Position numbers and translations under genes: made by a program. A stretch of 62,019 nucleotides of DNA, counting the filler. It is 7 parts of 7 records of this genome, joined end to end, with 100 filler letters (N's around TTAATTAATTAA, not from the genome) between each part and the next. Parts side by side here need not be neighbours in the genome. Positions count along the whole stretch, not along the records: positions 20,863 to 34,419 come from SRR20825010_6831; 6 more parts are not named here. One strand, 5' to 3'. This document shows, in pieces, positions 1-62,019 of the stretch. The notes under the pieces are model-generated. The model was given only the letters and a program-made list of their open reading frames with translations, did not search any database and had not been told where the DNA came from. The first letter of the stretch is position 1. Each line of letters opens with the position of its first letter.

Positions 1-62
1 CCCATAGCGACTATGTGAAGGATTATGACGTCGCCTGGACATTGGACGGCGAGATGAAATAA
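1..62 (+). CDS. 3' end of an unidentified gene (HSDYVKDYDVAWTLDGEMK*)
   Basis: Open frame from the contig edge to TAA at 60-62; too short to assign. Confidence 0.4.
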   Translation, partial: HSDYVKDYDVAWTLDGEMK

Positions 63-86
63 CGATAACACAGGGTGCGATAGTTA

Positions 87-116
87 TTGATTTTGTAACA
101 CTTAGTGCTATATATT
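87..116 (+). promoter_or_regulatory. Putative TA promoter with overlapping antitoxin operator
   Basis: TTGATT (87-92) and TATATA/TATATT (109-116) bracket the imperfect palindrome TAACACT-T-AGTGCTA (96-110). Confidence 0.55.
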
Positions 117-128
117 ATCAGATAAGAA

Positions 129-538
129 ATGGCCGAAAAATCGAAAAAGCCAGGATTTTCAAAAACAAATGGTTTGCTCGCTTCGCGCGAAAAGAGGGTA
201 TTGAGGATGCTGATCTCTGCAAAGCGATCCACAATGCCGAAAAGGGCCGGATAGACGCCGATCTCGGCGGCGGCGTCATCAAGCAACGGATCGCAAGGCC
301 GAATGAAGGAAAGTCGGGCGGATACAGATCGATTGTTCTATTCCGGATCGGTGACAGGGCATTCTTCATATATGGGTTCGCGAAAAGCGGACGGGACAAT
401 ATCGAGAAGAATGAACTGGAAGGTTTCAAGATTCTCGCGAATGAAATGCTTGGTTATGACAAGGCGGCACTTAACAAGTTACTGAAGAATGGCGCGATTA
501 TAGAGGTGAAATGCGATGACAAAAAAATATCGGAGTGA
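129..538 (+). pseudogene. RelE/HigB-like type II toxin, frameshifted near the 5' end (or recoded)
   Basis: The frame from 152 reads RIFKNKWFARFARKEGI...IDADLGGGVIKQRIARPNEGKSGGYRS...FFIYGFAKS...* (TGA 536-538). The only upstream ATG (129) is one base out of frame. Missed by the ORF track. Confidence 0.85.
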
Positions 539-833
539 TGCCTTCGGGGCGATCCATGAAACCGCCTCTGATCTCCATGACGCGGGCGTGATGGACAAGC
601 GCACCTTGCGCAGGTTCGATGAAATGTGTTTGACTCCGATACGATCGCTCACGCCGGAAGAGATTCAAGCGCTGCGCAAACAAGAACATGTGAGTCAGTC
701 GGTATTTGCAATGTATCTCAATGTCTCCAAAAGCGTGATCAGCCAGTGGGAACGCGGCGAAAAGCATCCCGCCGGGGCATCACTCAAATTGCTCACACTC
801 GTTCAGGAAAAGGGGCTGGACGCTATCGCCTGA
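516..833 (+). CDS. HigA-like XRE/HTH antitoxin
   Basis: IQALRKQEHVSQSVFAMYLNVSKSVISQWERGEKHP HTH; overlaps the toxin 3' end. Confidence 0.9.
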   Translation: MTKKYRSDAFGAIHETASDLHDAGVMDKRTLRRFDEMCLTPIRSLTPEEIQALRKQEHVSQSVFAMYLNVSKSVISQWERGEKHPAGASLKLLTLVQEKGLDAIA

Positions 834-849
834 ACATTGCTTTTGCCGC

Positions 850-1518
850 CTACCCCGCGCTCAGGCCCATCTGCCAGAAGTCGGCCTCAAGACGGGTGGC
901 CACGCCGAAGGTTTTGGAGAGGTCGGGGAAGCGGGCCTTGGTAAAGCGCTTGACCGCGAGCGTATCAATCTCCGCCGTCATATCCGCGACAAGGCTTTGG
1001 TATTCATCGCCCGCATACATCTCGATCCAGGTGAGATAGGGGTTGCCCTCGATCTTTGTCTCCCGCGATTTCGCGAGCCGCGCGCCGATCTCCCCGTAGC
1101 CAATGGCGCAAGGGGCCAGTGCGACCATCAGATCGAGCAGGTCGCCCGCCATGCCGCGTTCCAGCACGAAGCGGGTATAGGCGATATTCTCGGGCGCCTC
1201 CTCCAGCGTTTCAAGTTCCGCCGCCGTGATGCCCCAGTCGGCGCAATAGCCCACATGGAGGTCCATCTCCATCTCAAGAATAGCCTTCACCCCGGCCAGC
1301 GCCGAGCGCATCTCGGTCAGGTTATCGGCCTTGTAGATCGCCAGCGCATAGGCCCGCGCAAACTGGATGAGGAAGAGATAATCCTGCTTCAGATAATGCT
1401 GAAACGCCGTCTTGGGGAGTTCCCCGCTCTGCATGCCGGCAACAAAGTCATGATGGGTATAGGCCTGCCACGCGTCGGCGTTATCGGCCTTTAACTGATC
1501 GAAAAGGCGCGCGGCCAT
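850..1518 (-). CDS. tenA: Thiaminase II / aminopyrimidine aminohydrolase
   Basis: YLKQDYLFL, LAPCAIGYGEIG (catalytic Cys) and LEADFW motifs. Confidence 0.9.
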   Translation of the reverse strand: MAARLFDQLKADNADAWQAYTHHDFVAGMQSGELPKTAFQHYLKQDYLFLIQFARAYALAIYKADNLTEMRSALAGVKAILEMEMDLHVGYCADWGITAAELETLEEAPENIAYTRFVLERGMAGDLLDLMVALAPCAIGYGEIGARLAKSRETKIEGNPYLTWIEMYAGDEYQSLVADMTAEIDTLAVKRFTKARFPDLSKTFGVATRLEADFWQMGLSAG

Positions 1519-1847
1519 TATACCATCATATTGTTCGATCCGCCGGGCAGGCTCACGACGAGATCGTCCAGCTCCTCGGTGATCTCAATCTGGCAGCCAA
1601 GGCGCGAGGTGCGCGTCAGGCCATAGGCGAGATCGAGCATGTCTTCCTCATCCTCGGTCGGGTCGGGCAGCCGCTCGAAATCCTCCTCCGAGACGATGAT
1701 ATGGCAGGTCGAACAGGCGAGGCTCCCCTCGCAGGCGCCTTCAAGATCGATGTTATTCTGATGCGCAATTTCCAGAATTGTCCGGCCAAGCGGCGCATCG
1801 ACTTCCTGACGGGTGCCATCGGGCTTGATAAAAGTCATTTTCGGCAT
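1518..1847 (-). CDS. fdx: 2Fe-2S ferredoxin (adrenodoxin/ISC type)
   Basis: [13 protein letters not shown]...SRLGCQI. Confidence 0.93.
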
Positions 1848-1913
1848 ACGGGCGTGAACTCCTGAATACTCTTCCTGTTTTACCTATCCTGCCCGCTGTC
1901 GCCTGTCTAGGCC

Positions 1914-3059
1914 CTAAGCAGCATATTTCGGCGATTTCCGCCGGTAGAGCCTTGTCCAGCTCTCGACGAGCCGGTCGATGTCATCGGGCGTCGTGGACCA
2001 GCCGAGGCTGATGCGGATGGCGGCGCCCGCCTCCTCCGCGCTGGCGCCCATGGCGGTAAGCACATGGCTGGCCTTGACCTTGCCCGACGAACAGGCCGAC
2101 CCCGCACTGACGGCAATACCATCGAGATCGAGGGACATAACCTGAAGCTCCGACGCGACGCCCGGCATCGAAATAGTCGTGGTGTTGGGTAATCTTGGCG
2201 CATTGCGGCCATAAATATGGCTTTCGGGTGAGATTTCGAGCAACCGCGCCTCCATGGAATCGCGCAAATTGGCGATTGCCGTATAATCCTCAAGACCCTC
2301 CATCGCCGACCGCGCGGCCGTGCCCATGCCGACAATTCCGGCGACATTTTCCGTGCCCGCGCGGCGGCCCAGCTCCTGCCCGCCGCCTTTGAGCATCGGC
2401 GGCACGGCAAGGCCATCGCGTATAACCAGCGCGCCAATCCCCTGCGGCCCACCGAATTTATGGGCCGAGACGGACATCATATCCACGCCCAGCGCCGCAA
2501 AATCGAGAGGGATTTTGCCGACCGCCTGAATGGCGTCACAATGAAAAATTCCGCCTTTTTCGTGAACGAGGGCGGCAATCTCGGATATCGGCTGGATCAC
2601 ACCAGTCTCGTTATTGGCATACATGATAGAGACAAGCGCGCCCTGTCCCGCCTCGCTCAATTGCGTCTCAAGCGCCGCCAGATCGAGCAGGCCATCGCTT
2701 TTAAGCGGAAGCCGGATTGCGGGGCCTGCCGCGGCAAGGACCGAATCATGTTCCCCGGCGGAGATAAAGAGCGGCCGGTTCGGGAAGGCGGAAAGCGCGA
2801 AGTTATTTGCCTCCGTCCCGCCGGAGGTAAAGACAATCTCGGGCGCTTTACAGCCCAGAAGATGGGCGAGCAGGCTGCGCGCCTCCTCCACCCGGTTGCG
2901 CGCTGTGCGCCCCGCCTGATGGACGGAAGACGGATTGCCGCCCTGCTCCATCATGGCAACCATGGCGGTCACCACCTCGGGCCGGATTGGGGCGGTCGCG
3001 TTAAAATCGAGATAAACGGGTTTCGCCATAAGCACAATCAGGCCCGCCGGGGCGGTCAT
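1914..3059 (-). CDS. iscS: Cysteine desulfurase, NifS/IscS family (start may be 3029)
   Basis: YLDFNATAP, FTSGGTEANN, SAHKFGGP (PLP Lys), SAGSACSS. Confidence 0.9.
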   Translation of the reverse strand: MTAPAGLIVLMAKPVYLDFNATAPIRPEVVTAMVAMMEQGGNPSSVHQAGRTARNRVEEARSLLAHLLGCKAPEIVFTSGGTEANNFALSAFPNRPLFISAGEHDSVLAAAGPAIRLPLKSDGLLDLAALETQLSEAGQGALVSIMYANNETGVIQPISEIAALVHEKGGIFHCDAIQAVGKIPLDFAALGVDMMSVSAHKFGGPQGIGALVIRDGLAVPPMLKGGGQELGRRAGTENVAGIVGMGTAARSAMEGLEDYTAIANLRDSMEARLLEISPESHIYGRNAPRLPNTTTISMPGVASELQVMSLDLDGIAVSAGSACSSGKVKASHVLTAMGASAEEAGAAIRISLGWSTTPDDIDRLVESWTRLYRRKSPKYAA

Positions 3060-3068
3060 TCGTTGAGA

Positions 3069-3833
3069 TCAAGTATCCGTTTTCGCCTTGCTGGCGGCGC
3101 GGGCGGTGGGTTTCTTCTTCGGCTTCAGGGCAATCGGCGCGTCTGCCGTGGTGCGGCGCTCATTTTCCAGCTCTTCCACGCGCATGGACAGCGACTGCAC
3201 CTTGTCGAGCAGGCCGTCCATTACCTTGAACACCGGGTCGGGCAGGTCGTGATTCCCGACACCATAGGCGGCGAATCTCTCATCCAGGCGGTCTTTCTTG
3301 CTGGCGCTCACCGCACGCGCAGGAACACCGACAACCGTCGTATGGTCCGGTACATCTTTCAGCACAACCGAGTTTGCGCCGACGCGGGCACATTTGCCGA
3401 CCGTGATCGGGCCGATGATCTGCGCACCGGAGGCAATGATCACACCGTCCTGCAATGTCGGGTGGCGCTTCACGCCGCGCTGCGCATCGGAATCGATTGA
3501 CGGGGCAACACCGCCCAGGGTCACATCATGGTAAAGGGTCACATTATCGCCGATTTCCGACGTTTCCCCGACCACGACGCCCATGCCATGGTCGATAAAG
3601 AACTTGCGGCCGATCTTCGCGCCGGGATGAATTTCAATGCCGGTAAGGAAGCGGCTGAACTGCGAAAACAGCCGCGCAAGCAGACGCCATTTATGCCCCC
3701 ACAGCCAATGGGCGAGACGGTGCAGGACGATGGCGTGGAAGCCCTGATACAGCAGCGCAACCTCCAATCGGCTCCGTGCGGCGGGGTCGCGCTCCATCAC
3801 GCAACTAATTTCTTCGCTAATATGCTTGAACAT
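3069..3833 (-). CDS. cysE: Serine O-acetyltransferase
   Basis: [36 protein letters not shown]. Confidence 0.95.
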
Positions 3834-4047
3834 TTGCCCTTACCTTCTGTATTGTGCCGCTCTTGTAGCGGAATTCACCTGAGGTTTAAAGCGCCCATAA
3901 TTAACAGATATATGCATATCGGGAGGACCGTCAAGGATACCATTGGTATTCATTTGACAAGTCGTTCGCCGGGGCAGGCTGAAAAATGGGTCATATCCCG
4001 AGTGTATCCGGCTCGAAATAGAAGCTGTTGTAGGAATTAGAAAAGAA

Positions 4048-4707
4048 ATGCCCGACGTTATTTTTAATGGACCCGAAGGACGCCTTGAGGGGCGCTATCA
4101 CCATTCCGATGATCCGAATGCCCCGCTCGCCCTGATCCTCCACCCGCATCCGCAATATGGCGGTGCAATGAATAACAAGGTCGTCTACAATCTCTTTACC
4201 ACCTTCAAGAAGCGCGGCTTCTCGGTTCTGCGCTTTAATTTCCGGGGTGTCGGCCGCAGTCAGGGCGATTATGATCATGGCGTGGGCGAACTCTCCGATG
4301 CCGCCGCCGCGCTCGACTGGATGCAGACCCATAACCCGAACGCGCCCGCTGTCTGGATCGGCGGCTTTTCCTTCGGCGCCTGGATTTCCATGCAGTTGCT
4401 GATGCGGCGTCCGGAAGTCGCCGGATTCATCTCCGTTGCGCCGCCCGCCAATATGTATGATTTCTCCTTCCTCGCCCCCTGCCCGTCATCCGGCATCATC
4501 ATTCATGGCGACAAGGACGTTCTGGTGCCGCGAAAAGATATCAAGAAGCTGGTCGAGAAGCTGAAGGCGCAGAAGGGCATTACCATTCATTATGATGAAA
4601 TTCCCGACGCCGATCATTTCTTCGAGAACAGCCTCGACAGGCTGATGGTTTCCGTCAATGACTATCTCGATATGCGCCTGAATGGCGACGACGAAGAGGA
4701 AGATTGA
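4048..4707 (+). CDS. Alpha/beta hydrolase (conserved alphaproteobacterial neighbour of cysE/iscS)
   Basis: HPHPQYGG, RFNFRGVG, GFSFG nucleophile elbow, ADHFF. Confidence 0.9.
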   Translation: MPDVIFNGPEGRLEGRYHHSDDPNAPLALILHPHPQYGGAMNNKVVYNLFTTFKKRGFSVLRFNFRGVGRSQGDYDHGVGELSDAAAALDWMQTHNPNAPAVWIGGFSFGAWISMQLLMRRPEVAGFISVAPPANMYDFSFLAPCPSSGIIIHGDKDVLVPRKDIKKLVEKLKAQKGITIHYDEIPDADHFFENSLDRLMVSVNDYLDMRLNGDDEEED

Positions 4708-4711
4708 CCCC

Positions 4712-5833
4712 TTACGCCGAGACCCGCTTTTTGGACGGCGCGGGATAAAATTGCCCGCCCGTCATCGGCTCCGGCACGCCTGTCGTCGTCGGCAGGCTTA
4801 AGGGAAGGCCGCGTACCGACCGCACGGCGAGGAAGGCAAAGGCCTCCGCCTCCAGATCATCGCCGCGCCAGCCGACCGCTTCCACCGGTTCGACCGGGAC
4901 TTGCACCACCGCCTCAATCGCCTGCACCAGCGCCGGGTTCTTGCGCCCGCCGCCGGTCAGCAGCCAGCGCGCAGGCCTCCCCGGCAGATGGGCAAGCGCG
5001 CGGCGGAGGCTCTCGCTCGTGAAATGCAGCAAGGTCGCCGCCCCTTCCTCCAGCCCGAGGCCATTGATCGCCGCCGCTACCGGGAATTCATCCCGGTCGA
5101 GGCTTTTGGGCGGCCTCTGGTCGAAATAGGGGTTATCGAGAAGTGTCGCGAGAACAACCTCATTCACCAGACCGGCGGCGGCGATCTTGCCGCCTTCATC
5201 AAAGGGCTGGCCCGTATGGGTCAATACCCAGTCATCAAGGAGCGCGTTCGCGGGCCCGGTATCGAAGGCCAGCACCGTCTCCCCGTCAATATAGGTGACA
5301 TTGCCGACCCCGCCGAGATTAAGCACGGCGAGCGGTCCATCGAGTTCCGTCGCCAGCGCCCGGTGATAGAGCGGCGCAAAGGGCGCCCCCTCCCCGCCCG
5401 CAGCGACATCCGCGTGGCGGAATTCAGCGACCGTATCGATCCCCGTCAGTTCCGCCATCAGCGCGCCATCGCCCATCTGTACGGTCAGGCGGTTGGCGGG
5501 ATCATGAAAAATCGTCTGCCCGTGAAAGCCGATCAGGTCGATATCGGCGGGAGAGAGATTGTTTTCTTCCAGCAATGCGAGGACAAACTCCGCCTGCGCT
5601 TTCGTGAAGTCGGTGATCAGGCCATCGGGCGCCGCGTCTTTGCCCAGAACCTCGCGCAGCTGCGCCCGGAATTCCGGCTCATAAGGGGTGGAGCGAACGG
5701 GACCATGGGTAAAAACCTCAATCCCGTCAGTCTCGATAATCGCGGCATCGATGCCGTCAAGCGACGTGCCGCTCATCAATCCAAGAGCGCGAAGCGGCGT
5801 GTTTTCACCCTGATTTTGCTTAATTGACGTCAT
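4712..5833 (-). CDS. anmK: Anhydro-N-acetylmuramic acid kinase
   Basis: GLMSGTSLDGID, GFHGQT, GGEGAP, DTGPAN, EAEAFAFLA; divergent from tyrS. Confidence 0.95.
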   Translation of the reverse strand: MTSIKQNQGENTPLRALGLMSGTSLDGIDAAIIETDGIEVFTHGPVRSTPYEPEFRAQLREVLGKDAAPDGLITDFTKAQAEFVLALLEENNLSPADIDLIGFHGQTIFHDPANRLTVQMGDGALMAELTGIDTVAEFRHADVAAGGEGAPFAPLYHRALATELDGPLAVLNLGGVGNVTYIDGETVLAFDTGPANALLDDWVLTHTGQPFDEGGKIAAAGLVNEVVLATLLDNPYFDQRPPKSLDRDEFPVAAAINGLGLEEGAATLLHFTSESLRRALAHLPGRPARWLLTGGGRKNPALVQAIEAVVQVPVEPVEAVGWRGDDLEAEAFAFLAVRSVRGLPLSLPTTTGVPEPMTGGQFYPAPSKKRVSA

Positions 5834-5916
5834 ATGCTATCCCGCACTTTTAAAATGCGCCTCATATGTGCTAAACGATGGCGCTCTTGAACCTCAATAG
5901 AACAGAATTACGTCCC

Positions 5917-6455
5917 ATGACCGAATTACGCTCCGACTTCCTGAAAGTCTTCACTGAACGCGGCTACCTGCATCAATGTACAGATTTAGACGCGCTGGAT
6001 AAAGCTTTTGCTGACGAGATCGTGACCGCCTATATCGGTTTTGACTGTACGGCGAAAAGTCTCCATGCGGGCAGCTTGATGCAGATCATGATCCTGCGGC
6101 GCCTGCAACAGGCCGGGCATAAGCCGATCGTGCTGATGGGCGGTGGGACGACAAAGGTCGGCGACCCGACGGGGCGCGACGAAAGCCGCCCGCTGGTGAC
6201 CGATGAAGTTATTCAGGAAAACATGGACGGCATCAAGAAGGTGTTCGAGAAGTTCCTCACCTTCGGTGACGGGCCGACCGATGCGGTCATGGTCAATAAC
6301 GCGGACTGGCTGGACAAGATCGAATATATCCCGTTCTTACGCGAATACGGGCCGCATTTCTCGATCAACCGGATGCTCTCGTTTGACAGCGTGAAACTCC
6401 GGCTGGAACGCGAGGAATCGATGACCTTCCTCGAATTCAACTACATGATCCTGCA
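5917..6455 (+). CDS. tyrS: Tyrosine--tRNA ligase, 5' part (cut at contig end)
   Basis: [35 protein letters not shown]. Confidence 0.95.
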
Positions 6456-6555
6456 NNNNNNNNNNNNNNNNNNNNNNNNNNNNNNNNNNNNNNNNNNNNT
6501 TAATTAATTAANNNNNNNNNNNNNNNNNNNNNNNNNNNNNNNNNNNNNNNNNNNN
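6456..6555. other. Artificial contig spacer
   Basis: N44-TTAATTAATTAA-N44. Confidence 0.99.
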
Positions 6556-6637
6556 GTCGTCTGGAACATAGGTCCCCGTATGGGGTAATCCCAGAACGAT
6601 GGGGCCATCGCCGCGTTGTATTTTCACAGGATTCATA

Positions 6638-8140
6638 TCAACCGATCTCCTGATTGATGAAAGTGGCCTTCATAAAAGTCCGGATGGCGTTGAAATCGTC
6701 ATGCATCGGGCGATCATCGCGATAGGACGGAACAACCGCACGAATATCGGCGTAAACCTTGCCGGTGCGTTTTGCCGGTGCGATATCTTCTGCCCGAAGG
6801 TCATAAGCCTGTGCTGCTGCCAGAAGTTCGATCCCCAGAACCGTTTCCAGATTGTCGAGGATACCCAGCAACTTCCAGGCTGCCGGTGTGGCATGGGTCA
6901 GGATATCTTCCTGAAGGGCTGATGTGATCCCGCCGTCCAGACTGGCCGGGGCGGCAAGGCGACGGTTTTCCGCAACCAGTGCCACAGCGGTATATTGCGC
7001 AATCATGTAACCGGAACACACACCGCTTTCCGGCACGAGAAAAGCAGGCAAACCGCTTACCATCGGATTGACCAATCGATCGATCCGGCGTTCCGAAATT
7101 GCCGCCAGTTCGGCTGCCGCCACCGCAAGCCCATCCAGAACCAAACCCAATGCGGCGCCGACCGCATGGGCTTCGGAATGGACTTCAGGCGAGGTTGCAT
7201 CACCCGAAACTGCCGGGTTATCGGTCACACTTGCCAGCTCGCGTTCAACCGTTTCAACGGTATTGTCAAACAGGTCTCGTACGGCACCGTGCACGTGGGG
7301 CACCGCCCGTACACTTAACGGGTCTTGGGTGCGTTTGCCTGCCGATGCCGCCAGCATCGGGCTATCGCCCAGATAATCGCGTAGAATTCTGCCGACTTTC
7401 TGCAAACCATCAGACTTCCGCAATCCCAGTGCTTTTTCGGAAAATGCCGTGATCTGACATCCAAGGTTTTCAGCAGTTAGTGCCGCTGCCGTATCAGCCC
7501 ACCCCATCAACAACTGCAACCGCGAAAGTGCCACACAGGCAAGCCCGGTCGCACAGGGCGTCCCGTTAACCAGACTAAGCCCTTCCTTGGCTTCAAGGCG
7601 CAGCGGAGAGATCCCGATCTGCCTGCAGGCCTCTGCACCGGTCATTCGCACATCACCCTGCACGGCATGACCATGCCCGATCAGAACCAGTCCGATCGAC
7701 GCCGCATGGGTCAGATACCCGACAGATCCCCGCGATAGCACCACCGGAATGCAGTTGGCATTCAAAAGCGCCAGCAAGGCGTCGACCACCTCGATCCGGA
7801 CACCGGACGCACCATGGGCAAAATTATTGATCTGGGCGGCCATGATCGCACGGGTTTCAACCAGTCCCAGCGGATCACCAACCCCACAGGCATGGCTCAT
7901 CAGGATGTTATGCGACAAAGCCTGCTGACGATCCCGATCAATGATCACGTCACACAGGGCACCAACACCGGTATTGATGCCATATCCCTTGATGCCACGC
8001 TCCACCAGCGCATCAACAATTTCCCGTGCTTTTACGATCCGGTCACGTGCTTCCGGGGCAAGTGCAAGGAGCGCACCATTGGCAACGGCGGCAATCTGCT
8101 GCCAGCTCAGGGATGACGAAAGCACAACATCCTGTGTCAT
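6638..8140 (-). CDS. HAL/PAL-family ammonia-lyase lacking the ASG (MIO) triad; ergothionase/trimethylhistidine-lyase-like
   Basis: YGINTGVG, SHACGVG, KEGLSLVNGT, QDPLSVR, TDNP and QED are present, but GSVG is followed by YLTH instead of ASGDL. Confidence 0.85.
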   Translation of the reverse strand: MTQDVVLSSSLSWQQIAAVANGALLALAPEARDRIVKAREIVDALVERGIKGYGINTGVGALCDVIIDRDRQQALSHNILMSHACGVGDPLGLVETRAIMAAQINNFAHGASGVRIEVVDALLALLNANCIPVVLSRGSVGYLTHAASIGLVLIGHGHAVQGDVRMTGAEACRQIGISPLRLEAKEGLSLVNGTPCATGLACVALSRLQLLMGWADTAAALTAENLGCQITAFSEKALGLRKSDGLQKVGRILRDYLGDSPMLAASAGKRTQDPLSVRAVPHVHGAVRDLFDNTVETVERELASVTDNPAVSGDATSPEVHSEAHAVGAALGLVLDGLAVAAAELAAISERRIDRLVNPMVSGLPAFLVPESGVCSGYMIAQYTAVALVAENRRLAAPASLDGGITSALQEDILTHATPAAWKLLGILDNLETVLGIELLAAAQAYDLRAEDIAPAKRTGKVYADIRAVVPSYRDDRPMHDDFNAIRTFMKATFINQEIG

Positions 8141-8961
8141 TGCGCCTCCACTCCGACCTGACGACGCTGGACGAACCGGGCAACATAGTCATTTGCAGGA
8201 TTGTTCAGGATGTCAGCCGGTTTGCCGACCTGCACAAGCTGCCCGTCCTTCAGGATCGCGATTTCCGACCCGATCCGAAGCGCTTCTTCCAGATCGTGGG
8301 TGATAAAGACGATGGTTTTGTGCAACTCGGTCTGAAGCTGCAAAAGCTGATCCTGCATTTCCGCCCTGATCAACGGATCAAGGGCGCTGAATGCCTCGTC
8401 CATCAGGATCACGTCGGTATCAGCGGCCAATGCACGTGCCAAGCCGACACGCTGGCGCATCCCGCCGGACAATTCATGGGGATACTTGTTTTCATATCCC
8501 GTCAAATTGACCGCATCGATCCATTTCTGGCCGATTTCGCGTGCTTCCTGTTTGGATGTACCCCGCACCTTCTGACCGTAAATCACGTTCTGCATCACGG
8601 TTCGGTGCGGCATCAGGGCAAAGCTTTGAAACACCATGCTGACACGATGGGTCCGGAACGAACGCAATGCCTTGGGCGACAGGTTCAGGATGTTTTCACC
8701 ATCAAACAGAACCTCGCCACTGGTCGGCTCGATCAGCCGGTTCAGGTGCCGGACAAGGGTCGACTTCCCCGACCCTGACAGGCCCATGATCACAAAAATC
8801 TGGCCCGGTTCGATGGTCAGGCTGACATCGTTAAGGCCAACCGAACATCCCGACACATTTAGGATTTCATCCTTGTCCTTGCCTTCACGCGCCATCTGCA
8901 ACGCGTTCTGTTCCTGATGGCCAAAGATTTTGAAAACGTTGCGGATTTCGATTTTACCCAT
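8137..8961 (-). CDS. Quaternary-amine/histidine ABC transporter ATPase (ProV/HutV type, no CBS domains)
   Basis: [27 protein letters not shown]; start reassigned to MGKIEIRNV. Confidence 0.92.
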   Translation of the reverse strand: MGKIEIRNVFKIFGHQEQNALQMAREGKDKDEILNVSGCSVGLNDVSLTIEPGQIFVIMGLSGSGKSTLVRHLNRLIEPTSGEVLFDGENILNLSPKALRSFRTHRVSMVFQSFALMPHRTVMQNVIYGQKVRGTSKQEAREIGQKWIDAVNLTGYENKYPHELSGGMRQRVGLARALAADTDVILMDEAFSALDPLIRAEMQDQLLQLQTELHKTIVFITHDLEEALRIGSEIAILKDGQLVQVGKPADILNNPANDYVARFVQRRQVGVEAQ

Positions 8962-9811
8962 GGCTCGCGCCTCCCGCCTTCGGCTTGCCAAGGCCCTGTG
9001 TAATCCGGTCCAGCAACACGGCAAGAATGACAATTCCGATCCCGGCTTCCAGTCCCTTGCCGACATCAAGTGTCTGAATGCCATTCAAAACCTGTTCACC
9101 CAGTCCGCGTGCGCCAATCATTGATGCTACAACCACCATCGACAGTGCCATCATGATTGTCTGGTTCAGGCCCGCCATGATGGTTGGTGTCGCCAGCGGA
9201 AGTTCGACCCCGAACAGGATTTGCCGTGGGCTGCCACCAAACGCGGTTGCGGCTTCAACCACTTCCTTGTCGACCTGGCGAATACCCAGATCGGTCAATC
9301 GGATCAGCGGCGGGACGGCATAAATGATGGTGGCAAGAATGGCCGGAACCTTGCCCAGGCCAAACAGCATCAGGGCCGGGATCAGATACACAAAGCTTGG
9401 CATCGTCTGCATGATGTCAAGGATCGGCAGGATGATGCTGCGCACCAGACTGCTTTTGGCCGCCAGAATGCCAAATGGCACCCCGATCACGACGGAGACG
9501 ATGGTCGCCATCAGCATCAATGCCAGTGTCTGCATCGTCAGGTCCCATAGACCCAGTATTCCGACCACAAACAGCAAGACGCCAACCGCAACGGTCAGAA
9601 CCCAGCGCCGCGAGCTGTACCACGCACCCGCCATGAAAAGGACGATAACGACCCACCACGGCAAGCCGCGCAGGACCCATTCGATGAACAGGACGGATTG
9701 CAAAAGCGCATGCGAAATCGCCTTGAATATCCAGCCGTAATTGATGACCAGCGTTTCGATGAAATCATTCACCGGGCCGCGAATCGAATAATGAAGGTTC
9801 TCGGGAAACAT
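8954..9811 (-). CDS. ABC transporter permease (ProW/HutW type)
   Basis: DIMQTMPSFVYLIP, EAATAFG, MMALSMVVVASMIG. Confidence 0.92.
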   Translation of the reverse strand: MFPENLHYSIRGPVNDFIETLVINYGWIFKAISHALLQSVLFIEWVLRGLPWWVVIVLFMAGAWYSSRRWVLTVAVGVLLFVVGILGLWDLTMQTLALMLMATIVSVVIGVPFGILAAKSSLVRSIILPILDIMQTMPSFVYLIPALMLFGLGKVPAILATIIYAVPPLIRLTDLGIRQVDKEVVEAATAFGGSPRQILFGVELPLATPTIMAGLNQTIMMALSMVVVASMIGARGLGEQVLNGIQTLDVGKGLEAGIGIVILAVLLDRITQGLGKPKAGGASHG

Positions 9812-9868
9812 CGAAGATTTTCCTTTATTCTTGCCTGCTTGTCCGGATGCGCCCTAGGGCGCGAAACG

Positions 9869-9898
9869 GTTCTCCTGCCGACATTCCGGCAGGAGAAC
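9869..9898 (-). other. GC-rich hairpin after the binding-protein gene (mRNA stabiliser or partial terminator)
   Basis: GTTCTCCTGCCG-N6-CGGCAGGAGAAC perfect 12-bp stem. Confidence 0.6.
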
Positions 9899-9912
9899 GC
9901 AGTCCGACAGAC

Positions 9913-10947
9913 TTACTTGAGGCTGTCTTCGATCTTCGCCTTTGCCTCGGGCGAAACCCATTCACCCCAGACATCCGCCTTGGTTTTCAGGAATTCCTTC
10001 GCGGCAACATCGGCATCGACTTCATTGTCAACCATATAGGCAAGGCTGCCATTGACGTCTTCAAGCGGGAAGGTTGCCTTTTCAAGAATGGCTGCGATTT
10101 CCGGTGCTTCTTTGGCAAAGGTGCTGTTCACGCCATAGGCAACATCGACGCTAGGAAACGCGCAGGCTTCCTCGCGCTTGCCATCGGATTTCGAAAGTTC
10201 GGCCCAGCACGCATCGCTATAAGCCGGTTCATCAAGCTGGATCAGATTGAACTTGCCCATCATCGCGGTCGGCGACCAGTAATAGAACAGAAGCGGGTCG
10301 CCCTGCAGATATGCCGACTTGATCGCCGCGTCGAGTGCGGTACCCGTGCCCGGACGGAAGTTCACGTAATGATCGTCAAGCTGATAGGCTTCGAGCTTTG
10401 CGGTACTGATCCCTTCGCAGGTCCAGCCGGATGGGCAGTTCAGGAAACGGCCCTTGGACGGTTCTTCCGGATCGGTGAACAGTTCGACATATTTCGGATC
10501 GGAAAGCTGGCTCACACTTTTCAGGTCAGGTGCCATCGGCTCGATGCCGCGCTTTTCGTCACCCTTGATCACGTAATCAGGCACGAACCAGCCTTCACTG
10601 GCGCCGACAAAGGTTTTGCCAATGGCAACGACCTTGCCCTGATCAACGGCCTTGTTCCAGATGTCGCTGCGGCCAAGCCATTCTTCGGCAAAAATCTGAA
10701 TGTCGTTATTGGCAACCGCCTGTTCGAGCGTGATCGAATTGCCCGGAATGGAATCCACCTGGCAATCGTAGCCGGTCTCAAGGATGTTCATTATCACTTC
10801 GGTAATGAATGCCCCGCTTTCCCAGCTGATACCGGCAAATTTCACGGTATTGCCGTCACTGCAATAGGATGCGCTTGCACCCGTCGTCGAAAGACCAAGT
10901 GCAACAATTGCAGCAAGGCCCGTGGTTTTAATGTGTTTCATAGACAT
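9913..10947 (-). CDS. ABC substrate-binding protein (ProX/HutX, betaine-binding family)
   Basis: Signal peptide MSMKHIK...GASA with RBS GAGGGG; WESG, EGWFVPDYV, CPSGWTC, YYWSP. Confidence 0.9.
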   Translation of the reverse strand: MSMKHIKTTGLAAIVALGLSTTGASASYCSDGNTVKFAGISWESGAFITEVIMNILETGYDCQVDSIPGNSITLEQAVANNDIQIFAEEWLGRSDIWNKAVDQGKVVAIGKTFVGASEGWFVPDYVIKGDEKRGIEPMAPDLKSVSQLSDPKYVELFTDPEEPSKGRFLNCPSGWTCEGISTAKLEAYQLDDHYVNFRPGTGTALDAAIKSAYLQGDPLLFYYWSPTAMMGKFNLIQLDEPAYSDACWAELSKSDGKREEACAFPSVDVAYGVNSTFAKEAPEIAAILEKATFPLEDVNGSLAYMVDNEVDADVAAKEFLKTKADVWGEWVSPEAKAKIEDSLK

Positions 10948-11140
10948 GGTAGCCCCTCTGTTCAAAATGCGTTCGGCACTTTTGCTTTTTGGACAGACCC
11001 GAAGGTCAGCCGGTTTCTTCCCTTGCGTGGTGATCGTTGCCACCGACCCTTTTTGTTTTTGCCGCCTCGCTTTTGACGATTGCGGGGATTTCCCCGGATC
11101 ACCGATTTTTGCACCGGTGATCCGAAAACTTTTGCTGTCC

Positions 11141-11352
11141 TTACGCCTGTCCCCCGACGACAAAACCCGAAAGTTTCGCGGCCGAAACAAGGCTGCCATC
11201 GGTTACCAGTTCCGCGGCCTTCGCCAGATCCGGGGCCATGTAGCGGTCCTGCTCGACGCTTGGAATGTCTTTGCGGACCATCGCCAGAACGTCCTGCAAA
11301 CCGGCACTGGTTTTAAGCGGATGGCGGAATTCAACGCCCTGTGCCGCACAGA
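11141..11352 (-). CDS. hutH: Histidine ammonia-lyase, C-terminal fragment
   Basis: Reverse strand reads [15 protein letters not shown]...[25 protein letters not shown]...*, a typical HutH C-terminus; missed by the ORF track. Confidence 0.75.
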
Positions 11353-11452
11353 NNNNNNNNNNNNNNNNNNNNNNNNNNNNNNNNNNNNNNNNNNNNTTAA
11401 TTAATTAANNNNNNNNNNNNNNNNNNNNNNNNNNNNNNNNNNNNNNNNNNNN
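11353..11452. other. Artificial contig spacer
   Basis: N44-TTAATTAATTAA-N44. Confidence 0.99.
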
Positions 11453-11830
11453 ATAGCACTTTTTCTTTTTCTTTTTGATTTAGTGCGAATTCCTACCTCA
11501 GGAAATGCGGGAGGAATGATGGCACATGTAGGTGGCGCTCTATTTGGGTATGTTTATGCCGTGCAATTGGCAAAAGGAAACGATATCGGGAAATGGTTTG
11601 AAAATTTCATGGATTGGATTGCAAACCTATTTAAGCCACGAAAGAAAAAACCTTTCACAAAAGTGCATCGCACAACACAACCAACTTCGAAGCGTTCTAA
11701 AACGAAAGGCGAAAAATCGGATCATCAAAAAAAGGTTGATGGTATTTTAGATAAAATAGGTAAAAGTGGATACGAAAGCCTAACGAAGGAAGAAAAAGAT
11801 TTTCTATTTAAAGCTGGAAAAGAAGACTAA
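11453..11830 (+). CDS. Rhomboid intramembrane protease, C-terminal part
   Basis: AHVGGALFG and ILDKIGKSGYESLT tail; homologous to 42932-43795. Confidence 0.88.
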   Translation: MALFLFLFDLVRIPTSGNAGGMMAHVGGALFGYVYAVQLAKGNDIGKWFENFMDWIANLFKPRKKKPFTKVHRTTQPTSKRSKTKGEKSDHQKKVDGILDKIGKSGYESLTKEEKDFLFKAGKED

Positions 11831-11834
11831 ACCA

Positions 11835-12851
11835 ATGCGGAAGCTTATTAATACAATTATTTACTGGGGCAATTTGCTCGCAGCATTTCTATTGTTAATT
11901 TCCTTCATTTTGCCTTACTTATCTCCAAAACGGTTTCCAACACTTTCATTATTAAGCTTGGTTGTTTCCTTGCTTATTATTGCCAATATAATTTTTGCAG
12001 TTTACTGGTTATTTCAATTTCGGCGTAGGTTTTTTATATCGTTTATAGTGCTTTTTGTTTCCTATTTTCATTTCAATGTTTTTTATGAAATGTCTTCCGA
12101 AGGCGACGCTTCAAGCTATAAAAATACGCTGAATGTACTTTCATATAACGTGCGTCTGTTTAATGCATATGAAAAAAACCCTGATTCGGATGCTTCAAAA
12201 ATAATTTCAGAAATACTTAAAGAAGAAAATCCAGATGTGGTTTGCATTCAGGAATATTACAAGCCCAACACCATAAAATTTTCAGATTACCCATATCAGT
12301 ATATTCATTTTAAAACTAAAAAGGCAAAACTTGGTCATGCCATTTTTTCAAAATATCCTTTGATTAATACAGGGGCTTTTAATTTTGAAAATACCTACAA
12401 CAATACGCTTTATGCAGATGTAGTAAAAGGAGGTGATACACTCCGTATTTATAGTGTTCATTTACAGTCGCTTGGCATTCTTCCTCGTGTAAGTTTTTTA
12501 CAGGAAAGCGATAACGAAAAGCTGCGAAAACGAGTTGCTAGTGCTTTTGAAAAACAACAAAATCAAGTTGAAGCTATTTTGAAACACAAACAAAAAACTA
12601 CCAAACCTGTGATAATCTGTGGCGATTTTAATAACACGCCATTTTCGTATAGCTATAAAAAAATTGAAGACGATATGCAGGATGCGTTTCGTGAACGCGG
12701 AAACGGTTTGGGAACTACTTTTAAGTTTGAAAAATTCCCTATGCGAATAGATTATATTTTTGCTTCTGAATCGCTCGATATTCTTTCATTTGATACAATG
12801 AAAAAAACATTTTCAGATCATTATGCAATACGCGCAACTGTTGGTTGGTAA
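11835..12851 (+). CDS. Membrane-anchored endonuclease/exonuclease/phosphatase (EEP) protein
   Basis: SYNV, CIQE, GDFN, RIDYIF, SDH. Confidence 0.9.
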   Translation: MRKLINTIIYWGNLLAAFLLLISFILPYLSPKRFPTLSLLSLVVSLLIIANIIFAVYWLFQFRRRFFISFIVLFVSYFHFNVFYEMSSEGDASSYKNTLNVLSYNVRLFNAYEKNPDSDASKIISEILKEENPDVVCIQEYYKPNTIKFSDYPYQYIHFKTKKAKLGHAIFSKYPLINTGAFNFENTYNNTLYADVVKGGDTLRIYSVHLQSLGILPRVSFLQESDNEKLRKRVASAFEKQQNQVEAILKHKQKTTKPVIICGDFNNTPFSYSYKKIEDDMQDAFRERGNGLGTTFKFEKFPMRIDYIFASESLDILSFDTMKKTFSDHYAIRATVGW

Positions 12852-12864
12852 GAGATTTAAACAG

Positions 12865-13503
12865 TTAATTGGATAAATTAGCTGTTGGTAAAGTAGCACT
12901 TTCCAAATATCCTAATGCGTTTGGACCTTCATTAAATAATAAATCCAACACCGAGAGATTTGGCAAAAAACCGTGGTTTGCTTCGTGTACTTGAATATAG
13001 GTTTCAGGAACAAAACTAGACTTCCGTTTTGCATTAATCAACAAACGAAGGTCAGTAATTTTAGGCTCAAGCTCGTAAGTAGTCGTTTTTGAAACTTCAA
13101 CTTCAATACCAATCAATTCACATAGTATCTCAAATATTTTTAAATTATGCGCCATCAAACTTCCTACTGTTTCTGTAAAAAGATGTTTTAAATCATCTTC
13201 ATAATATTCAAAAAAAGGGGAAGTACGATAAGCACTTTCTATACTCTTCCAGTGGAGTTCTTGCCATGGAAAATCATTTTCTACGAGTACATTTTTCGTT
13301 TTTTGTCTCTGTTTTAATTTATTGTGCTTTATAGGAATATTTAAAAGTAATTTTCCGTTGCTATGTGCTATAAAAGTGCGGTTTCGATAGGTTTGTTTTT
13401 GGTAATTATCTTCTACTTCAAAAATAACCTTAGTTGCCTGTGCCACAGCAGCCATTTGCTCAATGGACGGAAAATAGGAGGGGTGTAGCAATATTGTTTT
13501 CAT
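12865..13503 (-). CDS. WbqC-family protein
   Basis: HPSYFP, YQKQTYRNR, AYRTSPFFEYY, LSVLDLLFNEG. Confidence 0.9.
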   Translation of the reverse strand: MKTILLHPSYFPSIEQMAAVAQATKVIFEVEDNYQKQTYRNRTFIAHSNGKLLLNIPIKHNKLKQRQKTKNVLVENDFPWQELHWKSIESAYRTSPFFEYYEDDLKHLFTETVGSLMAHNLKIFEILCELIGIEVEVSKTTTYELEPKITDLRLLINAKRKSSFVPETYIQVHEANHGFLPNLSVLDLLFNEGPNALGYLESATLPTANLSN

Positions 13504-13700
13504 TTATAACTTTAATGACTTCAAAAATAGAAAAGAAAAGAATAGCGAAAAAGAGAAATGAATAAAGTTAACTAGGTATGCTAAAAGCACCTTTTTAAAG
13601 TTAAAAACCCATAGATGAATATACTAATCTCCATCTTCTTGAGTATAAAAACTAAAACCCGAAACAAGAAACTTGAACCAAAAACTTGAATCCTTTTCCC

Positions 13701-13708
13701 TACATTTG
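13701..13708 (+). promoter_or_regulatory. Bacteroidetes -7 promoter element (TAnnTTTG) for udk
   Basis: TACATTTG 15 nt before the ATG. Confidence 0.6.
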
Positions 13709-13723
13709 TACAAACTTTAAAAT

Positions 13724-14344
13724 ATGCTCATAATTGGCATCACCGGTGGCACCGGGAGTGGAAAAACAACAGTAGTAGACCAAATTGTGGAAGAACTTCC
13801 AGCAGATGAGGTTTGTATTATATCGCAAGATTCCTATTATCATGATACCAGTCATTTGTCTTTTGACGAACGTACAAAAATTAATTTTGACCATCCAAAA
13901 GCGATTGATTTTGATTTGCTGGTTAGCCATTTAAAAGAATTGCGAAAAGGAAATTCGTTCGAACAACCTGTTTATTCATTTGTGGAGCATAATAGAACAG
14001 GCGAAACCATAACAACCTTCCCCAAAAAAGTAATTATTGTTGAAGGCATTTTGATTCTTGCACATCCAGACATTCGTGAAATGTTTGATATTAAAATCTT
14101 TGTGCATGCTGATAGCGATGAACGATTAATTCGTAGATTGAAACGCGATATTGCAACGCGTGGTCGTGATTTGAACGAAGTTTTAAACCGTTATCAAACC
14201 ACTTTAAAGCCAATGCATCAACAATTTATTGAGCCTACAAAGGAATTTGCAGATATTATAATTCCAACAAATAAATACAATACTGTGGCCGTTAATGTAA
14301 TTCGTAGTATTATTCATCAAAAAATAAGTTATACCGAATCGTGA
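13724..14344 (+). CDS. udk: Uridine kinase
   Basis: GGTGSGKTT, DSYY, NFDHP, IIVEGIL. Confidence 0.95.
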   Translation: MLIIGITGGTGSGKTTVVDQIVEELPADEVCIISQDSYYHDTSHLSFDERTKINFDHPKAIDFDLLVSHLKELRKGNSFEQPVYSFVEHNRTGETITTFPKKVIIVEGILILAHPDIREMFDIKIFVHADSDERLIRRLKRDIATRGRDLNEVLNRYQTTLKPMHQQFIEPTKEFADIIIPTNKYNTVAVNVIRSIIHQKISYTES

Positions 14345-14673
14345 AACTTTCAGAATTAAAAAAAAATAAATGGTTTAGATTTATAAGCAATAAATATGTG
14401 CTTATAATTATGCTTTTTATTGTGTGGATGGTGTTTTTTGATGCCAATTCATTTTTAATTCATAATGAATTAGATAATGATATCAATGCTTTGGAAGATA
14501 ATGCTGAATTTTATCAAGAAGAAATAACGCGCGATAAAACCTTTATTCAAAAAATGGATGATAGCGACGAAATGGAAAAATTTGCGCGTGAAAAATACTA
14601 TCTAAAAAAAGAAAACGAAGATATTTACATTATTGAACACGAAGACAGCATCAAAAAAGAAGAAAAACGATGA
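14341..14673 (+). CDS. FtsB/DivIC septum formation initiator family protein
   Basis: TM helix, coiled coil, EKFAREKYYLKKENEDIY. Confidence 0.85.
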   Translation: MKLSELKKNKWFRFISNKYVLIIMLFIVWMVFFDANSFLIHNELDNDINALEDNAEFYQEEITRDKTFIQKMDDSDEMEKFAREKYYLKKENEDIYIIEHEDSIKKEEKR

Positions 14674-16046
14674 GTAAATCTCTATTTAAAGATTTTGATG
14701 AAGTTTCCGCAAAAGAGTGGAAACAAAAAATACAATACGACTTAAAAGGCGCCGATTATAATGAAACCCTTATTTGGCAAAGTCCTGAAGGAATAAACGT
14801 AAAGCCTTTTTATCATCAAGATGATTTCGAAGAAAATTTCACTTCAATTCCTGGGCAACCTCAATCTTGGAAAGTTGCACAAAATATATTTATAGACGAC
14901 GAAAAAATAGCTAATAATATAGCTGTAAATGCTTTAAGTCGTGGCGAAGAAGCAATTATTTTTACTGCTGAAAAAGAATTTGAATTAGAAATCGTTTTTA
15001 AAGATTTTCCTTTTGAAAAGGCTCCAATATATTTCGACTTAAAATTTATTTCTGAAGTATTTTACAGTAAATTAATTCAGTATTTTTCAGCTGCAAAGGC
15101 TGTTGTTTATTACAATATCGATTTAATAGGAAACCTTGCCCGAACAGGAAATTGGTTTTATAATTTGAAGAAAGATCATGAAATTTTAGATGTTCTTTTC
15201 CAAAAACATACTTCAGAAAATCTACTTTCAGTTGACGCAAGCTTATACCAGAATGCAGGTGCAAATAGTATTCAGCAATTGGCGTATGCTTTGGCGCATG
15301 CTAATGAATATTTAAATCATTTTGCTTCGGCTAAGCTCAATTCAAGCCCAATTGAAATGACTTTCAAGCTTGCAACAGGTACTAATTATTTTTTCGAAAT
15401 AGCTAAAATCCGTGCTTTAAGAAAGTTATATGCGACTCTAGCAAAAGAATATGATGCAAATACAAAATGCCACATTCTTGCTACGCCTTCAAAACGTAAT
15501 AAAACACTATATGATTATAATGTAAATATGCTTCGAAGTACCACTGAATGTATGAGTGCTATTTTGGGCGGTGCAGATGCGGTTTGTAATATGCCGTATG
15601 ATGTACTTTACCATAAAAGCAACGAATTTGGAGAGCGTATTTCTCGAAATCAATTATTGGTTTTAAAGCACGAAAGTTATTTTGATACCGTAAGTAATGC
15701 TGCAGATGGAACTTATTATATTGAAAATTTAACCAACGAACTTGCTGAAAAAGCGTTAATTCTTTTTAAAGAAATAGAAAAAGGTGGCGGTTTTCTTCAG
15801 CAATTGAAAGAGGGGATAATTCATAAAAAAATAAAGGAAAGCGCAGAAAAGGAGCAAAAACTTTTTGATAGTGGTGAGTTGAAGTTATTGGGAACCAATT
15901 ATCACCCCAATAAAAACGACCGTATGAAAGATGATTTAGAGCTTTTTCCTTTTGTTAAGAATAATCCAATAAAAACGCTTATTGCTCCAATTATTGAAAA
16001 ACGCTTGGCAGAAAAAGTTGAACAGGAAAGGTTAGAAAATGAGTAG
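14670..16046 (+). CDS. mutA: Methylmalonyl-CoA mutase small (beta) subunit
   Basis: [38 protein letters not shown]; upstream of the large subunit. Confidence 0.88.
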
Positions 16047-18192
16047 AAAAGATTTACAACATATCACTTTAAAAAATTCAGAAGTTGGTAACGAAGAAAA
16101 TCGAAATCAAATTTCAGAGTTTAAAAACGATACGTTTTCAACAGCTGAGGATATAGAAATTAAAAAAATCTATAGCAAAGAAGACACGAAAAACCTGCAA
16201 CATATAAATTTTGTTGCTGGAATTGCGCCACACTTACGCGGACCATACTCAACAATGTATGTGCGTCGTCCGTGGACAATTCGTCAATACGCTGGTTTTT
16301 CTACAGCAGAAGATAGCAACGCTTTTTACAGAAGAAATTTAGCGGCAGGTCAAAAAGGACTTTCTGTAGCTTTTGATCTTGCCACACACCGTGGGTACGA
16401 TAGCGACCACGAACGAGTAGAAGGTGATGTAGGTAAAGCTGGTGTTGCCATAGATAGTGTGGAGGATATGAAAATTCTTTTCGATCAAATTCCGCTGGAT
16501 AAGATGAGTGTTTCTATGACCATGAATGGTGCTGTGCTTCCTATTATGGCTTTTTATATTGTTGCTGCTGAAGAGCAAGGTGTTTCACCAAAAGATTTGG
16601 CTGGAACCATTCAGAACGATATTCTAAAGGAATTTATGGTGCGAAATACTTACATCTATCCGCCTACGCCTTCCATGAAAATTATTAGCGATATTTTTGA
16701 ATTTACATCCAAGAATATGCCTAAATTCAATAGTATTTCTATTTCTGGTTACCATATGCAGGAAGCGGGAGCAACCGCAGATATTGAGCTTGCGTATACA
16801 TTAGCAGATGGTTTAGAATACATTCGTACTGGTATAAATGCAGGGATGGATATAGATACTTTTGCGCCACGACTGTCTTTCTTTTGGGCCATTGGGATGA
16901 ATCATTTTATGGAAATAGCTAAAATGCGTGCCGCCCGAATGCTTTGGGCAAAGATTGTTAAGCATTTCAATCCTAAGGATGAAAAATCACTTGCTTTAAG
17001 AACCCATTGCCAGACTAGTGGTTGGAGTCTTACTGAGCAAGATCCTTTTAACAATGTAGCGCGAACTGCTGTTGAAGCTGCTGCTGCGGTTTTTGGCGGA
17101 ACACAATCGTTGCATACCAACGCTTTAGACGAAGCCATTGCCTTGCCTACAGATTTTTCTGCGCGTATAGCAAGAAATACTCAGATTTTTCTACAAACAG
17201 AAACACAAATTACCAAAACGGTCGATCCTTGGGCGGGAAGTTATTATGTAGAAAATCTTACCAATGAAATTGCCAATAAAGCTTGGGCATTAATTGAAGA
17301 AGTAGAAGAACTGGGCGGAATGACAAAAGCTATAGAAGCTGGCATTCCTAAACTGCGAATTGAAGAAGCTTCAGCCAGAAAACAAGCACGGATTGATAGC
17401 GGCCAAGATATTATTGTGGGTGTTAACAAATACCGCCTTGATAAAGAAGATCCACTTCAAATTTTGGATGTTGATAACCAAAAAGTTCGTACTTCACAAA
17501 TAGAAAGATTAAACCGAATAAAAGCGGAGCGCAATACTGAAAAAGTAACTAAAGCACTTGCAGATATTACCGAATGTGCTCGTACAGGTGAAGGAAATTT
17601 ATTAGCTTTAGCAGTAGAAGCAGCTCGACTTAGAGCAACTTTAGGCGAAATTTCTACCGCAATGGAAAAGGAATTCGGCAGGTATAAAGCACAAATTAGA
17701 TCATTTAGCGGCGTGTATAGTAAAGAAATTAAAAAAGACGAAAGTTTTGAAAAAGCAAGACAGCTAGCAAATCAGTTTGCAGAGTTGGAAGGTCGTCGTC
17801 CACGAATTATGATTGCCAAAATGGGGCAAGATGGTCACGATCGTGGTGCCAAAGTAGTTGCAACGGGTTATGCTGATGTAGGGTTTGATGTGGATATTGG
17901 ACCTCTTTTCCAAACTCCCGCAGAAGCAGCCAAACAAGCTGTGGAAAATGATGTGCACATTTTGGGCGTTTCCTCCCTTGCTGCAGGTCATAAAACCCTT
18001 GTGCCACAGGTAATCGAAGCTTTAAAAAAGTACGGCCGCGAAGATATTATGGTTATTGTAGGCGGGGTAATTCCTGCACAAGATTACCAATATCTTTTTG
18101 ATGCTGGCGCTGTTGCCGTTTATGGCCCAGGAACTCGTATTAGCGATGCCGCAATCGAGATGTTAGGTATTTTGATTGAAGGAGTGGAGTAA
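16039..18192 (+). CDS. scpA: Methylmalonyl-CoA mutase large subunit
   Basis: [22 protein letters not shown]12-binding motif. Confidence 0.96.
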
Positions 18193-18393
18193 ACACTTCA
18201 TTTAAAAATTGATGCTTTTTAATACCAAATGATTTGGTGTGCTTTCTTAAAATGCTATACAATTTTATATCATTATCTAAAACAACATCAAATTCTTAAG
18301 CCTTAAATTGAATAGAAAAAAGTATAAGTTTTGAGGTAAGATGTGTATGTTTTTAAGTATGTTGAGGTAGTATCTTTATAAAAAATTAATTCT

Positions 18394-19962
18394 TTGGATA
18401 TAAAACTAAACATACACGACACTTTTAATAAACAACTTCCTGCAGACCCGAATAAAAACAATACCATTCGGCAAGTAACGGAATCTTGTTTTTCGTATGT
18501 TTCCCCACAAAAAACCACGAAGCCTGTATTGTTACACACTTCTTCTGAAATGCTATACGAGCTTGGGCTATCTACTGAAGAGGCAAAAAGTAAAACCTTC
18601 TTAAATGTAGTAACAGGAAACGAAATTTTACCAAATACAAATCCGTATGCAATGTGTTATGGAGGGCATCAATTTGGCAGTTGGGCAGGGCAGTTAGGCG
18701 ATGGGCGCGCTATTAATTTGTGTGAAGTTAAGCATCAGGATAAAAACTGGGCATTACAGCTAAAAGGTGCTGGTTTAACCCCTTATTCCAGAACCGCAGA
18801 TGGATTGGCTGTTTTACGCTCTTCAATCCGTGAATATTTATGTAGTGAAGCTATGTTTCATTTGGGAGTGCCAACAACAAGAGCACTTTCAATCGCATTA
18901 ACAGGTGATGAAGTATTGCGAGATGTGTTGTATAATGGTAATCCAGCTTATGAAAAAGGAGCAATTGTTTGCCGAACAGCAGCATCTTTCATCCGTTTTG
19001 GTAGTTTTCAAATTTTCGCGGCTAGGCAGGATAAAAAAAACTTAAAAACCTTGGTAGATTATACCATTAAAAACCATTATTCACACCTTGGAACGCCTTC
19101 AAAAGAAACTTATATTGCTTTTTTTAATGAAGTGTGCGAGCGTAGTTTAGCGATGGTTATCCACTGGCAACGGGTTGGTTTTGTGCATGGAGTGATGAAT
19201 ACCGATAATATGTCTATTCTTGGTTTAACCATAGATTACGGACCTTATGGTTGGCTTGAAGGCTATGACCACGGCTGGACGCCAAACACTACAGATAGCG
19301 GACAGAAACGCTATCGTTATGGCACACAACCCGAAATTGTACATTGGAATTTATACCAATTAGCAAATGCATTGTATCCATTAATTGAAGAAGCAGCGCC
19401 ATTAGAAGCCATCTTAAATTCATTTGGAGAACAATTAGCGGATAAATACATTGCGATGATGAAATCTAAATTGGGGTTGTTTCAAGATAATGAAGGAGAT
19501 TTAATACTTATTCGTGATTTAGAAAATATATTGCAGCGTACAGAAACAGATATGACTATTTTCTATAGAAATCTGGTAAGTTTTGATAAGAATAATCCAA
19601 TGGAAGGACTAAAAATCATTGAAAATGCTTTTTATGATTTGGATACTGTTTCCGAAGAAATAAAGCAACAATGGAATGTATGGTTTACGAGTTATGCCGA
19701 AAGATTGCAAAAAGAAACACATTCAAATTCTGAAAGAAAACAAAAAATGAATGCAGTAAACCCAAAATATGTATTGCGAAACTACATGGCGCAAATGGCA
19801 ATCGATGAGGCAGATAAAGGCAATTATAATTTGATTGATGAATTATATCAATTACTTAAAAAACCTTATTGTGAGCAGCCAGAAAATGAAAAATGGTTTG
19901 CAAAACGTCCAGAATGGGCAAGGCATAAAGTGGGTTGCTCAATGTTGTCGTGTAGTTCATAA
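18394..19962 (+). CDS. selO: Protein adenylyltransferase SelO (YdiU)
   Basis: GHQFG, GQLGDGRA, KGAG, GVMNTDN, IDYGP, C-terminal SCSS; TTG start. Confidence 0.93.
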   Translation: MDIKLNIHDTFNKQLPADPNKNNTIRQVTESCFSYVSPQKTTKPVLLHTSSEMLYELGLSTEEAKSKTFLNVVTGNEILPNTNPYAMCYGGHQFGSWAGQLGDGRAINLCEVKHQDKNWALQLKGAGLTPYSRTADGLAVLRSSIREYLCSEAMFHLGVPTTRALSIALTGDEVLRDVLYNGNPAYEKGAIVCRTAASFIRFGSFQIFAARQDKKNLKTLVDYTIKNHYSHLGTPSKETYIAFFNEVCERSLAMVIHWQRVGFVHGVMNTDNMSILGLTIDYGPYGWLEGYDHGWTPNTTDSGQKRYRYGTQPEIVHWNLYQLANALYPLIEEAAPLEAILNSFGEQLADKYIAMMKSKLGLFQDNEGDLILIRDLENILQRTETDMTIFYRNLVSFDKNNPMEGLKIIENAFYDLDTVSEEIKQQWNVWFTSYAERLQKETHSNSERKQKMNAVNPKYVLRNYMAQMAIDEADKGNYNLIDELYQLLKKPYCEQPENEKWFAKRPEWARHKVGCSMLSCSS

Positions 19963-20228
19963 TGGAAGTTTTTAACCATATAAAAAAGATTCCTGAAGGT
20001 TATTCTGAAGGAATTTTCAACCAAAAGAAGTTTGGCATTACAAAGACTATTTTTAATTCCGGGAAAAGTATTAAAATATATGCTGAAGAATTAGGCGGGA
20101 AAGACTTCATTAGTTTAAATTATTACATTACTTCACAAGAAGATTTATTAAAACCTTGCGAAATGCCCGCACAAAAGGTTATTGATTTTATTTTGAATGT
20201 CTCACTTGTGAAAACTTCAGCAAAATAG
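19962..20228 (+). CDS. Small conserved hypothetical protein (88 aa) coupled to selO
   Basis: TAATG overlap with selO; FISLNYY and LKPCEMP motifs. Confidence 0.75.
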   Translation: MEVFNHIKKIPEGYSEGIFNQKKFGITKTIFNSGKSIKIYAEELGGKDFISLNYYITSQEDLLKPCEMPAQKVIDFILNVSLVKTSAK

Positions 20229-20336
20229 ACATGTGTAGAGGTAATTTATACGTTTTAATAAGCAGTAAACTGCTGTATTTTTGTGGTAGTATATTAAGTA
20301 CTAGTACAAAGAGAATATTAATTTAAAAAATAATAC

Positions 20337-20762
20337 ATGGGAAATTATAAAAAAGCATATATAGCTGGCGGGTGTTTTTGGGGAATGGAAGATTTATTTA
20401 GAGTTCGTCCAGGAATTATTGACACCGAAGTAGGTTATTTAGGCGGAGAAAACGATAATCCTACATACGGAAACCATCCAGGTCATGCTGAAGGTATTGA
20501 AATTACTTATAAGCCTGATGAAACTTCATTTAAGCATATTTTGGATTATTTTTTTAGAATTCATGACCCTTCAACTGTTGATAGACAAGGGAACGACAGG
20601 GGTTCAAGCTATAGGTCTGCCATATTTTTTCAAAATGAAGAAGAGAAAAAAGTAGCGCAAGAAATTATACAAATAGTAGACGATTCTAAAAAATGGCAAG
20701 CTAAAATAGTTACAACACTGGAGCCTTTTACAAAATTTTGGGCGGCAGAACCTGAGCATCAA
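20337..20762 (+). CDS. msrA: Peptide-methionine (S)-S-oxide reductase, cut at contig end
   Basis: GGCFWG, GHAE, RQGNDRGSSYRSAIF, AEPEHQ. Confidence 0.95.
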
Positions 20763-20862
20763 NNNNNNNNNNNNNNNNNNNNNNNNNNNNNNNNNNNNNN
20801 NNNNNNTTAATTAATTAANNNNNNNNNNNNNNNNNNNNNNNNNNNNNNNNNNNNNNNNNNNN
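20763..20862. other. Artificial contig spacer
   Basis: N44-TTAATTAATTAA-N44. Confidence 0.99.
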
Positions 20863-21027
20863 TTTAAATATACTACTTATTCTATTTGTTTTATTAGTAA
20901 AGATAGTAGAAAATCCTCAAACAGCATTGGTAAGATACCAGATTCCATTGGTAACATACAAGCTTTTTAGGTTCGGCACACAAGAAAGACTTCTTTCCTT
21001 TATACAAGTTAACCGAAAAAACAAATC

Positions 21028-21333
21028 ATGGCAATTCAGTTCAATTCTATCAATTACATTCATAATAATACAATATCTGGAGGGAGTATGATCTCTTATG
21101 AGTCAGGGCAGGAGTGGCTAATACTATTAAGAAGATTCATTCAGGAACAAGACAAAAGAAATCAAGCAATCCATGCATTATTACAAACCTTAATGGAAAT
21201 GGAAGCAACAAAGAAAGCAGACATCCTTCCTGAAATTATGGAGTTGCTGAAAGCTAACGTAAAGTATCTTGATATTTTTAAAGAAGTCATCGAAAAAGAT
21301 GGGCAGAATGGACGTGATGAAGACAACCAATAA
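21028..21333 (+). CDS. Hypothetical helical/coiled-coil protein
   Basis: 101-aa ORF with an A-rich leader typical of Bacteroidetes. Confidence 0.6.
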   Translation: MAIQFNSINYIHNNTISGGSMISYESGQEWLILLRRFIQEQDKRNQAIHALLQTLMEMEATKKADILPEIMELLKANVKYLDIFKEVIEKDGQNGRDEDNQ

Positions 21334-21363
21334 TTTTTAAAACAATAATTAAACGTTACAATT

Positions 21364-21657
21364 ATGGAAAATGCTTATTTAAAAAATCCGGAAGATGAGT
21401 GCCCCATTGATGTCAGGAAAAACAGGTTTAAAGCATCGTTTTTGGAATTTAAGGGTTATTTAGATTTGCTTATTACTATTGAGGCATTGATAAATGGTTG
21501 CATTATGGCAACTCAGGGAGATCATTATAGCCAATCTTCTGTCGATAATTCAGGCAGTGATATTCGAAAGACATTAGAGTTTGTTAGACAACTTTTGCCG
21601 ATAGAGGAAGGGGAGTATTTGGATGAATGTTATAACCTTTTGATAAAAGAACCATAA
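21364..21657 (+). CDS. Hypothetical protein
   Basis: 97-aa ORF co-oriented with its neighbours. Confidence 0.65.
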   Translation: MENAYLKNPEDECPIDVRKNRFKASFLEFKGYLDLLITIEALINGCIMATQGDHYSQSSVDNSGSDIRKTLEFVRQLLPIEEGEYLDECYNLLIKEP

Positions 21658-21669
21658 AATGTCATTTGA

Positions 21670-21804
21670 ATGAACAACACAGTTGGAAATAACCTCCGAA
21701 CACTCCACAAAAGGAAAGGGCTGACCCAAGAAGAGGTGGCAGATATGTTGCATGTCTCGCAATCTGCATACGCCCGGATGGAAAACGGTCAAACCAACCT
21801 CTGA
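21670..21804 (+). pseudogene. Truncated XRE/HTH_3 regulator
   Basis: MNNTVGNNLRTLHKRKGLTQEEVADMLHVSQSAYARMENGQTNL*; stops right after the recognition helix. Confidence 0.75.
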
Positions 21805-21858
21805 ATATTTCGGTTCTTCAGCAGAATATGCACTTCAAGTATAAAGTTGTACCAAATT

Positions 21859-21887
21859 GGGTTACCTTTTAGGCTTTACTCTATTAA
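21859..21887 (+). promoter_or_regulatory. Bipartite motif copy 1 (putative ECF promoter)
   Basis: GGGTTACC-TTTTAGGCTTTACT-CTATTAA, 18 nt before ATG 21906. Confidence 0.75.
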
Positions 21888-21905
21888 CACATAAACTTAA
21901 AGAGA

Positions 21906-22106
21906 ATGAAAGAGTTATTTAACATTTGTGTAGACATCCTTAAAGATTTGTCCGGTTACTTTGATATTAGCTATGAAGTCATTAATATTTTATTGTTTGT
22001 AATTATTCATCCTTTAATTACCGCTATTCTTTTATTTATGGTTATAAATTTATTGAGAAAGAATAGAAGATATAGACACCCACTAAGCGATAAAAATCTC
22101 AGCTGA
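21906..22106 (+). CDS. Small membrane protein (66 aa)
   Basis: ISYEVINILLFVIIHP hydrophobic helix with a basic tail; preceded by motif copy 1. Confidence 0.75.
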   Translation: MKELFNICVDILKDLSGYFDISYEVINILLFVIIHPLITAILLFMVINLLRKNRRYRHPLSDKNLS

Positions 22107-22136
22107 ATTTATAGTGAAAAGATTACTATTTGCTTT

Positions 22137-22754
22137 TTAATGTTCCTTAATCTGTTCCCAGTTCAAAATGCTTTTTATACGACTTATGCATTGTGCAAAT
22201 GTTGGTCTATGCTGTTTTATATGAGACTGAATATTATTCTCGAGCTTTATTATATCAAATTTATATCCACCTTGAATTTCTACTAAATAGTTTCTTGGAT
22301 CAATTTCGAAAAGAGATTTCGATAAGCTGTCCCCTTCTTTTAAATTACCATAATATTCAACAGTTAAATATGCTAAAAGGTCTCGTTTAGTTTTACTTTC
22401 AATCTTGAACATTCTTAAACATTCGGCAAAATCTAAATAGTCCTGACATCCCTTAAAATCAGATGACTGGTTAAAACACATGTTTATATTAGTATCCTGA
22501 TATATAGTCTGGAAATAACATCCATAAATTAGACTACACAATCTTTCTGGCATATTTTTTAGAGGTGTATCCGCTTTACCTAAAGGGATCTTCCTTTTAG
22601 TTTGACCTTCATAATCTACTTCATTAGTATATTTCTGAATTAACAGAACCTCTTCAATTTCAAAGATATTATATAGTTCATTTATCAATTTGTTAGCTAC
22701 AAAATGACCAAGTTCATGAAAAAATACGGTTTCAAGATTTTTGTTTTTTGGCAT
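22137..22754 (-). CDS. Putative standalone HExxH metallopeptidase (M41/M50-like)
   Basis: VFFHELGHFVA near the N-terminus; later GCQD resembles the M41 third-ligand region. Confidence 0.65.
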   Translation of the reverse strand: MPKNKNLETVFFHELGHFVANKLINELYNIFEIEEVLLIQKYTNEVDYEGQTKRKIPLGKADTPLKNMPERLCSLIYGCYFQTIYQDTNINMCFNQSSDFKGCQDYLDFAECLRMFKIESKTKRDLLAYLTVEYYGNLKEGDSLSKSLFEIDPRNYLVEIQGGYKFDIIKLENNIQSHIKQHRPTFAQCISRIKSILNWEQIKEH

Positions 22755-22784
22755 AAATGCAAGAGAGATAATTGGTTATTGGGT

Positions 22785-23972
22785 TTACAAACTGGAATAA
22801 GTTTTAACTATTCTAATGTAATCATTATTCAAAAGTTTAAACATACTGTTAGGCTCAGACATTCTAGAAGACACTATTAGCTTAGAAGCCTTAATTAGTG
22901 TTATTTTTCCTTTGTCAGTTACAGTAATTAAAATTTCATTTTCATCATTTATAAAAACAACATTATCAGGAATAAATTGATGGTTTTCACCCAAACTAAT
23001 TTTAATGCCTTTTCCTCCAAAAACTGTAAATCGAAAATCTATAACAGGTATTAACTTGTAATGTGCACTTTGACTATCCAAAAAGAACACTAAGCCTCCA
23101 CTATTGTTAATGCTTGTAATCGAGGTTAAGCAATCACCTTCTGATAGCTCTATTAGTCTTTTATAATCAATTTTATCACGTGCACTTCTAATAACTCTTC
23201 CTTTATTTGTTACAATGATAATTTCTGAATTGGGAGGATTAAGTATCCCAGTTACAACAGCATCATTATTCAGATGATCTAAAATTTTAGTGCTTCCATG
23301 CTGTTCATAAATATGAGATATTAAGCTAAGTACTTGGGTTAAATTCTTTTTTTGAGCTACGGCCGTTTTTGTTACTATCACTAAACTAACGCCAGTTCTG
23401 TCAAACTTCTTGTTTATTGAATAGACCTTTAATATTTTTTTTCCTTTGAGCGGAATTCTTTTTTGTTTATAAAATCTATTTACTAAATCTCTTACATTAA
23501 CCTTAAACACAGACTCATCATCAAGTACCATTAATACATTTGAATCTATTTCAGTAACTACAAAATCGGCAAAACGTTTTCTTTCTATATTAAGATTTCT
23601 TAATGCATCTAATAAATCTTCTTTATTTTCTACCCCTAAAGCTTTGTATCCACCACTCTTAGTTATAAAAAATAAAAAAACAGAATATTTAAATAAATTG
23701 ACTTGATTGCTTACAAAGTATCTTTCCTCTACTTCAGGGATAAGTATAGAGTCTATACTTTTTTCTTTATCAACATATTTCTTTTTACTATTTTTTTTAT
23801 TATAAGTTTTAGCTTTATTCTCTAAATAATCCTTACATATGATTATGACAAATACAGCCAATATAAGCATTGGTATAAACCATAAACCTTTATCAATCAA
23901 TAATACCATCCAACCCAAAAATGTTATCAACATCATCCATAATGGCGGAGAATATGATTTTTTAGCTGCCAT
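22785..23972 (-). CDS. Membrane-anchored protein with GyrA/ParC C-terminal beta-pinwheel-like repeats
   Basis: Two N-terminal TM helices; blades LVIVTKTAVAQK, IIIVTNKGRVIR..LSEGDCL, GGKGIKI, ILITVTDKGKITLI..LLNNDYI. Confidence 0.6.
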   Translation of the reverse strand: MAAKKSYSPPLWMMLITFLGWMVLLIDKGLWFIPMLILAVFVIIICKDYLENKAKTYNKKNSKKKYVDKEKSIDSILIPEVEERYFVSNQVNLFKYSVFLFFITKSGGYKALGVENKEDLLDALRNLNIERKRFADFVVTEIDSNVLMVLDDESVFKVNVRDLVNRFYKQKRIPLKGKKILKVYSINKKFDRTGVSLVIVTKTAVAQKKNLTQVLSLISHIYEQHGSTKILDHLNNDAVVTGILNPPNSEIIIVTNKGRVIRSARDKIDYKRLIELSEGDCLTSITSINNSGGLVFFLDSQSAHYKLIPVIDFRFTVFGGKGIKISLGENHQFIPDNVVFINDENEILITVTDKGKITLIKASKLIVSSRMSEPNSMFKLLNNDYIRIVKTYSSL

Positions 23973-23987
23973 ATATCATTTCTTTTA

Positions 23988-26900
23988 TTAATCTATAACC
24001 TGAAAACCAGCCCAATACACAGGATCGGGATAATTTATTTTTATTTCGTTTTGGGCTTTTTGTAAAGATTCATTCGCAGAATTACCTTTGAGGTAATGTT
24101 TATAGAATGCTACCATTAACTGGGATGTTTGTTCATCAGGAACTTTCCATAAGCTTATAATCATTGATTTAACTCCTGCTCGTTTAAATGCTCTTTGCAG
24201 ACCAAAAACTCCTTCTTGACCTTTTAGTTCGCCTAATCCTGTCTCACATGCCGATAAAACGAGCAAATCTATATTAGAGAAGTCTAAATAAGTGATTTCT
24301 TGACCTGTTAAAATGCCATCATTATTTTTATCATAACTTTTATCATGGTTTGCTCCTGCTAATAAAAGACCACACCTCATTAAAGGGTTGTCATAAACAT
24401 CCATATTTGCTCCTATTTTATTTACAATAGAGCTTCCAACAAGAAAACTCGAGTGATAATAATATCCATGTGTTGCTATATGAAGAACGTTTACATCCTG
24501 GTTTGGAATTACTCTCATTACAGATTCTGTTGCAGAATTTCCAGTATAAAGAAATGGTTCTTTGTATTCACTCTTATCAAATAATTCTTTGATTTTCACC
24601 ACTTCATCTAAAGTATATTTTAACTTGGAGAATGAACTACTGCGATTAATGTTTGATACAATATTTTCTTGTTCTTGAAGACCTGCAATGTTATTCGTAA
24701 CATTCTTTGATGTTAAATTATAATTGACTCCTCCAAATAATGCGGCTTTCATATTGTAATCCCTTTTTTTCTTATATCTAATGTTATTCGTGCTTGAAAC
24801 AATTGAAAAAGTACTTCCCATGTTTGCACTATCGAGAATAGCCGAATATGGGACTTTGTTCAATATACCTGTAGGTGAAAAATAATATTTATCATAATTA
24901 GCCATGTATTGTTTTAACGAATCGAAGATTATCTTATTAATCTTATGTTTGTTTTTACCAAACACCGCATTTATCCCATCCTTATTATTTGCTTGATCTA
25001 TATATTCATTTAGTATATTTTCATTAAATAGATAGACCAACTCAGGGGAGGTAGATTTATTATTTATAACAAGGGCATAATAGTCTATTTCATTTTCGTT
25101 ATTTTCAATTCCTTTTTTAATGGTAAAAGTTTCAATAGCTAATTCATCCATATTTAACCTATCTCTTATATTTTCCCAAGTGATTTGTCGTGGATTTACT
25201 GAGCGGAAATTATCCATGGACGTAATCTTTTTAATCAATTTCCGTTCTTTTTCAAGTATAATATTTAAGGAATCGCTATCAAATACACCTGAACTCCATT
25301 CCAAAGCTCTTCTCTTTAATTTTAATTCTTGATACTCCTTAAGTAGCCCCCCCTCCAATGTTTTCACGAAGCTTTTAAAATTCTGTTCAGATCGCAAGGC
25401 TATTTGTCGCATTGCCAGTAGATTGTTATATAAAAGCTCATTGGCCGATGAGTCTTTTAAGTCAACATAAATAGAATTAATTAAATTAAGATCTTTCTCT
25501 ACTTTTGTAACGAACAACTCCTTTTCTCCCTGGTTAAGAAATAAGAAATTGTTGATTAGCTTATGGTTAAGATTTTTTTCTATGCCTCTTAATGAAGATA
25601 TGATTTCTTCATGGTGTTGATTTTTGTCTTTTTTAAATAGTATGTTTTTAAGTAATACATCAAAGTATATTTCTTTATTATAATTAGACGAGTTTTTGAT
25701 TAAAGTTAAAGACTCCTTGTATATCTCTCTCGCTTTTTCTACCTCATCAATTTTTAAGTTAAAATCTGCTATTTGCATCAATATGGACACATAACTAATG
25801 CTATTAATACCATATTTATCCTCTATAATTCCCAGTAACGAATCATATACCTGGATAGCTTCATTAAGGTAATCCTCTCTTTCATCTATTTTCTTACCCA
25901 TGATTCTATCAAAAATTGATTTATCAAGTAGCTCTTCATTACCTCCACCTTTTTGCCATGCCAAAAAACAATAATGGGCCTTTGCATAAAGATAATTTAT
26001 ATAGATAGGGTGACCTTCATTGCGTTCCGCAATTGAAGTAGCTTTTACCAAAAGTCTCCCTGCACTATCAAAATTATCTATCAGAAGGTTACTAAGTGAG
26101 GCTGTCATTAAAAGACTGGCATAAGTTTTCGATTTCTGATTGCCTCCTTTTTCAATATATAGATTAAGGATGTTTGAGCATACAGCTTGAAATCTTCTAT
26201 AATCACCCACTCTTAATAGTCTGTCGGCGAATAACAATTGAGAATTTATCAAATAGGTTAAATCTTGTTTGCTACATGTTGCGAGCACATTTGTCAACTC
26301 TGAAAAAATATCATCAGCCTTAAAGTAATCACCTTCTCTTAATTTCAGTTCGCCAAGCGAAAGCAAAGGAAACAACAATAAATTATCCTTCTGTGAATCA
26401 ATAAGTTTATTATTTGCGATATTGATTGCTTCTTTAAACACTTTTTCAGCCTCATTTTGTGAATTGAAATATTCTAAAAGACAGAATCCGTAATTAATAG
26501 TTGCCGAATATTGTTTAACGAGGTTTACCCTTTGATCAAATTTAGTTTTCGAATATAATTGTGTCAAAAAAAAGAAATTACTAATTCTACTTCTGTTTTT
26601 AATATTGTAATATTTGCTTTCTGCTATTTCAAACGCTTTTTTATACTCTCCTGAATCTATCAACTCCTCTGTTTCTTTTATATCTTCATATTTATCTGAT
26701 AGTATTTTTGCAAAATAGAGAGAAATACCTCCAGTAGAAAAGTAATTAAAAAGAAGAATACTTGCCATAAAAACTAATGTGCAGATCAATTTAAAAATAT
26801 CCTTCATTGAAGATTTCTTTTTAAAGAAGGATTTCAATCCAGATAAAAACCAAGTAAATATTACAATAAGTAAAAAAAGAAATACTAAAGCAAATACAAG

Positions 26901-27047
26901 CGTTCTTAGGAGTTCTGTAAAATATAAAAAACCAAAAAAGCCATCAGGAGAAGCAATATACCATGTTAAATGCAAAAAACTTATTATAATATAACCAAAT
27001 ATGATTAATAAAATATATCCAGAGATGTTTTCAACTACTTTTCTCAT
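23988..27047 (-). CDS. Membrane-anchored TPR-CHAT (caspase-like) protease
   Basis: About 3 N-terminal TM helices, TPR-like helical repeats, FSPTGILNKVPY, LHIATHGYY (His), LSACETG (Cys), ISLWKVPD, YWAGF. Confidence 0.92.
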   Translation of the reverse strand: MRKVVENISGYILLIIFGYIIISFLHLTWYIASPDGFFGFLYFTELLRTLVFALVFLFLLIVIFTWFLSGLKSFFKKKSSMKDIFKLICTLVFMASILLFNYFSTGGISLYFAKILSDKYEDIKETEELIDSGEYKKAFEIAESKYYNIKNRSRISNFFFLTQLYSKTKFDQRVNLVKQYSATINYGFCLLEYFNSQNEAEKVFKEAINIANNKLIDSQKDNLLLFPLLSLGELKLREGDYFKADDIFSELTNVLATCSKQDLTYLINSQLLFADRLLRVGDYRRFQAVCSNILNLYIEKGGNQKSKTYASLLMTASLSNLLIDNFDSAGRLLVKATSIAERNEGHPIYINYLYAKAHYCFLAWQKGGGNEELLDKSIFDRIMGKKIDEREDYLNEAIQVYDSLLGIIEDKYGINSISYVSILMQIADFNLKIDEVEKAREIYKESLTLIKNSSNYNKEIYFDVLLKNILFKKDKNQHHEEIISSLRGIEKNLNHKLINNFLFLNQGEKELFVTKVEKDLNLINSIYVDLKDSSANELLYNNLLAMRQIALRSEQNFKSFVKTLEGGLLKEYQELKLKRRALEWSSGVFDSDSLNIILEKERKLIKKITSMDNFRSVNPRQITWENIRDRLNMDELAIETFTIKKGIENNENEIDYYALVINNKSTSPELVYLFNENILNEYIDQANNKDGINAVFGKNKHKINKIIFDSLKQYMANYDKYYFSPTGILNKVPYSAILDSANMGSTFSIVSSTNNIRYKKKRDYNMKAALFGGVNYNLTSKNVTNNIAGLQEQENIVSNINRSSSFSKLKYTLDEVVKIKELFDKSEYKEPFLYTGNSATESVMRVIPNQDVNVLHIATHGYYYHSSFLVGSSIVNKIGANMDVYDNPLMRCGLLLAGANHDKSYDKNNDGILTGQEITYLDFSNIDLLVLSACETGLGELKGQEGVFGLQRAFKRAGVKSMIISLWKVPDEQTSQLMVAFYKHYLKGNSANESLQKAQNEIKINYPDPVYWAGFQVID

Positions 27048-27050
27048 TAT

Positions 27051-28223
27051 TTAAAACCATCGTAATTCTCCTAATATATCATCAGCTTCAGATGAAAACT
27101 TACTTGTTTGAATTAATTTTGAACTTAAAATCCCTTTAGCTTTTTTAAGTTCCCCTTTTTTAATGTAACCAAGGGCTAAGTAAAATTGAACTTCAATTTC
27201 AAACTTATAATAAGCTACATTAGTTAAATAATTAAAATTATTAATCGCCTTTTCAACTTCATTAGAATTTAGTTGGGCTAGGGCTAAATAGAAAAGAACT
27301 TGACGATTATCTTCCTTCGGATTTATTTCTGTCAAAACTAGCTTAGCATTAGTATATTCTCCTTTTTTTATTTCTTCTATAGCCTTAAAAATTGCAAGTG
27401 ATTGTTGTTTGGTATAACTTGTATCTCCCTTAATAACTGGTCTAAAAGGCTCAAAATCTCTCGAAATATTATTATTCAAAGAAAGGTTGAATTCTACTAC
27501 ATCTAATCCTCCAAATTGATCAATATCCTTAATGTTTGATAAATTGCTCTTATAATTATTAAAAATCATTTCATTTGATGATTTATGCGGTTGCCACACA
27601 ATAAATCCAATTACTATTGCAGCAGCGACACTAGAATATTTTAACCATAATGAAATAATCTTAGTTTCTTTTTTATTTTTAGCAGGCTTTTCAGCTGTTG
27701 GTTCAGCTCTTTTTTCTAAAATAACATCTTTTTTTACTTCCCTGTTCCATGTTTGTATTTTCTCCCTCAGGTCTTCCCGGGCTTTTTGTTTTACGGCATT
27801 TTCAATGTCCTTTTCACTGGGTTGAAACGTTACTCTTTGATATGCCAATGGCAGTTCTTCTTTAATCCTATTTCGTTCTGCCTTGGTAATGACATTTCTT
27901 AACGTTTTTAAATAATGTACCCGTTTAACGAAGTCTTGACTCTGCGTTAAAATTTCCGATGTTTTTGAAATGTTTCCAAGCACGTAATCTTCAGCCACCT
28001 CTTCAATGAAATTCCTGTACAGTTTAGGGAGTTGAAAAATGAGTTTTTCAGGATCATTCAATTCAAGCTTGTAAATTTCTGTGTACAATGGTTTTTGATT
28101 GCTTTTAAATACCACAAATCCATTAAGAACCTCATCCCAATTTACCCTTTCCAAATGCTCAGGTGGTATAGAATTGCTTAAAATATCTTTTATGATTCTT
28201 ATTCCTCTTTCCATTTTAGGCAT
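27051..28223 (-). CDS. Putative anti-sigma factor: cytoplasmic domain, one TM helix, C-terminal TPR
   Basis: WLKYSSVAAAIVIGFIVW TM; FYLALAQL and FYLALGYI TPR motifs; overlaps the sigma gene by 8 nt. Confidence 0.8.
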   Translation of the reverse strand: MPKMERGIRIIKDILSNSIPPEHLERVNWDEVLNGFVVFKSNQKPLYTEIYKLELNDPEKLIFQLPKLYRNFIEEVAEDYVLGNISKTSEILTQSQDFVKRVHYLKTLRNVITKAERNRIKEELPLAYQRVTFQPSEKDIENAVKQKAREDLREKIQTWNREVKKDVILEKRAEPTAEKPAKNKKETKIISLWLKYSSVAAAIVIGFIVWQPHKSSNEMIFNNYKSNLSNIKDIDQFGGLDVVEFNLSLNNNISRDFEPFRPVIKGDTSYTKQQSLAIFKAIEEIKKGEYTNAKLVLTEINPKEDNRQVLFYLALAQLNSNEVEKAINNFNYLTNVAYYKFEIEVQFYLALGYIKKGELKKAKGILSSKLIQTSKFSSEADDILGELRWF

Positions 28224-28818
28224 TTAAATAATTGAAAGCCAATTTTTCTAACCGTTTTTGGCATTTTGCCTTTTGGTTTTTTGCATTAGCCGGATTCGTA
28301 TATCCGAAAATCTCAGACAGCTCTTTCATAGATTTTTTGTGATACCAAAACAATGTAAGCAGCTCATAGCATTTTCCTCCGGCGTTTTTCATTTCGGTAA
28401 GGGCATTTTCCATAGCCTTAAATTGTTCTTCATTTTCGGCCTCCACATCAACCAGTGTATCCGTTACCGCACCATCAAATTGTAAATGCTCTCCATTATT
28501 GTCAAAATCTTCAAGGCTTATATTCTGTTTATTCTTTTTAAATCTATTTAATAGTTGAAACCTGCAAACAGAACTTAGATAAGTTTGAATGGATGCTGTA
28601 AGTTTAAAATTTCCTTCAAGGATTTTTTCATATAACACCATAACGGCATCGTTGAATACTTCGTCTAGGTCTGTATCAAAACTGTTATTTGAGCCTTTTA
28701 CCTTATGCATGAACATGATGCAGTAATCGTAGCATCGTTTATAAATGACCCCTAAATAATCTGAATCATCTTTAATCAATTCAATAAGTTCCTGATCTGA
28801 AATTTGGTGTATGTCCAT
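28216..28818 (-). CDS. ECF-type sigma-70 factor
   Basis: SDQELI, DEVFNDAVMVLYEK, TYLSSVCR (region 2), KSMKELSEIFGYTNPANAKNQKAKC (region 4). Confidence 0.92.
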   Translation of the reverse strand: MDIHQISDQELIELIKDDSDYLGVIYKRCYDYCIMFMHKVKGSNNSFDTDLDEVFNDAVMVLYEKILEGNFKLTASIQTYLSSVCRFQLLNRFKKNKQNISLEDFDNNGEHLQFDGAVTDTLVDVEAENEEQFKAMENALTEMKNAGGKCYELLTLFWYHKKSMKELSEIFGYTNPANAKNQKAKCQKRLEKLAFNYLNA

Positions 28819-28992
28819 TAGTTTATTTGTGATGGTTGTATTAGTTCTTCACAAAATAAACAAAATATTGCAAATTTTACATTTGATTTTCCACAAGTCG
28901 TTCAAACATAACCGGTCTCTTCATATTTGAAGAAGCCCGGCTTTGTTTATCATTACTGATAAATCTATGTTGTAGAATTATATTAGCACGTC

Positions 28993-29481
28993 TTATAGTC
29001 TTGTGTCATAATTGTACGTACTAACACGATTATCCTTACCGCCCAAAATTTGCCGAGTAAGTCGAACTTTTTCCATATAGGCTTTCGCAAACTTTACTGG
29101 GTCTACAATATTATTTGTTCGGTAGGTTGATGTATTTTTATAAGTCGATTTGCTCTCATCAGAAAGAGAGGGCATACTTGGAAGTGATAAAGCCGGCTGA
29201 TATATTCTACCTTGCCCTGTGTGAGGATAAGGGTTTGAGATAGTATTCCTTCTTGTATTAGAATATGATCCTTCTCTTGGTTTCGTGCCCGCTTTACCTG
29301 TATATGGATTTACATTGCCAACTGTACTCCAATTATCGTTTACGGTGTGGTTGGGAGCGGTTCTGTAATGTGGTTGAACATACGTTCCATTACTTTTGTA
29401 ATATCCTTTTACATATACTTGTTGTGAAAATCCGAAATAACCGGTTAATAAAAATACTGCGATAAATAATAAATTTTTCAT
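28993..29481 (-). CDS. Secreted protein with a VKGYYKSNGTYVQPHYRTAP / NWST-GNVNPYTG motif
   Basis: Signal peptide followed by a conserved basic motif and a low-complexity tail. Confidence 0.8.
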   Translation of the reverse strand: MKNLLFIAVFLLTGYFGFSQQVYVKGYYKSNGTYVQPHYRTAPNHTVNDNWSTVGNVNPYTGKAGTKPREGSYSNTRRNTISNPYPHTGQGRIYQPALSLPSMPSLSDESKSTYKNTSTYRTNNIVDPVKFAKAYMEKVRLTRQILGGKDNRVSTYNYDTRL

Positions 29482-29521
29482 GATACTAATTTTAAAATGT
29501 TTTACTGTTTTTTTACATCTG

Positions 29522-29550
29522 TTAATAGCTCTTTTTTGAAGAGGTAACCC
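29522..29550 (-). promoter_or_regulatory. Bipartite motif copy 2 (putative ECF promoter)
   Basis: Minus strand GGGTTACC-TCTTCAAAAAAGAG-CTATTAA, 40 nt before ATG 29481. Confidence 0.75.
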
Positions 29551-29551
29551 A

Positions 29552-29755
29552 CTAATTGCATGGTAATTTATATAATAGCTCTCCTTCTAATGTCACTATC
29601 TTATATGCAAGGAAATTTTTAGTCCCCCTAATGGCAGAAATTTGTTTTTTGGCATATTCAAGAGCTTTGGTTACGCTCAACATTAATGCTACATTTTCAG
29701 GATAATCGCATTGATAGTTTTGAAGATTATTATACGATTTCAATTTTACTTTCAT
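29552..29755 (-). CDS. Small hypothetical protein (67 aa)
   Basis: ORF preceded by motif copy 3 and an A-rich leader. Confidence 0.65.
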   Translation of the reverse strand: MKVKLKSYNNLQNYQCDYPENVALMLSVTKALEYAKKQISAIRGTKNFLAYKIVTLEGELLYKLPCN

Positions 29756-29801
29756 GTTTTTGGATTTTAAGTTTGTACTCGTTTAGTTTGTTTTTCAACT
29801 A

Positions 29802-29830
29802 TTAATAGCCATAACTTAAAAAGGTAACCC
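29802..29830 (-). promoter_or_regulatory. Bipartite motif copy 3 (putative ECF promoter)
   Basis: Minus strand GGGTTACC-TTTTTAAGTTATGG-CTATTAA, 46 nt before ATG 29755. Confidence 0.75.
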
Positions 29831-29851
29831 ACTATCTTCGTTTTTTTTAAG

Positions 29852-29882
29852 AAAAAGAAGACTGCTTATAAAAACAGTCTTC
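29852..29882 (-). terminator. Intrinsic terminator of the 32569-29937 operon
   Basis: GAAGACTG-N10-CAGTCTTC stem followed by TTTTT on the minus strand. Confidence 0.6.
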
Positions 29883-29936
29883 AAAAAACAAACATAAAAC
29901 CCTCAAACCTACGGGTATTGTTACAGATAAAATGAA

Positions 29937-30428
29937 TTAGTTCTTTTGATAAACATCAAGGTCTAATGAGCCTTCAACAAAACCTTTATAAATAAGGATC
30001 TCGAGATCTTCCGGTATAATTTTAATGATGAAATGATTTCCCTGCGGCTTTTTAATTATCTTCATTTCTACGCTTGCGTTACCTTGATCAGCATTATAAG
30101 AATTCCAATATTTCCAATAAAATGTTAATCTTTGATTGTTATATCCATCCCTATCATAGAAAGGAGTGTCCAAAGTAAGATTATAGATTATCCCATTACT
30201 ATATGAATCTGCTTTTGGCCAAACATTAGCAAAATAGATTTCTTTATCTCCCTTATATTGGTAAAAAGCAAGAAAAGCATTTTTTGACAAAAGTTGAGAG
30301 GTTATATCTTTTCCATCCATTGTAGCGTCCATAATTACAAACCTTCCCATTACATCAACATTGTCTTGTGCTGTGCCAAATAAGGCGGTAAGCAACACTA
30401 TTACAAATAGAATCCATGTTTTATTCAT
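29937..30428 (-). CDS. Secreted beta-rich hypothetical protein
   Basis: Signal peptide (..GTAQD); 163 aa. Confidence 0.8.
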   Translation of the reverse strand: MNKTWILFVIVLLTALFGTAQDNVDVMGRFVIMDATMDGKDITSQLLSKNAFLAFYQYKGDKEIYFANVWPKADSYSNGIIYNLTLDTPFYDRDGYNNQRLTFYWKYWNSYNADQGNASVEMKIIKKPQGNHFIIKIIPEDLEILIYKGFVEGSLDLDVYQKN

Positions 30429-30449
30429 GATTATACTGGCTTTAAGGTT

Positions 30450-31292
30450 TTACAACATACTTAAAAGCTTCGAACTCATTTGAGATTCAGAACCATCTAG
30501 AATAAATTTATAATCATCCGCGCCTGATTCTTTTAACCATTTATCCCAGAAATAGATAAGCTTTTGTGTTTGCAATACGTCTAGGTCATTTTTACTAGAA
30601 ATGCCAGAGATTATCCAATGAATGCCTTTAGGAAGTTTGATAGGGAATAGGCCATAATCACTACTTCTGGCTTTTTGTTTCCAATCAATACCGGTAATTT
30701 TGTTTAGAAATTGGGTGCTTGTATATCTGTTCTTTTGTTTCAGGACGTGCCCTCTATTTTCAAAATCAAAATATCCATCTGTTAGTATTATAACTGTATT
30801 ATCATATCCTTCCAGTTGTAAAGACTGTCCGTAATCATTCAAATAAGCCCACAAATCCACACCGAAATAGCCATTTCTTTTGTCACTGTAGTTTGCTTTA
30901 TCTCTTAATTCACTCAATGTTTTGGTAATGGAATTTGAAAATTCAACCATTTTATTATTCTTGTCCTTGATTGACATTTCATTAAGTTTTAATTGGAGCA
31001 TATTCTCAAAATAGTTAATGTCCAAAGGGCTATTTTTTTGAGGAACTATTTTTACACTAAATCGGTCTTTGGAAGTTAAGATTAAGCCTCTTCTGGCTTT
31101 AGCCTCAAATTTTTCAAATAATTGTTCTATTTGAGCTTGGTCTTTTTCCAATTGGTGTTCAGAAAGTATTCTATCACTTAGGTCTAATATTACGGTATAA
31201 TTGACCGGTTTTCTTATGGTTTGAGCCTGTGCATTTATTTTCAATGATGAGAATGCTATGAACAGAATACTAATAATAACTATATTTTTCAT
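30450..31292 (-). CDS. Secreted vWA-like protein
   Basis: Signal peptide; VILDLSDR (MIDAS-like DxS) and IILTDG. Confidence 0.7.
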   Translation of the reverse strand: MKNIVIISILFIAFSSLKINAQAQTIRKPVNYTVILDLSDRILSEHQLEKDQAQIEQLFEKFEAKARRGLILTSKDRFSVKIVPQKNSPLDINYFENMLQLKLNEMSIKDKNNKMVEFSNSITKTLSELRDKANYSDKRNGYFGVDLWAYLNDYGQSLQLEGYDNTVIILTDGYFDFENRGHVLKQKNRYTSTQFLNKITGIDWKQKARSSDYGLFPIKLPKGIHWIISGISSKNDLDVLQTQKLIYFWDKWLKESGADDYKFILDGSESQMSSKLLSML

Positions 31293-31318
31293 GATGTTTG
31301 TTTTTAATGGTTATTGTA

Positions 31319-32569
31319 TTAATTAAGGTTAGGGATTTGTTTAAAATGGGTCTCCATAAATTCTTTGTAAGCAGATTCGCATTCTACTTTTTTAACATCA
31401 AAGTCGGGAGAGCTGTTCAAGTATTGTCGCCAACCCATATAGAAGCTAGTTAAGCACTGTGATAGTAGATCAGGGTTAAGAACAGCTTTTTCCAAATCTT
31501 TCTTTAAGTTTTCAATTCTTCCAACCAACATACTGATCTGTGATTCCAATTGGATTACTTTTTCTTTAAGACCTTTTATTTCATCTTTTTGAGAACGAAT
31601 CTTACTTTTAAGATCTCTAATGACCAATTGAGCACAGGTTCCAGCATTTTTCTTATTCTTTTCCTTTATCATTAACTCATACATATATCCCCAAACTAAA
31701 TAGGCCAAAAAGCCAAATGTTAAGACCAAATAAAAATTAATACTGGTTAAAAAGAACCAATTTTCTTCGGCTACACCCGCCATGACTTTTAAATTGTAAA
31801 TACCTGAATCAATTTTGTATGCCAATAATGAATCCACTATTAAAGCACCGAGAATTGCAATCGCCTTCCACAGATTTTTACGTTTTCCTTCAAAAGTGTG
31901 GGGAATTAAACCAACGGCAAAAAAGAGAAATGACCCTAAATAGACAATAATAAGGGAGGGCGAAGGTGTGAGAATCCCTTTCATATCAAAAATTGAATCA
32001 AGGTATAGTATTATATCATCCCCTGCTGTAGCTAACAAACTATTAGCATTCCTAAAAAATGAAGCATAAATTGTTGACGCATAAAATAGAATAAGATAAA
32101 CAGAAAGTACTCCCACTAAAATACCATAGGTTGCTAATTTGATTGGTTGGTATCCTGTTTGAAGTTTTTTCTCTTCCAAGTCCAATTTTGTCTGATGGAT
32201 TTCATCGTTAAGCTCGTCTATTTTTTGGTTACATGAGGGAATATGGATTTCTATGGTAGTTTTCTTTTCACTTTCTAACTTTTCTTTTTCCTCATGCTTG
32301 CTGGTAATCTCTTCATGGGTTTTTTCTTTTCGGGTTTCGTGCTCCTTTTCATTGTATGTAGCATCAACTACATGCCCATCTTTAATCCATTTTAGATGCA
32401 TTTTCATGGAGGTAGCGTCTCCATTGTTCAAACCAGCTTTTTGAATTGCATAATCTGTAAAACTTTTTACACGTTCTACTTTCTTGAATGAGCCCTCAGT
32501 CTCATCTACTGAATTGCTTGTTTCTGTTAAAGTTTCCATTTTTCTGTTTAATGATTTTAAAAGTTTCAT
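31319..32569 (-). CDS. Multi-TM protein with two long coiled coils
   Basis: N-terminal coiled coil, about 4 TM helices, C-terminal coiled coil, FYMGW; start may be 32539. Confidence 0.82.
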   Translation of the reverse strand: MKLLKSLNRKMETLTETSNSVDETEGSFKKVERVKSFTDYAIQKAGLNNGDATSMKMHLKWIKDGHVVDATYNEKEHETRKEKTHEEITSKHEEKEKLESEKKTTIEIHIPSCNQKIDELNDEIHQTKLDLEEKKLQTGYQPIKLATYGILVGVLSVYLILFYASTIYASFFRNANSLLATAGDDIILYLDSIFDMKGILTPSPSLIIVYLGSFLFFAVGLIPHTFEGKRKNLWKAIAILGALIVDSLLAYKIDSGIYNLKVMAGVAEENWFFLTSINFYLVLTFGFLAYLVWGYMYELMIKEKNKKNAGTCAQLVIRDLKSKIRSQKDEIKGLKEKVIQLESQISMLVGRIENLKKDLEKAVLNPDLLSQCLTSFYMGWRQYLNSSPDFDVKKVECESAYKEFMETHFKQIPNLN

Positions 32570-32587
32570 GATGTTTTTGTTTTGCTC

Positions 32588-32616
32588 TTAATAGCGGGAA
32601 TGGAAAAAGGTAACCC
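32588..32616 (-). promoter_or_regulatory. Bipartite motif copy 4 (putative ECF promoter)
   Basis: Minus strand GGGTTACC-TTTTTCCATTCCCG-CTATTAA, 18 nt before ATG 32569. Confidence 0.75.
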
Positions 32617-32784
32617 TAACATGAATGTTTTTTAGCTTACTGAATTGATCTACTTATGAGAAAAAGAATATTTTTGTATTTCATTAATGTCTTTAATCAA
32701 TTATAATGTAAAGAGATACTTTTCTATATATGTGGACTTAGGAAAAGAAATGACAACTTATAAATAGAATAATTAACTGAATAA

Positions 32785-34287
32785 ATGAGTGAAAGACAAA
32801 ATATAGAATGGAAGAAAATTTGGCATGATGATTATCTTAAATGGGTCTGTGGGTTTGCGAATGCCATAGGAGGGGTTATTTATATCGGTAAAGATGATAA
32901 TGGAAATGTTGTGCATCTAGAAAACTATCAAGCCTTAATGGAATACATCCCTAACAAGATACGTAGTCTTATGGGGATTATTTGTGATGTTAATTTGTTG
33001 GAGGAAAATGCTAATAAATATATCGAGATAAAAGTCAATCCTTATTCTGTGCCAGTCTCATTAAGAGGAAGGTACTATTACCGTTCGGGGAGTGTAAAAT
33101 CTGAGCTTACTGGTATAGAGCTGAATGAATTTTTACTTAAAAAAGCCGGTAAAACATGGGATGATGTTGTAGAAGAAGGGGCAGGTATTCAAGATATTGA
33201 TGATGGTAGTATCAATCAATTTATTGAGGATAGTAGGGAAAAAGGTAGATTACCTGATACTACGGGATTAAGTTCTTTGCAAATATTAGATAAACTTCGT
33301 TTAACAGAAAAAGGTAAGCTAAAAAGAGCTGCATTAATTCTTTTTGGAAAAGATCCAAATCGTTTTTACCCAAATGTTATGGTAAAAATAGGACGTTTTG
33401 GGATAGACAGTTCTGATTTAAAGTTTCAGGAAGTTGTAGAGGGTAATTTAGTCCATTTGCTTAATGAAGTTCAGGTGCAGTTAAATTATAAGTTTTTAAC
33501 CCGTCCTGTTGATTTTGCAGGTTTGCATCGTATTGAAAAAGGAGAATACCCAGTGGCTGCCTTACGTGAAATGTTATTGAACGGTTTGGTTCATAAAACG
33601 TATATGGGGACATCGATTCAAATTAGGGTATATGATGATAAACTATCTATTTGGAATGAAGGAGTGCTGCCTCAAGGACTAGATTTAGAAAGTTTAAAAA
33701 GTGAACACAATTCAAGACCAAGAAATCCTAAAATTGCAGATTCTTGTTTTAAATCCGGTTATATAGATACTTGGGGGAGGGGGACTCTAAAAATTATCAA
33801 TTCATGTAAAGAAGCAGCACTTCCTGAACCCGAAATTATTGAGAAAGATGGGGGAGTACAAGTTACTTTGTTTAAAAAAAACCAAGAGAGTAGTCCAGTA
33901 AAAATTGAAAATAACTTATTAGAAATTCAAAGAGCTTTTGGAGCCATTTCAGACCGGATAAAACTTGGAGCAGATAAGAATAAAGAATTTCTACGGGAAC
34001 ATTTTGAGGTGATTGCAGAAGAGCTTCGAGAAAGCTTCAGGTTAACTTCAGGAAAGCTTCATGAAAGCTTCGGGTTAACTTCAGGAAAGTATATATCTAA
34101 TACTGCTTTAACATTAGAGTTAATAACTATAACTCCTGAGATTAAGGCAGAGGAGATAGGGGCAATCCTAGATGTTTCTGAGAGAACAGTACAAACCTAT
34201 CTTAAAAAATTAAAAGAGGATGATTTTATCGAAAGAATTGGCGGAAGGAAAGAAGGCTATTGGCAAATAATAAAACAAGATTCTTGA
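32785..34287 (+). CDS. AlbA_2 (Schlafen-like) + HATPase_c_4 + C-terminal HTH protein
   Basis: EWKK, GFANAIGGVIYIGKDDNG, YYRSGS, ALREMLLNGLVHK, PRNPKIA, C-terminal wHTH ..RIGGRKEGYW. Confidence 0.88.
   Translation: MSERQNIEWKKIWHDDYLKWVCGFANAIGGVIYIGKDDNGNVVHLENYQALMEYIPNKIRSLMGIICDVNLLEENANKYIEIKVNPYSVPVSLRGRYYYRSGSVKSELTGIELNEFLLKKAGKTWDDVVEEGAGIQDIDDGSINQFIEDSREKGRLPDTTGLSSLQILDKLRLTEKGKLKRAALILFGKDPNRFYPNVMVKIGRFGIDSSDLKFQEVVEGNLVHLLNEVQVQLNYKFLTRPVDFAGLHRIEKGEYPVAALREMLLNGLVHKTYMGTSIQIRVYDDKLSIWNEGVLPQGLDLESLKSEHNSRPRNPKIADSCFKSGYIDTWGRGTLKIINSCKEAALPEPEIIEKDGGVQVTLFKKNQESSPVKIENNLLEIQRAFGAISDRIKLGADKNKEFLREHFEVIAEELRESFRLTSGKLHESFGLTSGKYISNTALTLELITITPEIKAEEIGAILDVSERTVQTYLKKLKEDDFIERIGGRKEGYWQIIKQDS
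34022..34087 (+). repeat. In-frame 33-nt tandem repeat (x2)
   Basis: AGCTTCGAGAAAGCTTCAGGTTAACTTCAGGAA / AGCTTCATGAAAGCTTCGGGTTAACTTCAGGAA. Confidence 0.85.
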
Positions 34288-34353
34288 AATTAACTTTTTG
34301 AATTGATCCGAAATCAATCAAAATCTGTCACCTTTTTTGACACCCAAAAAATA

Positions 34354-34389
34354 AAAACCCCTGTAAAAACGATGTTTTACAGGGGTTTT
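34354..34389. terminator. Hairpin terminator between the tRNA and the island
   Basis: AAAACCCCTGTAAAA ... TTTTACAGGGGTTTT. Confidence 0.8.
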
Positions 34390-34391
34390 AA

Positions 34392-34419
34392 GTACTCGAG
34401 GCGGGACTTGAACCCGCAC
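34392..34419 (-). tRNA. 3' part of a tRNA (probably tRNA-Leu), cut at contig end
   Basis: Minus strand GTGCGGGTTCAAGTCCCGCCTCGAGTAC gives T-arm and acceptor stem; anticodon not present. Confidence 0.8.
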
Positions 34420-34519
34420 NNNNNNNNNNNNNNNNNNNNNNNNNNNNNNNNNNNNNNNNNNNNTTAATTAATTAANNNNNNNNNNNNNNNNNNNNNNNNN
34501 NNNNNNNNNNNNNNNNNNN
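34420..34519. other. Artificial contig spacer
   Basis: N44-TTAATTAATTAA-N44. Confidence 0.99.
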
Positions 34520-35089
34520 GTGCTTCAGGTCGTAACCGGCGTTGTTTTTCAGCATCTGATTCATGCTGCTGAGAATGCGCCCGTCGGCCAGCACCACCTC
34601 CAGTCCCAGCACCTGCTCGCGCGCCATACCATAGCGGATAACCTGGTTGCCACCGGCGTTGGTGGCGATATTGCCACCGATAGTGGCGCTGCCCCGTGCA
34701 CCGAGATCAAGCGCGAACATCAGGCCTGCCGTTTCGGCCCGTTGTTGTACCAGCTGCAGAGGGGCCCCAGCCTGAACAGTCATGGTGCCATTGATGAGGT
34801 CGACAGACTCAAGGGCGGTCATGCGCTCCAGTGAAATGACCAGCTCATCACTGCTGCTCACGCAACCTCGGGTCATGTTGGTACAACCGCCGTGAGTGAC
34901 CACTTTTTGCCCTGCGGCGAAACAGTGTTTCATCACTTCACTGAGTTGACTGGTATTGGTGGGTCGAATAATCGCGGGTGCGCGGCATTCGGATGCTCCC
35001 CAGCCATCGGTAACCCGTTCAGAAATACCGTTTTCGATAATACCCTGAGGATCCAAAATTTTCCGTAATCTTGCGAGCAGCTCATTCAT
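34520..35089 (-). CDS. FAD-binding oxidoreductase (D-2-hydroxyacid dehydrogenase type), 5' part
   Basis: GGCTNM, LDLGARGSATIGGNIATNAGG, KNNAGYDLKH. Confidence 0.9.
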
Positions 35090-35204
35090 TGCCCAGTGGT
35101 CCTGTTTGTGCGTGGCAGGTATGCGGGGTTTTGCCGCTTATGGCCCGGTTAAAATTGCCATAGCCACCATCAACCATTTTGCAGCATACATACAGTCATA
35201 ATAT

Positions 35205-36683
35205 CTAGGACGGTAACTTCATACCAACTACCGTGATCTCGCGATTATCGAGTTGTCGCACCACAAAGATAGCTGTGCCAATGTTCACCTTGTCGCCGAT
35301 AATGGGTGGTCGGCGCAATTGTCCGGCAATCCAGCTGCCAAGATTCTGGTCGGCATCCGGGGGTTCCGGCAAGTCATAGAACTGGCAGATTTCCCCCAGG
35401 GGAATTCTGCCATCCAGCACAAAATCCCCGAACACCCTGCGGAAGTTTTTCCTGTCATCCTTTTCCGGTAGTACCAGTCCCAGTCGTCGTGCCACCCAGG
35501 CGAGGCTGCCCCCCTGCAACAGCAATGAGGTTGCTACGACCACAAAAGCAACATTGAAAAGGGTTTTTGCTCCCTCCAGATCCACCATCATGGGAAAAAT
35601 AGCAAGCACGACCGGCACTGCACCGCGAAGGCCTACCCAGGCGATAAAAAATGTTTCCCTGCGTGTGAAGTGAAATGGCAGCAGGCACAGCGACACAGCT
35701 AGTGGGCGCGCAACCAGAATCAGTAACAGCGCGATACCCAGTGCCGGAAGCAGACCGTCTGCCACCTCGCTGGGGGTGACCAGCAAGCCCAGCAGCAGGA
35801 ACATCAGGGCCTGGGACAGCCAGGCAAAGCCATCCATTGCTGACAGGGCCTGGCGAACGCTCCGGCGAGCCCGGTTGCCCACCATCAGGCCGAACAGGTA
35901 GATCGCGAGAAATCCCGAACCGCCCACCCAGGTGGCAAAGGCAAATACGCCAATACCGGCTGACATCAATAGCAGGGCGAGTATTCCGGCACCGCTGTCC
36001 AGCATACCCCGAATACGGTTGACGGCGCTGGCCATGGCGATGCCGGCCAGGTAGCCGATCAGCCCGCCTATACCAAACTGCGTGGTCAGGCTGAGCAGGG
36101 TGGTCCAGCCATTGAAAGCCAGCGTCTCGCCAGCGTTATAAATCAGGGCGATACTGATAAACGTCAGGGTGAGGTAGACCGCCATTGGGTCGTTCATGCC
36201 GGACTCGATTTCCAGCGTGGCGGCGACCCGCTCGTTGAGTCGCACGCCGCAGGATTTGAGCAGGGAAAACACGGCGGCGGCATCGGTGGAGCCGACGATC
36301 GCGCCCAGCAACATGGCCATTGGCCAGCTGAGCCCCAGCAGCCACATGGCGGCGAGGCCCGTGAGGCCCGCGGACAGTAATACGCCGAGTGTCGCCAGTA
36401 TCAGTGACGGTTTGAGTCCGGTGCGAAAAGTGGCAAAGTCGGTGCGCAGTCCACCATCCACCAGAATGACGGCAAGGGCGATGTTACCCACCCAGAAGCT
36501 CAGTGCAAAATTGTCAAAACTGATACCACCTATGCCGTCCTCGCCACTTAGCATACCGACAATGAGAAAAACCAGCAGAAAAGGAAAACCGACCCGCGAT
36601 GAAATGATGCCGGCAAATACTGCCACAAAAATCAGTGCTGCTGCGGCCATTAAGGGTAGGGCAAGGAAGTCGAGTGATAGCAT
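35205..36683 (-). CDS. cvrA: K+/H+ antiporter NhaP2/CvrA type (short form)
   Basis: GSTDAAAVFS, EIESGMNDP, GLRGAVP; C-terminal CorC-like domain. Confidence 0.88.
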   Translation of the reverse strand: MLSLDFLALPLMAAAALIFVAVFAGIISSRVGFPFLLVFLIVGMLSGEDGIGGISFDNFALSFWVGNIALAVILVDGGLRTDFATFRTGLKPSLILATLGVLLSAGLTGLAAMWLLGLSWPMAMLLGAIVGSTDAAAVFSLLKSCGVRLNERVAATLEIESGMNDPMAVYLTLTFISIALIYNAGETLAFNGWTTLLSLTTQFGIGGLIGYLAGIAMASAVNRIRGMLDSGAGILALLLMSAGIGVFAFATWVGGSGFLAIYLFGLMVGNRARRSVRQALSAMDGFAWLSQALMFLLLGLLVTPSEVADGLLPALGIALLLILVARPLAVSLCLLPFHFTRRETFFIAWVGLRGAVPVVLAIFPMMVDLEGAKTLFNVAFVVVATSLLLQGGSLAWVARRLGLVLPEKDDRKNFRRVFGDFVLDGRIPLGEICQFYDLPEPPDADQNLGSWIAGQLRRPPIIGDKVNIGTAIFVVRQLDNREITVVGMKLPS

Positions 36684-36807
36684 GTTCTTCCTCAGGGGTT
36701 AGTCGGTATTTTCATGGTCGCCGCGTGACAATCAATAACAGTTTAATCTGTGAGGACAATTGGATGCTAGCGGGACAGCACGCGGCTCCAATCGAATAGG
36801 AGTGGGG

Positions 36808-37770
36808 TCAGGTATAACTGGCTTCGAACGCATCGATAAAATCAGCCAGCATTCCGGCGGGCAGGTTGTTGATGCCTGCCGCCGCCGCACGGCCGCCGCC
36901 GGTGGGGAAACGGCGGCATAAATCCGCGGCGCCCTGGCGGTTATTCAGTGGCGCTCGTACGCTTACCAGATACTCGCCCTGGGATGTTTCCGTGAGAACG
37001 GCATGGGCCCGGTCGGGATGACCATTGGTCAGTTGATTGCTGAAGACACCGCTGACCCGTCTGGCCCAGGCTTCGTTCGGCAGAATGAATACCGCTGTGG
37101 TGTCCGACGTTTTCTCGGCTGCAATGTCTGCGGCCGCCGCCATATCGCTGTGGTAGCCATTTTCCAGTTTATCGAAGTATTCATTGTCGAGGTGGATGAA
37201 CTCCAGAGGGTCTGTATAAAGACTGGTCCGCCGAAAGAGCTCGGCAGGAGGGATGTATAAATCATCTACGGAAGCACCGTAACCGTTATAGTTGATATAA
37301 ATGCCAAGCTTTTGCAGCTGTCTGAGGTCGGTATCGCTGTACTGTAATACCACGTCGGCCAGCGTCTCTGCCTGTTGATTGAGGTTGTCGCCAAATGCAC
37401 CGACCACCGCCCAGGCGGCGAAAGCATTCCTTAGGTGCTGGTTAACCAGCAAGCTGGTACAGGTATCCGGTGCCTCGTTAATCAGGGCAGTGAGCTTTCC
37501 TGTCTCCGGAATAGCGCCGGAAAAGTGATGATCCACGTAAAATACCTTTGCGCCATCCCTCAGTAACCGCTCCAGATCGGGACGGTTCTTGTCCATGGAG
37601 ATATCCAGTACGGTGATTCGGTCACCGGGCCGGGCCGCGACAGTTTTCAGAAGGCTGATATTGCGTTTTACCCCAGTAATCAGGCTGCTCTGGCGGGGTT
37701 CTGCCAACCGCAGTTGTGTCAGCGCACAGATACCATCGGCATCACCGTTGAATACATCAAAATCGGCCAT
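36808..37770 (-). CDS. DHH-family phosphoesterase
   Basis: NGDADG, LDIS, YVDHH, GGGRAAAAG; start reassigned to MADFDVF. Confidence 0.88.
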   Translation of the reverse strand: MADFDVFNGDADGICALTQLRLAEPRQSSLITGVKRNISLLKTVAARPGDRITVLDISMDKNRPDLERLLRDGAKVFYVDHHFSGAIPETGKLTALINEAPDTCTSLLVNQHLRNAFAAWAVVGAFGDNLNQQAETLADVVLQYSDTDLRQLQKLGIYINYNGYGASVDDLYIPPAELFRRTSLYTDPLEFIHLDNEYFDKLENGYHSDMAAAADIAAEKTSDTTAVFILPNEAWARRVSGVFSNQLTNGHPDRAHAVLTETSQGEYLVSVRAPLNNRQGAADLCRRFPTGGGRAAAAGINNLPAGMLADFIDAFEASYT

Positions 37771-37840
37771 GAAAAATCCTTGTCTGGAGGATGGCGTATA
37801 GCGGGGTAGACATGTCCCGCTATTCACTAACAGGTATTAT

Positions 37841-39031
37841 TTATTGGTGCTCGGACTGGTAGTAATCCATCAGTATTTTGGCGACTTCAGGGCGGGAAAA
37901 CTCGGGTGGTGGCGCGATGCCGTCTCCCAGCATTTGGCGCACTTTGGTGCCGGACAGCAGGATAAAGTCCTCTTTCTGGTGATCTTCCGCCTCATTCATC
38001 ATCACCACCCGGCCGAGCTTGGTGGAGAAGGCGGTGTGATCGGCCCGGAAGATCTCGATGTCCAGCGCATCGTCCGGTACTTTTTCGTCGAAGATGGTTT
38101 GTGCATCGAAGGCTCCGTAGTAATCGCCGACACCTGCATGGTCGCGTCCCACAATCAGGTGAGTGGCCCCCATGTTCTGGCGGAACAGGGCATGCAGCAC
38201 GGCCTCGCGGGGCCCGGCATAGAGCATGTCGAAGCCATAGCCGGTGACCATGACGGTATTTTTCGGAAAGTAGTGCTCTACCATGGTACGGATACAGGCA
38301 TCGCGAACCGGTGCAGGAATATCCCCTTTTTTCAGTCGTCCCAACAGCATATGGATAACCACGCCGTCGGCATCAAGGCGTTCCATCGCCATGCGACAGA
38401 GTTCTTCGTGAGCACGGTGCATCGGATTGCGGGTCTGGAAAGCGATTACTTTTTCCCAGCCACGCTCGGTGATCTCATTGCGTATTTCCACGGCGGTGCG
38501 GAAGGTGTCGGGAAAATCACTCTGAAAGTAACTGAAGCTCAATACCTGCAGTTTTCCCGAGATCAAATAGTTTCCCAAATGGGTGAAAGTGGCTACCCCG
38601 GGGTGCTCCGGATCCAGATTGCCAAAAATCTGTTCGGCCATGGTTTCAATGTCTTCGTCCGAGACAGTTTCGATATGGTCGACCTCCATAATCGCCATTA
38701 CCGGATTGCCCTCGGTATTCGGGTCCCGCAGGGCGATACGTTTGGCGCCTCTGATCGCGCTGACATCCTTTGCTAGGTTAATGACCGGTACTGGCCAGAA
38801 CAACCCGTCAGTGGTGTGCATTTTTTCCGCCACGCTCATGGCATCAGCCAGGCCCATGTAACCCTCCAGCGGATTGAAATATCCCGCCCCGAGCATGACG
38901 GCGTTGGCTGCTGCCGCGGAGTTCAACAGCAGTGAAGGCAGCTCTTCAGCTTCTTTCAGCAGTTGATGGTGTTGCTCTGTATCGTAAACAAAGAGGGGGT
39001 TCAATGTGTCTGAGCCGTGGGGCCTGATCAA
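37841..39031 (-). CDS. sat: Sulfate adenylyltransferase (homo-oligomeric Sat)
   Basis: FQTRNPMHRAH, YAGPREA, GRDHAG, LSGT; TTG start after RBS AGGAG. Confidence 0.95.
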   Translation of the reverse strand: MIRPHGSDTLNPLFVYDTEQHHQLLKEAEELPSLLLNSAAAANAVMLGAGYFNPLEGYMGLADAMSVAEKMHTTDGLFWPVPVINLAKDVSAIRGAKRIALRDPNTEGNPVMAIMEVDHIETVSDEDIETMAEQIFGNLDPEHPGVATFTHLGNYLISGKLQVLSFSYFQSDFPDTFRTAVEIRNEITERGWEKVIAFQTRNPMHRAHEELCRMAMERLDADGVVIHMLLGRLKKGDIPAPVRDACIRTMVEHYFPKNTVMVTGYGFDMLYAGPREAVLHALFRQNMGATHLIVGRDHAGVGDYYGAFDAQTIFDEKVPDDALDIEIFRADHTAFSTKLGRVVMMNEAEDHQKEDFILLSGTKVRQMLGDGIAPPPEFSRPEVAKILMDYYQSEHQ

Positions 39032-39091
39032 AATACTATCTCCTGTTGATGAGCGAATGGGCAAGTGGTTTGTTGTGGGTTTTGCCGCAGC

Positions 39092-39712
39092 CTATATGCC
39101 TGCAAGGAACCGGTGTGATTTCAGGTAGTTGATAATCGTATCAACTTCCTCTGCCAGGGTCGTCTGGTCGGTCTGCAAATGGATTTCGGGATTTTCCGGG
39201 GCTTCATAGGGGTCGTCAATACCCGTGAAGTTTTTAATCTCACCGGCACGAGCCTTTTTGTAAAGACCTTTAGGGTCGCGTTTTTCCGCTTCCTGCAGCG
39301 GGCAGTCGACAAAAACCTCGATAAAGTCTAATCCGGCTGCTTTGTGTAGCTGTCGCACGGCATCCCGATCGGCCCGGTAGGGACTGATAAAACTGGATAG
39401 GGAGATAATACCGGCATCGGCAAATAGTTTGGCAATTTCACCGATGCGGCGGATATTTTCGGTGCGGTCCGCCGCACTGAAGCCGAGATTCTTGTTGATG
39501 CCCAATCGGACATTGTCGCCATCCAGTCGGTAGGCCAGTTTGCCGAACTCGTAGAGTCGGCTCTCGAGGGCGACGGCCACGGTGCTTTTGCCACTGCCGG
39601 ACAACCCGGTAAACCAGAGTGTGGTGCCGCGCTGTCCCATCAGTTGAAAACGATCATCGCGAGTAACTTCGCCATGGTGCCATTGCACATTGGTTGCTTT
39701 TTGCTGAGTCAT
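39092..39712 (-). CDS. cysC: Adenylyl-sulfate kinase
   Basis: [42 protein letters not shown]. Confidence 0.95.
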
Positions 39713-39770
39713 GGTGGGTGTCCTAATTGATCTGGGTATCAGTTTGCGTATCAGTGTCAGGAATTCCGGT

Positions 39771-40373
39771 TTACATGGCGAGGCAGCCATGCAGCATAAT
39801 ATCGACACATTTTACTGTAACGTCCTCAGTCTTTAGCGGGGCATTTCTCAGTAATTGTATGCCCCAATAATTGCACAGACCGATCAGTGAAAGCGCTGTG
39901 AAATGGCAGTCAATATCCTCCCGCAACTGACCACTCGAGACCCCTTCGCAGAAAATGCCCTCGAGTTGTTGACGATAGCGTGAACCCAGCGCATTCAGCT
40001 GTTTTCGGCGCTCTCTGGGCAAGTACAGACGCTGTTCATTGTGTACTTTCATGGCTTCATTGTTGTGTTTGTAGGTCGCCAGGTGAGCGGCGATGGCGGC
40101 TTGTAGCTTGACTTCGAGCTTGTGGGGTTGGCTCGCAATCGACTCGATATGTGAAACGTAGTCCCTCAGGGCCGTCAGGCAGACTTCTTCCAGCGCCGCT
40201 TCCTTCGACTTGAAGTAGTAGTAGAGGCTACCCTGCTGAATGCCGAGTTTTTCGGCTATATCCCGGGTGCTGGCACCATGAAAACCCTTGTCGGCAAATA
40301 CTGCCGCCGCTGCCGCCACCGCACGTTGATGTCGGTGAGCATAGCGGGTTGAATTTTTGTCCTGTGTTGGCAT
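39771..40373 (-). CDS. TetR/AcrR family regulator
   Basis: [33 protein letters not shown]. Confidence 0.92.
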
Positions 40374-40391
40374 TGAGTATCCGAAGATATT

Positions 40392-40424
40392 TCTATAACG
40401 CTATAGAATCTATAGATTTATAGA
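40392..40424. promoter_or_regulatory. Two tandem palindromic operators upstream of tetR
   Basis: TCTATA-ACGC-TATAGA and TCTATA-GATT-TATAGA. Confidence 0.65.
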
Positions 40425-40534
40425 AAAATGCAAGCGGTGATTCGGTTTTTAGCGGCGTGGCGATGTCAGATGTTGTCTGTTATTGCCTCCCTTCATTCTT
40501 AACCAGATTGTCAGGAGAATCGGGGTAGAACCCA

Positions 40535-40553
40535 TGGCGCACCCGAGAGGATT
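40535..40553 (-). other. 3'-terminal tRNA fragment (Arg-like), att-type or interrupted tRNA
   Basis: Minus strand AATCCTCTCGGGTGCGCCA ends in CCA; the upstream GGTTCG is absent. Confidence 0.55.
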
Positions 40554-40563
40554 GACTCAAAAC

Positions 40564-40663
40564 NNNNNNNNNNNNNNNNNNNNNNNNNNNNNNNNNNNNN
40601 NNNNNNNTTAATTAATTAANNNNNNNNNNNNNNNNNNNNNNNNNNNNNNNNNNNNNNNNNNNN
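40564..40663. other. Artificial contig spacer
   Basis: N44-TTAATTAATTAA-N44. Confidence 0.99.
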
Positions 40664-40723
40664 GAGCCCTTCGGTAAACTCAGGACAGGCTCTCGGGAAT
40701 TAGATCCTCTATGAGGGATTAAA
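40664..40723 (+). repeat. Flavobacterial REP/MITE-like intergenic repeat (partial)
   Basis: GAGCCCTTCGGTAAACTCAGGACAGGCTC..GGAAT matches the copy at 55489-55545. Confidence 0.7.
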
Positions 40724-40848
40724 ATAAAAGATTGTGGAGCATCAATAAATCCGAAAATTGTATAATTCTAATGAATAAGATTTTATCAATAATTAAAAAA
40801 CCTTAAACTTCCTACTTTAAAACTTTTAACTTAATTACAAACTCTAGA

Positions 40849-41469
40849 ATGCAAACTGTTATTCATCCTACATATTTTCCTTCTGTAGCACATTGGATTG
40901 AAATCAATAAGGCTGCTGAAAACTTAATATTTGAGAAAGAAGACAATTATCAAAAGCAAACTTATAGAAATAGAACCTATATATACAGTCCAAATGGCAT
41001 ACAAATGCTTTCTATTCCTATAAAACACAATAAAAATAAAGCACATCAAAAGTATAAAGATGTTGAACTAGAGACCAATTTTGATTGGAAAAAGCAACAT
41101 TGGAAATCCATACAAACTGCCTATAGAACTTCTCCTTTTTTTGAGTTTTATGAAGATGAATTTGCTCCTTTTTTTGAAAAGCAACACAAATTTCTTTATG
41201 ATATGAATATGGAAAGTATTGAGATTTTAGCAGATTGCTTTCAAATAGAATTGGATTTTTCTTTTACTACGGAATTTGAAAAAGAGATCAGTGGAGTTTT
41301 AGATAACCGACACTTAGCAAAAGCAAAAGAAGAAAAGAACTATAATTTTGATGTCTACACACAAGTTTTTGATGATAAACATGGTTTTATAGAAAATCTA
41401 AACGGCTTGGATTTACTCTTTAACGAAGGAACCAATGCTTCAAATTATTTAGACAACCAATCTAAGTAG
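40849..41469 (+). CDS. WbqC-family protein
   Basis: HPTYFP, YQKQTYRNR, AYRTSPFFEFY; homologous to 12865-13503. Confidence 0.9.
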   Translation: MQTVIHPTYFPSVAHWIEINKAAENLIFEKEDNYQKQTYRNRTYIYSPNGIQMLSIPIKHNKNKAHQKYKDVELETNFDWKKQHWKSIQTAYRTSPFFEFYEDEFAPFFEKQHKFLYDMNMESIEILADCFQIELDFSFTTEFEKEISGVLDNRHLAKAKEEKNYNFDVYTQVFDDKHGFIENLNGLDLLFNEGTNASNYLDNQSK

Positions 41470-41485
41470 AATTTTTTAAAAGTAT

Positions 41486-41815
41486 ATGCTCCGATTTATA
41501 GTCCATTACGGAATCCATTTTATAGTTCCCCTTCTTATTGCGTATTTATTTTACAAAAAAGATTTTTTAAAAGTAAGCGGGATTCTTTTACTTGGAATTC
41601 TAATAGACATAGACCACCTCTGGGCTTCTCCTATGTTTGATGCTAATAGATGTAGCATTGGATTCCATTTTCTGCATAGCTATTATCTAATTGCGCTTTA
41701 TTTTGCATTGCTATTTTTCAAAAAAACGCGAATTATAGGTATCGCTTTAATGATACATATAATTGCAGATCTAACCGATTGTTATCTCATGAAACATCCA
41801 TGTCTATTTTCATAG
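41486..41815 (+). CDS. Small membrane protein (HxxxH / DxDH; DUF6122-like)
   Basis: HYGIHF, IDIDHL, RCSIGFHFLHS, HIIAD. Confidence 0.75.
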   Translation: MLRFIVHYGIHFIVPLLIAYLFYKKDFLKVSGILLLGILIDIDHLWASPMFDANRCSIGFHFLHSYYLIALYFALLFFKKTRIIGIALMIHIIADLTDCYLMKHPCLFS

Positions 41816-41889
41816 CGGAATGATTATTTTAGATATCCCATATAACTCTTAAAAAAAACATATATATGAAATAAACACGCTAGTCGCTC

Positions 41890-42903
41890 TTAAATTTTCA
41901 ATTGAGAGATAATAGGATAATGATCTGAAAGTAGCTCATATCTATTCTTATGAGACATCACCTCTATGGTTTCATCCACCAAAATAAAGTCAATTCTAAA
42001 CGGAAAATACTTAAAGTAATAAGTTTTCCCTGTGCCACTCCCCTGCTCATCAAACGTATCTACATCGTCTCCTTTAATTTGCTTATAAATTGCCGAATAT
42101 TGATTATTGTTTAAATCGCCACAAGTAATTGTTTTATATGGACATTGTTCTTTATGAGAAACAAAAATATCTGTTTGGACTTGTTGTTTTGAAAACACAG
42201 CCCCCATCCGTTTAGCTAATTTACTGGAGTTTTCTTGAGAAATTTCTTCATCTTGAGGATTAATATGGAACGATTGCATATGTAAATTATACACCCTAAC
42301 AGTATCATTATCTTTTAAGATATCAATAAAAATTGCATTATTTTGAGAGTTGGGAAAGTTTAGAGACCCCCTTTTCACAATTGGGAATTTAGAAAAAATA
42401 GCTTGCCCAGTACCTTTAGTCTTGTATTTTATAAAACGGTATTTATAATTCTTAAACTCCTTCTCTTTAGAATCGTGAAACTCTTGTAAACATAGAATAT
42501 CTGGATTTTCCTCTTTTATCATATCCATAATTTCTTCGGATACTCCTTCTCTATCCAACCATTTATAAAGGTCGAAAATACGCACGTTGTAGGTCATTAC
42601 TTTAATTGCAGACTGACTAACAACATTTTTAGTTCCAGAAAATTGATATAATGAAGAAACTTGACCATACCCTAATAAGAGGATAATAAACGAAAGTAAA
42701 AAATGTCGTTTCCACTTTACAATCCAATAAACAAGAAAGGCTATATTTAATAAAATTAGTACAGGCGTTGCAAGACTAAAAATAGCTGTTTTAGGAAACG
42801 ATTTAACAGGAATATATGGTACTAAAAGGCTTATTTGTAATAAAAAAGCAAATACTGTATTCAAAGTAAAAATACCTTTATTAATCCAGTTAAGCTTTTT
42901 CAT
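41890..42903 (-). CDS. Membrane-anchored EEP-family protein
   Basis: TYNV, CLQE, GDLN, RIDFI, SDHYP. Confidence 0.9.
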   Translation of the reverse strand: MKKLNWINKGIFTLNTVFAFLLQISLLVPYIPVKSFPKTAIFSLATPVLILLNIAFLVYWIVKWKRHFLLSFIILLLGYGQVSSLYQFSGTKNVVSQSAIKVMTYNVRIFDLYKWLDREGVSEEIMDMIKEENPDILCLQEFHDSKEKEFKNYKYRFIKYKTKGTGQAIFSKFPIVKRGSLNFPNSQNNAIFIDILKDNDTVRVYNLHMQSFHINPQDEEISQENSSKLAKRMGAVFSKQQVQTDIFVSHKEQCPYKTITCGDLNNNQYSAIYKQIKGDDVDTFDEQGSGTGKTYYFKYFPFRIDFILVDETIEVMSHKNRYELLSDHYPIISQLKI

Positions 42904-42931
42904 GTTTAATATAATTTATATGAAGTCCCTT

Positions 42932-43795
42932 TTATTCTTTGCCTGCTTTAAATAAAAAATCCTTTTCTTCTTTGGACAAACTCTCGTAGCCACTTTTACT
43001 TATTTTATCTAAGATAGCATCTATTTTTTTCTGATGCTCATTTTTTGAAGCTTTATTAGCAGATGCCCGTTTTGTATCTTTATGAACCGTTTTTAAGGGA
43101 GATTTTTTTTTCCTTTTAAAAATATTAGAAATAGACGAAACAAAACCATCAACTCCCGAACCTATATCTTTCCCTTCTTGAAGCTTTTTAGCATACACAT
43201 ACCCCAACAAAGCTCCTCCTAAATGCGCAATATGGCCGCCAGAATTTCCTAGTGGTAACTGTACTAAATCCAACAACACAAAAGCAACTCCTAAATACCA
43301 AAGTTTAATATTGAAGAAAATTAATCTTACTTCTTGATTCGGAATGTAGGTACAAACAAAAATAAGAATTGCCATAATAGCAGCAGAAGCTCCAATTAAA
43401 GGAGAATTTACTCTCGAGAAAACAGGAAATATATTATAGCTAAGTAAGAAAAAAGCACCGCCTAAAACAGCTCCTAAGAAATAAACATTTAAAAAATATC
43501 TCTTACTAAAAAGGTTTAAAAATATTCTTGATGAAAAATATAACAACAACATATTCCAAAAAAGATGCATAAAGCCTCCGTGAAAAAATGCGTAGGTAAC
43601 AATAGACCAAGGCTGTACAATAAAGTCTAAAAAGCTTTTTGGCAACTGAAACCATTGCATTATAGCATCTGGCATTAGTTGTAGCAAAAAAACTATCAAT
43701 GCATTTAAAATGAATATAGCAACATTTACAACAATGAGCTTTTCTGCTATATTTAATGTTGAAAATTTATATTTAATATCGTTTGTAATACTCAT
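42932..43795 (-). CDS. Rhomboid intramembrane serine protease
   Basis: HLFWNM, GASA, AHLGG. Confidence 0.92.
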   Translation of the reverse strand: MSITNDIKYKFSTLNIAEKLIVVNVAIFILNALIVFLLQLMPDAIMQWFQLPKSFLDFIVQPWSIVTYAFFHGGFMHLFWNMLLLYFSSRIFLNLFSKRYFLNVYFLGAVLGGAFFLLSYNIFPVFSRVNSPLIGASAAIMAILIFVCTYIPNQEVRLIFFNIKLWYLGVAFVLLDLVQLPLGNSGGHIAHLGGALLGYVYAKKLQEGKDIGSGVDGFVSSISNIFKRKKKSPLKTVHKDTKRASANKASKNEHQKKIDAILDKISKSGYESLSKEEKDFLFKAGKE

Positions 43796-43885
43796 TCGCT
43801 ATTTTATTTCTGTAAAATACTATAACCCCATTATTAAAAGGTTTGGCATGTTGTAATTCTATATTTTATCTCTATCTAATAAAAA

Positions 43886-44629
43886 TCAATTCCAACGATT
43901 TCCGTTAAATTGATTTCGTTTCCAGTACCACATCATTATAAAACCAAACAAGGCACCTCCTAAATGCGCAAAATGTGCTATTCCTTGTCCAAAAATAGAA
44001 TATCCTGTTACCCCAGAAAATAAATCTAAGGCAATAATTACTGGAATAAAATACTTTGCTTTTATAGGAATAGGTAAAAATATCAGCATCAATTCTGCAT
44101 TAGGAAACATCATTCCAAAAGCTACTAAAACTCCATAAATGGCTCCAGACGCTCCTACAGCAGGCGTCATATAAGAACCTATAAAATTTTGGAGGGTACT
44201 TTCAGATATCACATTAGCCCAAGAAGTGTCGTACTTTCCTTGACTAAGAATGTTCAATATTTCTGCTTGATTATAACCTTGCTCAACCAACGCTTGCATC
44301 CCTTCATTAAAATAATAATAGTTTACAAGTGTATGTATTAAAGCGGCTCCTAAACCTGCAGAAAAGTAAAAGAAAAAGAATTTTCCTTTACCCCACATTT
44401 GCTCCAAAGGAGTTCCAAAAGCCCATAAAGCATACATATTAAACAAAATATGCATAAAACCTCCATGCATAAACATGTGAGTAACAACCTGCCAGAGTTG
44501 AAAATGTTCATTTTTAGGAAACCACAGTGAAAACAAATCGTACATCTGCTGCCCCATAAGCTGTGTTGCAATAAAAAACAACACATTAATAATTAATAAA
44601 TGCTTTACTGCATCGGTAATTCTTCCCAT
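43886..44629 (-). CDS. Rhomboid intramembrane serine protease
   Basis: HILFNM, GASGA, AHLGG. Confidence 0.92.
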   Translation of the reverse strand: MGRITDAVKHLLIINVLFFIATQLMGQQMYDLFSLWFPKNEHFQLWQVVTHMFMHGGFMHILFNMYALWAFGTPLEQMWGKGKFFFFYFSAGLGAALIHTLVNYYYFNEGMQALVEQGYNQAEILNILSQGKYDTSWANVISESTLQNFIGSYMTPAVGASGAIYGVLVAFGMMFPNAELMLIFLPIPIKAKYFIPVIIALDLFSGVTGYSIFGQGIAHFAHLGGALFGFIMMWYWKRNQFNGNRWN

Positions 44630-44645
44630 TACTTGGAATTTAATT

Positions 44646-46481
44646 TTATAAAAATCGTTTATCTATTTCTTCAACGGTCATTGTAATATATGTAGGCTTA
44701 TTAAATGGGGACACTGTTGGCTCTTTGGTTGCAAAAAGATTATTTACTAACGCTTCTTGAGATGTTATATTTAATAATTCTCCACTTTTTACTGCTAATG
44801 TTTTACACATAGCCTTTGCTAAAATATCCGCTTGAGACAATGAACTCTCTGGCACTTCCGACTGAAAATCTGATAACAATTGGTCTACTATAATTGCTAC
44901 TTCACTTTCAGAAATATTTAAAGGAATTCCACTTACCTCCACTTCATCTTCCTTAAAATTAGAAAATAAAAATCCTGTATTTTCTAAACTGTCTTTTAAT
45001 TCTTTCAATAATGCTATTTCAGTTTTCGAAAAACTCAAAATTAAAGGAAATAACAATTGCTGACTCACCCCTTTATCAACCGTAATATTTTTTAAATATT
45101 GCTCATACAACACACGTTGATGTGCTCGGTGTTGGTTTATAATAACCATTCCCGATTTTATAGTAGTAACAATATATTTTTTATGCAACTGATACGTAGT
45201 TGCAGCTAACTCTTCATTTTCATTATTAAACAAAGAACCGGTAACTTCTTCTGACTCTAACTCAATAGAACTAAAATCTGATTTTCGCTCTAGACCTACA
45301 TACAAATTCTCCCAACTAGCCTGCGGTTTCTCTCTTTTCTGATATCCAACAGAAATCCCTCCTTTGCTTTCTTTTTCAAACGGATTAAAATTTGCATCTA
45401 CCTCTACCGTTGGAAAGTCTGCATTTTTACTTTTGTAATTATAAGGCGTATCCAAATTGGCATCTCGCTCAAAATCAAGCACTGGAGCCACATTAAATTG
45501 TCCTAAACTATGCTTAACAGAAGCCCTTAAAATAGCGTAAAGAGCATGCTCATCGTCAAACTTAACTTCTGTTTTTGTTGGATGAATATTGATATCAATC
45601 CCAGAAGGATCTACCTCTAAAAATAAAAAATAGCTAGGGTGGGTTTGCTCTTTCATAAGTCCTTCAAAAGCGGAACAAACCGCATGATGTAAATATGAAT
45701 TTTTAACAAATCTATTATTCACAAAAAAGAATTGCTCCCCCCGTGTTTTCTTTGCAAATTCAGGTTTACAAATAAACCCACTCAGATTTACAACCTCTGT
45801 ATCTTCTTCTACAGGAACTAATTTTTCATTTGTTTTCCCTCCAAAAATATGCACAATTCGTTGTCGCAAATTGGATGCTGGAAGGTTAAAAAGCTCACTC
45901 CCATTATTATAAAAATCAAACTGAATAGTGGGATGCGCCAAAGCCACCCTCTGAAATTCATCTATAATATGGCGAAGCTCTACAGTATCCGATTTTAAAA
46001 AATTCCTACGTGCAGGAATATTAAAAAACAAATTTTTAACCAGTAAAGAAGTCCCTTTTGGAGTTACTGTAACTCCTTGATCTACAATTTTACTTCCTTC
46101 AATTTTAAGTTGTGTTCCAACCTCATCTCCTTCCTGGCAGGTATTCATTTCTACATGAGCAATTGCCGCAATAGAAGCCAATGCTTCTCCACGAAACCCT
46201 TTTGTATGTAATTGAAATAAATCTTCTGCTGCTTTAATTTTAGAAGTTGCATGGCGCTCAAAAGACATTCTGGCATCGGTAACACTCATTCCCTTACCAT
46301 TATCTACTACTTGAATAAGTGTTTTCCCAGCGTCTTTAATAATTAGTTTAATAGAAGTGCTCCCTGCATCAACTGCATTTTCTATAAGTTCTTTAACAAC
46401 AGAAGCGGGTCTTTGTACCACTTCCCCCGCTGCAATTTGATTTGCAACATGGTCTGGTAAAAGCTGAATAATATCTGCCAT
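44646..46481 (-). CDS. mutL: DNA mismatch repair endonuclease MutL
   Basis: NQIAAGEVVQRP, ELIENAVDAG, HATSK, GFRGEAL, NQHRAHQR. Confidence 0.96.
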   Translation of the reverse strand: MADIIQLLPDHVANQIAAGEVVQRPASVVKELIENAVDAGSTSIKLIIKDAGKTLIQVVDNGKGMSVTDARMSFERHATSKIKAAEDLFQLHTKGFRGEALASIAAIAHVEMNTCQEGDEVGTQLKIEGSKIVDQGVTVTPKGTSLLVKNLFFNIPARRNFLKSDTVELRHIIDEFQRVALAHPTIQFDFYNNGSELFNLPASNLRQRIVHIFGGKTNEKLVPVEEDTEVVNLSGFICKPEFAKKTRGEQFFFVNNRFVKNSYLHHAVCSAFEGLMKEQTHPSYFLFLEVDPSGIDINIHPTKTEVKFDDEHALYAILRASVKHSLGQFNVAPVLDFERDANLDTPYNYKSKNADFPTVEVDANFNPFEKESKGGISVGYQKREKPQASWENLYVGLERKSDFSSIELESEEVTGSLFNNENEELAATTYQLHKKYIVTTIKSGMVIINQHRAHQRVLYEQYLKNITVDKGVSQQLLFPLILSFSKTEIALLKELKDSLENTGFLFSNFKEDEVEVSGIPLNISESEVAIIVDQLLSDFQSEVPESSLSQADILAKAMCKTLAVKSGELLNITSQEALVNNLFATKEPTVSPFNKPTYITMTVEEIDKRFL

Positions 46482-46774
46482 TAAATAAGTTTATCTAAAT
46501 TAATATATCGTACCGCTACCATTGCAAACATTAGTAAGAAAATTAAAATAACTATAAAACGAATTCGTGAGTTCATACTAGAAGAAGTAGAACGTACCGT
46601 TTTCCAATCATCTCGGTATGCTTTTCTCCTATACCCCTTAAAATACTCCTCATCAGAACGTTTCTCTTTGCTCTTTTTAAGCTCTTCTAAACGCTCTTTT
46701 CTTTCATCATAATACCTTGGCGTATAGTTATACGACTTATTGGCGCTTGTCTTAAAAAGTGAAGGAAGTCTCAC
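46481..46774 (-). CDS. Conserved small membrane protein between ribH and mutL
   Basis: YNYTPRYY motif and C-terminal TM; GTG start. Confidence 0.75.
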   Translation of the reverse strand: MRLPSLFKTSANKSYNYTPRYYDERKERLEELKKSKEKRSDEEYFKGYRRKAYRDDWKTVRSTSSSMNSRIRFIVILIFLLMFAMVAVRYINLDKLI

Positions 46775-47015
46775 AGCTTTATGGTTTTTTAAAATTTAAT
46801 GTAAATGTTTATCTGACTGAAAAATAAAATTCTTCAATCAACAATATAAATTTATTGCGATAAATATCAAAATTACTCAAAAAGGAATAGACTTACCACC
46901 TATAAATCCTAAAAGTTGTTAAGAAAAATAGTTATTTATGCTAACTAAATTATTACTAAGGACTCTCTAATAAAATATAATTATTCTATTACGGAATCCT
47001 AGAAACTAGAAGATA

Positions 47016-47498
47016 TTAATTTCCTAAAGCAGCCATTTTTATAGCAGCAATAGCAGCCTCTGTACCCTTATTTCCATGCTTTCCTCCACTCCTATCAATG
47101 GCTTGTTGCATGGTATTATCGGTTAAGACGCAAAAAATAACTGGGGTATCATATTTAACATTAAGATCTTTTATCCCTTCTGCGGTAGCTCCACAAACAA
47201 AGTCAAAGTGCTTAGTCTCCCCTTGAATAACACTTCCAATAGCTATAATAGCATCTGGCTCATGTTTTTTAATCATTTTCTTTGTTCCATATGTAAGCTC
47301 AAAACTTCCTGGAACATCCCAACGAATGATATTTTCTACAACAGCCCCACAATCCAATAAAGCATCCATAGCTCCTTGACATAGTCCTTCTGTTATTTCT
47401 GAATTCCATTCTGAAACAACAATCCCAAATCGAAAATCTTTCGCATTTGGGATTGTAGCTTTATCGTATACTGATAAATTTTTATTTTCTGTAGCCAT
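47016..47498 (-). CDS. ribH: 6,7-dimethyl-8-ribityllumazine synthase
   Basis: VSEWN, VPGSFE, IQGETKHF, GNKG. Confidence 0.95.
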   Translation of the reverse strand: MATENKNLSVYDKATIPNAKDFRFGIVVSEWNSEITEGLCQGAMDALLDCGAVVENIIRWDVPGSFELTYGTKKMIKKHEPDAIIAIGSVIQGETKHFDFVCGATAEGIKDLNVKYDTPVIFCVLTDNTMQQAIDRSGGKHGNKGTEAAIAAIKMAALGN

Positions 47499-47560
47499 AC
47501 TTTTTACGCTAAGTTAATCATTCAATATCAATTTACATTAATAAAAGAACAACCAACCAA

Positions 47561-48340
47561 TTACTTTTTAAGCGTTTCTGCTTTTCCAATATAAATATCT
47601 ATAGTTCTTCCTTCTTCAGAATCGCTATATTCATTTTTTACTCTATTGAAATATTTTAATGCTTTAGCTGCATCTCCAGCCTGTAAAGAAATTACACCCG
47701 CTTTAAATAAAAATTTAGGGGTTGTAAAAGCATTTTCAGAGGTAGCAATTGCTTTTTCATAATACTCCAAACCGTCTTGCTCTTGTCCTAATTGCACAAA
47801 TGCATCTCCAATTCCTCCTTTTGCCAAAGCACTTAAAATTGGATCATCAGATTTAAAATCTTGAAGATATTTAATTGCTTCATCATACTTTTGAGTATTT
47901 AAAAATGCCATTCCAGCACTATAATGCGCAAGATTAGCAGCCTTTGTACCCCCGTAATTATCGATAATGTCGATTAAACCATATTTTCCATCTGCTCCAT
48001 TCAATGCTAATCCGTACAACGAATCTTTTGCAGTGCTATTTACAGCCTCATCAAAATATTGTTGCGCAAAAAACATTTCATTAGAAGCCTCAGCCTCTTT
48101 AGGTTTTAAAATAAACTGTTGGTATCCCAAGAACCCAAGCACTAAAAGTACTACAACTCCTATTCCACCTAATATAAACTTTTGGTTACTTGCAACCCAC
48201 TCTTCTGTTTTGCTAGCACTTTCGTTTAATGTATTAAATACTTCTTCTGTAGTACTTTCACCATCGTACACCTCGTTCTCCAAAAGATCTCCTTCCTTTT
48301 TCGTTGGTTTCTTATAGCCTCTTTTCTTATACGTTGCCAT
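47561..48340 (-). CDS. Membrane-anchored TPR protein (YfgM-like)
   Basis: Single TM followed by TPR repeats. Confidence 0.82.
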   Translation of the reverse strand: MATYKKRGYKKPTKKEGDLLENEVYDGESTTEEVFNTLNESASKTEEWVASNQKFILGGIGVVVLLVLGFLGYQQFILKPKEAEASNEMFFAQQYFDEAVNSTAKDSLYGLALNGADGKYGLIDIIDNYGGTKAANLAHYSAGMAFLNTQKYDEAIKYLQDFKSDDPILSALAKGGIGDAFVQLGQEQDGLEYYEKAIATSENAFTTPKFLFKAGVISLQAGDAAKALKYFNRVKNEYSDSEEGRTIDIYIGKAETLKK

Positions 48341-48546
48341 ATCTATATTTTATTAAGCCTCGCAAAAATAAAATTTTTATTCAAATAGGAAAGGGAATTT
48401 ATTTTATTATTTTTTATCTGTCTTTTTTATTTTACTAATTTCGTCGTTTTATATTTGCCAATAACGCCATTAGTCTATTAATTTAGCTATGTTATAACAT
48501 TACTATTTATTTTTAACTGAAAAAATAATTCCGTAGAATCCTACAA

Positions 48547-49629
48547 ATGCAATTACAAAAATTATCGCTTATAAATTTTAAAAATTTCGATTCGCAAAGT
48601 TTTGAATTTGATGCTAAAATAAACTGTTTTGTAGGTCAAAATGGTATTGGAAAAACAAATGCGCTAGATGCTATTTATTTACTTTCCTTCGGAAAAAGCT
48701 ATTTCAATCCAATTGCCTCTCAAAACATTAAACACGAGGAGAGTTTTTTTGTAATTGATGGGGAATTTTTAAGAGATGAAAAAGAAGAAAGAATTATTTG
48801 TAGTTTAAAAAAAGGGCAGAAAAAAATTATAAAACGCAACGGAAAAATTTACGACAAATTATCCGAACACATTGGTTTTATTCCGCTTGTAATTATTTCT
48901 CCTGCAGATAGAGACCTTATTATTGAAGGAAGTGAAACACGCCGAAAATTTATAGATAGTGTTATCTCTCAAAGCAATAAATCCTATTTACAAAATCTAA
49001 TAAACTACAATAAAGTTTTAGCGCAACGTAATTCGCTTTTAAAATATTTTGCACTCAACAATACTTTTAATGCTGATACTCTTGAAGTCTACAACGACCA
49101 ATTACACGATTACGGGCATAAAATCCATGAAGCACGCAAAGATTTTCTAGACATTTTTATTCCTATTTTTAAAGAGCGTTATGCCTCTATCTCTGGTGGA
49201 AAAGAAGCAATTAATTTAAGCTACCAAAGTCGGTTAACAGAAAAAGACCTCAACACCCTTTTTAAAGAAAATTTGAATAAAGATAAAGCTTTACAATATA
49301 CTTCTGTAGGAATCCACAAAGACGATTTAAGTTTTGAAATAGGAGATTTCCCTATCAAGAAATTTGGAAGTCAAGGGCAACAAAAATCGTTTTTAATTGC
49401 TTTAAAGCTTGCGCAATTTGACTTTATTAAAGCACAAGCTGGACACACTCCTATTTTGCTTTTGGACGATATTTTTGACAAACTTGATGAAAATCGTGTG
49501 AGTCAGATTATAACCCTAGTAAATCAAGACGAATTCGGACAAATATTTATAAGTGATACCCATGCCGAAAGAACCGAAAATGTTGTTAAACAAACACATC
49601 AGTCTTATAAAATGATTGTTTTAAAATAG
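48547..49629 (+). CDS. recF: DNA replication/repair protein RecF
   Basis: [27 protein letters not shown]. Confidence 0.95.
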
Positions 49630-49683
49630 AAAAGTTTTTGGTTGATTTGAAAATTCGCTAATTTGATAATTTACATTAAAAAA

Positions 49684-49845
49684 TTATTCTCTAGATTTCC
49701 TTTTTAAATTTCCAGCTATCAATAACCCAGCTCCTACTCCTATTAAAATCCCCGATATAAAATCTGTCCCCTCTTGATCTGCAATATATTGAACTAAGAT
49801 TCCGATTACTAATATTGCCAGTCCTATGATTCTTATTTTGTTCAT
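49684..49845 (-). CDS. 53-aa two-TM protein (below the ORF-track cutoff)
   Basis: MNKIRIIGLAILVIGILVQYIADQEGTDFISGILIGVGAGLLIAGNLKRKSRE*. Confidence 0.7.
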   Translation of the reverse strand: MNKIRIIGLAILVIGILVQYIADQEGTDFISGILIGVGAGLLIAGNLKRKSRE

Positions 49846-50024
49846 TGTTTAATTTTGGTTAGCTAAATATAAAAATATCCTTATATAAAAGCTTTTTAAT
49901 GATTTGAAAATGTGTTGATTTAAAAAATCGCTAATTCGCTAATTTACATTTAAAAAATCTATCCTTTCAAATTTCACTTAGCCAACAACTTTTAGCTACC
50001 TTTGTTTTTCCAAAAAACTTAGCT

Positions 50025-50438
50025 TTGAAAATTAGAGTTCTTATCATTCTTTGCAGTATATTTTTAAGCTGCAACAAAACGCAAATCGAAGACATCTCGC
50101 TTCTTAATGGCTATTGGGAAATTGAAAAAGTTACATTCCCTTCCGGAGAAAATAAAGATTACAAAGTAAATACTGTGATTGACTATTGGCAATTAAAAGA
50201 TTCTACTGGAACAAAAGAAAAAGTAATGCCTCGATTAGACGGAAGGTTTCTTAACATGAAAGAGTTTGAAAACTTCAGTATAAAAAAAGAAAACGACGGA
50301 CTCTACATTGAGTACAATAACGATGGAAATGTCCGAAAAGAAAAAATAATCTTACTTACCAAAGATAGATTTGGTATCGTAAACAGTCAAGACAAAACTT
50401 ATTATTACAAACGTTTTGAAAAATTCTCTTTAAAATAA
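50025..50438 (+). CDS. Lipocalin-like lipoprotein
   Basis: Lipobox FLSC, LNGYWEI; -7 element TACCTTTG at 49997. Confidence 0.78.
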   Translation: MKIRVLIILCSIFLSCNKTQIEDISLLNGYWEIEKVTFPSGENKDYKVNTVIDYWQLKDSTGTKEKVMPRLDGRFLNMKEFENFSIKKENDGLYIEYNNDGNVRKEKIILLTKDRFGIVNSQDKTYYYKRFEKFSLK

Positions 50439-50734
50439 TGGCCAAAAGACGAAACGAATATATTTCATTAAGTGATGCACTGAAAGAATTTGTAAATGAA
50501 AACAAATTAGAGACAGGCATGGATAAAGTGGACGTTCGAAACGCTTGGCAAAACCTTATGGGAAACGGCGTAAACAACTACACCACACAAGTGCAATTAA
50601 AGCAAGACACGCTCTATGTCTCTTTATCCTCCTCTGTGTTACGCCAAGAATTAAGCTATGGAAAGGAAAAAATTGTAAAGATGTTAAATGACGAATTAGG
50701 CAAAGAAATTGTAAAAAGTATTGTTTTAAGATAA
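50438..50734 (+). CDS. DUF721/DciA-family protein
   Basis: AWQNLMG, LYVSLSSSVLRQEL; recF neighbourhood. Confidence 0.85.
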   Translation: MAKRRNEYISLSDALKEFVNENKLETGMDKVDVRNAWQNLMGNGVNNYTTQVQLKQDTLYVSLSSSVLRQELSYGKEKIVKMLNDELGKEIVKSIVLR

Positions 50735-50958
50735 GCAAATAATCTCTCTGGATAAAGACGTAAGACCGCTTCGCTACAGAAAAAAGAGCAAATACTAAAT
50801 TGTAACTATCATAAAATGATGGCATCTAAAGTACATTTTCATCTCTATTTTTAATAGCAAAAGAGATATATTCCTGAAATTTTTCTCAAACCTTTGCCAT
50901 TAATAAAGTTTCAATATGTAAACTTCCTCTTACTAGACAATGGTGTTTTGATATCACA

Positions 50959-50997
50959 AAAAAAGCTCCATTTTTCAAAAGAAAATGGAGCTTTTTT
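50959..50997. terminator. Bidirectional intrinsic terminator after ndk
   Basis: AAAAAAGCTCCATTTT...AAAATGGAGCTTTTTT. Confidence 0.85.
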
Positions 50998-51015
50998 ATA
51001 ATTATACTTTTTTGC

Positions 51016-51435
51016 TTAGAAAATCTCTCTTCCAGAAAAGTGGAAAGAACCTTCTATAGCAGCATTTTCATCGCTATCAGAACCATGAACTGCATTTTCT
51101 CCAATAGAAGTTGCAAATAATTTACGGATAGTTCCTTCTGCAGCTTCTTCTGGATTAGTAGCACCAATTAAGGTTCTAAAATCGTCCACAGCATTATCTT
51201 TTTCTAAGATTGCTGCAACAATTGGACCGCTAGTCATAAATTCTACTAATTCTCCAAAGAACGGACGCTCACTGTGAATTGCGTAAAACTGCTCTGCATC
51301 ACGCTTACTTAACTGCGTATACTTCATTGCTACGATATTAAACCCTGAAGCAGTAATTTTTTCAAGAATAGCCCCGATGTGTCCGTTTTTTACAGCATCT
51401 GGCTTAATCATTGTAAATGTTCTGTTTGTTGCCAT
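51016..51435 (-). CDS. ndk: Nucleoside diphosphate kinase
   Basis: [20 protein letters not shown]. Confidence 0.97.
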
Positions 51436-51586
51436 TTCTTTTAAATCAAATTTTGCAATTTTATAGTTAATTGCACATTAACAAACGCCCTTTTTGGGCT
51501 TTTTTAATTTTGCCGCAAAAGTAAGGGTTTTATTTGACTTATTCCCATAGGAAACACAAAATACGTATTCTAACCGTATATTCTCC

Positions 51587-52615
51587 CTAATACCCTTGTT
51601 CTAATTGGTTTAAAACCTTATTTCCATCGCCTCTCATCTCCATTTTTACATGATAATTTTTCATATTCAATTTTAACAAACCGAAACTTTTTACTTTTAC
51701 TACTTCGCCTACTCTGTAAGGGTTTTCTTCTCCTGAATAAGCTTCATACGTATGTGTAAGTCCGCTAGAAGTAAAATCTATTATAGGATACGCTAAATCG
51801 CTTATATTAATTTCCGAAAACTCAGAAATATGTCGGTCGCCAGATAATAATATAACTCGTTTTGCATTGCTTGTTTTTATAAGCTTAAAAAGTTTTTCTA
51901 CCTCACTCGGAAAATTCCCCCAAGCTTCAAATCCATGTTTATTAGAGAGCACCTGTATACTACTTACAATAATATTAAAAGCTGCTGTAGAATTAGTAAG
52001 TTCGTTAGCAAGCCATTGCCATTGTTTGTTTCCCAATATTGTACCTACCCCCGCTGGATTTGGCATATACCGATTGCCACTATCTCCTAAATTTTTTGTA
52101 AGTGGAGATCTAAAATAACGCGTATCTAAAAGTATTACTTTTACATCTCCAGCCTTTGTTTTATATGTTTTAGAACTGTAAACCCCTTCTTGTTTTCTCC
52201 TTGGATCATATTTTGGGACATTCATAAAATTAAGAAACAACTCCTGCGCTTTTTCTTTCATCTCCCAATCGGCACCACCATCGCCTAAACCATAATCGTG
52301 GTCGTCCCAGGTACCAATAACATCCATTGACTTTACAATTGCCTTATAGCCATCTTGATACCGCTGCTCTTCATAGTCTTTTCTCATTTGGCGAAAATCA
52401 TCAGTATCTGAATAAATATTATCGCCTCCCCAAATCCAAACAGCAGGATTATTCAATAAAACATCATCCCATAATACGTTTTCTTCGTCTTGCTTATTAC
52501 AAGATCCAAAAGCAATGACAAAATCATCTCCTTGCAAGGGATAAATAGATGTTTTAGCTGTTTTACATCCGCAGCAAAGAATAGCTACACATAACGCAAC
52601 AAAAATTACACGCAT
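51587..52615 (-). CDS. phoD: PhoD-family alkaline phosphatase lipoprotein
   Basis: FGSC, GDNIY, WDDHD, LDTR, SGDRH. Confidence 0.88.
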   Translation of the reverse strand: MRVIFVALCVAILCCGCKTAKTSIYPLQGDDFVIAFGSCNKQDEENVLWDDVLLNNPAVWIWGGDNIYSDTDDFRQMRKDYEEQRYQDGYKAIVKSMDVIGTWDDHDYGLGDGGADWEMKEKAQELFLNFMNVPKYDPRRKQEGVYSSKTYKTKAGDVKVILLDTRYFRSPLTKNLGDSGNRYMPNPAGVGTILGNKQWQWLANELTNSTAAFNIIVSSIQVLSNKHGFEAWGNFPSEVEKLFKLIKTSNAKRVILLSGDRHISEFSEINISDLAYPIIDFTSSGLTHTYEAYSGEENPYRVGEVVKVKSFGLLKLNMKNYHVKMEMRGDGNKVLNQLEQGY

Positions 52616-52689
52616 AAATATAGTTTAAGACTACAAATGTACTATTCCTTTTTTAAGTATTATATTATTAAATTGTATATTAGCCGACC

Positions 52690-53703
52690 ATGGAAGAAAC
52701 GCAAATAAAAGAATTAAAAACACTCCTATCTACTCCAAAAAAGATAGTGATAATACCGCATAAAAACCCAGATGGGGATGCTATTGGGTCTTGCTTAGGA
52801 CTCTATCATTATTTAACACAATACAAGCATGACCTCAGTATTGTAGCACCTAATGAGTATCCTGAATTTTTAAAATGGATGCCAGGAGAAAGTAATATTA
52901 TAAAATATGAATACCAAACAGAATTGGCTTCTCAAAAAATAAAAGAAGCTGAATTGGTTTTTACTTTAGATTTTAATTCTTTAAGCAGAATTGACGATGT
53001 TGCAAATGCATTAGAAAGTTTTAAGGGGGATTATATTATGATAGACCACCATCAAGCCCCCGACGATTATGCGCGTTTTATGTATTCTGATACTTCAATG
53101 AGTAGTACTTGTGAGATGGTCTATAATTTTATTGATTTTTTTAAAGACACCAATAAAATTACTGCCGAAATAGCTAGTTGTTTATACGCTGGAATTATGA
53201 CTGACACAGGTTCTTTTAGGTTTCCATCAACCACTAGTAATACGCACAGAATTATTGCCAACCTAATAGATAAAGGGGCAGAAAATTCATACATCCATAA
53301 TGCTATTTTTGACAGCAATTCCATTGATAAATTACATTTATTGGGTTGTGCCTTAAAAAATTTAGTAGCATTACCAGCATACAACACCGTTTACATTACC
53401 CTTTCTAGAGAGGAATTACAGCAGTACAATTATAAAAAAGGTGACACCGAGGGTTTTGTAAACTACGGACTCTCATTACAAGGCGTAAAATTTGCTGTTA
53501 TTTTTATTGAAAGTGTACAAGAAGATATCGTAAAAATTTCGCTTCGTTCTAAAGGCGATTTTTCTGTAAATGAATTCTCTAGAAGTCATTTTCAAGGAGG
53601 CGGACACAATAATGCGGCTGGAGGAAAAAGCGACTTATCGTTAACTGAAACCACCAAATATTTTGAATCTGTTTTAAAAGATTATAAATCTCAATTACAA
53701 TGA
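52690..53703 (+). CDS. nrnA: Oligoribonuclease/pAp phosphatase NrnA (DHH/DHHA1)
   Basis: HKNPDGDA, IDHH, DTGSF, SLRS, GGGH. Confidence 0.88.
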   Translation: MEETQIKELKTLLSTPKKIVIIPHKNPDGDAIGSCLGLYHYLTQYKHDLSIVAPNEYPEFLKWMPGESNIIKYEYQTELASQKIKEAELVFTLDFNSLSRIDDVANALESFKGDYIMIDHHQAPDDYARFMYSDTSMSSTCEMVYNFIDFFKDTNKITAEIASCLYAGIMTDTGSFRFPSTTSNTHRIIANLIDKGAENSYIHNAIFDSNSIDKLHLLGCALKNLVALPAYNTVYITLSREELQQYNYKKGDTEGFVNYGLSLQGVKFAVIFIESVQEDIVKISLRSKGDFSVNEFSRSHFQGGGHNNAAGGKSDLSLTETTKYFESVLKDYKSQLQ

Positions 53704-54272
53704 TAAAAACCTACGTCCCATTACTTGCCATTGTATTATTATTTATGGCCTGCAAACAACCCGAAGCCCGGAGACCAGTAAGTGTAAAATCGGGGTCGTT
53801 TATGAGAGCTTCTATTGAAAGAAATAAAGGCCTTTTAGAATATGAAGAATCTTTAATAGATAGTATAATCAAAATAGATTCTTTAAATAAATACCACTCT
53901 TCTTCCAATGGATATTCTTATTATTTTATAACTAGAGATTCCACACAAAGCTACCTTCCAAAAGAAGGAGATGTTGTTAAAATAAACTATGATATTCGCA
54001 CCCTTGCCGAAGATACTATTTATTCTAGCCAAGAAATTGGAATTGTAGACTTTAAAGTAGACAAAGAAGACTATTTCCCTGGTTTAAGAACAGCTGTTAA
54101 ATTATTAAAAAAGGGAGAAAAAGCCACTTTTTTATTCCCATCTTCCTTAGCTTATGGCTACCATGGAGATGATGATAAAGTAGGTACTAATCAGACCATA
54201 AAAAGTACAATTACATTATTGGATATCGATCAAAAAGCTATTGATAGCACAAATACTACTTCAAAAGAATAA
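53700..54272 (+). CDS. gldI: Gliding motility FKBP-type PPIase lipoprotein GldI
   Basis: Lipobox [22 protein letters not shown]. Confidence 0.85.
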
Positions 54273-54306
54273 TTATAATAAAACAATCAATTTTAATATG
54301 TATACA

Positions 54307-55422
54307 ATGAAAAAATTAAGTTTCATTTTTATCCTAGCTGCCGTACTAGTTTCGTGCTCTACCTCTAAATACCCTGACTTAGGAGATGGTTTATATGCAG
54401 ATATTCAAACCAACAAAGGAGATATGGTAGTTAAGCTTTTCTATAAACAAACCCCAGTTACTGTAGGTAATTTTGTTAGTTTAGCTGAAGGAACAAACAC
54501 TTACGTTATAGATTCTTTAAAAGGAAAACCTTATTATGATGGCGTTATTTTCCACAGAGTTATAAAGGATTTTATGATTCAAGGAGGAGATCCAACTGGA
54601 ACAGGAAGTGGAAATCCAGGCTACAAATTTAAAGATGAATTTGTAGATTCTTTAAAACACGATAAAAAGGGAATCCTTTCTATGGCGAATGCAGGTCCTA
54701 AAACAAATGGGAGTCAGTTTTTTATTACCCATAAAGAAACTCCTTTCTTAAATGGAAAGCATACTGTTTTTGGAGAAGTTGTAGAAGGTTTAGCTGTTGT
54801 AGATACCATTGCAAATGTAAAAACCTCTCAAGATCCAATGACGAGAGATAGACCAATTGATTCTGTAATAATTAAGCATATTGAGATTATTAGAAACGGA
54901 AAAGACGCTAAAGGTTTTGATGCTGCTAAAGTATTTGCTGCTTCTTTTGCTGAAGCTGCCGAAGCCAAAAAGGCAATCGAAAAAACTAAAAGTGATATCG
55001 CTGCCGAGTTTGCTGCTCAAAAAGAAAAAGCAGAAACTGCAGATTCTGGACTAAAATATCTTATGATTAAAGAAGGGGATGGAGAAAAACCTAAAGTAGG
55101 AAAAACTGCTCTTGTAGAATATACTGGGTATTTTGAAGATGGAAATGTTTTTGACACAAGCTCTTTAGAAATTGCCGAGAAATTTGGCAACGTAAATCCC
55201 GCAAAAAGAGACCGAGGAATGTACCAACCTGCTCCAATGCCTATCAGTCCAGATGCAACTATAATTCCTGGATTCAAAGAAGGATTAATGATGTTAAAAG
55301 TTGGAGATAAAGTTAGGTTATTTATCCCTTCCTATTTAGCGTATGGAGAAGCTGGATATGGGCCTATTGCTCCAAATACTGACTTGGTATTCGATTTAGA
55401 AATGGTTGGTATCCAAGAATAA
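54307..55422 (+). CDS. Dual cyclophilin + FKBP peptidyl-prolyl isomerase lipoprotein
   Basis: Lipobox [30 protein letters not shown]-terminal [16 protein letters not shown]. Confidence 0.92.
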
Positions 55423-55423
55423 A

Positions 55424-55545
55424 ATAAACTACCTCAAGGCAGGCCTGCGAGGTATTCAAAGGGAAATAATTTAATCCTCTTCGACGTAGAGCCTTCGGCA
55501 AACATAGGACAGGCTCTGGGAATAAAACCCTCAATGAAGATTTAA
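55424..55545 (+). repeat. Flavobacterial REP/MITE-like intergenic repeat
   Basis: TACCTC..GAGGTA hairpin plus GAGCCTTCGGCAAACATAGGACAGGCTC hairpin shared with 40664. Confidence 0.7.
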
Positions 55546-55592
55546 GCTTCAGCTTTATTTACAAAAAACAACCCCGAAGATTATATAATCTT

Positions 55593-55692
55593 NNNNNNNN
55601 NNNNNNNNNNNNNNNNNNNNNNNNNNNNNNNNNNNNTTAATTAATTAANNNNNNNNNNNNNNNNNNNNNNNNNNNNNNNNNNNNNNNNNNNN
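55593..55692. other. Artificial contig spacer
   Basis: N44-TTAATTAATTAA-N44. Confidence 0.99.
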
Positions 55693-55737
55693 TTTGAATT
55701 CCCGAAGATCGTCTGTGGTAATGATACTTGTTGGCAT
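55693..55737 (-). CDS. 5' end of an ICE excisionase-like HTH protein
   Basis: MPTSIITTDDLREFK, resembling the N-terminus of flavobacterial ICE HTH_17 proteins; lies downstream of rteC. Confidence 0.65.
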
Positions 55738-55860
55738 AATAGAACGGTTTTAAAAGAAAGAGGCTACCAAATTGCTTTAAGCTAATTTGATAGCCCCTCG
55801 CAGGATTTGACTTTCGTTCTACAAATTTGGATATGTTTATTGGATTTTATTCCCCATTAC

Positions 55861-55875
55861 GACCGTAGTACGGTC
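55861..55875. promoter_or_regulatory. Palindrome upstream of the xis-like gene (copy 1; copy 2 at 56001-56013)
   Basis: GACCGTA-G-TACGGTC; CCGTAGTACGGTC repeated. Confidence 0.6.
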
Positions 55876-56047
55876 AAAATTTAACATATTGAAATTTGAT
55901 TGATTATGGTGGTTTTTGAGGCCTGTTTGAGGAAGACAATAGATTAAAAGATGCCAAATTAAATGGAGAATCTTAAAAAAGTAGAATTTCGGTAGGTCGT
56001 CCGTAGTACGGTCTTATTTTAACAGACTCTGAAAAGATGTGGAAAGG

Positions 56048-56881
56048 TTATTCTTCGCTCTTGTCCATCCCAAAAAGAAGAGAGGTCGCCATTTTGTCAA
56101 GAAATATAGTCCTGCTGTGTTTCCGGTTCTTCATATCCCCGAAGCTTTTATATATATCTGTGGATTCCCGATCAAATATTTCCTGAAGCTTTTGCGACAC
56201 CTGAATGATGCTCAGACCTTTTTGCCTCAGACCGGTAAACCATAGAGCATAAATTAATTCCGCCCAATCCATATTCGAAAAAGGCCAGGGAATTTTTTCC
56301 GTAGGAGTATCATAAAGTGTTTTTCCGTTGGAATTGTTTTTAATACAGGACATTCGCTTATCCAAATAAACAACTAGGGAATTATACGCTTTAAATCTAC
56401 CTAAAAGCATATCTCTTGGTGTAGAAAAATCAGGATCTTGAAAATAGAAATTTGAAGTGGTTATATAGTAGGTGTCGAGATATTTCCGGGTGTAATATTC
56501 TTTATCAAAATGAGTAGCGTTAGAGTTGATATATTGCCCGAAATCAATGTTATACAGGAAGAATCGGTTAAGCCTTTTAATTTTCTTTTTTATGAATTTT
56601 AATTGGGCTTTTTTATCGGCTTTCGGAAACTGAATTTCTAAAGAGTGGATTTCTGAGAAGTAAATAAGCTGTACAAGGGGGACTTGTTTGATATTTTTGA
56701 AGAAATCTATTTCTTCTTCCTGAGAGTTAAGGCCATGTAATATTATTTCTTTTTTGAGCTTATGTAGTAAGTTGCGGCATAATTCAATGGAATGATAGGC
56801 CCTGCTCAAAATATTTTCATTTTGGAGCTTCAATTCATGCAATTTCTGAATGAGTATTTCCGATTCCAACTGTAAATCCAT
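56048..56881 (-). CDS. rteC: RteC-domain ICE regulator
   Basis: EEIDFFKNIK, DPDFST, W..S..D.AELIYAL, KNRK.SRT.FLD. Confidence 0.88.
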   Translation of the reverse strand: MDLQLESEILIQKLHELKLQNENILSRAYHSIELCRNLLHKLKKEIILHGLNSQEEEIDFFKNIKQVPLVQLIYFSEIHSLEIQFPKADKKAQLKFIKKKIKRLNRFFLYNIDFGQYINSNATHFDKEYYTRKYLDTYYITTSNFYFQDPDFSTPRDMLLGRFKAYNSLVVYLDKRMSCIKNNSNGKTLYDTPTEKIPWPFSNMDWAELIYALWFTGLRQKGLSIIQVSQKLQEIFDRESTDIYKSFGDMKNRKHSRTIFLDKMATSLLFGMDKSEE

Positions 56882-57007
56882 TACCAATCATTTTACAGGT
56901 TATTTTTTGAAAAAGTACCATTTCAGGCATGTACAGCTTAGAAAAGCAAAAGCGGCAGCCTTACTTCTAAGGTAATTTCACCAATACAGAATTCTTGAAA
57001 TATATTG

Positions 57008-57042
57008 CGTATTTAGCTACGAAAAGTCCGTATTTATGTACG
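57008..57042. promoter_or_regulatory. Two tandem CGTA-N6-TACG boxes upstream of rteC
   Basis: CGTATTTAGCTACG and CGTATTTATGTACG, 21-bp period. Confidence 0.6.
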
Positions 57043-57124
57043 GAACATAAGGAGGGAATACTTTAATTGAGGTTTTTATCGCTACTTTGTTATCAGAGTT
57101 TAGAAAAAACCGGGTTGTTGTATA

Positions 57125-58039
57125 TTATGGGTTTTTGTGGAAGCGTGATAAAAATTCTTTTCTGCCATTTACTCCCGTTTTCTTAAAGATGTTGGAGGCA
57201 TGTTTAGATACAGTGCTCTCGGCGATATAAAGATCTTTGGCAATTTTTTTATAGGAAAGATTATTTAAAATCGATACTGCAATCTCGACTTCCCTTCTGG
57301 TTAAATTCTGATAGATAATTTTTGTATTAATTGGATCATCTTTTTGCCCTTTATTAAATGCAAAAACTTCATATACAATATTTTTATTTTTTAGGAAATA
57401 TAGATATCTATTGATCTCAATGGCTGTTATTGCATAAAATGCCAGATTCATTACCGAAAATGTCAGCCATTGGTAATCCCCAATTACGGTCAAAATAGGT
57501 AAGAGTACAATACAGCTAATACTTATTAGCGCCAATTTTTTTCGCTTTGAAAAGAATGTATTGGAATCCTTTAGGTTTGAAATCCTTCTATAAAACAGCC
57601 CGAGGAAGATAAATGCTATGATTGATATGGGAATAGTAAACAAGATTCTGGCAGAATTCAAGGAATTTGTTAGAAAATAGGGGATTAAAAATAACAGGAT
57701 AAAACTGCTAATTACCAAAATGGCTATATTTATAAAAGACGCACGGAATTTCAAAAAAATAATATCATAATCTTTGAACAGGTAATAAATCATATATAGG
57801 CATAATGCAATGGCAACCCCATAAGTAATAATGTACTGGAGAATAAGTGGATCGGTTAAATTTTCAATAGGCAAAAATCCCCCGGTGGCATTGTAAGCGA
57901 TGTACAGGAGGCCGAGAATTATATATCTGTGGAAACTAAGGTGCTTAAGATTAATGTTTGCAATGGTAGCAATAACTACAATAAAAGTATCTATCAGCAG
58001 GTAAAAAAAGGTGGTCCAATGTATTGAGGTGCCGAACAT
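57125..58039 (-). CDS. Multi-TM sensor fused to a LuxR-type HTH
   Basis: About 7 TM helices; LTRREVEIA..YKKIAKDLYIAESTVSKHASNIFKK. Confidence 0.9.
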   Translation of the reverse strand: MFGTSIHWTTFFYLLIDTFIVVIATIANINLKHLSFHRYIILGLLYIAYNATGGFLPIENLTDPLILQYIITYGVAIALCLYMIYYLFKDYDIIFLKFRASFINIAILVISSFILLFLIPYFLTNSLNSARILFTIPISIIAFIFLGLFYRRISNLKDSNTFFSKRKKLALISISCIVLLPILTVIGDYQWLTFSVMNLAFYAITAIEINRYLYFLKNKNIVYEVFAFNKGQKDDPINTKIIYQNLTRREVEIAVSILNNLSYKKIAKDLYIAESTVSKHASNIFKKTGVNGRKEFLSRFHKNP

Positions 58040-58041
58040 TT

Positions 58042-58533
58042 TTATTCATTTTTAGGCTCAAACTTGTTTGATTCCAGATTTTTGGTAACATTGCTCCAAT
58101 GAAAAATCCTGCCATTCATAACCACATAAACATCAGGTTTTAAAAATTGTAAAGCGCAGATTGCATAGCCTAAATTGAATGGAGCATCGGTGTTTGCAGA
58201 TGATCCTAAAATAAAGGAGCCGACAAGGACGATAGTCTTTTTAAGTTCTTCCTTTCCAAAATAAGTCGCGGTATCTTCCATAGTAAAAGTCCCATGGGTT
58301 ATTAAAATTTTTTCTGCATTGGAAGCTTTTATTTTTTTTAACAAAAAATTCCTGTCTTCATCGGTAATTGATCGGCTATCCTTAGAAAATGCCCTTTCGA
58401 TAATATAGGGAAACGAGACATTGGCCAGGTCAAGAAATTCTCTAATCGCTATTTCGCTTTGCTCTGTTTTATTTTCTTGGTTTTCATAATCCAAGCCTTC
58501 AATGGTTCCTCCTGTTCTAATAATATGTATCAT
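58042..58533 (-). CDS. Short asparaginase N-domain protein
   Basis: TGGTI, DSRSI, THGT, DAPFNLG. Confidence 0.85.
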   Translation of the reverse strand: MIHIIRTGGTIEGLDYENQENKTEQSEIAIREFLDLANVSFPYIIERAFSKDSRSITDEDRNFLLKKIKASNAEKILITHGTFTMEDTATYFGKEELKKTIVLVGSFILGSSANTDAPFNLGYAICALQFLKPDVYVVMNGRIFHWSNVTKNLESNKFEPKNE

Positions 58534-58553
58534 AATTTTATTTTTTATAGAAA

Positions 58554-58721
58554 TTAATGTTTATGGATATTCCCTTTTAACACAAAATAATAAAGCAGAA
58601 ATGAAGCAATAAACAGAAGAATAAGGACAATAATTGCCTTGACCTTTTCCTTTTTTGTGAATTGTTTTTTAGATGGGTTTTGATTTTTTTTCTTTCTTCT
58701 GTTTCTTCTACTTAGAGACAT
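58554..58721 (-). CDS. 55-aa basic single-TM protein (below the ORF-track cutoff)
   Basis: MSLSRRNRRKKKNQNPSKKQFTKKEKVKAIIVLILLFIASFLLYYFVLKGNIHKH*. Confidence 0.6.
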   Translation of the reverse strand: MSLSRRNRRKKKNQNPSKKQFTKKEKVKAIIVLILLFIASFLLYYFVLKGNIHKH

Positions 58722-58974
58722 CCTGTTGTACTATTTTTAATTTATTTTCTATAAACGGATTGCTTTGAGAACGGCCAAGAAAGCTACGCCCACATTGGCA
58801 AATACGGTTTTAAAAAACCACCTAAGACTTAAAGCCGAATGGCAGAGTTATATTGTACCAAAAGCCACCTAGTTTTTCTGAAAAGATCCACTTTTAGAAA
58901 TTTGCTAATTTTTCAGAAAATAACTTTCCAGGGTATTAAAATCTAGTATATTTCATTAAAAGTTATCTCTACCA

Positions 58975-59796
58975 TTATTTTAAAATAAGTACAGGAACTT
59001 CTGATTTGAAAATCATTTTCCGTCTCAGCCCTAGTTCAGTTAGTTTTTCTATAAAGTCATGTTTCCTGTAAAGTAGCGCCAAAATATCTATGGTATTATC
59101 TTTCAAAAAACCGGTTATTTTATCTTCAGTTTTCCCTTCGGAAAAAAGGTGAACAGAAATATTCTGCAGATTAAAAAACTCCTCATAATAGTTTTCTATC
59201 TCCTGTTCTTTAATAACTTCATCTTTACTTTTAGCAAAATGAAATATAAAAAGGCGTGCGTTAAATGCCTTTAGTAGATCAGCCAGAACCTTTAGTTCCC
59301 TATCAGGTTTCAGATTATCTGAATCCAGCGCCAGACAAATTCTTTTTAAACCAAAAGTTTCTAAATCTTCAGGTACAACCAGCACAGGGCAGGGTACATC
59401 CTTGCTCACTTTTTCACTGGTAGTTCCTGCAAGGTAACCTTCTACCTCACCTGCACCTTCTGTCCCCATAATTATCAAACTTGCTTTTTCTTCTGTTGCT
59501 AATTGATAAATTATATCTGAAGGTCTTCCTGGGGCTACCATACTCTTATATTTTATTGTCGCCAGACGTGGAAAATTTTCGAGAAATTCCAGCATTTTTT
59601 CTTTGTACAATTTCTGATAAGAACTAAAGTTGTCGGGAACCGGATAAACTATAGCCCCATATCCGGCATATTGATAACCTTCAGAATAGGCATGAACAAA
59701 GATAATTTCTGAATTTAAAGATTCGGCCACCTTTGTGGCATACTCAACTCCAATTTTGGAACTTTGACTAAAATCAATTGGAACTATTATTTTCAT
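58975..59796 (-). CDS. Universal stress protein (tandem USP)
   Basis: IIVPIDFS, IIMGTEG, GTTSEKV..PCPVLVVP. Confidence 0.92.
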   Translation of the reverse strand: MKIIVPIDFSQSSKIGVEYATKVAESLNSEIIFVHAYSEGYQYAGYGAIVYPVPDNFSSYQKLYKEKMLEFLENFPRLATIKYKSMVAPGRPSDIIYQLATEEKASLIIMGTEGAGEVEGYLAGTTSEKVSKDVPCPVLVVPEDLETFGLKRICLALDSDNLKPDRELKVLADLLKAFNARLFIFHFAKSKDEVIKEQEIENYYEEFFNLQNISVHLFSEGKTEDKITGFLKDNTIDILALLYRKHDFIEKLTELGLRRKMIFKSEVPVLILK

Positions 59797-59852
59797 GGTT
59801 TTTTAATTTAATTATACATTCAGTTTTTTAATTAATTATTTAAATAAAAGGT

Positions 59853-60209
59853 TTATTGTTTAATCCACTTTTTGGCAATTTCCTTTTCCTCTAAGTCAAA
59901 ATATTTTACTTCAGCATTGGTAAAAGGTTTCATGAACTTTGTAATCCAGTCCTGCCATTTTTTATCACCTACCATGGCGATTTTTTCATAATCTTTTGCG
60001 TGGGCAGTATCCATTTTTAGATCTTCCCACAGGCCTGGAAAATCCCAGCCGGTAAAATTCTCCATTTCAAAATACCAGCGTACGTTTAATCCTTTGTCCA
60101 AAATAGCATGAATAATGGGATGTACCTTCTCAATATCCATTTCGGATAAATCTCCCGATGCTCTGGTTGCAATAATATTATCTCCTGAAATCTCTATAAT
60201 TTGTAACAT
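59853..60209 (-). CDS. STAS/SEC14 (SpoIIAA-like) protein
   Basis: FTGWD, EKIAMVGD..W, AKKWI. Confidence 0.85.
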   Translation of the reverse strand: MLQIIEISGDNIIATRASGDLSEMDIEKVHPIIHAILDKGLNVRWYFEMENFTGWDFPGLWEDLKMDTAHAKDYEKIAMVGDKKWQDWITKFMKPFTNAEVKYFDLEEKEIAKKWIKQ

Positions 60210-60227
60210 ATCTATTTTTATTAATTA

Positions 60228-60404
60228 TTAACCGCCTAAATCGTAAAACCATTCTTCAGCTTTCATAATTCCTTCTTTTATGGCATTTCCCTTAGTATAA
60301 TTCTTTTCTATAACCAGACTTTTAGCAATTTCCAGGGCTTTTTCCTTCACTGCAGGATGGAGGCCATCCAAACTGGTTTTAAATTCTTCAAAGGTCCATT
60401 CCAT
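60228..60404 (-). CDS. 58-aa helical protein, paralogue of 61749-61934
   Basis: MEWTFEEFKTSLDGLHPAVKEKALEIAKSLVIEKNYTKGNAIKEGIMKAEEWFYDLGG*. Confidence 0.75.
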   Translation of the reverse strand: MEWTFEEFKTSLDGLHPAVKEKALEIAKSLVIEKNYTKGNAIKEGIMKAEEWFYDLGG

Positions 60405-60413
60405 AGCTTCATT

Positions 60414-61730
60414 TTAATGGTTGAACAGTTCTTTTTCTTTTTCGGGATCCATCTCATTCTTTGACTTTTTGTCCAAAAAATAATCCAGCACGATGCCCAC
60501 TATAATTGCTCCCACAAAAGCAACATACACCTGCCAGTTAAACTGAACTACCAGAGACAGGCTAATAATTATGGCCAAAATGGGTAGGATAGGTACTTTC
60601 CCTATGGAAAGGGGAACTTTAAAAGGTCTTTCTTTGTCAGGTGCTTTATAACGCAAAACGATGAGTGCAATATTCACAGCTACAAAAACGAGTAACGCCC
60701 CTAAAGAGGACATTCCTGCGACAATTTTAATATCTCCCAATAACAAAAATGCCGCTACCGCAGCCATAACCACCAGTGTAGTTACCCAGGGTACTTTCTG
60801 TGCATTGGTCTTGGTCATAAATTTTGGAAGCTCGCCCACGCTTGCCATACCGAAAAGCAACCTGCTAATGGAAATAATGCCACTAAAAGCCGCATTAGCC
60901 GTAGCAAAAAGTGCCGCAACTGCCAGGGCTACGGGCAACCAGGAATTTAAATTTGAAGCGGCCAGCGACAATGGGGAATTTACCTTTGCTATTTCTGCGG
61001 GGTCACTTATATTGAGTACCGTAAAAGATATTAGTAGGTATATAATTGTGGTAAACACCATTGTCAATAAAAATGCCCTCGGAATCGTCTTGCCCGGATT
61101 TTTTACCTCGGAACCCAATGCTGCCATATGCTCAAAGCCGGTATAAACAAAAAATAAGGTAGCAGTCGCTGCCAGGGTGCCGGAAAAGGACTCCACTTTA
61201 AAAAATTCTGATTTTGGTGGTCCTGTTTCCAAAAGTCCGACCGCAATAAGAATAAACAATCCCAATAGCTGAATACTGACCATAATGATATTGGCGGTAG
61301 ATGATTTTTTGATGCCCGTAATGCTTATCAATGCAAGAATCAGTAGCACAGCATAGCTAACCAGTAAGGAAGGGATGTTAAAAAACGTATTGAAATACCC
61401 TGAAAAAGCAAGTAGCACCGCGGCGATGGTGGCCGAACTGTGAAATGCAATCGTCCAACCTGTTAGAAAAGATGGAATGTCGATTTTTGGAAAAGCTTTC
61501 CGTACAAAAATGAATTCTGCACCGGCATTAGGATAGGTAGAGGACAGCTCTGCATACGACATTGCCGAGACACTGGCCGCAATGGCGGCAAAAATAAAAC
61601 TCAACCAAAGGTCTGTTCCCGCCTGTCCAGCGGCTGCACCAATTACAGTATATATTCCAGCACCAACAATGGTACCTACACCATAAAAAGTAAGGCGAAG
61701 AGTACCCAGAGATTTTTTTAATTCTGCCAT
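60414..61730 (-). CDS. APC-family amino acid permease
   Basis: GTIVGAGIY, YAELSSTYPNAG, FFVYTGFE, EVKNP. Confidence 0.92.
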   Translation of the reverse strand: MAELKKSLGTLRLTFYGVGTIVGAGIYTVIGAAAGQAGTDLWLSFIFAAIAASVSAMSYAELSSTYPNAGAEFIFVRKAFPKIDIPSFLTGWTIAFHSSATIAAVLLAFSGYFNTFFNIPSLLVSYAVLLILALISITGIKKSSTANIIMVSIQLLGLFILIAVGLLETGPPKSEFFKVESFSGTLAATATLFFVYTGFEHMAALGSEVKNPGKTIPRAFLLTMVFTTIIYLLISFTVLNISDPAEIAKVNSPLSLAASNLNSWLPVALAVAALFATANAAFSGIISISRLLFGMASVGELPKFMTKTNAQKVPWVTTLVVMAAVAAFLLLGDIKIVAGMSSLGALLVFVAVNIALIVLRYKAPDKERPFKVPLSIGKVPILPILAIIISLSLVVQFNWQVYVAFVGAIIVGIVLDYFLDKKSKNEMDPEKEKELFNH

Positions 61731-61748
61731 AATACTATTAGTAATATA

Positions 61749-61934
61749 TTATCCATTTCTATCTAAATTCCTTTTTTCCATCTCTGCCTTTACGATGCCA
61801 CGCTCAATAGCCTCTTCTTTTGAACAATTTTTGTTCAAATAGAAATCCGTCGCATATTTTAATGCTACTGCTCTAATATTTTCATCCAGCACATTTAGCC
61901 TCTCCTGGTAATCCTTAAATAAGTCCTCCTTCAT
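61749..61934 (-). CDS. 61-aa helical protein
   Basis: Shares an AL..A...KN..K..AI..GI.KAE pattern with 60228-60404. Confidence 0.72.
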   Translation of the reverse strand: MKEDLFKDYQERLNVLDENIRAVALKYATDFYLNKNCSKEEAIERGIVKAEMEKRNLDRNG

Positions 61935-62019
61935 TTTTTAAAATAGTTTTAGAACAAAAAACACCATAGTTAAGAGATATACAATATACGCTGCATCGAA
62001 AACGAATATCTGCCATCTG

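Follow-up and report, generated by a model that had tools for sequence, protein, structure and literature searches.

Organization of the Locus

The window analysed here is a 62,019-nt stretch of contigs joined with runs of N between them, in which the contig that bears both the motif and the sigma gene occupies positions 20863–34419. The features of this contig are listed in Table 1. An attempt to define the borders of the island from its flanks was abandoned, because the sequence on either side of it in the window comes from other contigs. An AlbA_2/HTH protein is encoded at 32785–34287, divergent from motif copy 4.

Table 1. Features of the sigma locus, in order of position in the window.
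Feature	Position	Strand	Description and basis
Motif copy 1, GGGTTACCTTTT-N10-CTATTAA	21859..21887	+	0 mismatches; 18 nt 5' of the ATG of the 66-aa ORF
66-aa ORF	21906..22106	+	One hydrophobic helix; predicted target of copy 1; singleton in clustering
205-aa ORF	22137..22754	-	Last gene on the strand of the sigma operon; no family found; singleton in clustering
395-aa ORF	22785..23972	-	Downstream of the CHAT gene; weak, sub-threshold matches to gyrase C-terminal propeller repeats
Predicted membrane TPR-CHAT protease, 1019 aa	23988..27047	-	Three predicted N-terminal TM helices, TPR, CHAT (703–1017)
Candidate anti-sigma, 390 aa	27051..28223	-	N-domain, one TM helix (189–207), TPR domain
Divergent ECF-type sigma, 200 aa	28216..28818	-	TIGR02937, fold search, 626 homologues
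Intergenic region 5' of sigma	28819..28992	-	Hairpin (-18.3 kcal/mol), then TTATTTTGTG box; comparison of 34 loci
162-aa secreted protein	28993..29481	-	Signal peptide, S/T/Y-rich; predicted target of copy 2; clustering, sequence
Motif copy 2	29522..29550	-	0 mismatches; 40 nt 5' of the ATG of the 162-aa gene
67-aa ORF	29552..29755	-	Predicted target of copy 3; not conserved
Motif copy 3	29802..29830	-	0 mismatches; 46 nt 5' of the 67-aa ORF
Terminator-like hairpin with T tail	29857..29882	-	End of the 416/280/163 operon; hairpin search
163-aa secreted protein	29937..30428	-	Third gene of the target operon; family in 13 loci
280-aa secreted protein, vWA-like fold	30450..31292	-	Second gene of the target operon; predicted model, fold search
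416-aa membrane protein	31319..32569	-	First gene of the target operon; four predicted TM helices, flanking coiled coils
Motif copy 4	32588..32616	-	0 mismatches; 18 nt 5' of the ATG of the 416-aa gene

The preliminary description had reported four copies of a bipartite motif, each intergenic and pointing at a start codon. A scan for GGGTTACC-N14-CTATTAA found exactly these four in the window, even with two mismatches allowed, against 0.14 expected from shuffled sequence (four or more copies in 0 of 100 shuffles), and none lay in the other contigs. A looser pattern (GGTTACY-N3-T-N11-TATWAA, two mismatches) added only two poor matches, within chance expectation. All four copies proved to be intergenic, copy 2 beginning 1 nt past the stop of the 67-aa ORF, and the gaps to the start codons came out as described when re-read from the sequence. 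The T-tract at the start of the spacer (TTTT, TCTT, TTTT and TTTT in copies 1–4) and the terminator directly ahead of copy 3 (29882–29857 on the minus strand) were likewise seen. The two blocks had been called invariant: they are identical in the four copies of the window, but among relatives both the leading G and the C ahead of TATTAA vary, and by alignment the core conserved across relatives reduces to GGTTACCTTTT-N11-TATWAA. The information content of 85 unique instances falls into two blocks with invariant spacing, a strict -35/-10-like layout of the kind found with ECF (group IV) sigma factors. ECF promoters typically carry elements of the AAC and CGT types, and the GGTTAC and TATTAA/TATWAA elements are unlike these. 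A scan of positions 21500–33000 with a sigma-70-type consensus was uninformative, giving 63 matches where 57.8 were expected by chance.

The Sigma Factor and Its Operon

The sigma protein matched the sigma70-ECF family TIGR02937 over residues 25–192 (E = 6.4e-13; 48.7 bits, cut-off 42.9) and had no Pfam match at E ≤ 0.01, Sigma70_r2 and Sigma70_r4 included. A sequence search of the PDB with a profile of the sigma family gave no match at E ≤ 0.001. The AlphaFold model (pLDDT 81.6) shows two helical domains connected by a linker. In a fold search, all top PDB matches were ECF sigma factors, with sigma-E and AlgU ranked at the top, at weak E-values of 2e-3 and above; the sigma-2 domain superimposed on region 2 of E. 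coli sigma-E with a TM score of 0.72–0.74. By sequence and model, the protein is thus predicted to be a divergent member of the ECF group, comprised of a sigma-2 and a sigma-4 domain. A plasmid search returned a single distant match to the sigma (29% identity), on an Aureispira plasmid, and a phage search returned none.

The region between the sigma gene and the 162-aa gene contains no copy of the motif. Instead, most of the 34 loci described below have a hairpin and a different conserved box between the sigma gene and the presumed motif-driven gene upstream of it, and in the window this region is probably the operon's own promoter, of housekeeping type. The usual hallmark of an ECF sigma, a cognate promoter 5' of its own operon, is absent from the island clade; with no motif and a hairpin intervening, direct autoregulation is not seen there. 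Read-through into the sigma operon from copy 2 is possible.

The gene that follows overlaps the end of the sigma gene, stop codon included, by 8 nt. Its product has a conserved cytoplasmic N-domain and a periplasmic TPR domain in a predicted N-in, single-pass topology, and 32 of the 34 sigma loci have a member of its family. A model of its complex with the sigma scored 0.65, a value attained by 51 of the 78 solved complexes and by 2 of the 108 mismatched pairs, compared to 0.00 for the best control; the interface touches both sigma domains, with a partner pLDDT of at least 47, a run-to-run contact agreement of at least 0%, and a partner fold that was uncertain in two of three runs. The model favors binding, and with the gene overlap and the predicted topology it makes the protein a candidate anti-sigma of the neighboring sigma factor.

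The 1019-aa protein matched Pfam CHAT over residues 703–1017 (E = 1.5e-46). A PDB sequence search with it found nothing at E ≤ 0.01. The CHAT domain contains the motifs HIATHG and LSACETG, which we take, from the pattern of the family, to be its His-Cys dyad, and the protein is accordingly classed by sequence as a predicted CHAT peptidase. This family is present in 22 of the 34 loci.

Three sequencing runs were compared with the window as contigs only, a form that cannot show transcription starts. Contigs of run X1 resemble cDNA, with template-switch-oligo and poly-A/T loose ends, and cover parts of the sigma, anti-sigma, CHAT, 395-aa (23422–23586) and AlbA_2 genes. The six predicted target genes had no X1 contig, which is not evidence either way.

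The Predicted Target Genes

The count of six genes in the proposed regulon holds for this window: the 66-aa and 67-aa ORFs, the 162-aa gene and the 416/280/163-aa operon. To judge from their sequences, these would encode mostly envelope proteins. Their conservation differs widely: the 162-aa family is found upstream of the sigma in 29 of 34 loci and the 416-aa family in 17, while the 66-aa ORF is not conserved in other sigma loci, and a contig from run X3 (≈92% identical) has 86 nt in place of the 67-aa ORF and copy 3. For the 280-aa protein (model pLDDT 77, pTM 0.80), all top PDB fold matches were vWA domains, at TM scores of 0.32–0.53. An atlas search also gave a lead on this protein. PADLOC (E ≤ 0.01) had no model matching the sigma, anti-sigma, CHAT or target proteins, apart from LmuB on the 416-aa protein (0.0018); this weak coiled-coil match was disregarded.

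Distribution of the Motif

The nearest complete genome, G001 (4.5 Mb, 99% complete), contains the DNA of the contig at 100% identity. In it, the four copies of the window are the sole matches at up to one mismatch, and all lie within ≈11 kb around the operon. A loosened 13-position pattern gave six matches, four of them the known copies, compared to seven for the reversed control.

We fetched 34 loci by sigma homology (49–100% identity to the window sigma; 565,360 bp). There are 59 occurrences of the exact pattern, GGTTACCTTTT-N11-TATTAA, in 29 of them and 87 of the broad pattern, GGTTACCTTTT-N11-TATWAA, in all 34 (reversed control, 0); on its own, this 34/34 is circular, because the loci were chosen by their sigma, and related genomes are not independent samples, so that the genome-wide scans form the independent part. 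Of these 87 copies, 85 fall between genes, and an ORF on the same strand starts within 60 nt downstream of 68. Each locus has between one and five copies, each preceding a gene, at a distance that is 16–19 nt for the 416-aa family and 40–48 nt for the 162-aa family. By contrast, 13 loci of unrelated ECF paralogues (27–34% identity) all lacked the motif. The preliminary description had proposed a scan of islands with homologous sigma factors and of the host genome as a check, and the scans of the 34 loci and of G001 agree with its proposal.

Among 401 Flavobacteriaceae genomes, the exact pattern is present only in G001 (three matches, all in the island) and in G139 (one match, in a genome with no sigma homologue); the reversed control had matches in four of the 401, as read from the table. 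In 121 Flavobacterium genomes, the sigma was called at E ≤ 1e-30 in four and was absent from 117. All four sigma-bearing genomes contain the motif (six matches, each within ≈10 kb of the sigma), compared to three of the 117 others, with one match each, which equals the three matches of the reversed control.

These scans bear on the possibility that the motif is a promoter, but one read by another sigma factor, such as an alternative sigma of the host chromosome. The absence of the motif from the island sigma gene itself would fit such a reading, as would G442 and G484, two Flavobacterium genomes in which the motif precedes a 150-aa gene family and no sigma homologue was detected at E ≤ 1e-6, and G487, with one copy before a 74-aa ORF. 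A host sigma would, however, be expected to have sites throughout the genome, whereas G001 has only the four copies in its island, all eight exact matches in five sigma-bearing genomes lie within ≈18 kb of the sigma, and the sigma-less Flavobacterium genomes are at the level of the control. Moreover, in a sister clade of the sigma the motif stands directly 5' of the sigma gene (see below). Hence we regard a different sigma as very unlikely.

Sister Clade of the Sigma Factor

The sister clade is 33% identical to the window sigma, and all sampled genomes in three coded families have it (21/21, 7/7 and 2/2). At 24 of its 29 loci, GGTTAC-N16/17-TATTAA lies 45–92 nt upstream of the sigma gene and on its strand, and further copies precede tandem genes for lipoproteins of ≈72 aa. 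Such an arrangement is, in sequence terms, what classically marks an ECF promoter under autoregulation. The partner protease in this core clade has a trypsin-like domain, compared to the CHAT domain of the island clade. The regulon had been described as private. It is private within G001, but the code itself is common to a wider sigma family.

Function of the Motif

From the computed motif statistics, the co-occurrence with the sigma, the promoter-like geometry, the fold of the sigma and the model of its binding to the anti-sigma, we infer that RNA polymerase bearing the ECF-type sigma of 28216–28818 uses the four copies as promoters, with a probability of about 85%. This was also the proposal of the preliminary description, and the comparative evidence supports it; all computational tests that were run agree.

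It is highly improbable that the motif is instead an operator or activator site of some other regulator of the island, for example the AlbA_2/HTH protein. That protein is divergently encoded from copy 4, but its family occurs in only five of the 34 loci, and the consistent companions of the motif are the sigma (34/34) and the candidate anti-sigma (32/34) alone. The motif is also asymmetric and always points at a gene. Furthermore, because it ends 16–19 nt before the ATG of the 416-aa family, no space is left downstream for another core promoter, and the motif itself must occupy the -35/-10 region. Least credible is a reading of the copies as the termini (inverted repeats) of a mobile cassette, or as sites of its recombination: copies 1 and 4 are mutually inverted, a ≈92% identical, 10,884-nt X3 contig spans exactly 21858 to 32616, the outer edges of these copies, with unlike flanks, and the loci stand among mobile and defence genes, but the outermost copies elsewhere often have the same orientation (L023, L034, L039 and L046), copies 2 and 3 would have no role as ends where every locus has one to five gene-fronting copies, start codons follow at conserved distances, no recombinase recurs consistently, and the X3 boundary is equally expected if constraint acts on the promoter and not on the DNA upstream. 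The preliminary description would have counted tracking of another regulator or a recombinase against its proposal; neither is a consistent companion of the motif.

Proposed Mechanism

Taking the motif as the promoter of the island sigma, the locus is very probably a compact circuit of genes, complete in itself, beside a caspase-like protease. We infer the following scheme, including the parts played in it by the CHAT protease, the signal and the target proteins. The -35 element would be GGTTACC with the T tract, and the -10 element TATTAA, 16 nt after GGTTAC. The sigma would be co-produced in its own operon, from the different, probably housekeeping-type promoter, with the membrane anti-sigma and the membrane-anchored TPR-CHAT protease, and in the resting state would be held by the cytoplasmic N-domain of the anti-sigma. 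A signal sensed at the envelope would lead to proteolysis, most likely cleavage of the anti-sigma by the CHAT protease, and the freed sigma would then transcribe its neighbors only, that is, the operon, the 162-aa gene and the two small ORFs.

Sigma loci stand among mobile and defence genes, including those for integrase, HipA, type I R-M and Zeta toxin. By guilt by association, such surroundings suggest a protease-triggered transcriptional response to attack. A broader reading, which we put forward tentatively and with the odds against it, is that the contig is a self-contained, horizontally moving cassette in which a CRISPR-independent membrane TPR-CHAT protease frees a private sigma from a split anti-sigma, switching on only the envelope effectors that the cassette itself encodes, by way of promoters whose code is otherwise unused by the host. 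Flavobacteriia would then have a new defence or conflict system that runs from protease to sigma, and GGTTAC-N16-TATTAA would be the shared code of an uncharacterised, Bacteroidia-wide sigma family partnered with CHAT proteases in islands and trypsin-like proteases in the core.

To our knowledge, Bacteroidota encode many ECF sigma factors, few of which have defined promoters. The conserved core provides a testable promoter code for a divergent sigma family, this member of which is missed by Pfam. As the regulon is very small and local, the sigma/promoter pair is also a candidate orthogonal expression switch for Flavobacteriia. Our literature searches (ECF sigma with CHAT/TPR, GGTTAC, trypsin-like anti-sigma, Bacteroidetes) found no description of the motif or of this architecture. 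The main text of the ECF re-classification paper, in the parts used here, does not mention CHAT, caspase, trypsin or peptidase (PMC7826278); its supplements, with groups and predicted motifs, may include the family of the window sigma.

Comparison with Known Systems

Of the systems known so far, DdvS/DdvA and the type III-E CASP-sigma come closest. In the portions of the reports drawn on here, DdvS/DdvA of Myxococcus xanthus consists of an ECF sigma and a transmembrane anti-sigma that bears a periplasmic TPR-CHAT module, and DdvA-like proteins are known only from Myxococcota and one Comamonas (PMC11506125, PMC6061681). As far as these sources go, the two systems share an ECF sigma held by a single-pass membrane anti-sigma (predicted here), a TPR-CHAT caspase-like module in the envelope, a tiny local regulon with four promoters beside the sigma operon, and a location in a defence island (PMC11506125, PMC6061681). 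Confinement of the predicted regulon around the operon, a feature of the DdvA type, was found in G001 and in the other sigma-bearing genomes.

There are also differences, relative to the same portions of these sources. No single protein here joins an N-terminal zinc-binding anti-sigma domain to a TM helix and a periplasmic TPR-CHAT module; rather, two separate genes encode the candidate anti-sigma (390 aa, including a TPR domain of its own) and the TPR-CHAT protein (1019 aa). The N-domain of the anti-sigma has no cysteine and cannot form the CHCC zinc site of DdvA. The active site of DdvA is described as incomplete, whereas the CHAT domain in the window has both the His and the Cys motif. PddvSA is DdvS-dependent, while the sigma operon in the window lacks a motif copy, and the Ddv targets are CBASS and CRISPR, compared to predicted envelope proteins here.

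In type III-E Craspase, as described in the part of the source used, Cas7-11-Csx29 (TPR-CHAT) cleaves Csx30, an inhibitor of CASP-sigma (PMC10028731). Both there and here, the genes for a TPR-CHAT protease, an ECF-like sigma and an inhibitor that binds the sigma (a candidate in our case) are linked, and sigma-binding motifs, putative in the window, lie inside the same locus (PMC10028731). According to that part of the source, the Craspase components are cytoplasmic and the trigger is a target RNA, whereas we count the parts here as membrane proteins and propose an envelope signal. Among the scanned ORFs of the window (Pfam, NCBIfam and PADLOC), there were no Cas7-11 or other CRISPR components, and thus no Cas7-11 (gRAMP) beside the TPR-CHAT and sigma genes; in type III-E, this effector lies there together with a CRISPR array.

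With the E. coli sigma-E/RseA/DegS/RseP system, the locus shares a two-domain sigma, a single-pass anti-sigma (a candidate here) and, as proposed, a release by proteolysis that starts in the periplasm. The sigma-E site, GGAACTT, is a -35 element followed by a T tract, which the -35 element of the motif resembles. In place of DegS, there would be a CHAT cysteine protease or, in the sister clade, one with a trypsin-like domain; TATTAA would serve as the -10 element, and the regulon would take in a few neighboring genes and not the genome-wide set of a stress response. The pairing of a sigma factor with a membrane TPR-CHAT protein would thus extend the theme of DdvA/DdvS and Craspase/CASP-sigma, in a split and CRISPR-free form, to another phylum.

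The Motif in the Window and in the Nearest Complete Genome

A pattern scan of the window for GGGTTACC-N14-CTATTAA returned four matches, and still four when two mismatches were allowed. The chance expectation was 0.14, and four matches were reached in 0 of 100 dinucleotide-preserving shuffles. These are the same four exact copies that the preliminary description had reported, and its central observation is thus confirmed. Several other details given there were also recovered: all four copies are intergenic according to the ORF list, the spacer sequence starts with a T tract, the gaps to the next ATG agree with the sequence and the ORF list, and a terminator, seen here as a T-tailed hairpin (29882-29857), lies directly upstream of copy 3. 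A looser pattern gave no credible additional match in the window.

Motif copies and genes of the sigma operon (positions in the window)
Feature	Position	Strand	Mismatches	Gap to next ATG (nt)
Motif copy 1	21859-21887	+	0	18
Motif copy 2	29522-29550	-	0	40
Motif copy 3	29802-29830	-	0	46
Motif copy 4	32588-32616	-	0	18
Sigma (200 aa)	28216-28818	-		
Candidate anti-sigma (390 aa)	27051-28223	-		
TPR-CHAT (1019 aa)	23988-27047	-		

The window consists of contigs strung together by N runs, and the relevant contig is 20863-34419. It is present at 100% identity in G001, the nearest complete genome (4.5 Mb, 99% complete), in which the four copies are the only motif matches at ≤1 mismatch. When the pattern was loosened to 13 specified positions, G001 gave six matches, consisting of the four island copies and two that lacked the T tract, compared to seven for the reversed control. 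Its rarity in the window and in G001 shows that the motif is genuine, is not a product of chance and, inside a genome, belongs to this locus alone.

Between the AlbA_2 gene and copy 4, G001 has ≈1.3 kb of extra sequence with a 392-aa ORF. This stretch also occurs in locus L019 (4933-6111) and is missing from the window at 32686-32694; that strain has probably gained it by insertion. The joins on either side of the contig (20780-20862 and 34420-34519) are N runs around the spacer “ttaattaattaa”, and ORFs listed across such joins, for example 20337-20810, extend into N. The flanking SelO, MsrA and Na/H exchanger genes belong to other contigs, and their counterparts in G001 are ≈70% identical or absent.

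Distribution of the Motif and the Sigma Factor

Searches with the sigma factor yielded 626 homologues at E ≤ 1e-5. We fetched 34 genomic loci by sigma homologue (49–100% identity; 565,360 bp in total) from Flavobacterium, Bizionia, Winogradskyella, several metagenome bins and Galbibacter orientalis DSM 19592 (100% identity). The exact pattern GGTTACCTTTT-N11-TATTAA occurred in 59 copies in 29 of these loci. A broader pattern, in which TATAAA and TATCAA were also allowed, gave 87 copies and was present in all 34 loci, with none for the reversed control. Almost all of these copies (85/87) are intergenic, and a same-strand ORF starts within 60 nt of 68 and within 150 nt of 79 of them. In the 85 unique instances, the information content resides in aGGGTTACCTTTTt, a short T run in the middle of the spacer, and TATWAA. 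By comparison, the motif was found in 0 of 13 loci of unrelated ECF paralogues.

Since the loci had been picked by their sigma, the reverse test was made on whole genomes. Among 401 Flavobacteriaceae genomes, the exact pattern matched only in G001 (three matches, all in the island) and in G139 (one match, no sigma homologue); the reversed control, as we read the table, matched in four of the 401. The sigma is present in 4 of 121 Flavobacterium genomes, and all four contain the motif (six matches, each near the sigma), while 3 of the 117 sigma-free genomes contain one match each, the same number of matches as for the control; related genomes are not independent samples in these counts. Over five sigma-holding genomes, all eight exact matches fall within ≈18 kb of the sigma. 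The fifth of these genomes, G434, has no exact match, and its locus contains the TATAAA variant.

In two Flavobacterium genomes without a sigma homologue, a 150-aa gene is preceded by the motif (L053, ≈9532-10028; L055, 3909-4406). These copies may be remnants, or may serve another reader of the motif. The 150-aa family, a cysteine-containing cytoplasmic protein, also occurs at the cassette edge in L024, L043 and L051.

The phylum-wide family-profile search (401 genomes) also revealed a more distant sister clade, 33% identical to the window sigma and present in every sampled genome of three Bacteroidia families (21/21, 7/7 and 2/2). ECF promoters are usually predicted from a conserved bipartite motif upstream of the sigma factor's own gene. 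In 24 of 29 sister-clade loci, the sigma match is preceded on its own strand, at a distance of 45–92 nt, by GGTTAC-N16/17-TATTAA, and in five complete genomes, 5/8 genome-wide matches adjoin the sigma. Further copies lie in front of a tandem set of one to three genes for T/S/D-rich lipoproteins of ≈72 aa, and every gene of the set has a motif copy and a terminator to itself (L057-L085). The partner protein in this clade has ≈365 aa and a C-terminal trypsin-like protease domain (L086, 7130-8470). Both clades have the sigma-4 segment GYTN..NAK.QK.KC..RL in common, which would be consistent with a common -35 element.

Thus, the motif is private within the genome, has the shape of a promoter and tracks a sigma family. 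The proposal that it is the promoter recognized by this sigma is supported by this association and by the promoter geometry, and on these sequence comparisons we put its probability at about 0.85, with three corrections to the earlier claims. The motif was found in the window in the form described, but the consensus over relatives is GGTTACCTTTT-N11-TATWAA; the operon that encodes the sigma has no copy; and the motif is private to the locus within its genome, but the code is common to the wider sigma family.

The Sigma, Candidate Anti-Sigma and Protease Genes

The sigma had no Pfam match at E ≤ 0.01, and passes the NCBIfam sigma70-ECF model (E = 6.4e-13; 48.7 bits, cut-off 42.9). In its AlphaFold model, built on 24 homologues (pLDDT 81.6), the top PDB fold matches were all ECF sigma factors (AlgU, sigma-E, SigH, SigW, CnrH and SigK). 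Whole-chain E-values in the fold search were weak (2e-3 and above), and the sigma-2 domain alone matched region 2 of E. coli sigma-E with a TM score of 0.72–0.74 and an rmsd of ≈3 Å.

The gene for the candidate anti-sigma overlaps the sigma stop by 8 nt. In its product, a conserved N-terminal domain (≈165 residues) is followed by a single hydrophobic helix (189–207) and a C-terminal TPR domain. A complex model of sigma with residues 1–185 scored 0.65, compared to 0.00 for the best control (partner pLDDT at least 47, contact agreement at least 0%); 51 of 78 solved complexes and 2 of 108 mismatched pairs score this high. In the model, the most conserved anti-sigma segment (103–132) sits between both sigma domains. 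The modeling thus gives a sigma fold and a predicted sigma/anti-sigma pair, and supports binding of the 390-aa protein to sigma.

The TPR-CHAT protein has three predicted N-terminal transmembrane helices, TPR repeats and a CHAT domain (E = 1.5e-46) in which the His and Cys motifs are present. By the positive-inside rule, its TPR-CHAT part and the TPR domain of the anti-sigma would both be periplasmic. No family was matched by the 395-aa and 205-aa ORFs that follow.

Alignment and locus maps showed two kinds of periplasmic domain in the anti-sigma family. The TPR kind is found in the window, L024, L025 and L049, loci that lack the gene for a 380-aa M48-like/TPR protein, and most loci with the other kind also contain that gene. 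The pattern points to functional interchangeability of the anti-sigma TPR domain and the 380-aa protein.

There is no motif copy at the sigma operon itself. In most loci, a strong hairpin (-12 to -22 kcal/mol) lies between the 162-aa gene and sigma, followed by a conserved box, TTAAATTGCTGCC or TTATTTTGTAAC, 20–45 nt before the sigma ATG; the counterpart in the window is TTATTTTGTG. This box is presumably a promoter of the housekeeping type used in Bacteroidota. Transcription from copy 2 may also read through into the operon to some extent. In L031-L034, L038, L046, L050 and L052 (≈9967), GGTTACC (GGTTACT in L052) directly abuts the sigma ATG (..GAGGTTACCATGGCAGAC..). This word is the -35 core without a -10 partner, and its position may be a coincidence.

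Sequencing run X1 contains contigs 100% identical to 23422-23586, 24764-25605, 27745-28147, 28336-28688 and 33854-34275. Their loose ends carry template-switch-oligo and poly-A/T sequence, from which the run looks like cDNA. The genes covered are the 395-aa, CHAT, anti-sigma, sigma and AlbA_2 genes, and wherever the tails reveal the orientation of a contig, it is sense. These contigs hint that the sigma operon is transcribed.

Cassette Architecture and Predicted Target Genes

Clustering of the ORFs over the loci gave a recurrent map: a motif followed by the 416-aa, 280-aa and 163-aa genes; a motif followed by the 162-aa gene; and then sigma, anti-sigma, the 380-aa M48-like/TPR gene (in most loci, absent in the window) and TPR-CHAT. 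Some loci have one more small secreted protein after the 162-aa gene, and peripheral motif copies precede variable small genes. Of the 34 loci, all have sigma, 32 the anti-sigma, 29 the 162-aa, 17 the 416-aa and 13 each the 280-aa and 163-aa families; CHAT is found in 22, where several loci stop at a contig end.

Most of the predicted targets encode envelope proteins, which have a signal peptide or a lipoprotein box. In the 416-aa protein, four transmembrane helices are predicted between coiled coils, and the 280-aa protein has a vWA-like fold (model pLDDT 77, pTM 0.80), with top PDB matches that are all vWA domains (TM 0.32–0.53). The distance from the end of the motif to the ATG of the 416-aa family is only 16–19 nt, which argues that the motif itself is the core promoter, with a leader of ≈10 nt.

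Island Setting and Boundaries

Neighbors of the loci include HipA, type I R-M, Zeta toxin, PBECR3 and DUF1016 nucleases, integrases and AlbA_2 proteins, and in one variant a staphylococcal-nuclease homologue lies inside a motif-driven operon. These defense and mobile neighbors, together with the nuclease variant, make a defense or conflict role for the cassette plausible but unproven.

A 10,884-nt contig from sequencing run X3 (≈92% identical) matches 21858-32616 exactly edge to edge, with unlike flanks. Such a match, which runs between the outer edges of copies 1 and 4, would fit a cassette boundary. It would also fit constraint on the promoter only, and the motif orientations in other loci speak against terminal repeats. 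In the X3 contig, 29513-29882, with the 67-aa ORF and copy 3, is replaced by 86 nt, so that this copy and its small ORF look like a recent addition; 28875-29262 is replaced by 268 nt.

The contig end (34380-34419) lies inside a tRNA-Leu(taa) gene in L019 (2861-3104), beside tRNA-Gly, and the island thus abuts a tRNA pair. tRNA genes are a common integration site. A short ORF at 21669-21803 looks, by eye, like the beginning of an XRE-type helix-turn-helix protein that breaks off early, and may be what is left of a gene at the island edge.

Proposed Mechanism and Related Systems

In the mechanism that we propose, sigma, anti-sigma and protease would be made constitutively. An envelope signal would lead to proteolysis of the anti-sigma, cut either by the CHAT protease alone or then by intramembrane cleavage too, and the freed sigma would transcribe the six neighboring genes.

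PADLOC has no model for the cassette. Among known systems, DdvS/DdvA and the type III-E Craspase come closest. In DdvS/DdvA of M. xanthus, the ECF sigma is paired with a transmembrane anti-sigma to which a periplasmic TPR-CHAT module is fused, and there are four local promoters (PMC11506125, PMC6061681); in Craspase, the TPR-CHAT protein Csx29 cleaves Csx30, the inhibitor of CASP-sigma, with motif matches within the same locus (PMC10028731). The present system differs from them in that it has no zinc anti-sigma domain, no motif copy at the sigma operon and no link to CRISPR or CBASS; its target genes are different, and its anti-sigma and protease are two separate membrane proteins.

Follow-up and report, generated by a model that had tools for sequence, protein, structure and literature searches.

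The locus and its operon

Within the window, the whole 62,019-nucleotide stretch of DNA that we analysed, lies a flavobacterial locus with five coupled open reading frames on the minus strand, running from position 28818 down to 22137. The first two genes overlap by 8 nt, and the gaps that follow measure 3, 15 and 30 nt. ORF calling thus reproduces the five-gene arrangement of the initial annotation in all its coordinates, its overlap and its gaps. The genes encode an ECF-type sigma factor, an anti-sigma candidate, a TPR-CHAT protease, a beta-pinwheel-like protein and a small metallopeptidase-like protein. Together with flanking genes that carry a common promoter motif they form a module of about 10.8 kb (21859-32616).

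The first gene (28216-28818, minus strand) encodes a 200-aa ECF-type sigma factor of a divergent clade. It matches the NCBIfam model TIGR02937 (sigma70-ECF) over residues 25-192 with 48.7 bits, above the cut-off of 42.9, which bears out its first identification as an ECF factor. It also matches phrog_1740 (sigma factor) at 6.6e-6. Pfam, including its r2 and r4 models, gives no match to this protein even at E<=10. Those two models do match a relative (L071), which aligns to the sigma factor of the window at 2.2e-13. With sigma-2 and sigma-4 regions only and a length of about 200 aa, the protein has the makeup of an ECF (group IV) factor. At the level of sequence it also appears to have what usually accompanies such a factor, namely a bipartite promoter of its own and an anti-sigma candidate co-transcribed with it. 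All 36 relatives in alignment A6 keep three cysteines, C85, C150 and C186. Environmental Bacteroidota carry the family in abundance; a single metagenome scan yielded 169 relatives.

The second gene (27051-28223, minus strand), which shares the 8-nt overlap with the sigma gene, encodes the anti-sigma candidate of 390 aa. In the predicted layout, a 188-aa cytoplasmic N-domain is followed by a single transmembrane segment (TM, residues 189-207) and then by a TPR-containing C-domain in the periplasm. The TPR matches (residues 308-367) are weak and all fall under the Pfam cut-offs, so the earlier description of a TM-TPR protein holds with this qualification. The candidate matched no known family, and its N-domain gave no match to the known anti-sigma families. 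Among 61 non-redundant related loci whose sequence extends 300 nt or more past the sigma gene, 45 have a homologue immediately after that gene. In a sister clade this position is taken by a gene with a trypsin-like peptidase domain (6/6 loci scanned), and the anti-sigma profile weakly matches four of these partners.

A membrane-anchored TPR-CHAT protease

The third and largest gene (23988-27047, minus strand) encodes a TPR-CHAT protease of 1019 aa. Three N-terminal TM segments (8-26, 50-68 and 84-102) are followed by TPRs and a CHAT domain (PF12770, E 1.5e-46, residues 703-1017). H860, G861 and C934 are invariant in 16/16 aligned homologues (alignment A1). Among the C-termini of 39 sigma-linked CHATs, 34 retain the His/Cys dyad; the five exceptions include ORFs that run up to a contig end. 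The initial annotation was right about a TPR-CHAT protein with an intact dyad; it did not mention the 3-TM anchor.

The anchor matters for the compartment in which the protease acts. A positive cytoplasmic loop precedes the last TM segment, and hence the TPR-CHAT part is predicted to lie outside the cytoplasm. Each of the 31 complete sigma-linked CHATs that we listed has the same 3-TM anchor or begins with a hydrophobic stretch that by eye resembles a signal peptide. These topologies were derived by plain hydropathy scanning with the positive-inside rule rather than with a dedicated predictor. Because of the anchor here and the export signals in sigma-linked relatives, we predict that the TPR-CHAT protein is periplasmic and shares its compartment with the TPR domain of the anti-sigma candidate.

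Several relatives have two or more CHAT paralogues (L014, L112, L129, L152 and L158), and related loci often have a second CHAT gene or an additional periplasmic TPR protein, which leaves room for a substrate other than the anti-sigma factor.

Two lineage-specific additions

The fourth gene (22785-23972, minus strand) encodes a protein of 395 aa with a 2-TM hairpin and, probably, a cytoplasmic beta-pinwheel like the C-terminal domains (CTDs) of GyrA and ParC. Its profile matches are weak: DNA_gyraseA_C (PF03989) at 5e-4, its 19.9 bits falling short of the cut-off of 27, ParC NF004044 at 3.5e-4 and PDB 3no0 at 1.3e-3, the last no better than unrelated NEAT domains. In the ESM Atlas the protein has a model (pTM 0.67) whose residues 89-395 superpose on GyrA C-terminal domains (TM score 0.76). 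For the membrane beta-pinwheel first suggested for this gene, the evidence at sequence level is weak and the fold is a prediction of that model. Unlike GyrA and ParC, the protein is fused to a membrane hairpin, lacks the topoisomerase core and is nearly an orphan. An exhaustive phmmer search of 1.84 billion representatives returned one strong relative only, and the gene is present in 1 of 151 genomes of the family.

The fifth gene (22137-22754, minus strand) encodes a soluble protein of 205 aa, which appears to be a standalone FtsH-type (M41-like) metallopeptidase domain. The HExxH motif reported for it is indeed present, as HELGH at residues 13-17, invariant in 6/6 homologues; D105 is invariant as well. 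In its AF2 model (pLDDT 85.5) the top seven VIA-align rows are FtsH/FtsHi protease-domain chains (Z 10.9-8.8), compared with 6.9 for the best unrelated row, and the ESM Atlas gives TM scores of 0.57-0.62 to Peptidase_M41. Foldseek alone gave no significant match. The models thus suggest a protease fold of the FtsH type, with the HExxH zinc site placed, as in FtsH, where the domain begins. The protein differs from FtsH in having no AAA+ ATPase module and few homologues (seven in all; 1 of 401 genomes of the phylum). With only 205 aa, no TM segment and no PF01434 match in Pfam at E<=10, it is M41-like in fold and not a member of the family.

Both genes had initially been counted as parts of the system. 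They occur in 0 of 72 related loci. Hence they are lineage-specific, near-orphan additions outside the conserved system.

The promoter motif and its regulon

The bipartite motif GGGTTACC-N14-CTATTAA occurs four times in the window and never in 100 shuffles. The nearest genome (G001, 4.5 Mb) likewise has four copies, all of them at this locus, and the reversed control yields none there. This agrees with the earlier notion of motif-bearing genes for envelope and secreted proteins. In a set of 80 related loci (671 kb), 89 sites fit a relaxed motif and 6 fit its reversed control. Sites of the relaxed motif precede 16 p162 homologues, the sigma gene itself in 13 cases, and p163 and p416 in 5 cases each. 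L028 has five copies of the motif and L008 four. The motif travels with the sigma clade, and this links the promoter to the sigma factor. The promoter of this family is easily recognised, and therefore the regulon can be read straight from the sequence. No copy lies directly upstream of the sigma gene in the window; positive autoregulation, as seen in 13 relatives, is thus not evident here.

Three of the four copies precede genes for small proteins. The copy at 21859-21887 (plus strand) lies upstream of p66 (21906-22106, plus strand), a 66-aa ORF convergent with the operon. A TM scan finds one segment in its product, and a p66-like ORF occurs in L111. The copy at 29522-29550 (minus strand) precedes p162 (28993-29481, minus strand), whose small product has a hydrophobic, signal-like N-terminus with a conserved motif and is probably secreted. 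It matches phrog_29674 at 4.8e-21. Of the 72 related loci 26 have a homologue, which makes p162 the most widely shared member of the regulon. The copy at 29802-29830 (minus strand) precedes p67 (29552-29755, minus strand), a small soluble protein that matches phrog_33107 at 1.1e-8 and has homologues in L085 and L110-L112.

The fourth copy (32588-32616, minus strand) stands before the unit p416-p280-p163, which a terminator-like hairpin closes (29857-29882, minus strand). By hydropathy p416 (31319-32569, minus strand) is a 4-TM protein; it has N- and C-terminal coiled coils, and Pfam yields coiled-coil noise only. Homologues are found in 15/72 related loci. p163 (29937-30428, minus strand) is secreted, judging by hydropathy, belongs to no known family and has homologues in 10/72.

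Between these two lies p280 (30450-31292, minus strand), an exported protein found in 12/72 loci and a lipoprotein in several relatives. For its AF2 model (pLDDT 85) Foldseek returns 151 PDB matches at E<=1e-3, with vWA domains on top (best 3.6e-6), so the model predicts a vWA fold. Alignment A8 contains an invariant LDLSDR and TDGYxDFE. A complete MIDAS motif reads DxSxS...T...D, which the invariant D37-L-S39-D-R and T171-D172-G fit in part.

The visible regulon had been regarded as a novel part of the system. It is conserved in part, to the extent of the shares given above for p162, p416, p280 and p163. The sigma/anti-sigma/CHAT core, the motif and several regulon genes (those for the 4-TM coiled-coil protein, the vWA lipoprotein and small secreted proteins) recur in metagenomes. 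These outputs are conserved proteins without assigned function.

Conservation and mobility of the module

The sigma/anti-sigma/CHAT trio recurs, as had been expected. In 24 related metagenome loci the sequence continues for 4.5 kb or more past the sigma gene on its downstream side, and 22 of these hold a CHAT. Among generic TPR-CHAT loci of Bacteroidota, a sigma gene lies operonically upstream in 7 of 77. Our full-text searches turned up no paper on a system of this kind from Bacteroidota.

A contig of 10,884 bp from a relative with about 91% identity spans precisely positions 21858-32616 with the gene order unchanged. Outside both ends of the module the sequences of this relative and of the window differ. 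In the nearest genome the module is located in an integrase/relaxase island.

Comparison with known systems

The initial annotation drew an analogy to Csx29 and Csx30 of type III-E CRISPR systems. In the type III-E Craspase (Cas7-11, Csx29, Csx30, Csx31 and RpoE) a TPR-CHAT protein is likewise genetically coupled to an ECF sigma factor and a protein inhibitor. But Craspase is cytoplasmic, RNA-guided and CRISPR-linked, whereas the protease here is predicted to be exported or membrane-anchored. The analogy therefore fails on the compartment, given the 3-TM anchor of CHAT and the export signals of its relatives. The CRISPR-independence first asserted is supported by a PADLOC scan of nine locus proteins, which matched neither Cas nor any other of its families.

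Because CHAT is predicted to be periplasmic, the closest known system is instead DdvS/DdvA of Myxococcus xanthus. PDB profile searches with CHAT and sigma returned no DdvA or DdvS chain, so the comparison is one by description (PMC11506125). According to that paper, the periplasmic TPR-CHAT of DdvA is proposed to remove itself and so let RseP cut the anti-sigma factor, and DdvS drives four local promoters. The autoproteolysis of DdvA is a proposal, and its dyad mutants have no phenotype in the absence of a signal. In DdvA three helices are missing. Both systems would combine an ECF sigma factor, a single-pass anti-sigma factor and a TPR-CHAT that faces the periplasm and has a His/Cys dyad. In both the sigma factor drives, here by prediction, a handful of adjacent promoters, and both have an accessory or island-like location.

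The differences from DdvS/DdvA are these. In DdvA, anti-sigma and TPR-CHAT form one chain; here they are two ORFs separated by 3 nt, and they are separate in all related loci listed. The CHAT protein here is anchored by three TM segments of its own, and relatives carry a signal peptide in their place. Residues 1-188 of our anti-sigma candidate contain no cysteine and thus no DdvA zinc motif, in contrast to the CHCC zinc domain of about 70 aa in DdvA. The regulon here comprises envelope and secreted proteins, that of DdvS CBASS or CRISPR. Finally, PMC11506125 describes DdvA-like proteins from Myxococcota and one Comamonas only, and the present system, in Bacteroidota, lies outside this range.

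A periplasmic part is also removed before the site-2 cut of a one-TM anti-sigma factor in regulated intramembrane proteolysis (RIP) of the RseA/DegS/RseP type and in self-cleaving anti-sigma factors of the RsgI (SEAL) and FoxR types. Those systems use a housekeeping serine protease or non-enzymatic self-cleavage, whereas the site-1 enzyme proposed here would be a dedicated, operon-encoded, caspase-like cysteine protease.

A proposed mechanism and its alternatives

We hold with moderate confidence that the module is a self-contained, mobile envelope-signalling unit, best read as a split switch of the DdvS/DdvA type. At rest, the one-TM anti-sigma factor would keep the sigma factor at the inner membrane. 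A periplasmic cue would activate the separate TPR-CHAT cysteine protease, anchored in the inner membrane and facing the periplasm, which would cut the periplasmic part of the anti-sigma factor and so act as its site-1 protease. A housekeeping site-2 protease (the nearest genome encodes one of the M50 family) and cytoplasmic proteases would then complete the destruction. The freed sigma factor would transcribe from the four local promoters, and the output would be the 4-TM coiled-coil protein, the exported vWA protein and the small secreted or membrane proteins. Our guess is that the pinwheel and the M41-like peptidase work in the cytoplasm, where they might, for instance, remove the anti-sigma fragment once it is released. 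For DdvA the claim that CHAT acts at site 1 is hard to test, since one chain is both protease and substrate and no signal has been described. In the present module the protease and its probable target are distinct proteins, which makes a simple trans-cleavage test possible.

CHAT might instead be an output: a periplasmic processing or effector protease for p162, p163, p280 or foreign envelope proteins, with the anti-sigma factor inactivated otherwise, by a housekeeping site-1 protease or by partner switching. The CHAT gene lies downstream in the sigma operon, so that the protease and the regulators are produced jointly. Exported proteins make up much of the regulon, the CHAT paralogues of several relatives fit diversifying effectors, and cleavage of the anti-sigma factor by CHAT is something that we infer. 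Yet the linkage of CHAT follows sigma and anti-sigma (22/24) and not any regulon gene (p162 26/72, p416 15/72, p280 12/72), and the sigma partners of the sister clade bear a protease domain of their own. Moreover, the sole studied parallel (PMC11506125) has its TPR-CHAT on the anti-sigma factor itself. We consider this role rather unlikely.

It is quite unlikely, in our judgement, that the TPR-CHAT protein is mainly a non-catalytic sensor or scaffold, which shields the periplasmic anti-sigma domain from the site-2 protease until a ligand releases it, without CHAT proteolysis. Large TPR arrays are typical binding scaffolds, and according to PMC11506125 the bulky TPR-CHAT of DdvA blocks RseP and unstimulated dyad mutants resemble the wild type. 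However, the dyad is so widely retained, both in sigma-linked CHATs (34/39) and in alignment A1 (16/16), that selection on catalysis is indicated. A Craspase-like mechanism, in which CHAT cuts a Csx30-like cytoplasmic sigma inhibitor, would have a precedent in the TPR-CHAT protein Csx29, which cleaves Csx30, which in turn controls an ECF sigma factor (PMC10028731). It is extremely improbable here, given the three N-terminal TM segments, the hydrophobic N-terminus or same anchor in 31/31 listed relatives, the empty PADLOC scan of the nine proteins and a partner with one TM where Csx30 is soluble.

The split DdvS/DdvA-type switch could further serve as a CRISPR-independent, mobile immune or conflict sensor. 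CHAT would sense an envelope cue from an invader (phage entry or a competitor's effector) and destroy the anti-sigma factor in trans, and the private regulon would remodel or permeabilise the envelope. In this lineage a membrane-tethered, DNA-wrapping pinwheel and an ATPase-less FtsH-like peptidase would form a second, cytoplasmic arm for sensing or clearing. As a whole we regard this extension as unlikely. Strong defence genes lie beside relatives in 5 of 12 loci, compared with 0 of 7 control loci, and these neighbours, together with the integrase/relaxase island, make a link to defence testable.

The sigma factor and its candidate anti-sigma

The five ORFs reported in the initial annotation lie on the minus strand at 28818 to 22137, as stated there, with an overlap of 8 nt and then gaps of 3, 15 and 30 nt. 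Adjacency of the five genes by chance was considered and rejected. The first gene encodes a divergent ECF sigma factor (TIGR02937, 48.7 bits; cut-off 42.9). A Pfam search of the protein gave no match, a PDB sequence search with the sigma profile gave nothing useful, and viral contigs scanned with the same profile contained no relative. Three cysteines of the sigma factor (window 28216-28818), C85, C150 and C186, are invariant across 36 relatives. Such a trio is unusual in an ECF sigma factor and might form a metal or redox site.

The second product, a protein of 390 aa, is probably the anti-sigma of this sigma factor. It has a single hydrophobic segment (residues 189-207); its TPR matches are weak and C-terminal, and the N-terminal domain of 188 aa lacks cysteine and matches no family. 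Complex prediction with the sigma factor and residues 1-188, which did not draw on our own alignments, gave run scores of 0.00, 0.47 and 0.00 and no verdict either way on binding.

Conservation of the core

Scanning metagenomes with the sigma alignment brought up 169 relatives. In 45 of 61 informative loci the sigma gene is followed by an anti-sigma homologue. Of the 24 loci in which the downstream sequence reaches at least 4.5 kb, 22 contain a CHAT gene and 19 an additional exported TPR protein. The genes of the sigma/anti-sigma/CHAT core thus co-occur elsewhere; the two remaining genes of the operon are found in none of 72 non-redundant loci of the sigma clade. Conversely, when we start from generic Bacteroidota TPR-CHAT loci, a sigma gene lies operonically upstream in 7 of 77. 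Judged by these homology counts, the core is widespread. The system is real, conserved and mobile.

A CHAT protease predicted to lie outside the cytoplasm

The third product (1019 aa) carries a CHAT domain (1.5e-46), and its dyad is intact, as first annotated: H860, G861 and C934 do not vary among 16 homologues. PDB sequence searches with the protein and with the CHAT profile returned nothing useful. The protein also has three N-terminal TM segments, which the initial annotation lacked. The loop preceding the third is KSFFKKKSSMKD, and by the positive-inside rule the TPR-CHAT portion is therefore predicted to be outside the cytoplasm. Of the complete sigma-linked CHAT proteins, all 31 listed start with either a hydrophobic stretch that by eye resembles a signal peptide or a 3-TM anchor. 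The dyad is retained in 34 of 39 sigma-linked CHAT proteins, and the exceptions include ORFs that run into a contig end. Export-type N-termini together with dyad retention therefore predict an active protease that shares a compartment with the C-terminal domain of the anti-sigma.

How might the sigma factor be released?

We propose that CHAT would cut the anti-sigma and that the cut would release the sigma factor. We consider the odds that CHAT triggers release in this way to be roughly even. The closest precedent is the DdvS/DdvA sigma/anti-sigma switch of Myxococcus. DdvA joins a periplasmic TPR-CHAT to a zinc anti-sigma in one protein; its CHAT is proposed to cleave itself and so to license RseP, and four local promoters are under the control of DdvS (PMC11506125). 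The TPR-CHAT of our operon is likewise predicted on the periplasmic side, together with the C-terminal domain of the anti-sigma. However, here the candidate anti-sigma and CHAT are two separate proteins, the candidate anti-sigma has no zinc domain, and the regulon consists of envelope proteins. The nearest genome, G001, encodes an M50 site-2 protease. Because protease and anti-sigma are split, the idea that CHAT acts as a site-1 protease can be tested in trans.

Other roles for CHAT have to be weighed against anti-sigma cutting. The initial annotation drew an analogy to type III-E CRISPR systems, in which the protease Csx29 acts on Csx30. That pair is cytoplasmic, whereas CHAT here is predicted to be exported or membrane-anchored. 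The analogy is not borne out, and the predicted compartment is that of the DdvA arrangement. We reject a Craspase-like cytoplasmic route, which the export-type or 3-TM N-termini of all 31 listed proteins leave with hardly any credibility. CHAT could also be an output protease, active but placed after the sigma factor rather than before it; we regard this as unlikely. That CHAT is a non-catalytic shield is quite improbable, given that the large majority of the 39 sigma-linked proteins keep the dyad.

Among the papers that our full-text searches returned, only the DdvA work combines a periplasmic CHAT with an anti-sigma, and none describes such a system in Bacteroidota. The words 'CHAT' and 'caspase' are both absent from the main text of the ECF classification paper (PMC7826278).

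A sister sigma clade offers a parallel. It is found at 108-134 bits in 33 of 401 genomes of the phylum and, sampled in two other families, in 21/21 and 7/7 genomes. CHAT linkage is rare, in 2 of 12 of its loci. The next gene downstream of this sister-clade sigma (L197-L203; for example L197:10142-11284) encodes 358-392 aa, and all six partners scanned carry a trypsin-like peptidase domain at the C-terminus (Trypsin_2, 1e-21 to 1e-27). From its sequence, this partner may be a protease-fused anti-sigma. The trypsin-domain partners in 6/6 sister loci scanned suggest that linking the partner gene with an extracytoplasmic protease is a recurrent feature of this sigma lineage.

A promoter motif confined to the locus

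The window holds four copies of the bipartite motif GGGTTACC-N14-CTATTAA, and 100 shuffles gave none. The claim that it marks envelope and secreted genes is confirmed: all four copies are intergenic, each aimed at a gene. The targets are a 66-aa one-TM protein, the 162-aa secreted protein p162 (28993-29481), the 67-aa protein p67 (29552-29755) and the unit p416-p280-p163, which is closed by a hairpin. In G001 (4.5 Mb, 99% complete) the four copies at the locus are the only exact copies in the genome. A relaxed motif is not enriched across G001 (38 sites versus 58 in the control), so we claim no regulon members beyond the locus. A sigma-70 consensus scan was uninformative (63 sites, 55.9 expected). 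In related loci a relaxed form of the motif occurs 89 times, compared to 6 for the reversed control, and often precedes p162, p163, p416 or the sigma gene itself. Very probably the sigma factor recognises the motif and transcribes the local genes from it.

Across the 72 loci, p162 is present in 26, p416 in 15, p280 in 12 and p163 in 10. The p416 protein has four TM segments and coiled coils; Pfam searches of 13 homologues gave coiled-coil noise alone, and DUF4407 matched only the added protein of a related locus, L008. The model of p280 has a vWA fold, with invariant LDLSDR and TDGYxDFE motifs, and several relatives have lipoprotein-like signals. Two targets match PHROG families of unknown function (the p162 N-terminal motif, phrog_29674, 4.8e-21; p67, phrog_33107, 1.1e-8). 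Hence relatives of two regulon proteins are encoded by phages.

Beside the p280 homologue of another related locus (L152:7255-7737, minus strand), an ORF matches a nuclease-type model of PADLOC, SNc+LTD (C3a212), at 2.9e-13. It is a hint that nuclease effectors can also feature in the regulons of this sigma clade.

Two near-orphan genes

The fourth and fifth genes are, by homologue counts, near-orphans. We reject them as core parts of the system. The fourth product (395 aa) consists of a 2-TM hairpin, a lysine-rich stretch and a domain resembling the GyrA/ParC C-terminal pinwheel. For its annotation as a membrane beta-pinwheel-like protein the sequence evidence is weak; an ESM Atlas model aligns to GyrA C-terminal domains at TM 0.76. 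A word-indexed search found two such proteins, one strong relative exists among 1.84 billion representatives, and the gene occurs in 1 of 151 family genomes.

The fifth product (205 aa) has an invariant HELGH near its start. Its AF2 model (pLDDT 85.5) aligns to FtsH and FtsHi protease domains with Z 10.9-8.8, the best unrelated row reaching 6.9. A PDB sequence search gave nothing useful, and Foldseek against the PDB gave no match at E<=1e-3. As modelled, the protein is an M41-like fold without the ATPase. It has seven homologues, and of 401 phylum genomes one carries the gene. Neither gene occurs in the 77 generic TPR-CHAT loci. Close relatives keep both: a 10,884-bp contig, about 91% identical, spans window 21858-32616 in unchanged order (compare P0004, P0011). 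In this contig the p162 and p67 stretches are replaced, and the flanks past both ends are unlike the window. Short contigs of three further runs, tentatively taken for RNA but not recorded as such, cover parts of the pinwheel, CHAT, anti-sigma, sigma and p280 genes and carry no weight as signs of transcription; no RNA record is listed for the locus.

A mobile island as genomic context

Compared with G001, the window is a mosaic that matches at 99-100% only for 20863-34419, 40664-55592 and from 55693 onwards. Positions 1-11000 and 34420-40660 have 55-60% GC, compared to about 31% elsewhere, and no match in G001. The blocks of low GC fall at four places in G001 that lie far apart. For the housekeeping genes at 13.7-20 kb, identity to G001 is only about 70%, and the matches lie elsewhere in that genome. 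The window looks chimeric or heavily rearranged. Hence flanks beyond 20863-34419 are unsafe as context, and we read the context from G001.

There, rodA and mutS lie on either side of an island of about 20 kb that holds the module (G001:C1, about 1408741-1428900; L165, L166). Also on the island are genes for a tyrosine integrase, a MobA/VirD2 relaxase, DUF6730 and an XRE regulator, together with an IS and a Schlafen/AlbA_2-ATPase-HTH gene. The IS (DDE transposase) is absent from the window. The Schlafen/AlbA_2, HATPase_c_4 and HTH gene (500 aa) adjoins the module at 32785-34287 on the plus strand, and in G001 it is situated at the edge of the island. Between the island regulatory genes and the module (21028-21792) are two short ORFs on the plus strand (101 and 97 aa) and, on the minus strand, an ORF of 72 aa, which by eye has an XRE-type helix-turn-helix. 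By their layout, these small ORFs may be a regulatory or toxin-antitoxin-like pair.

None of the five operon proteins was matched by PADLOC, in line with the CRISPR-independence proposed initially. Among nine proteins of the locus the sole match was a weak coiled-coil one, of p416 to LmuB. For neighbours in 12 large related loci, 19 of 110 ORFs match, eight of them very strongly and in five loci: DndC with DndD/PbeC, DpdE with DruE, PDC-S45, PDC-S15, a type III restriction enzyme and SoFic. The control, 110 ORFs of seven sister-clade loci, gave 15 matches, none below 1e-40 and six of them the trypsin-domain partner; this comparison of 12 with 7 loci is a small sample of non-independent loci.

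Finally, a repeat of about 125 bp at about 55420-55545 is dispersed in G001 in more than 40 copies of 79-86% identity. It has the look of a MITE or REP element.
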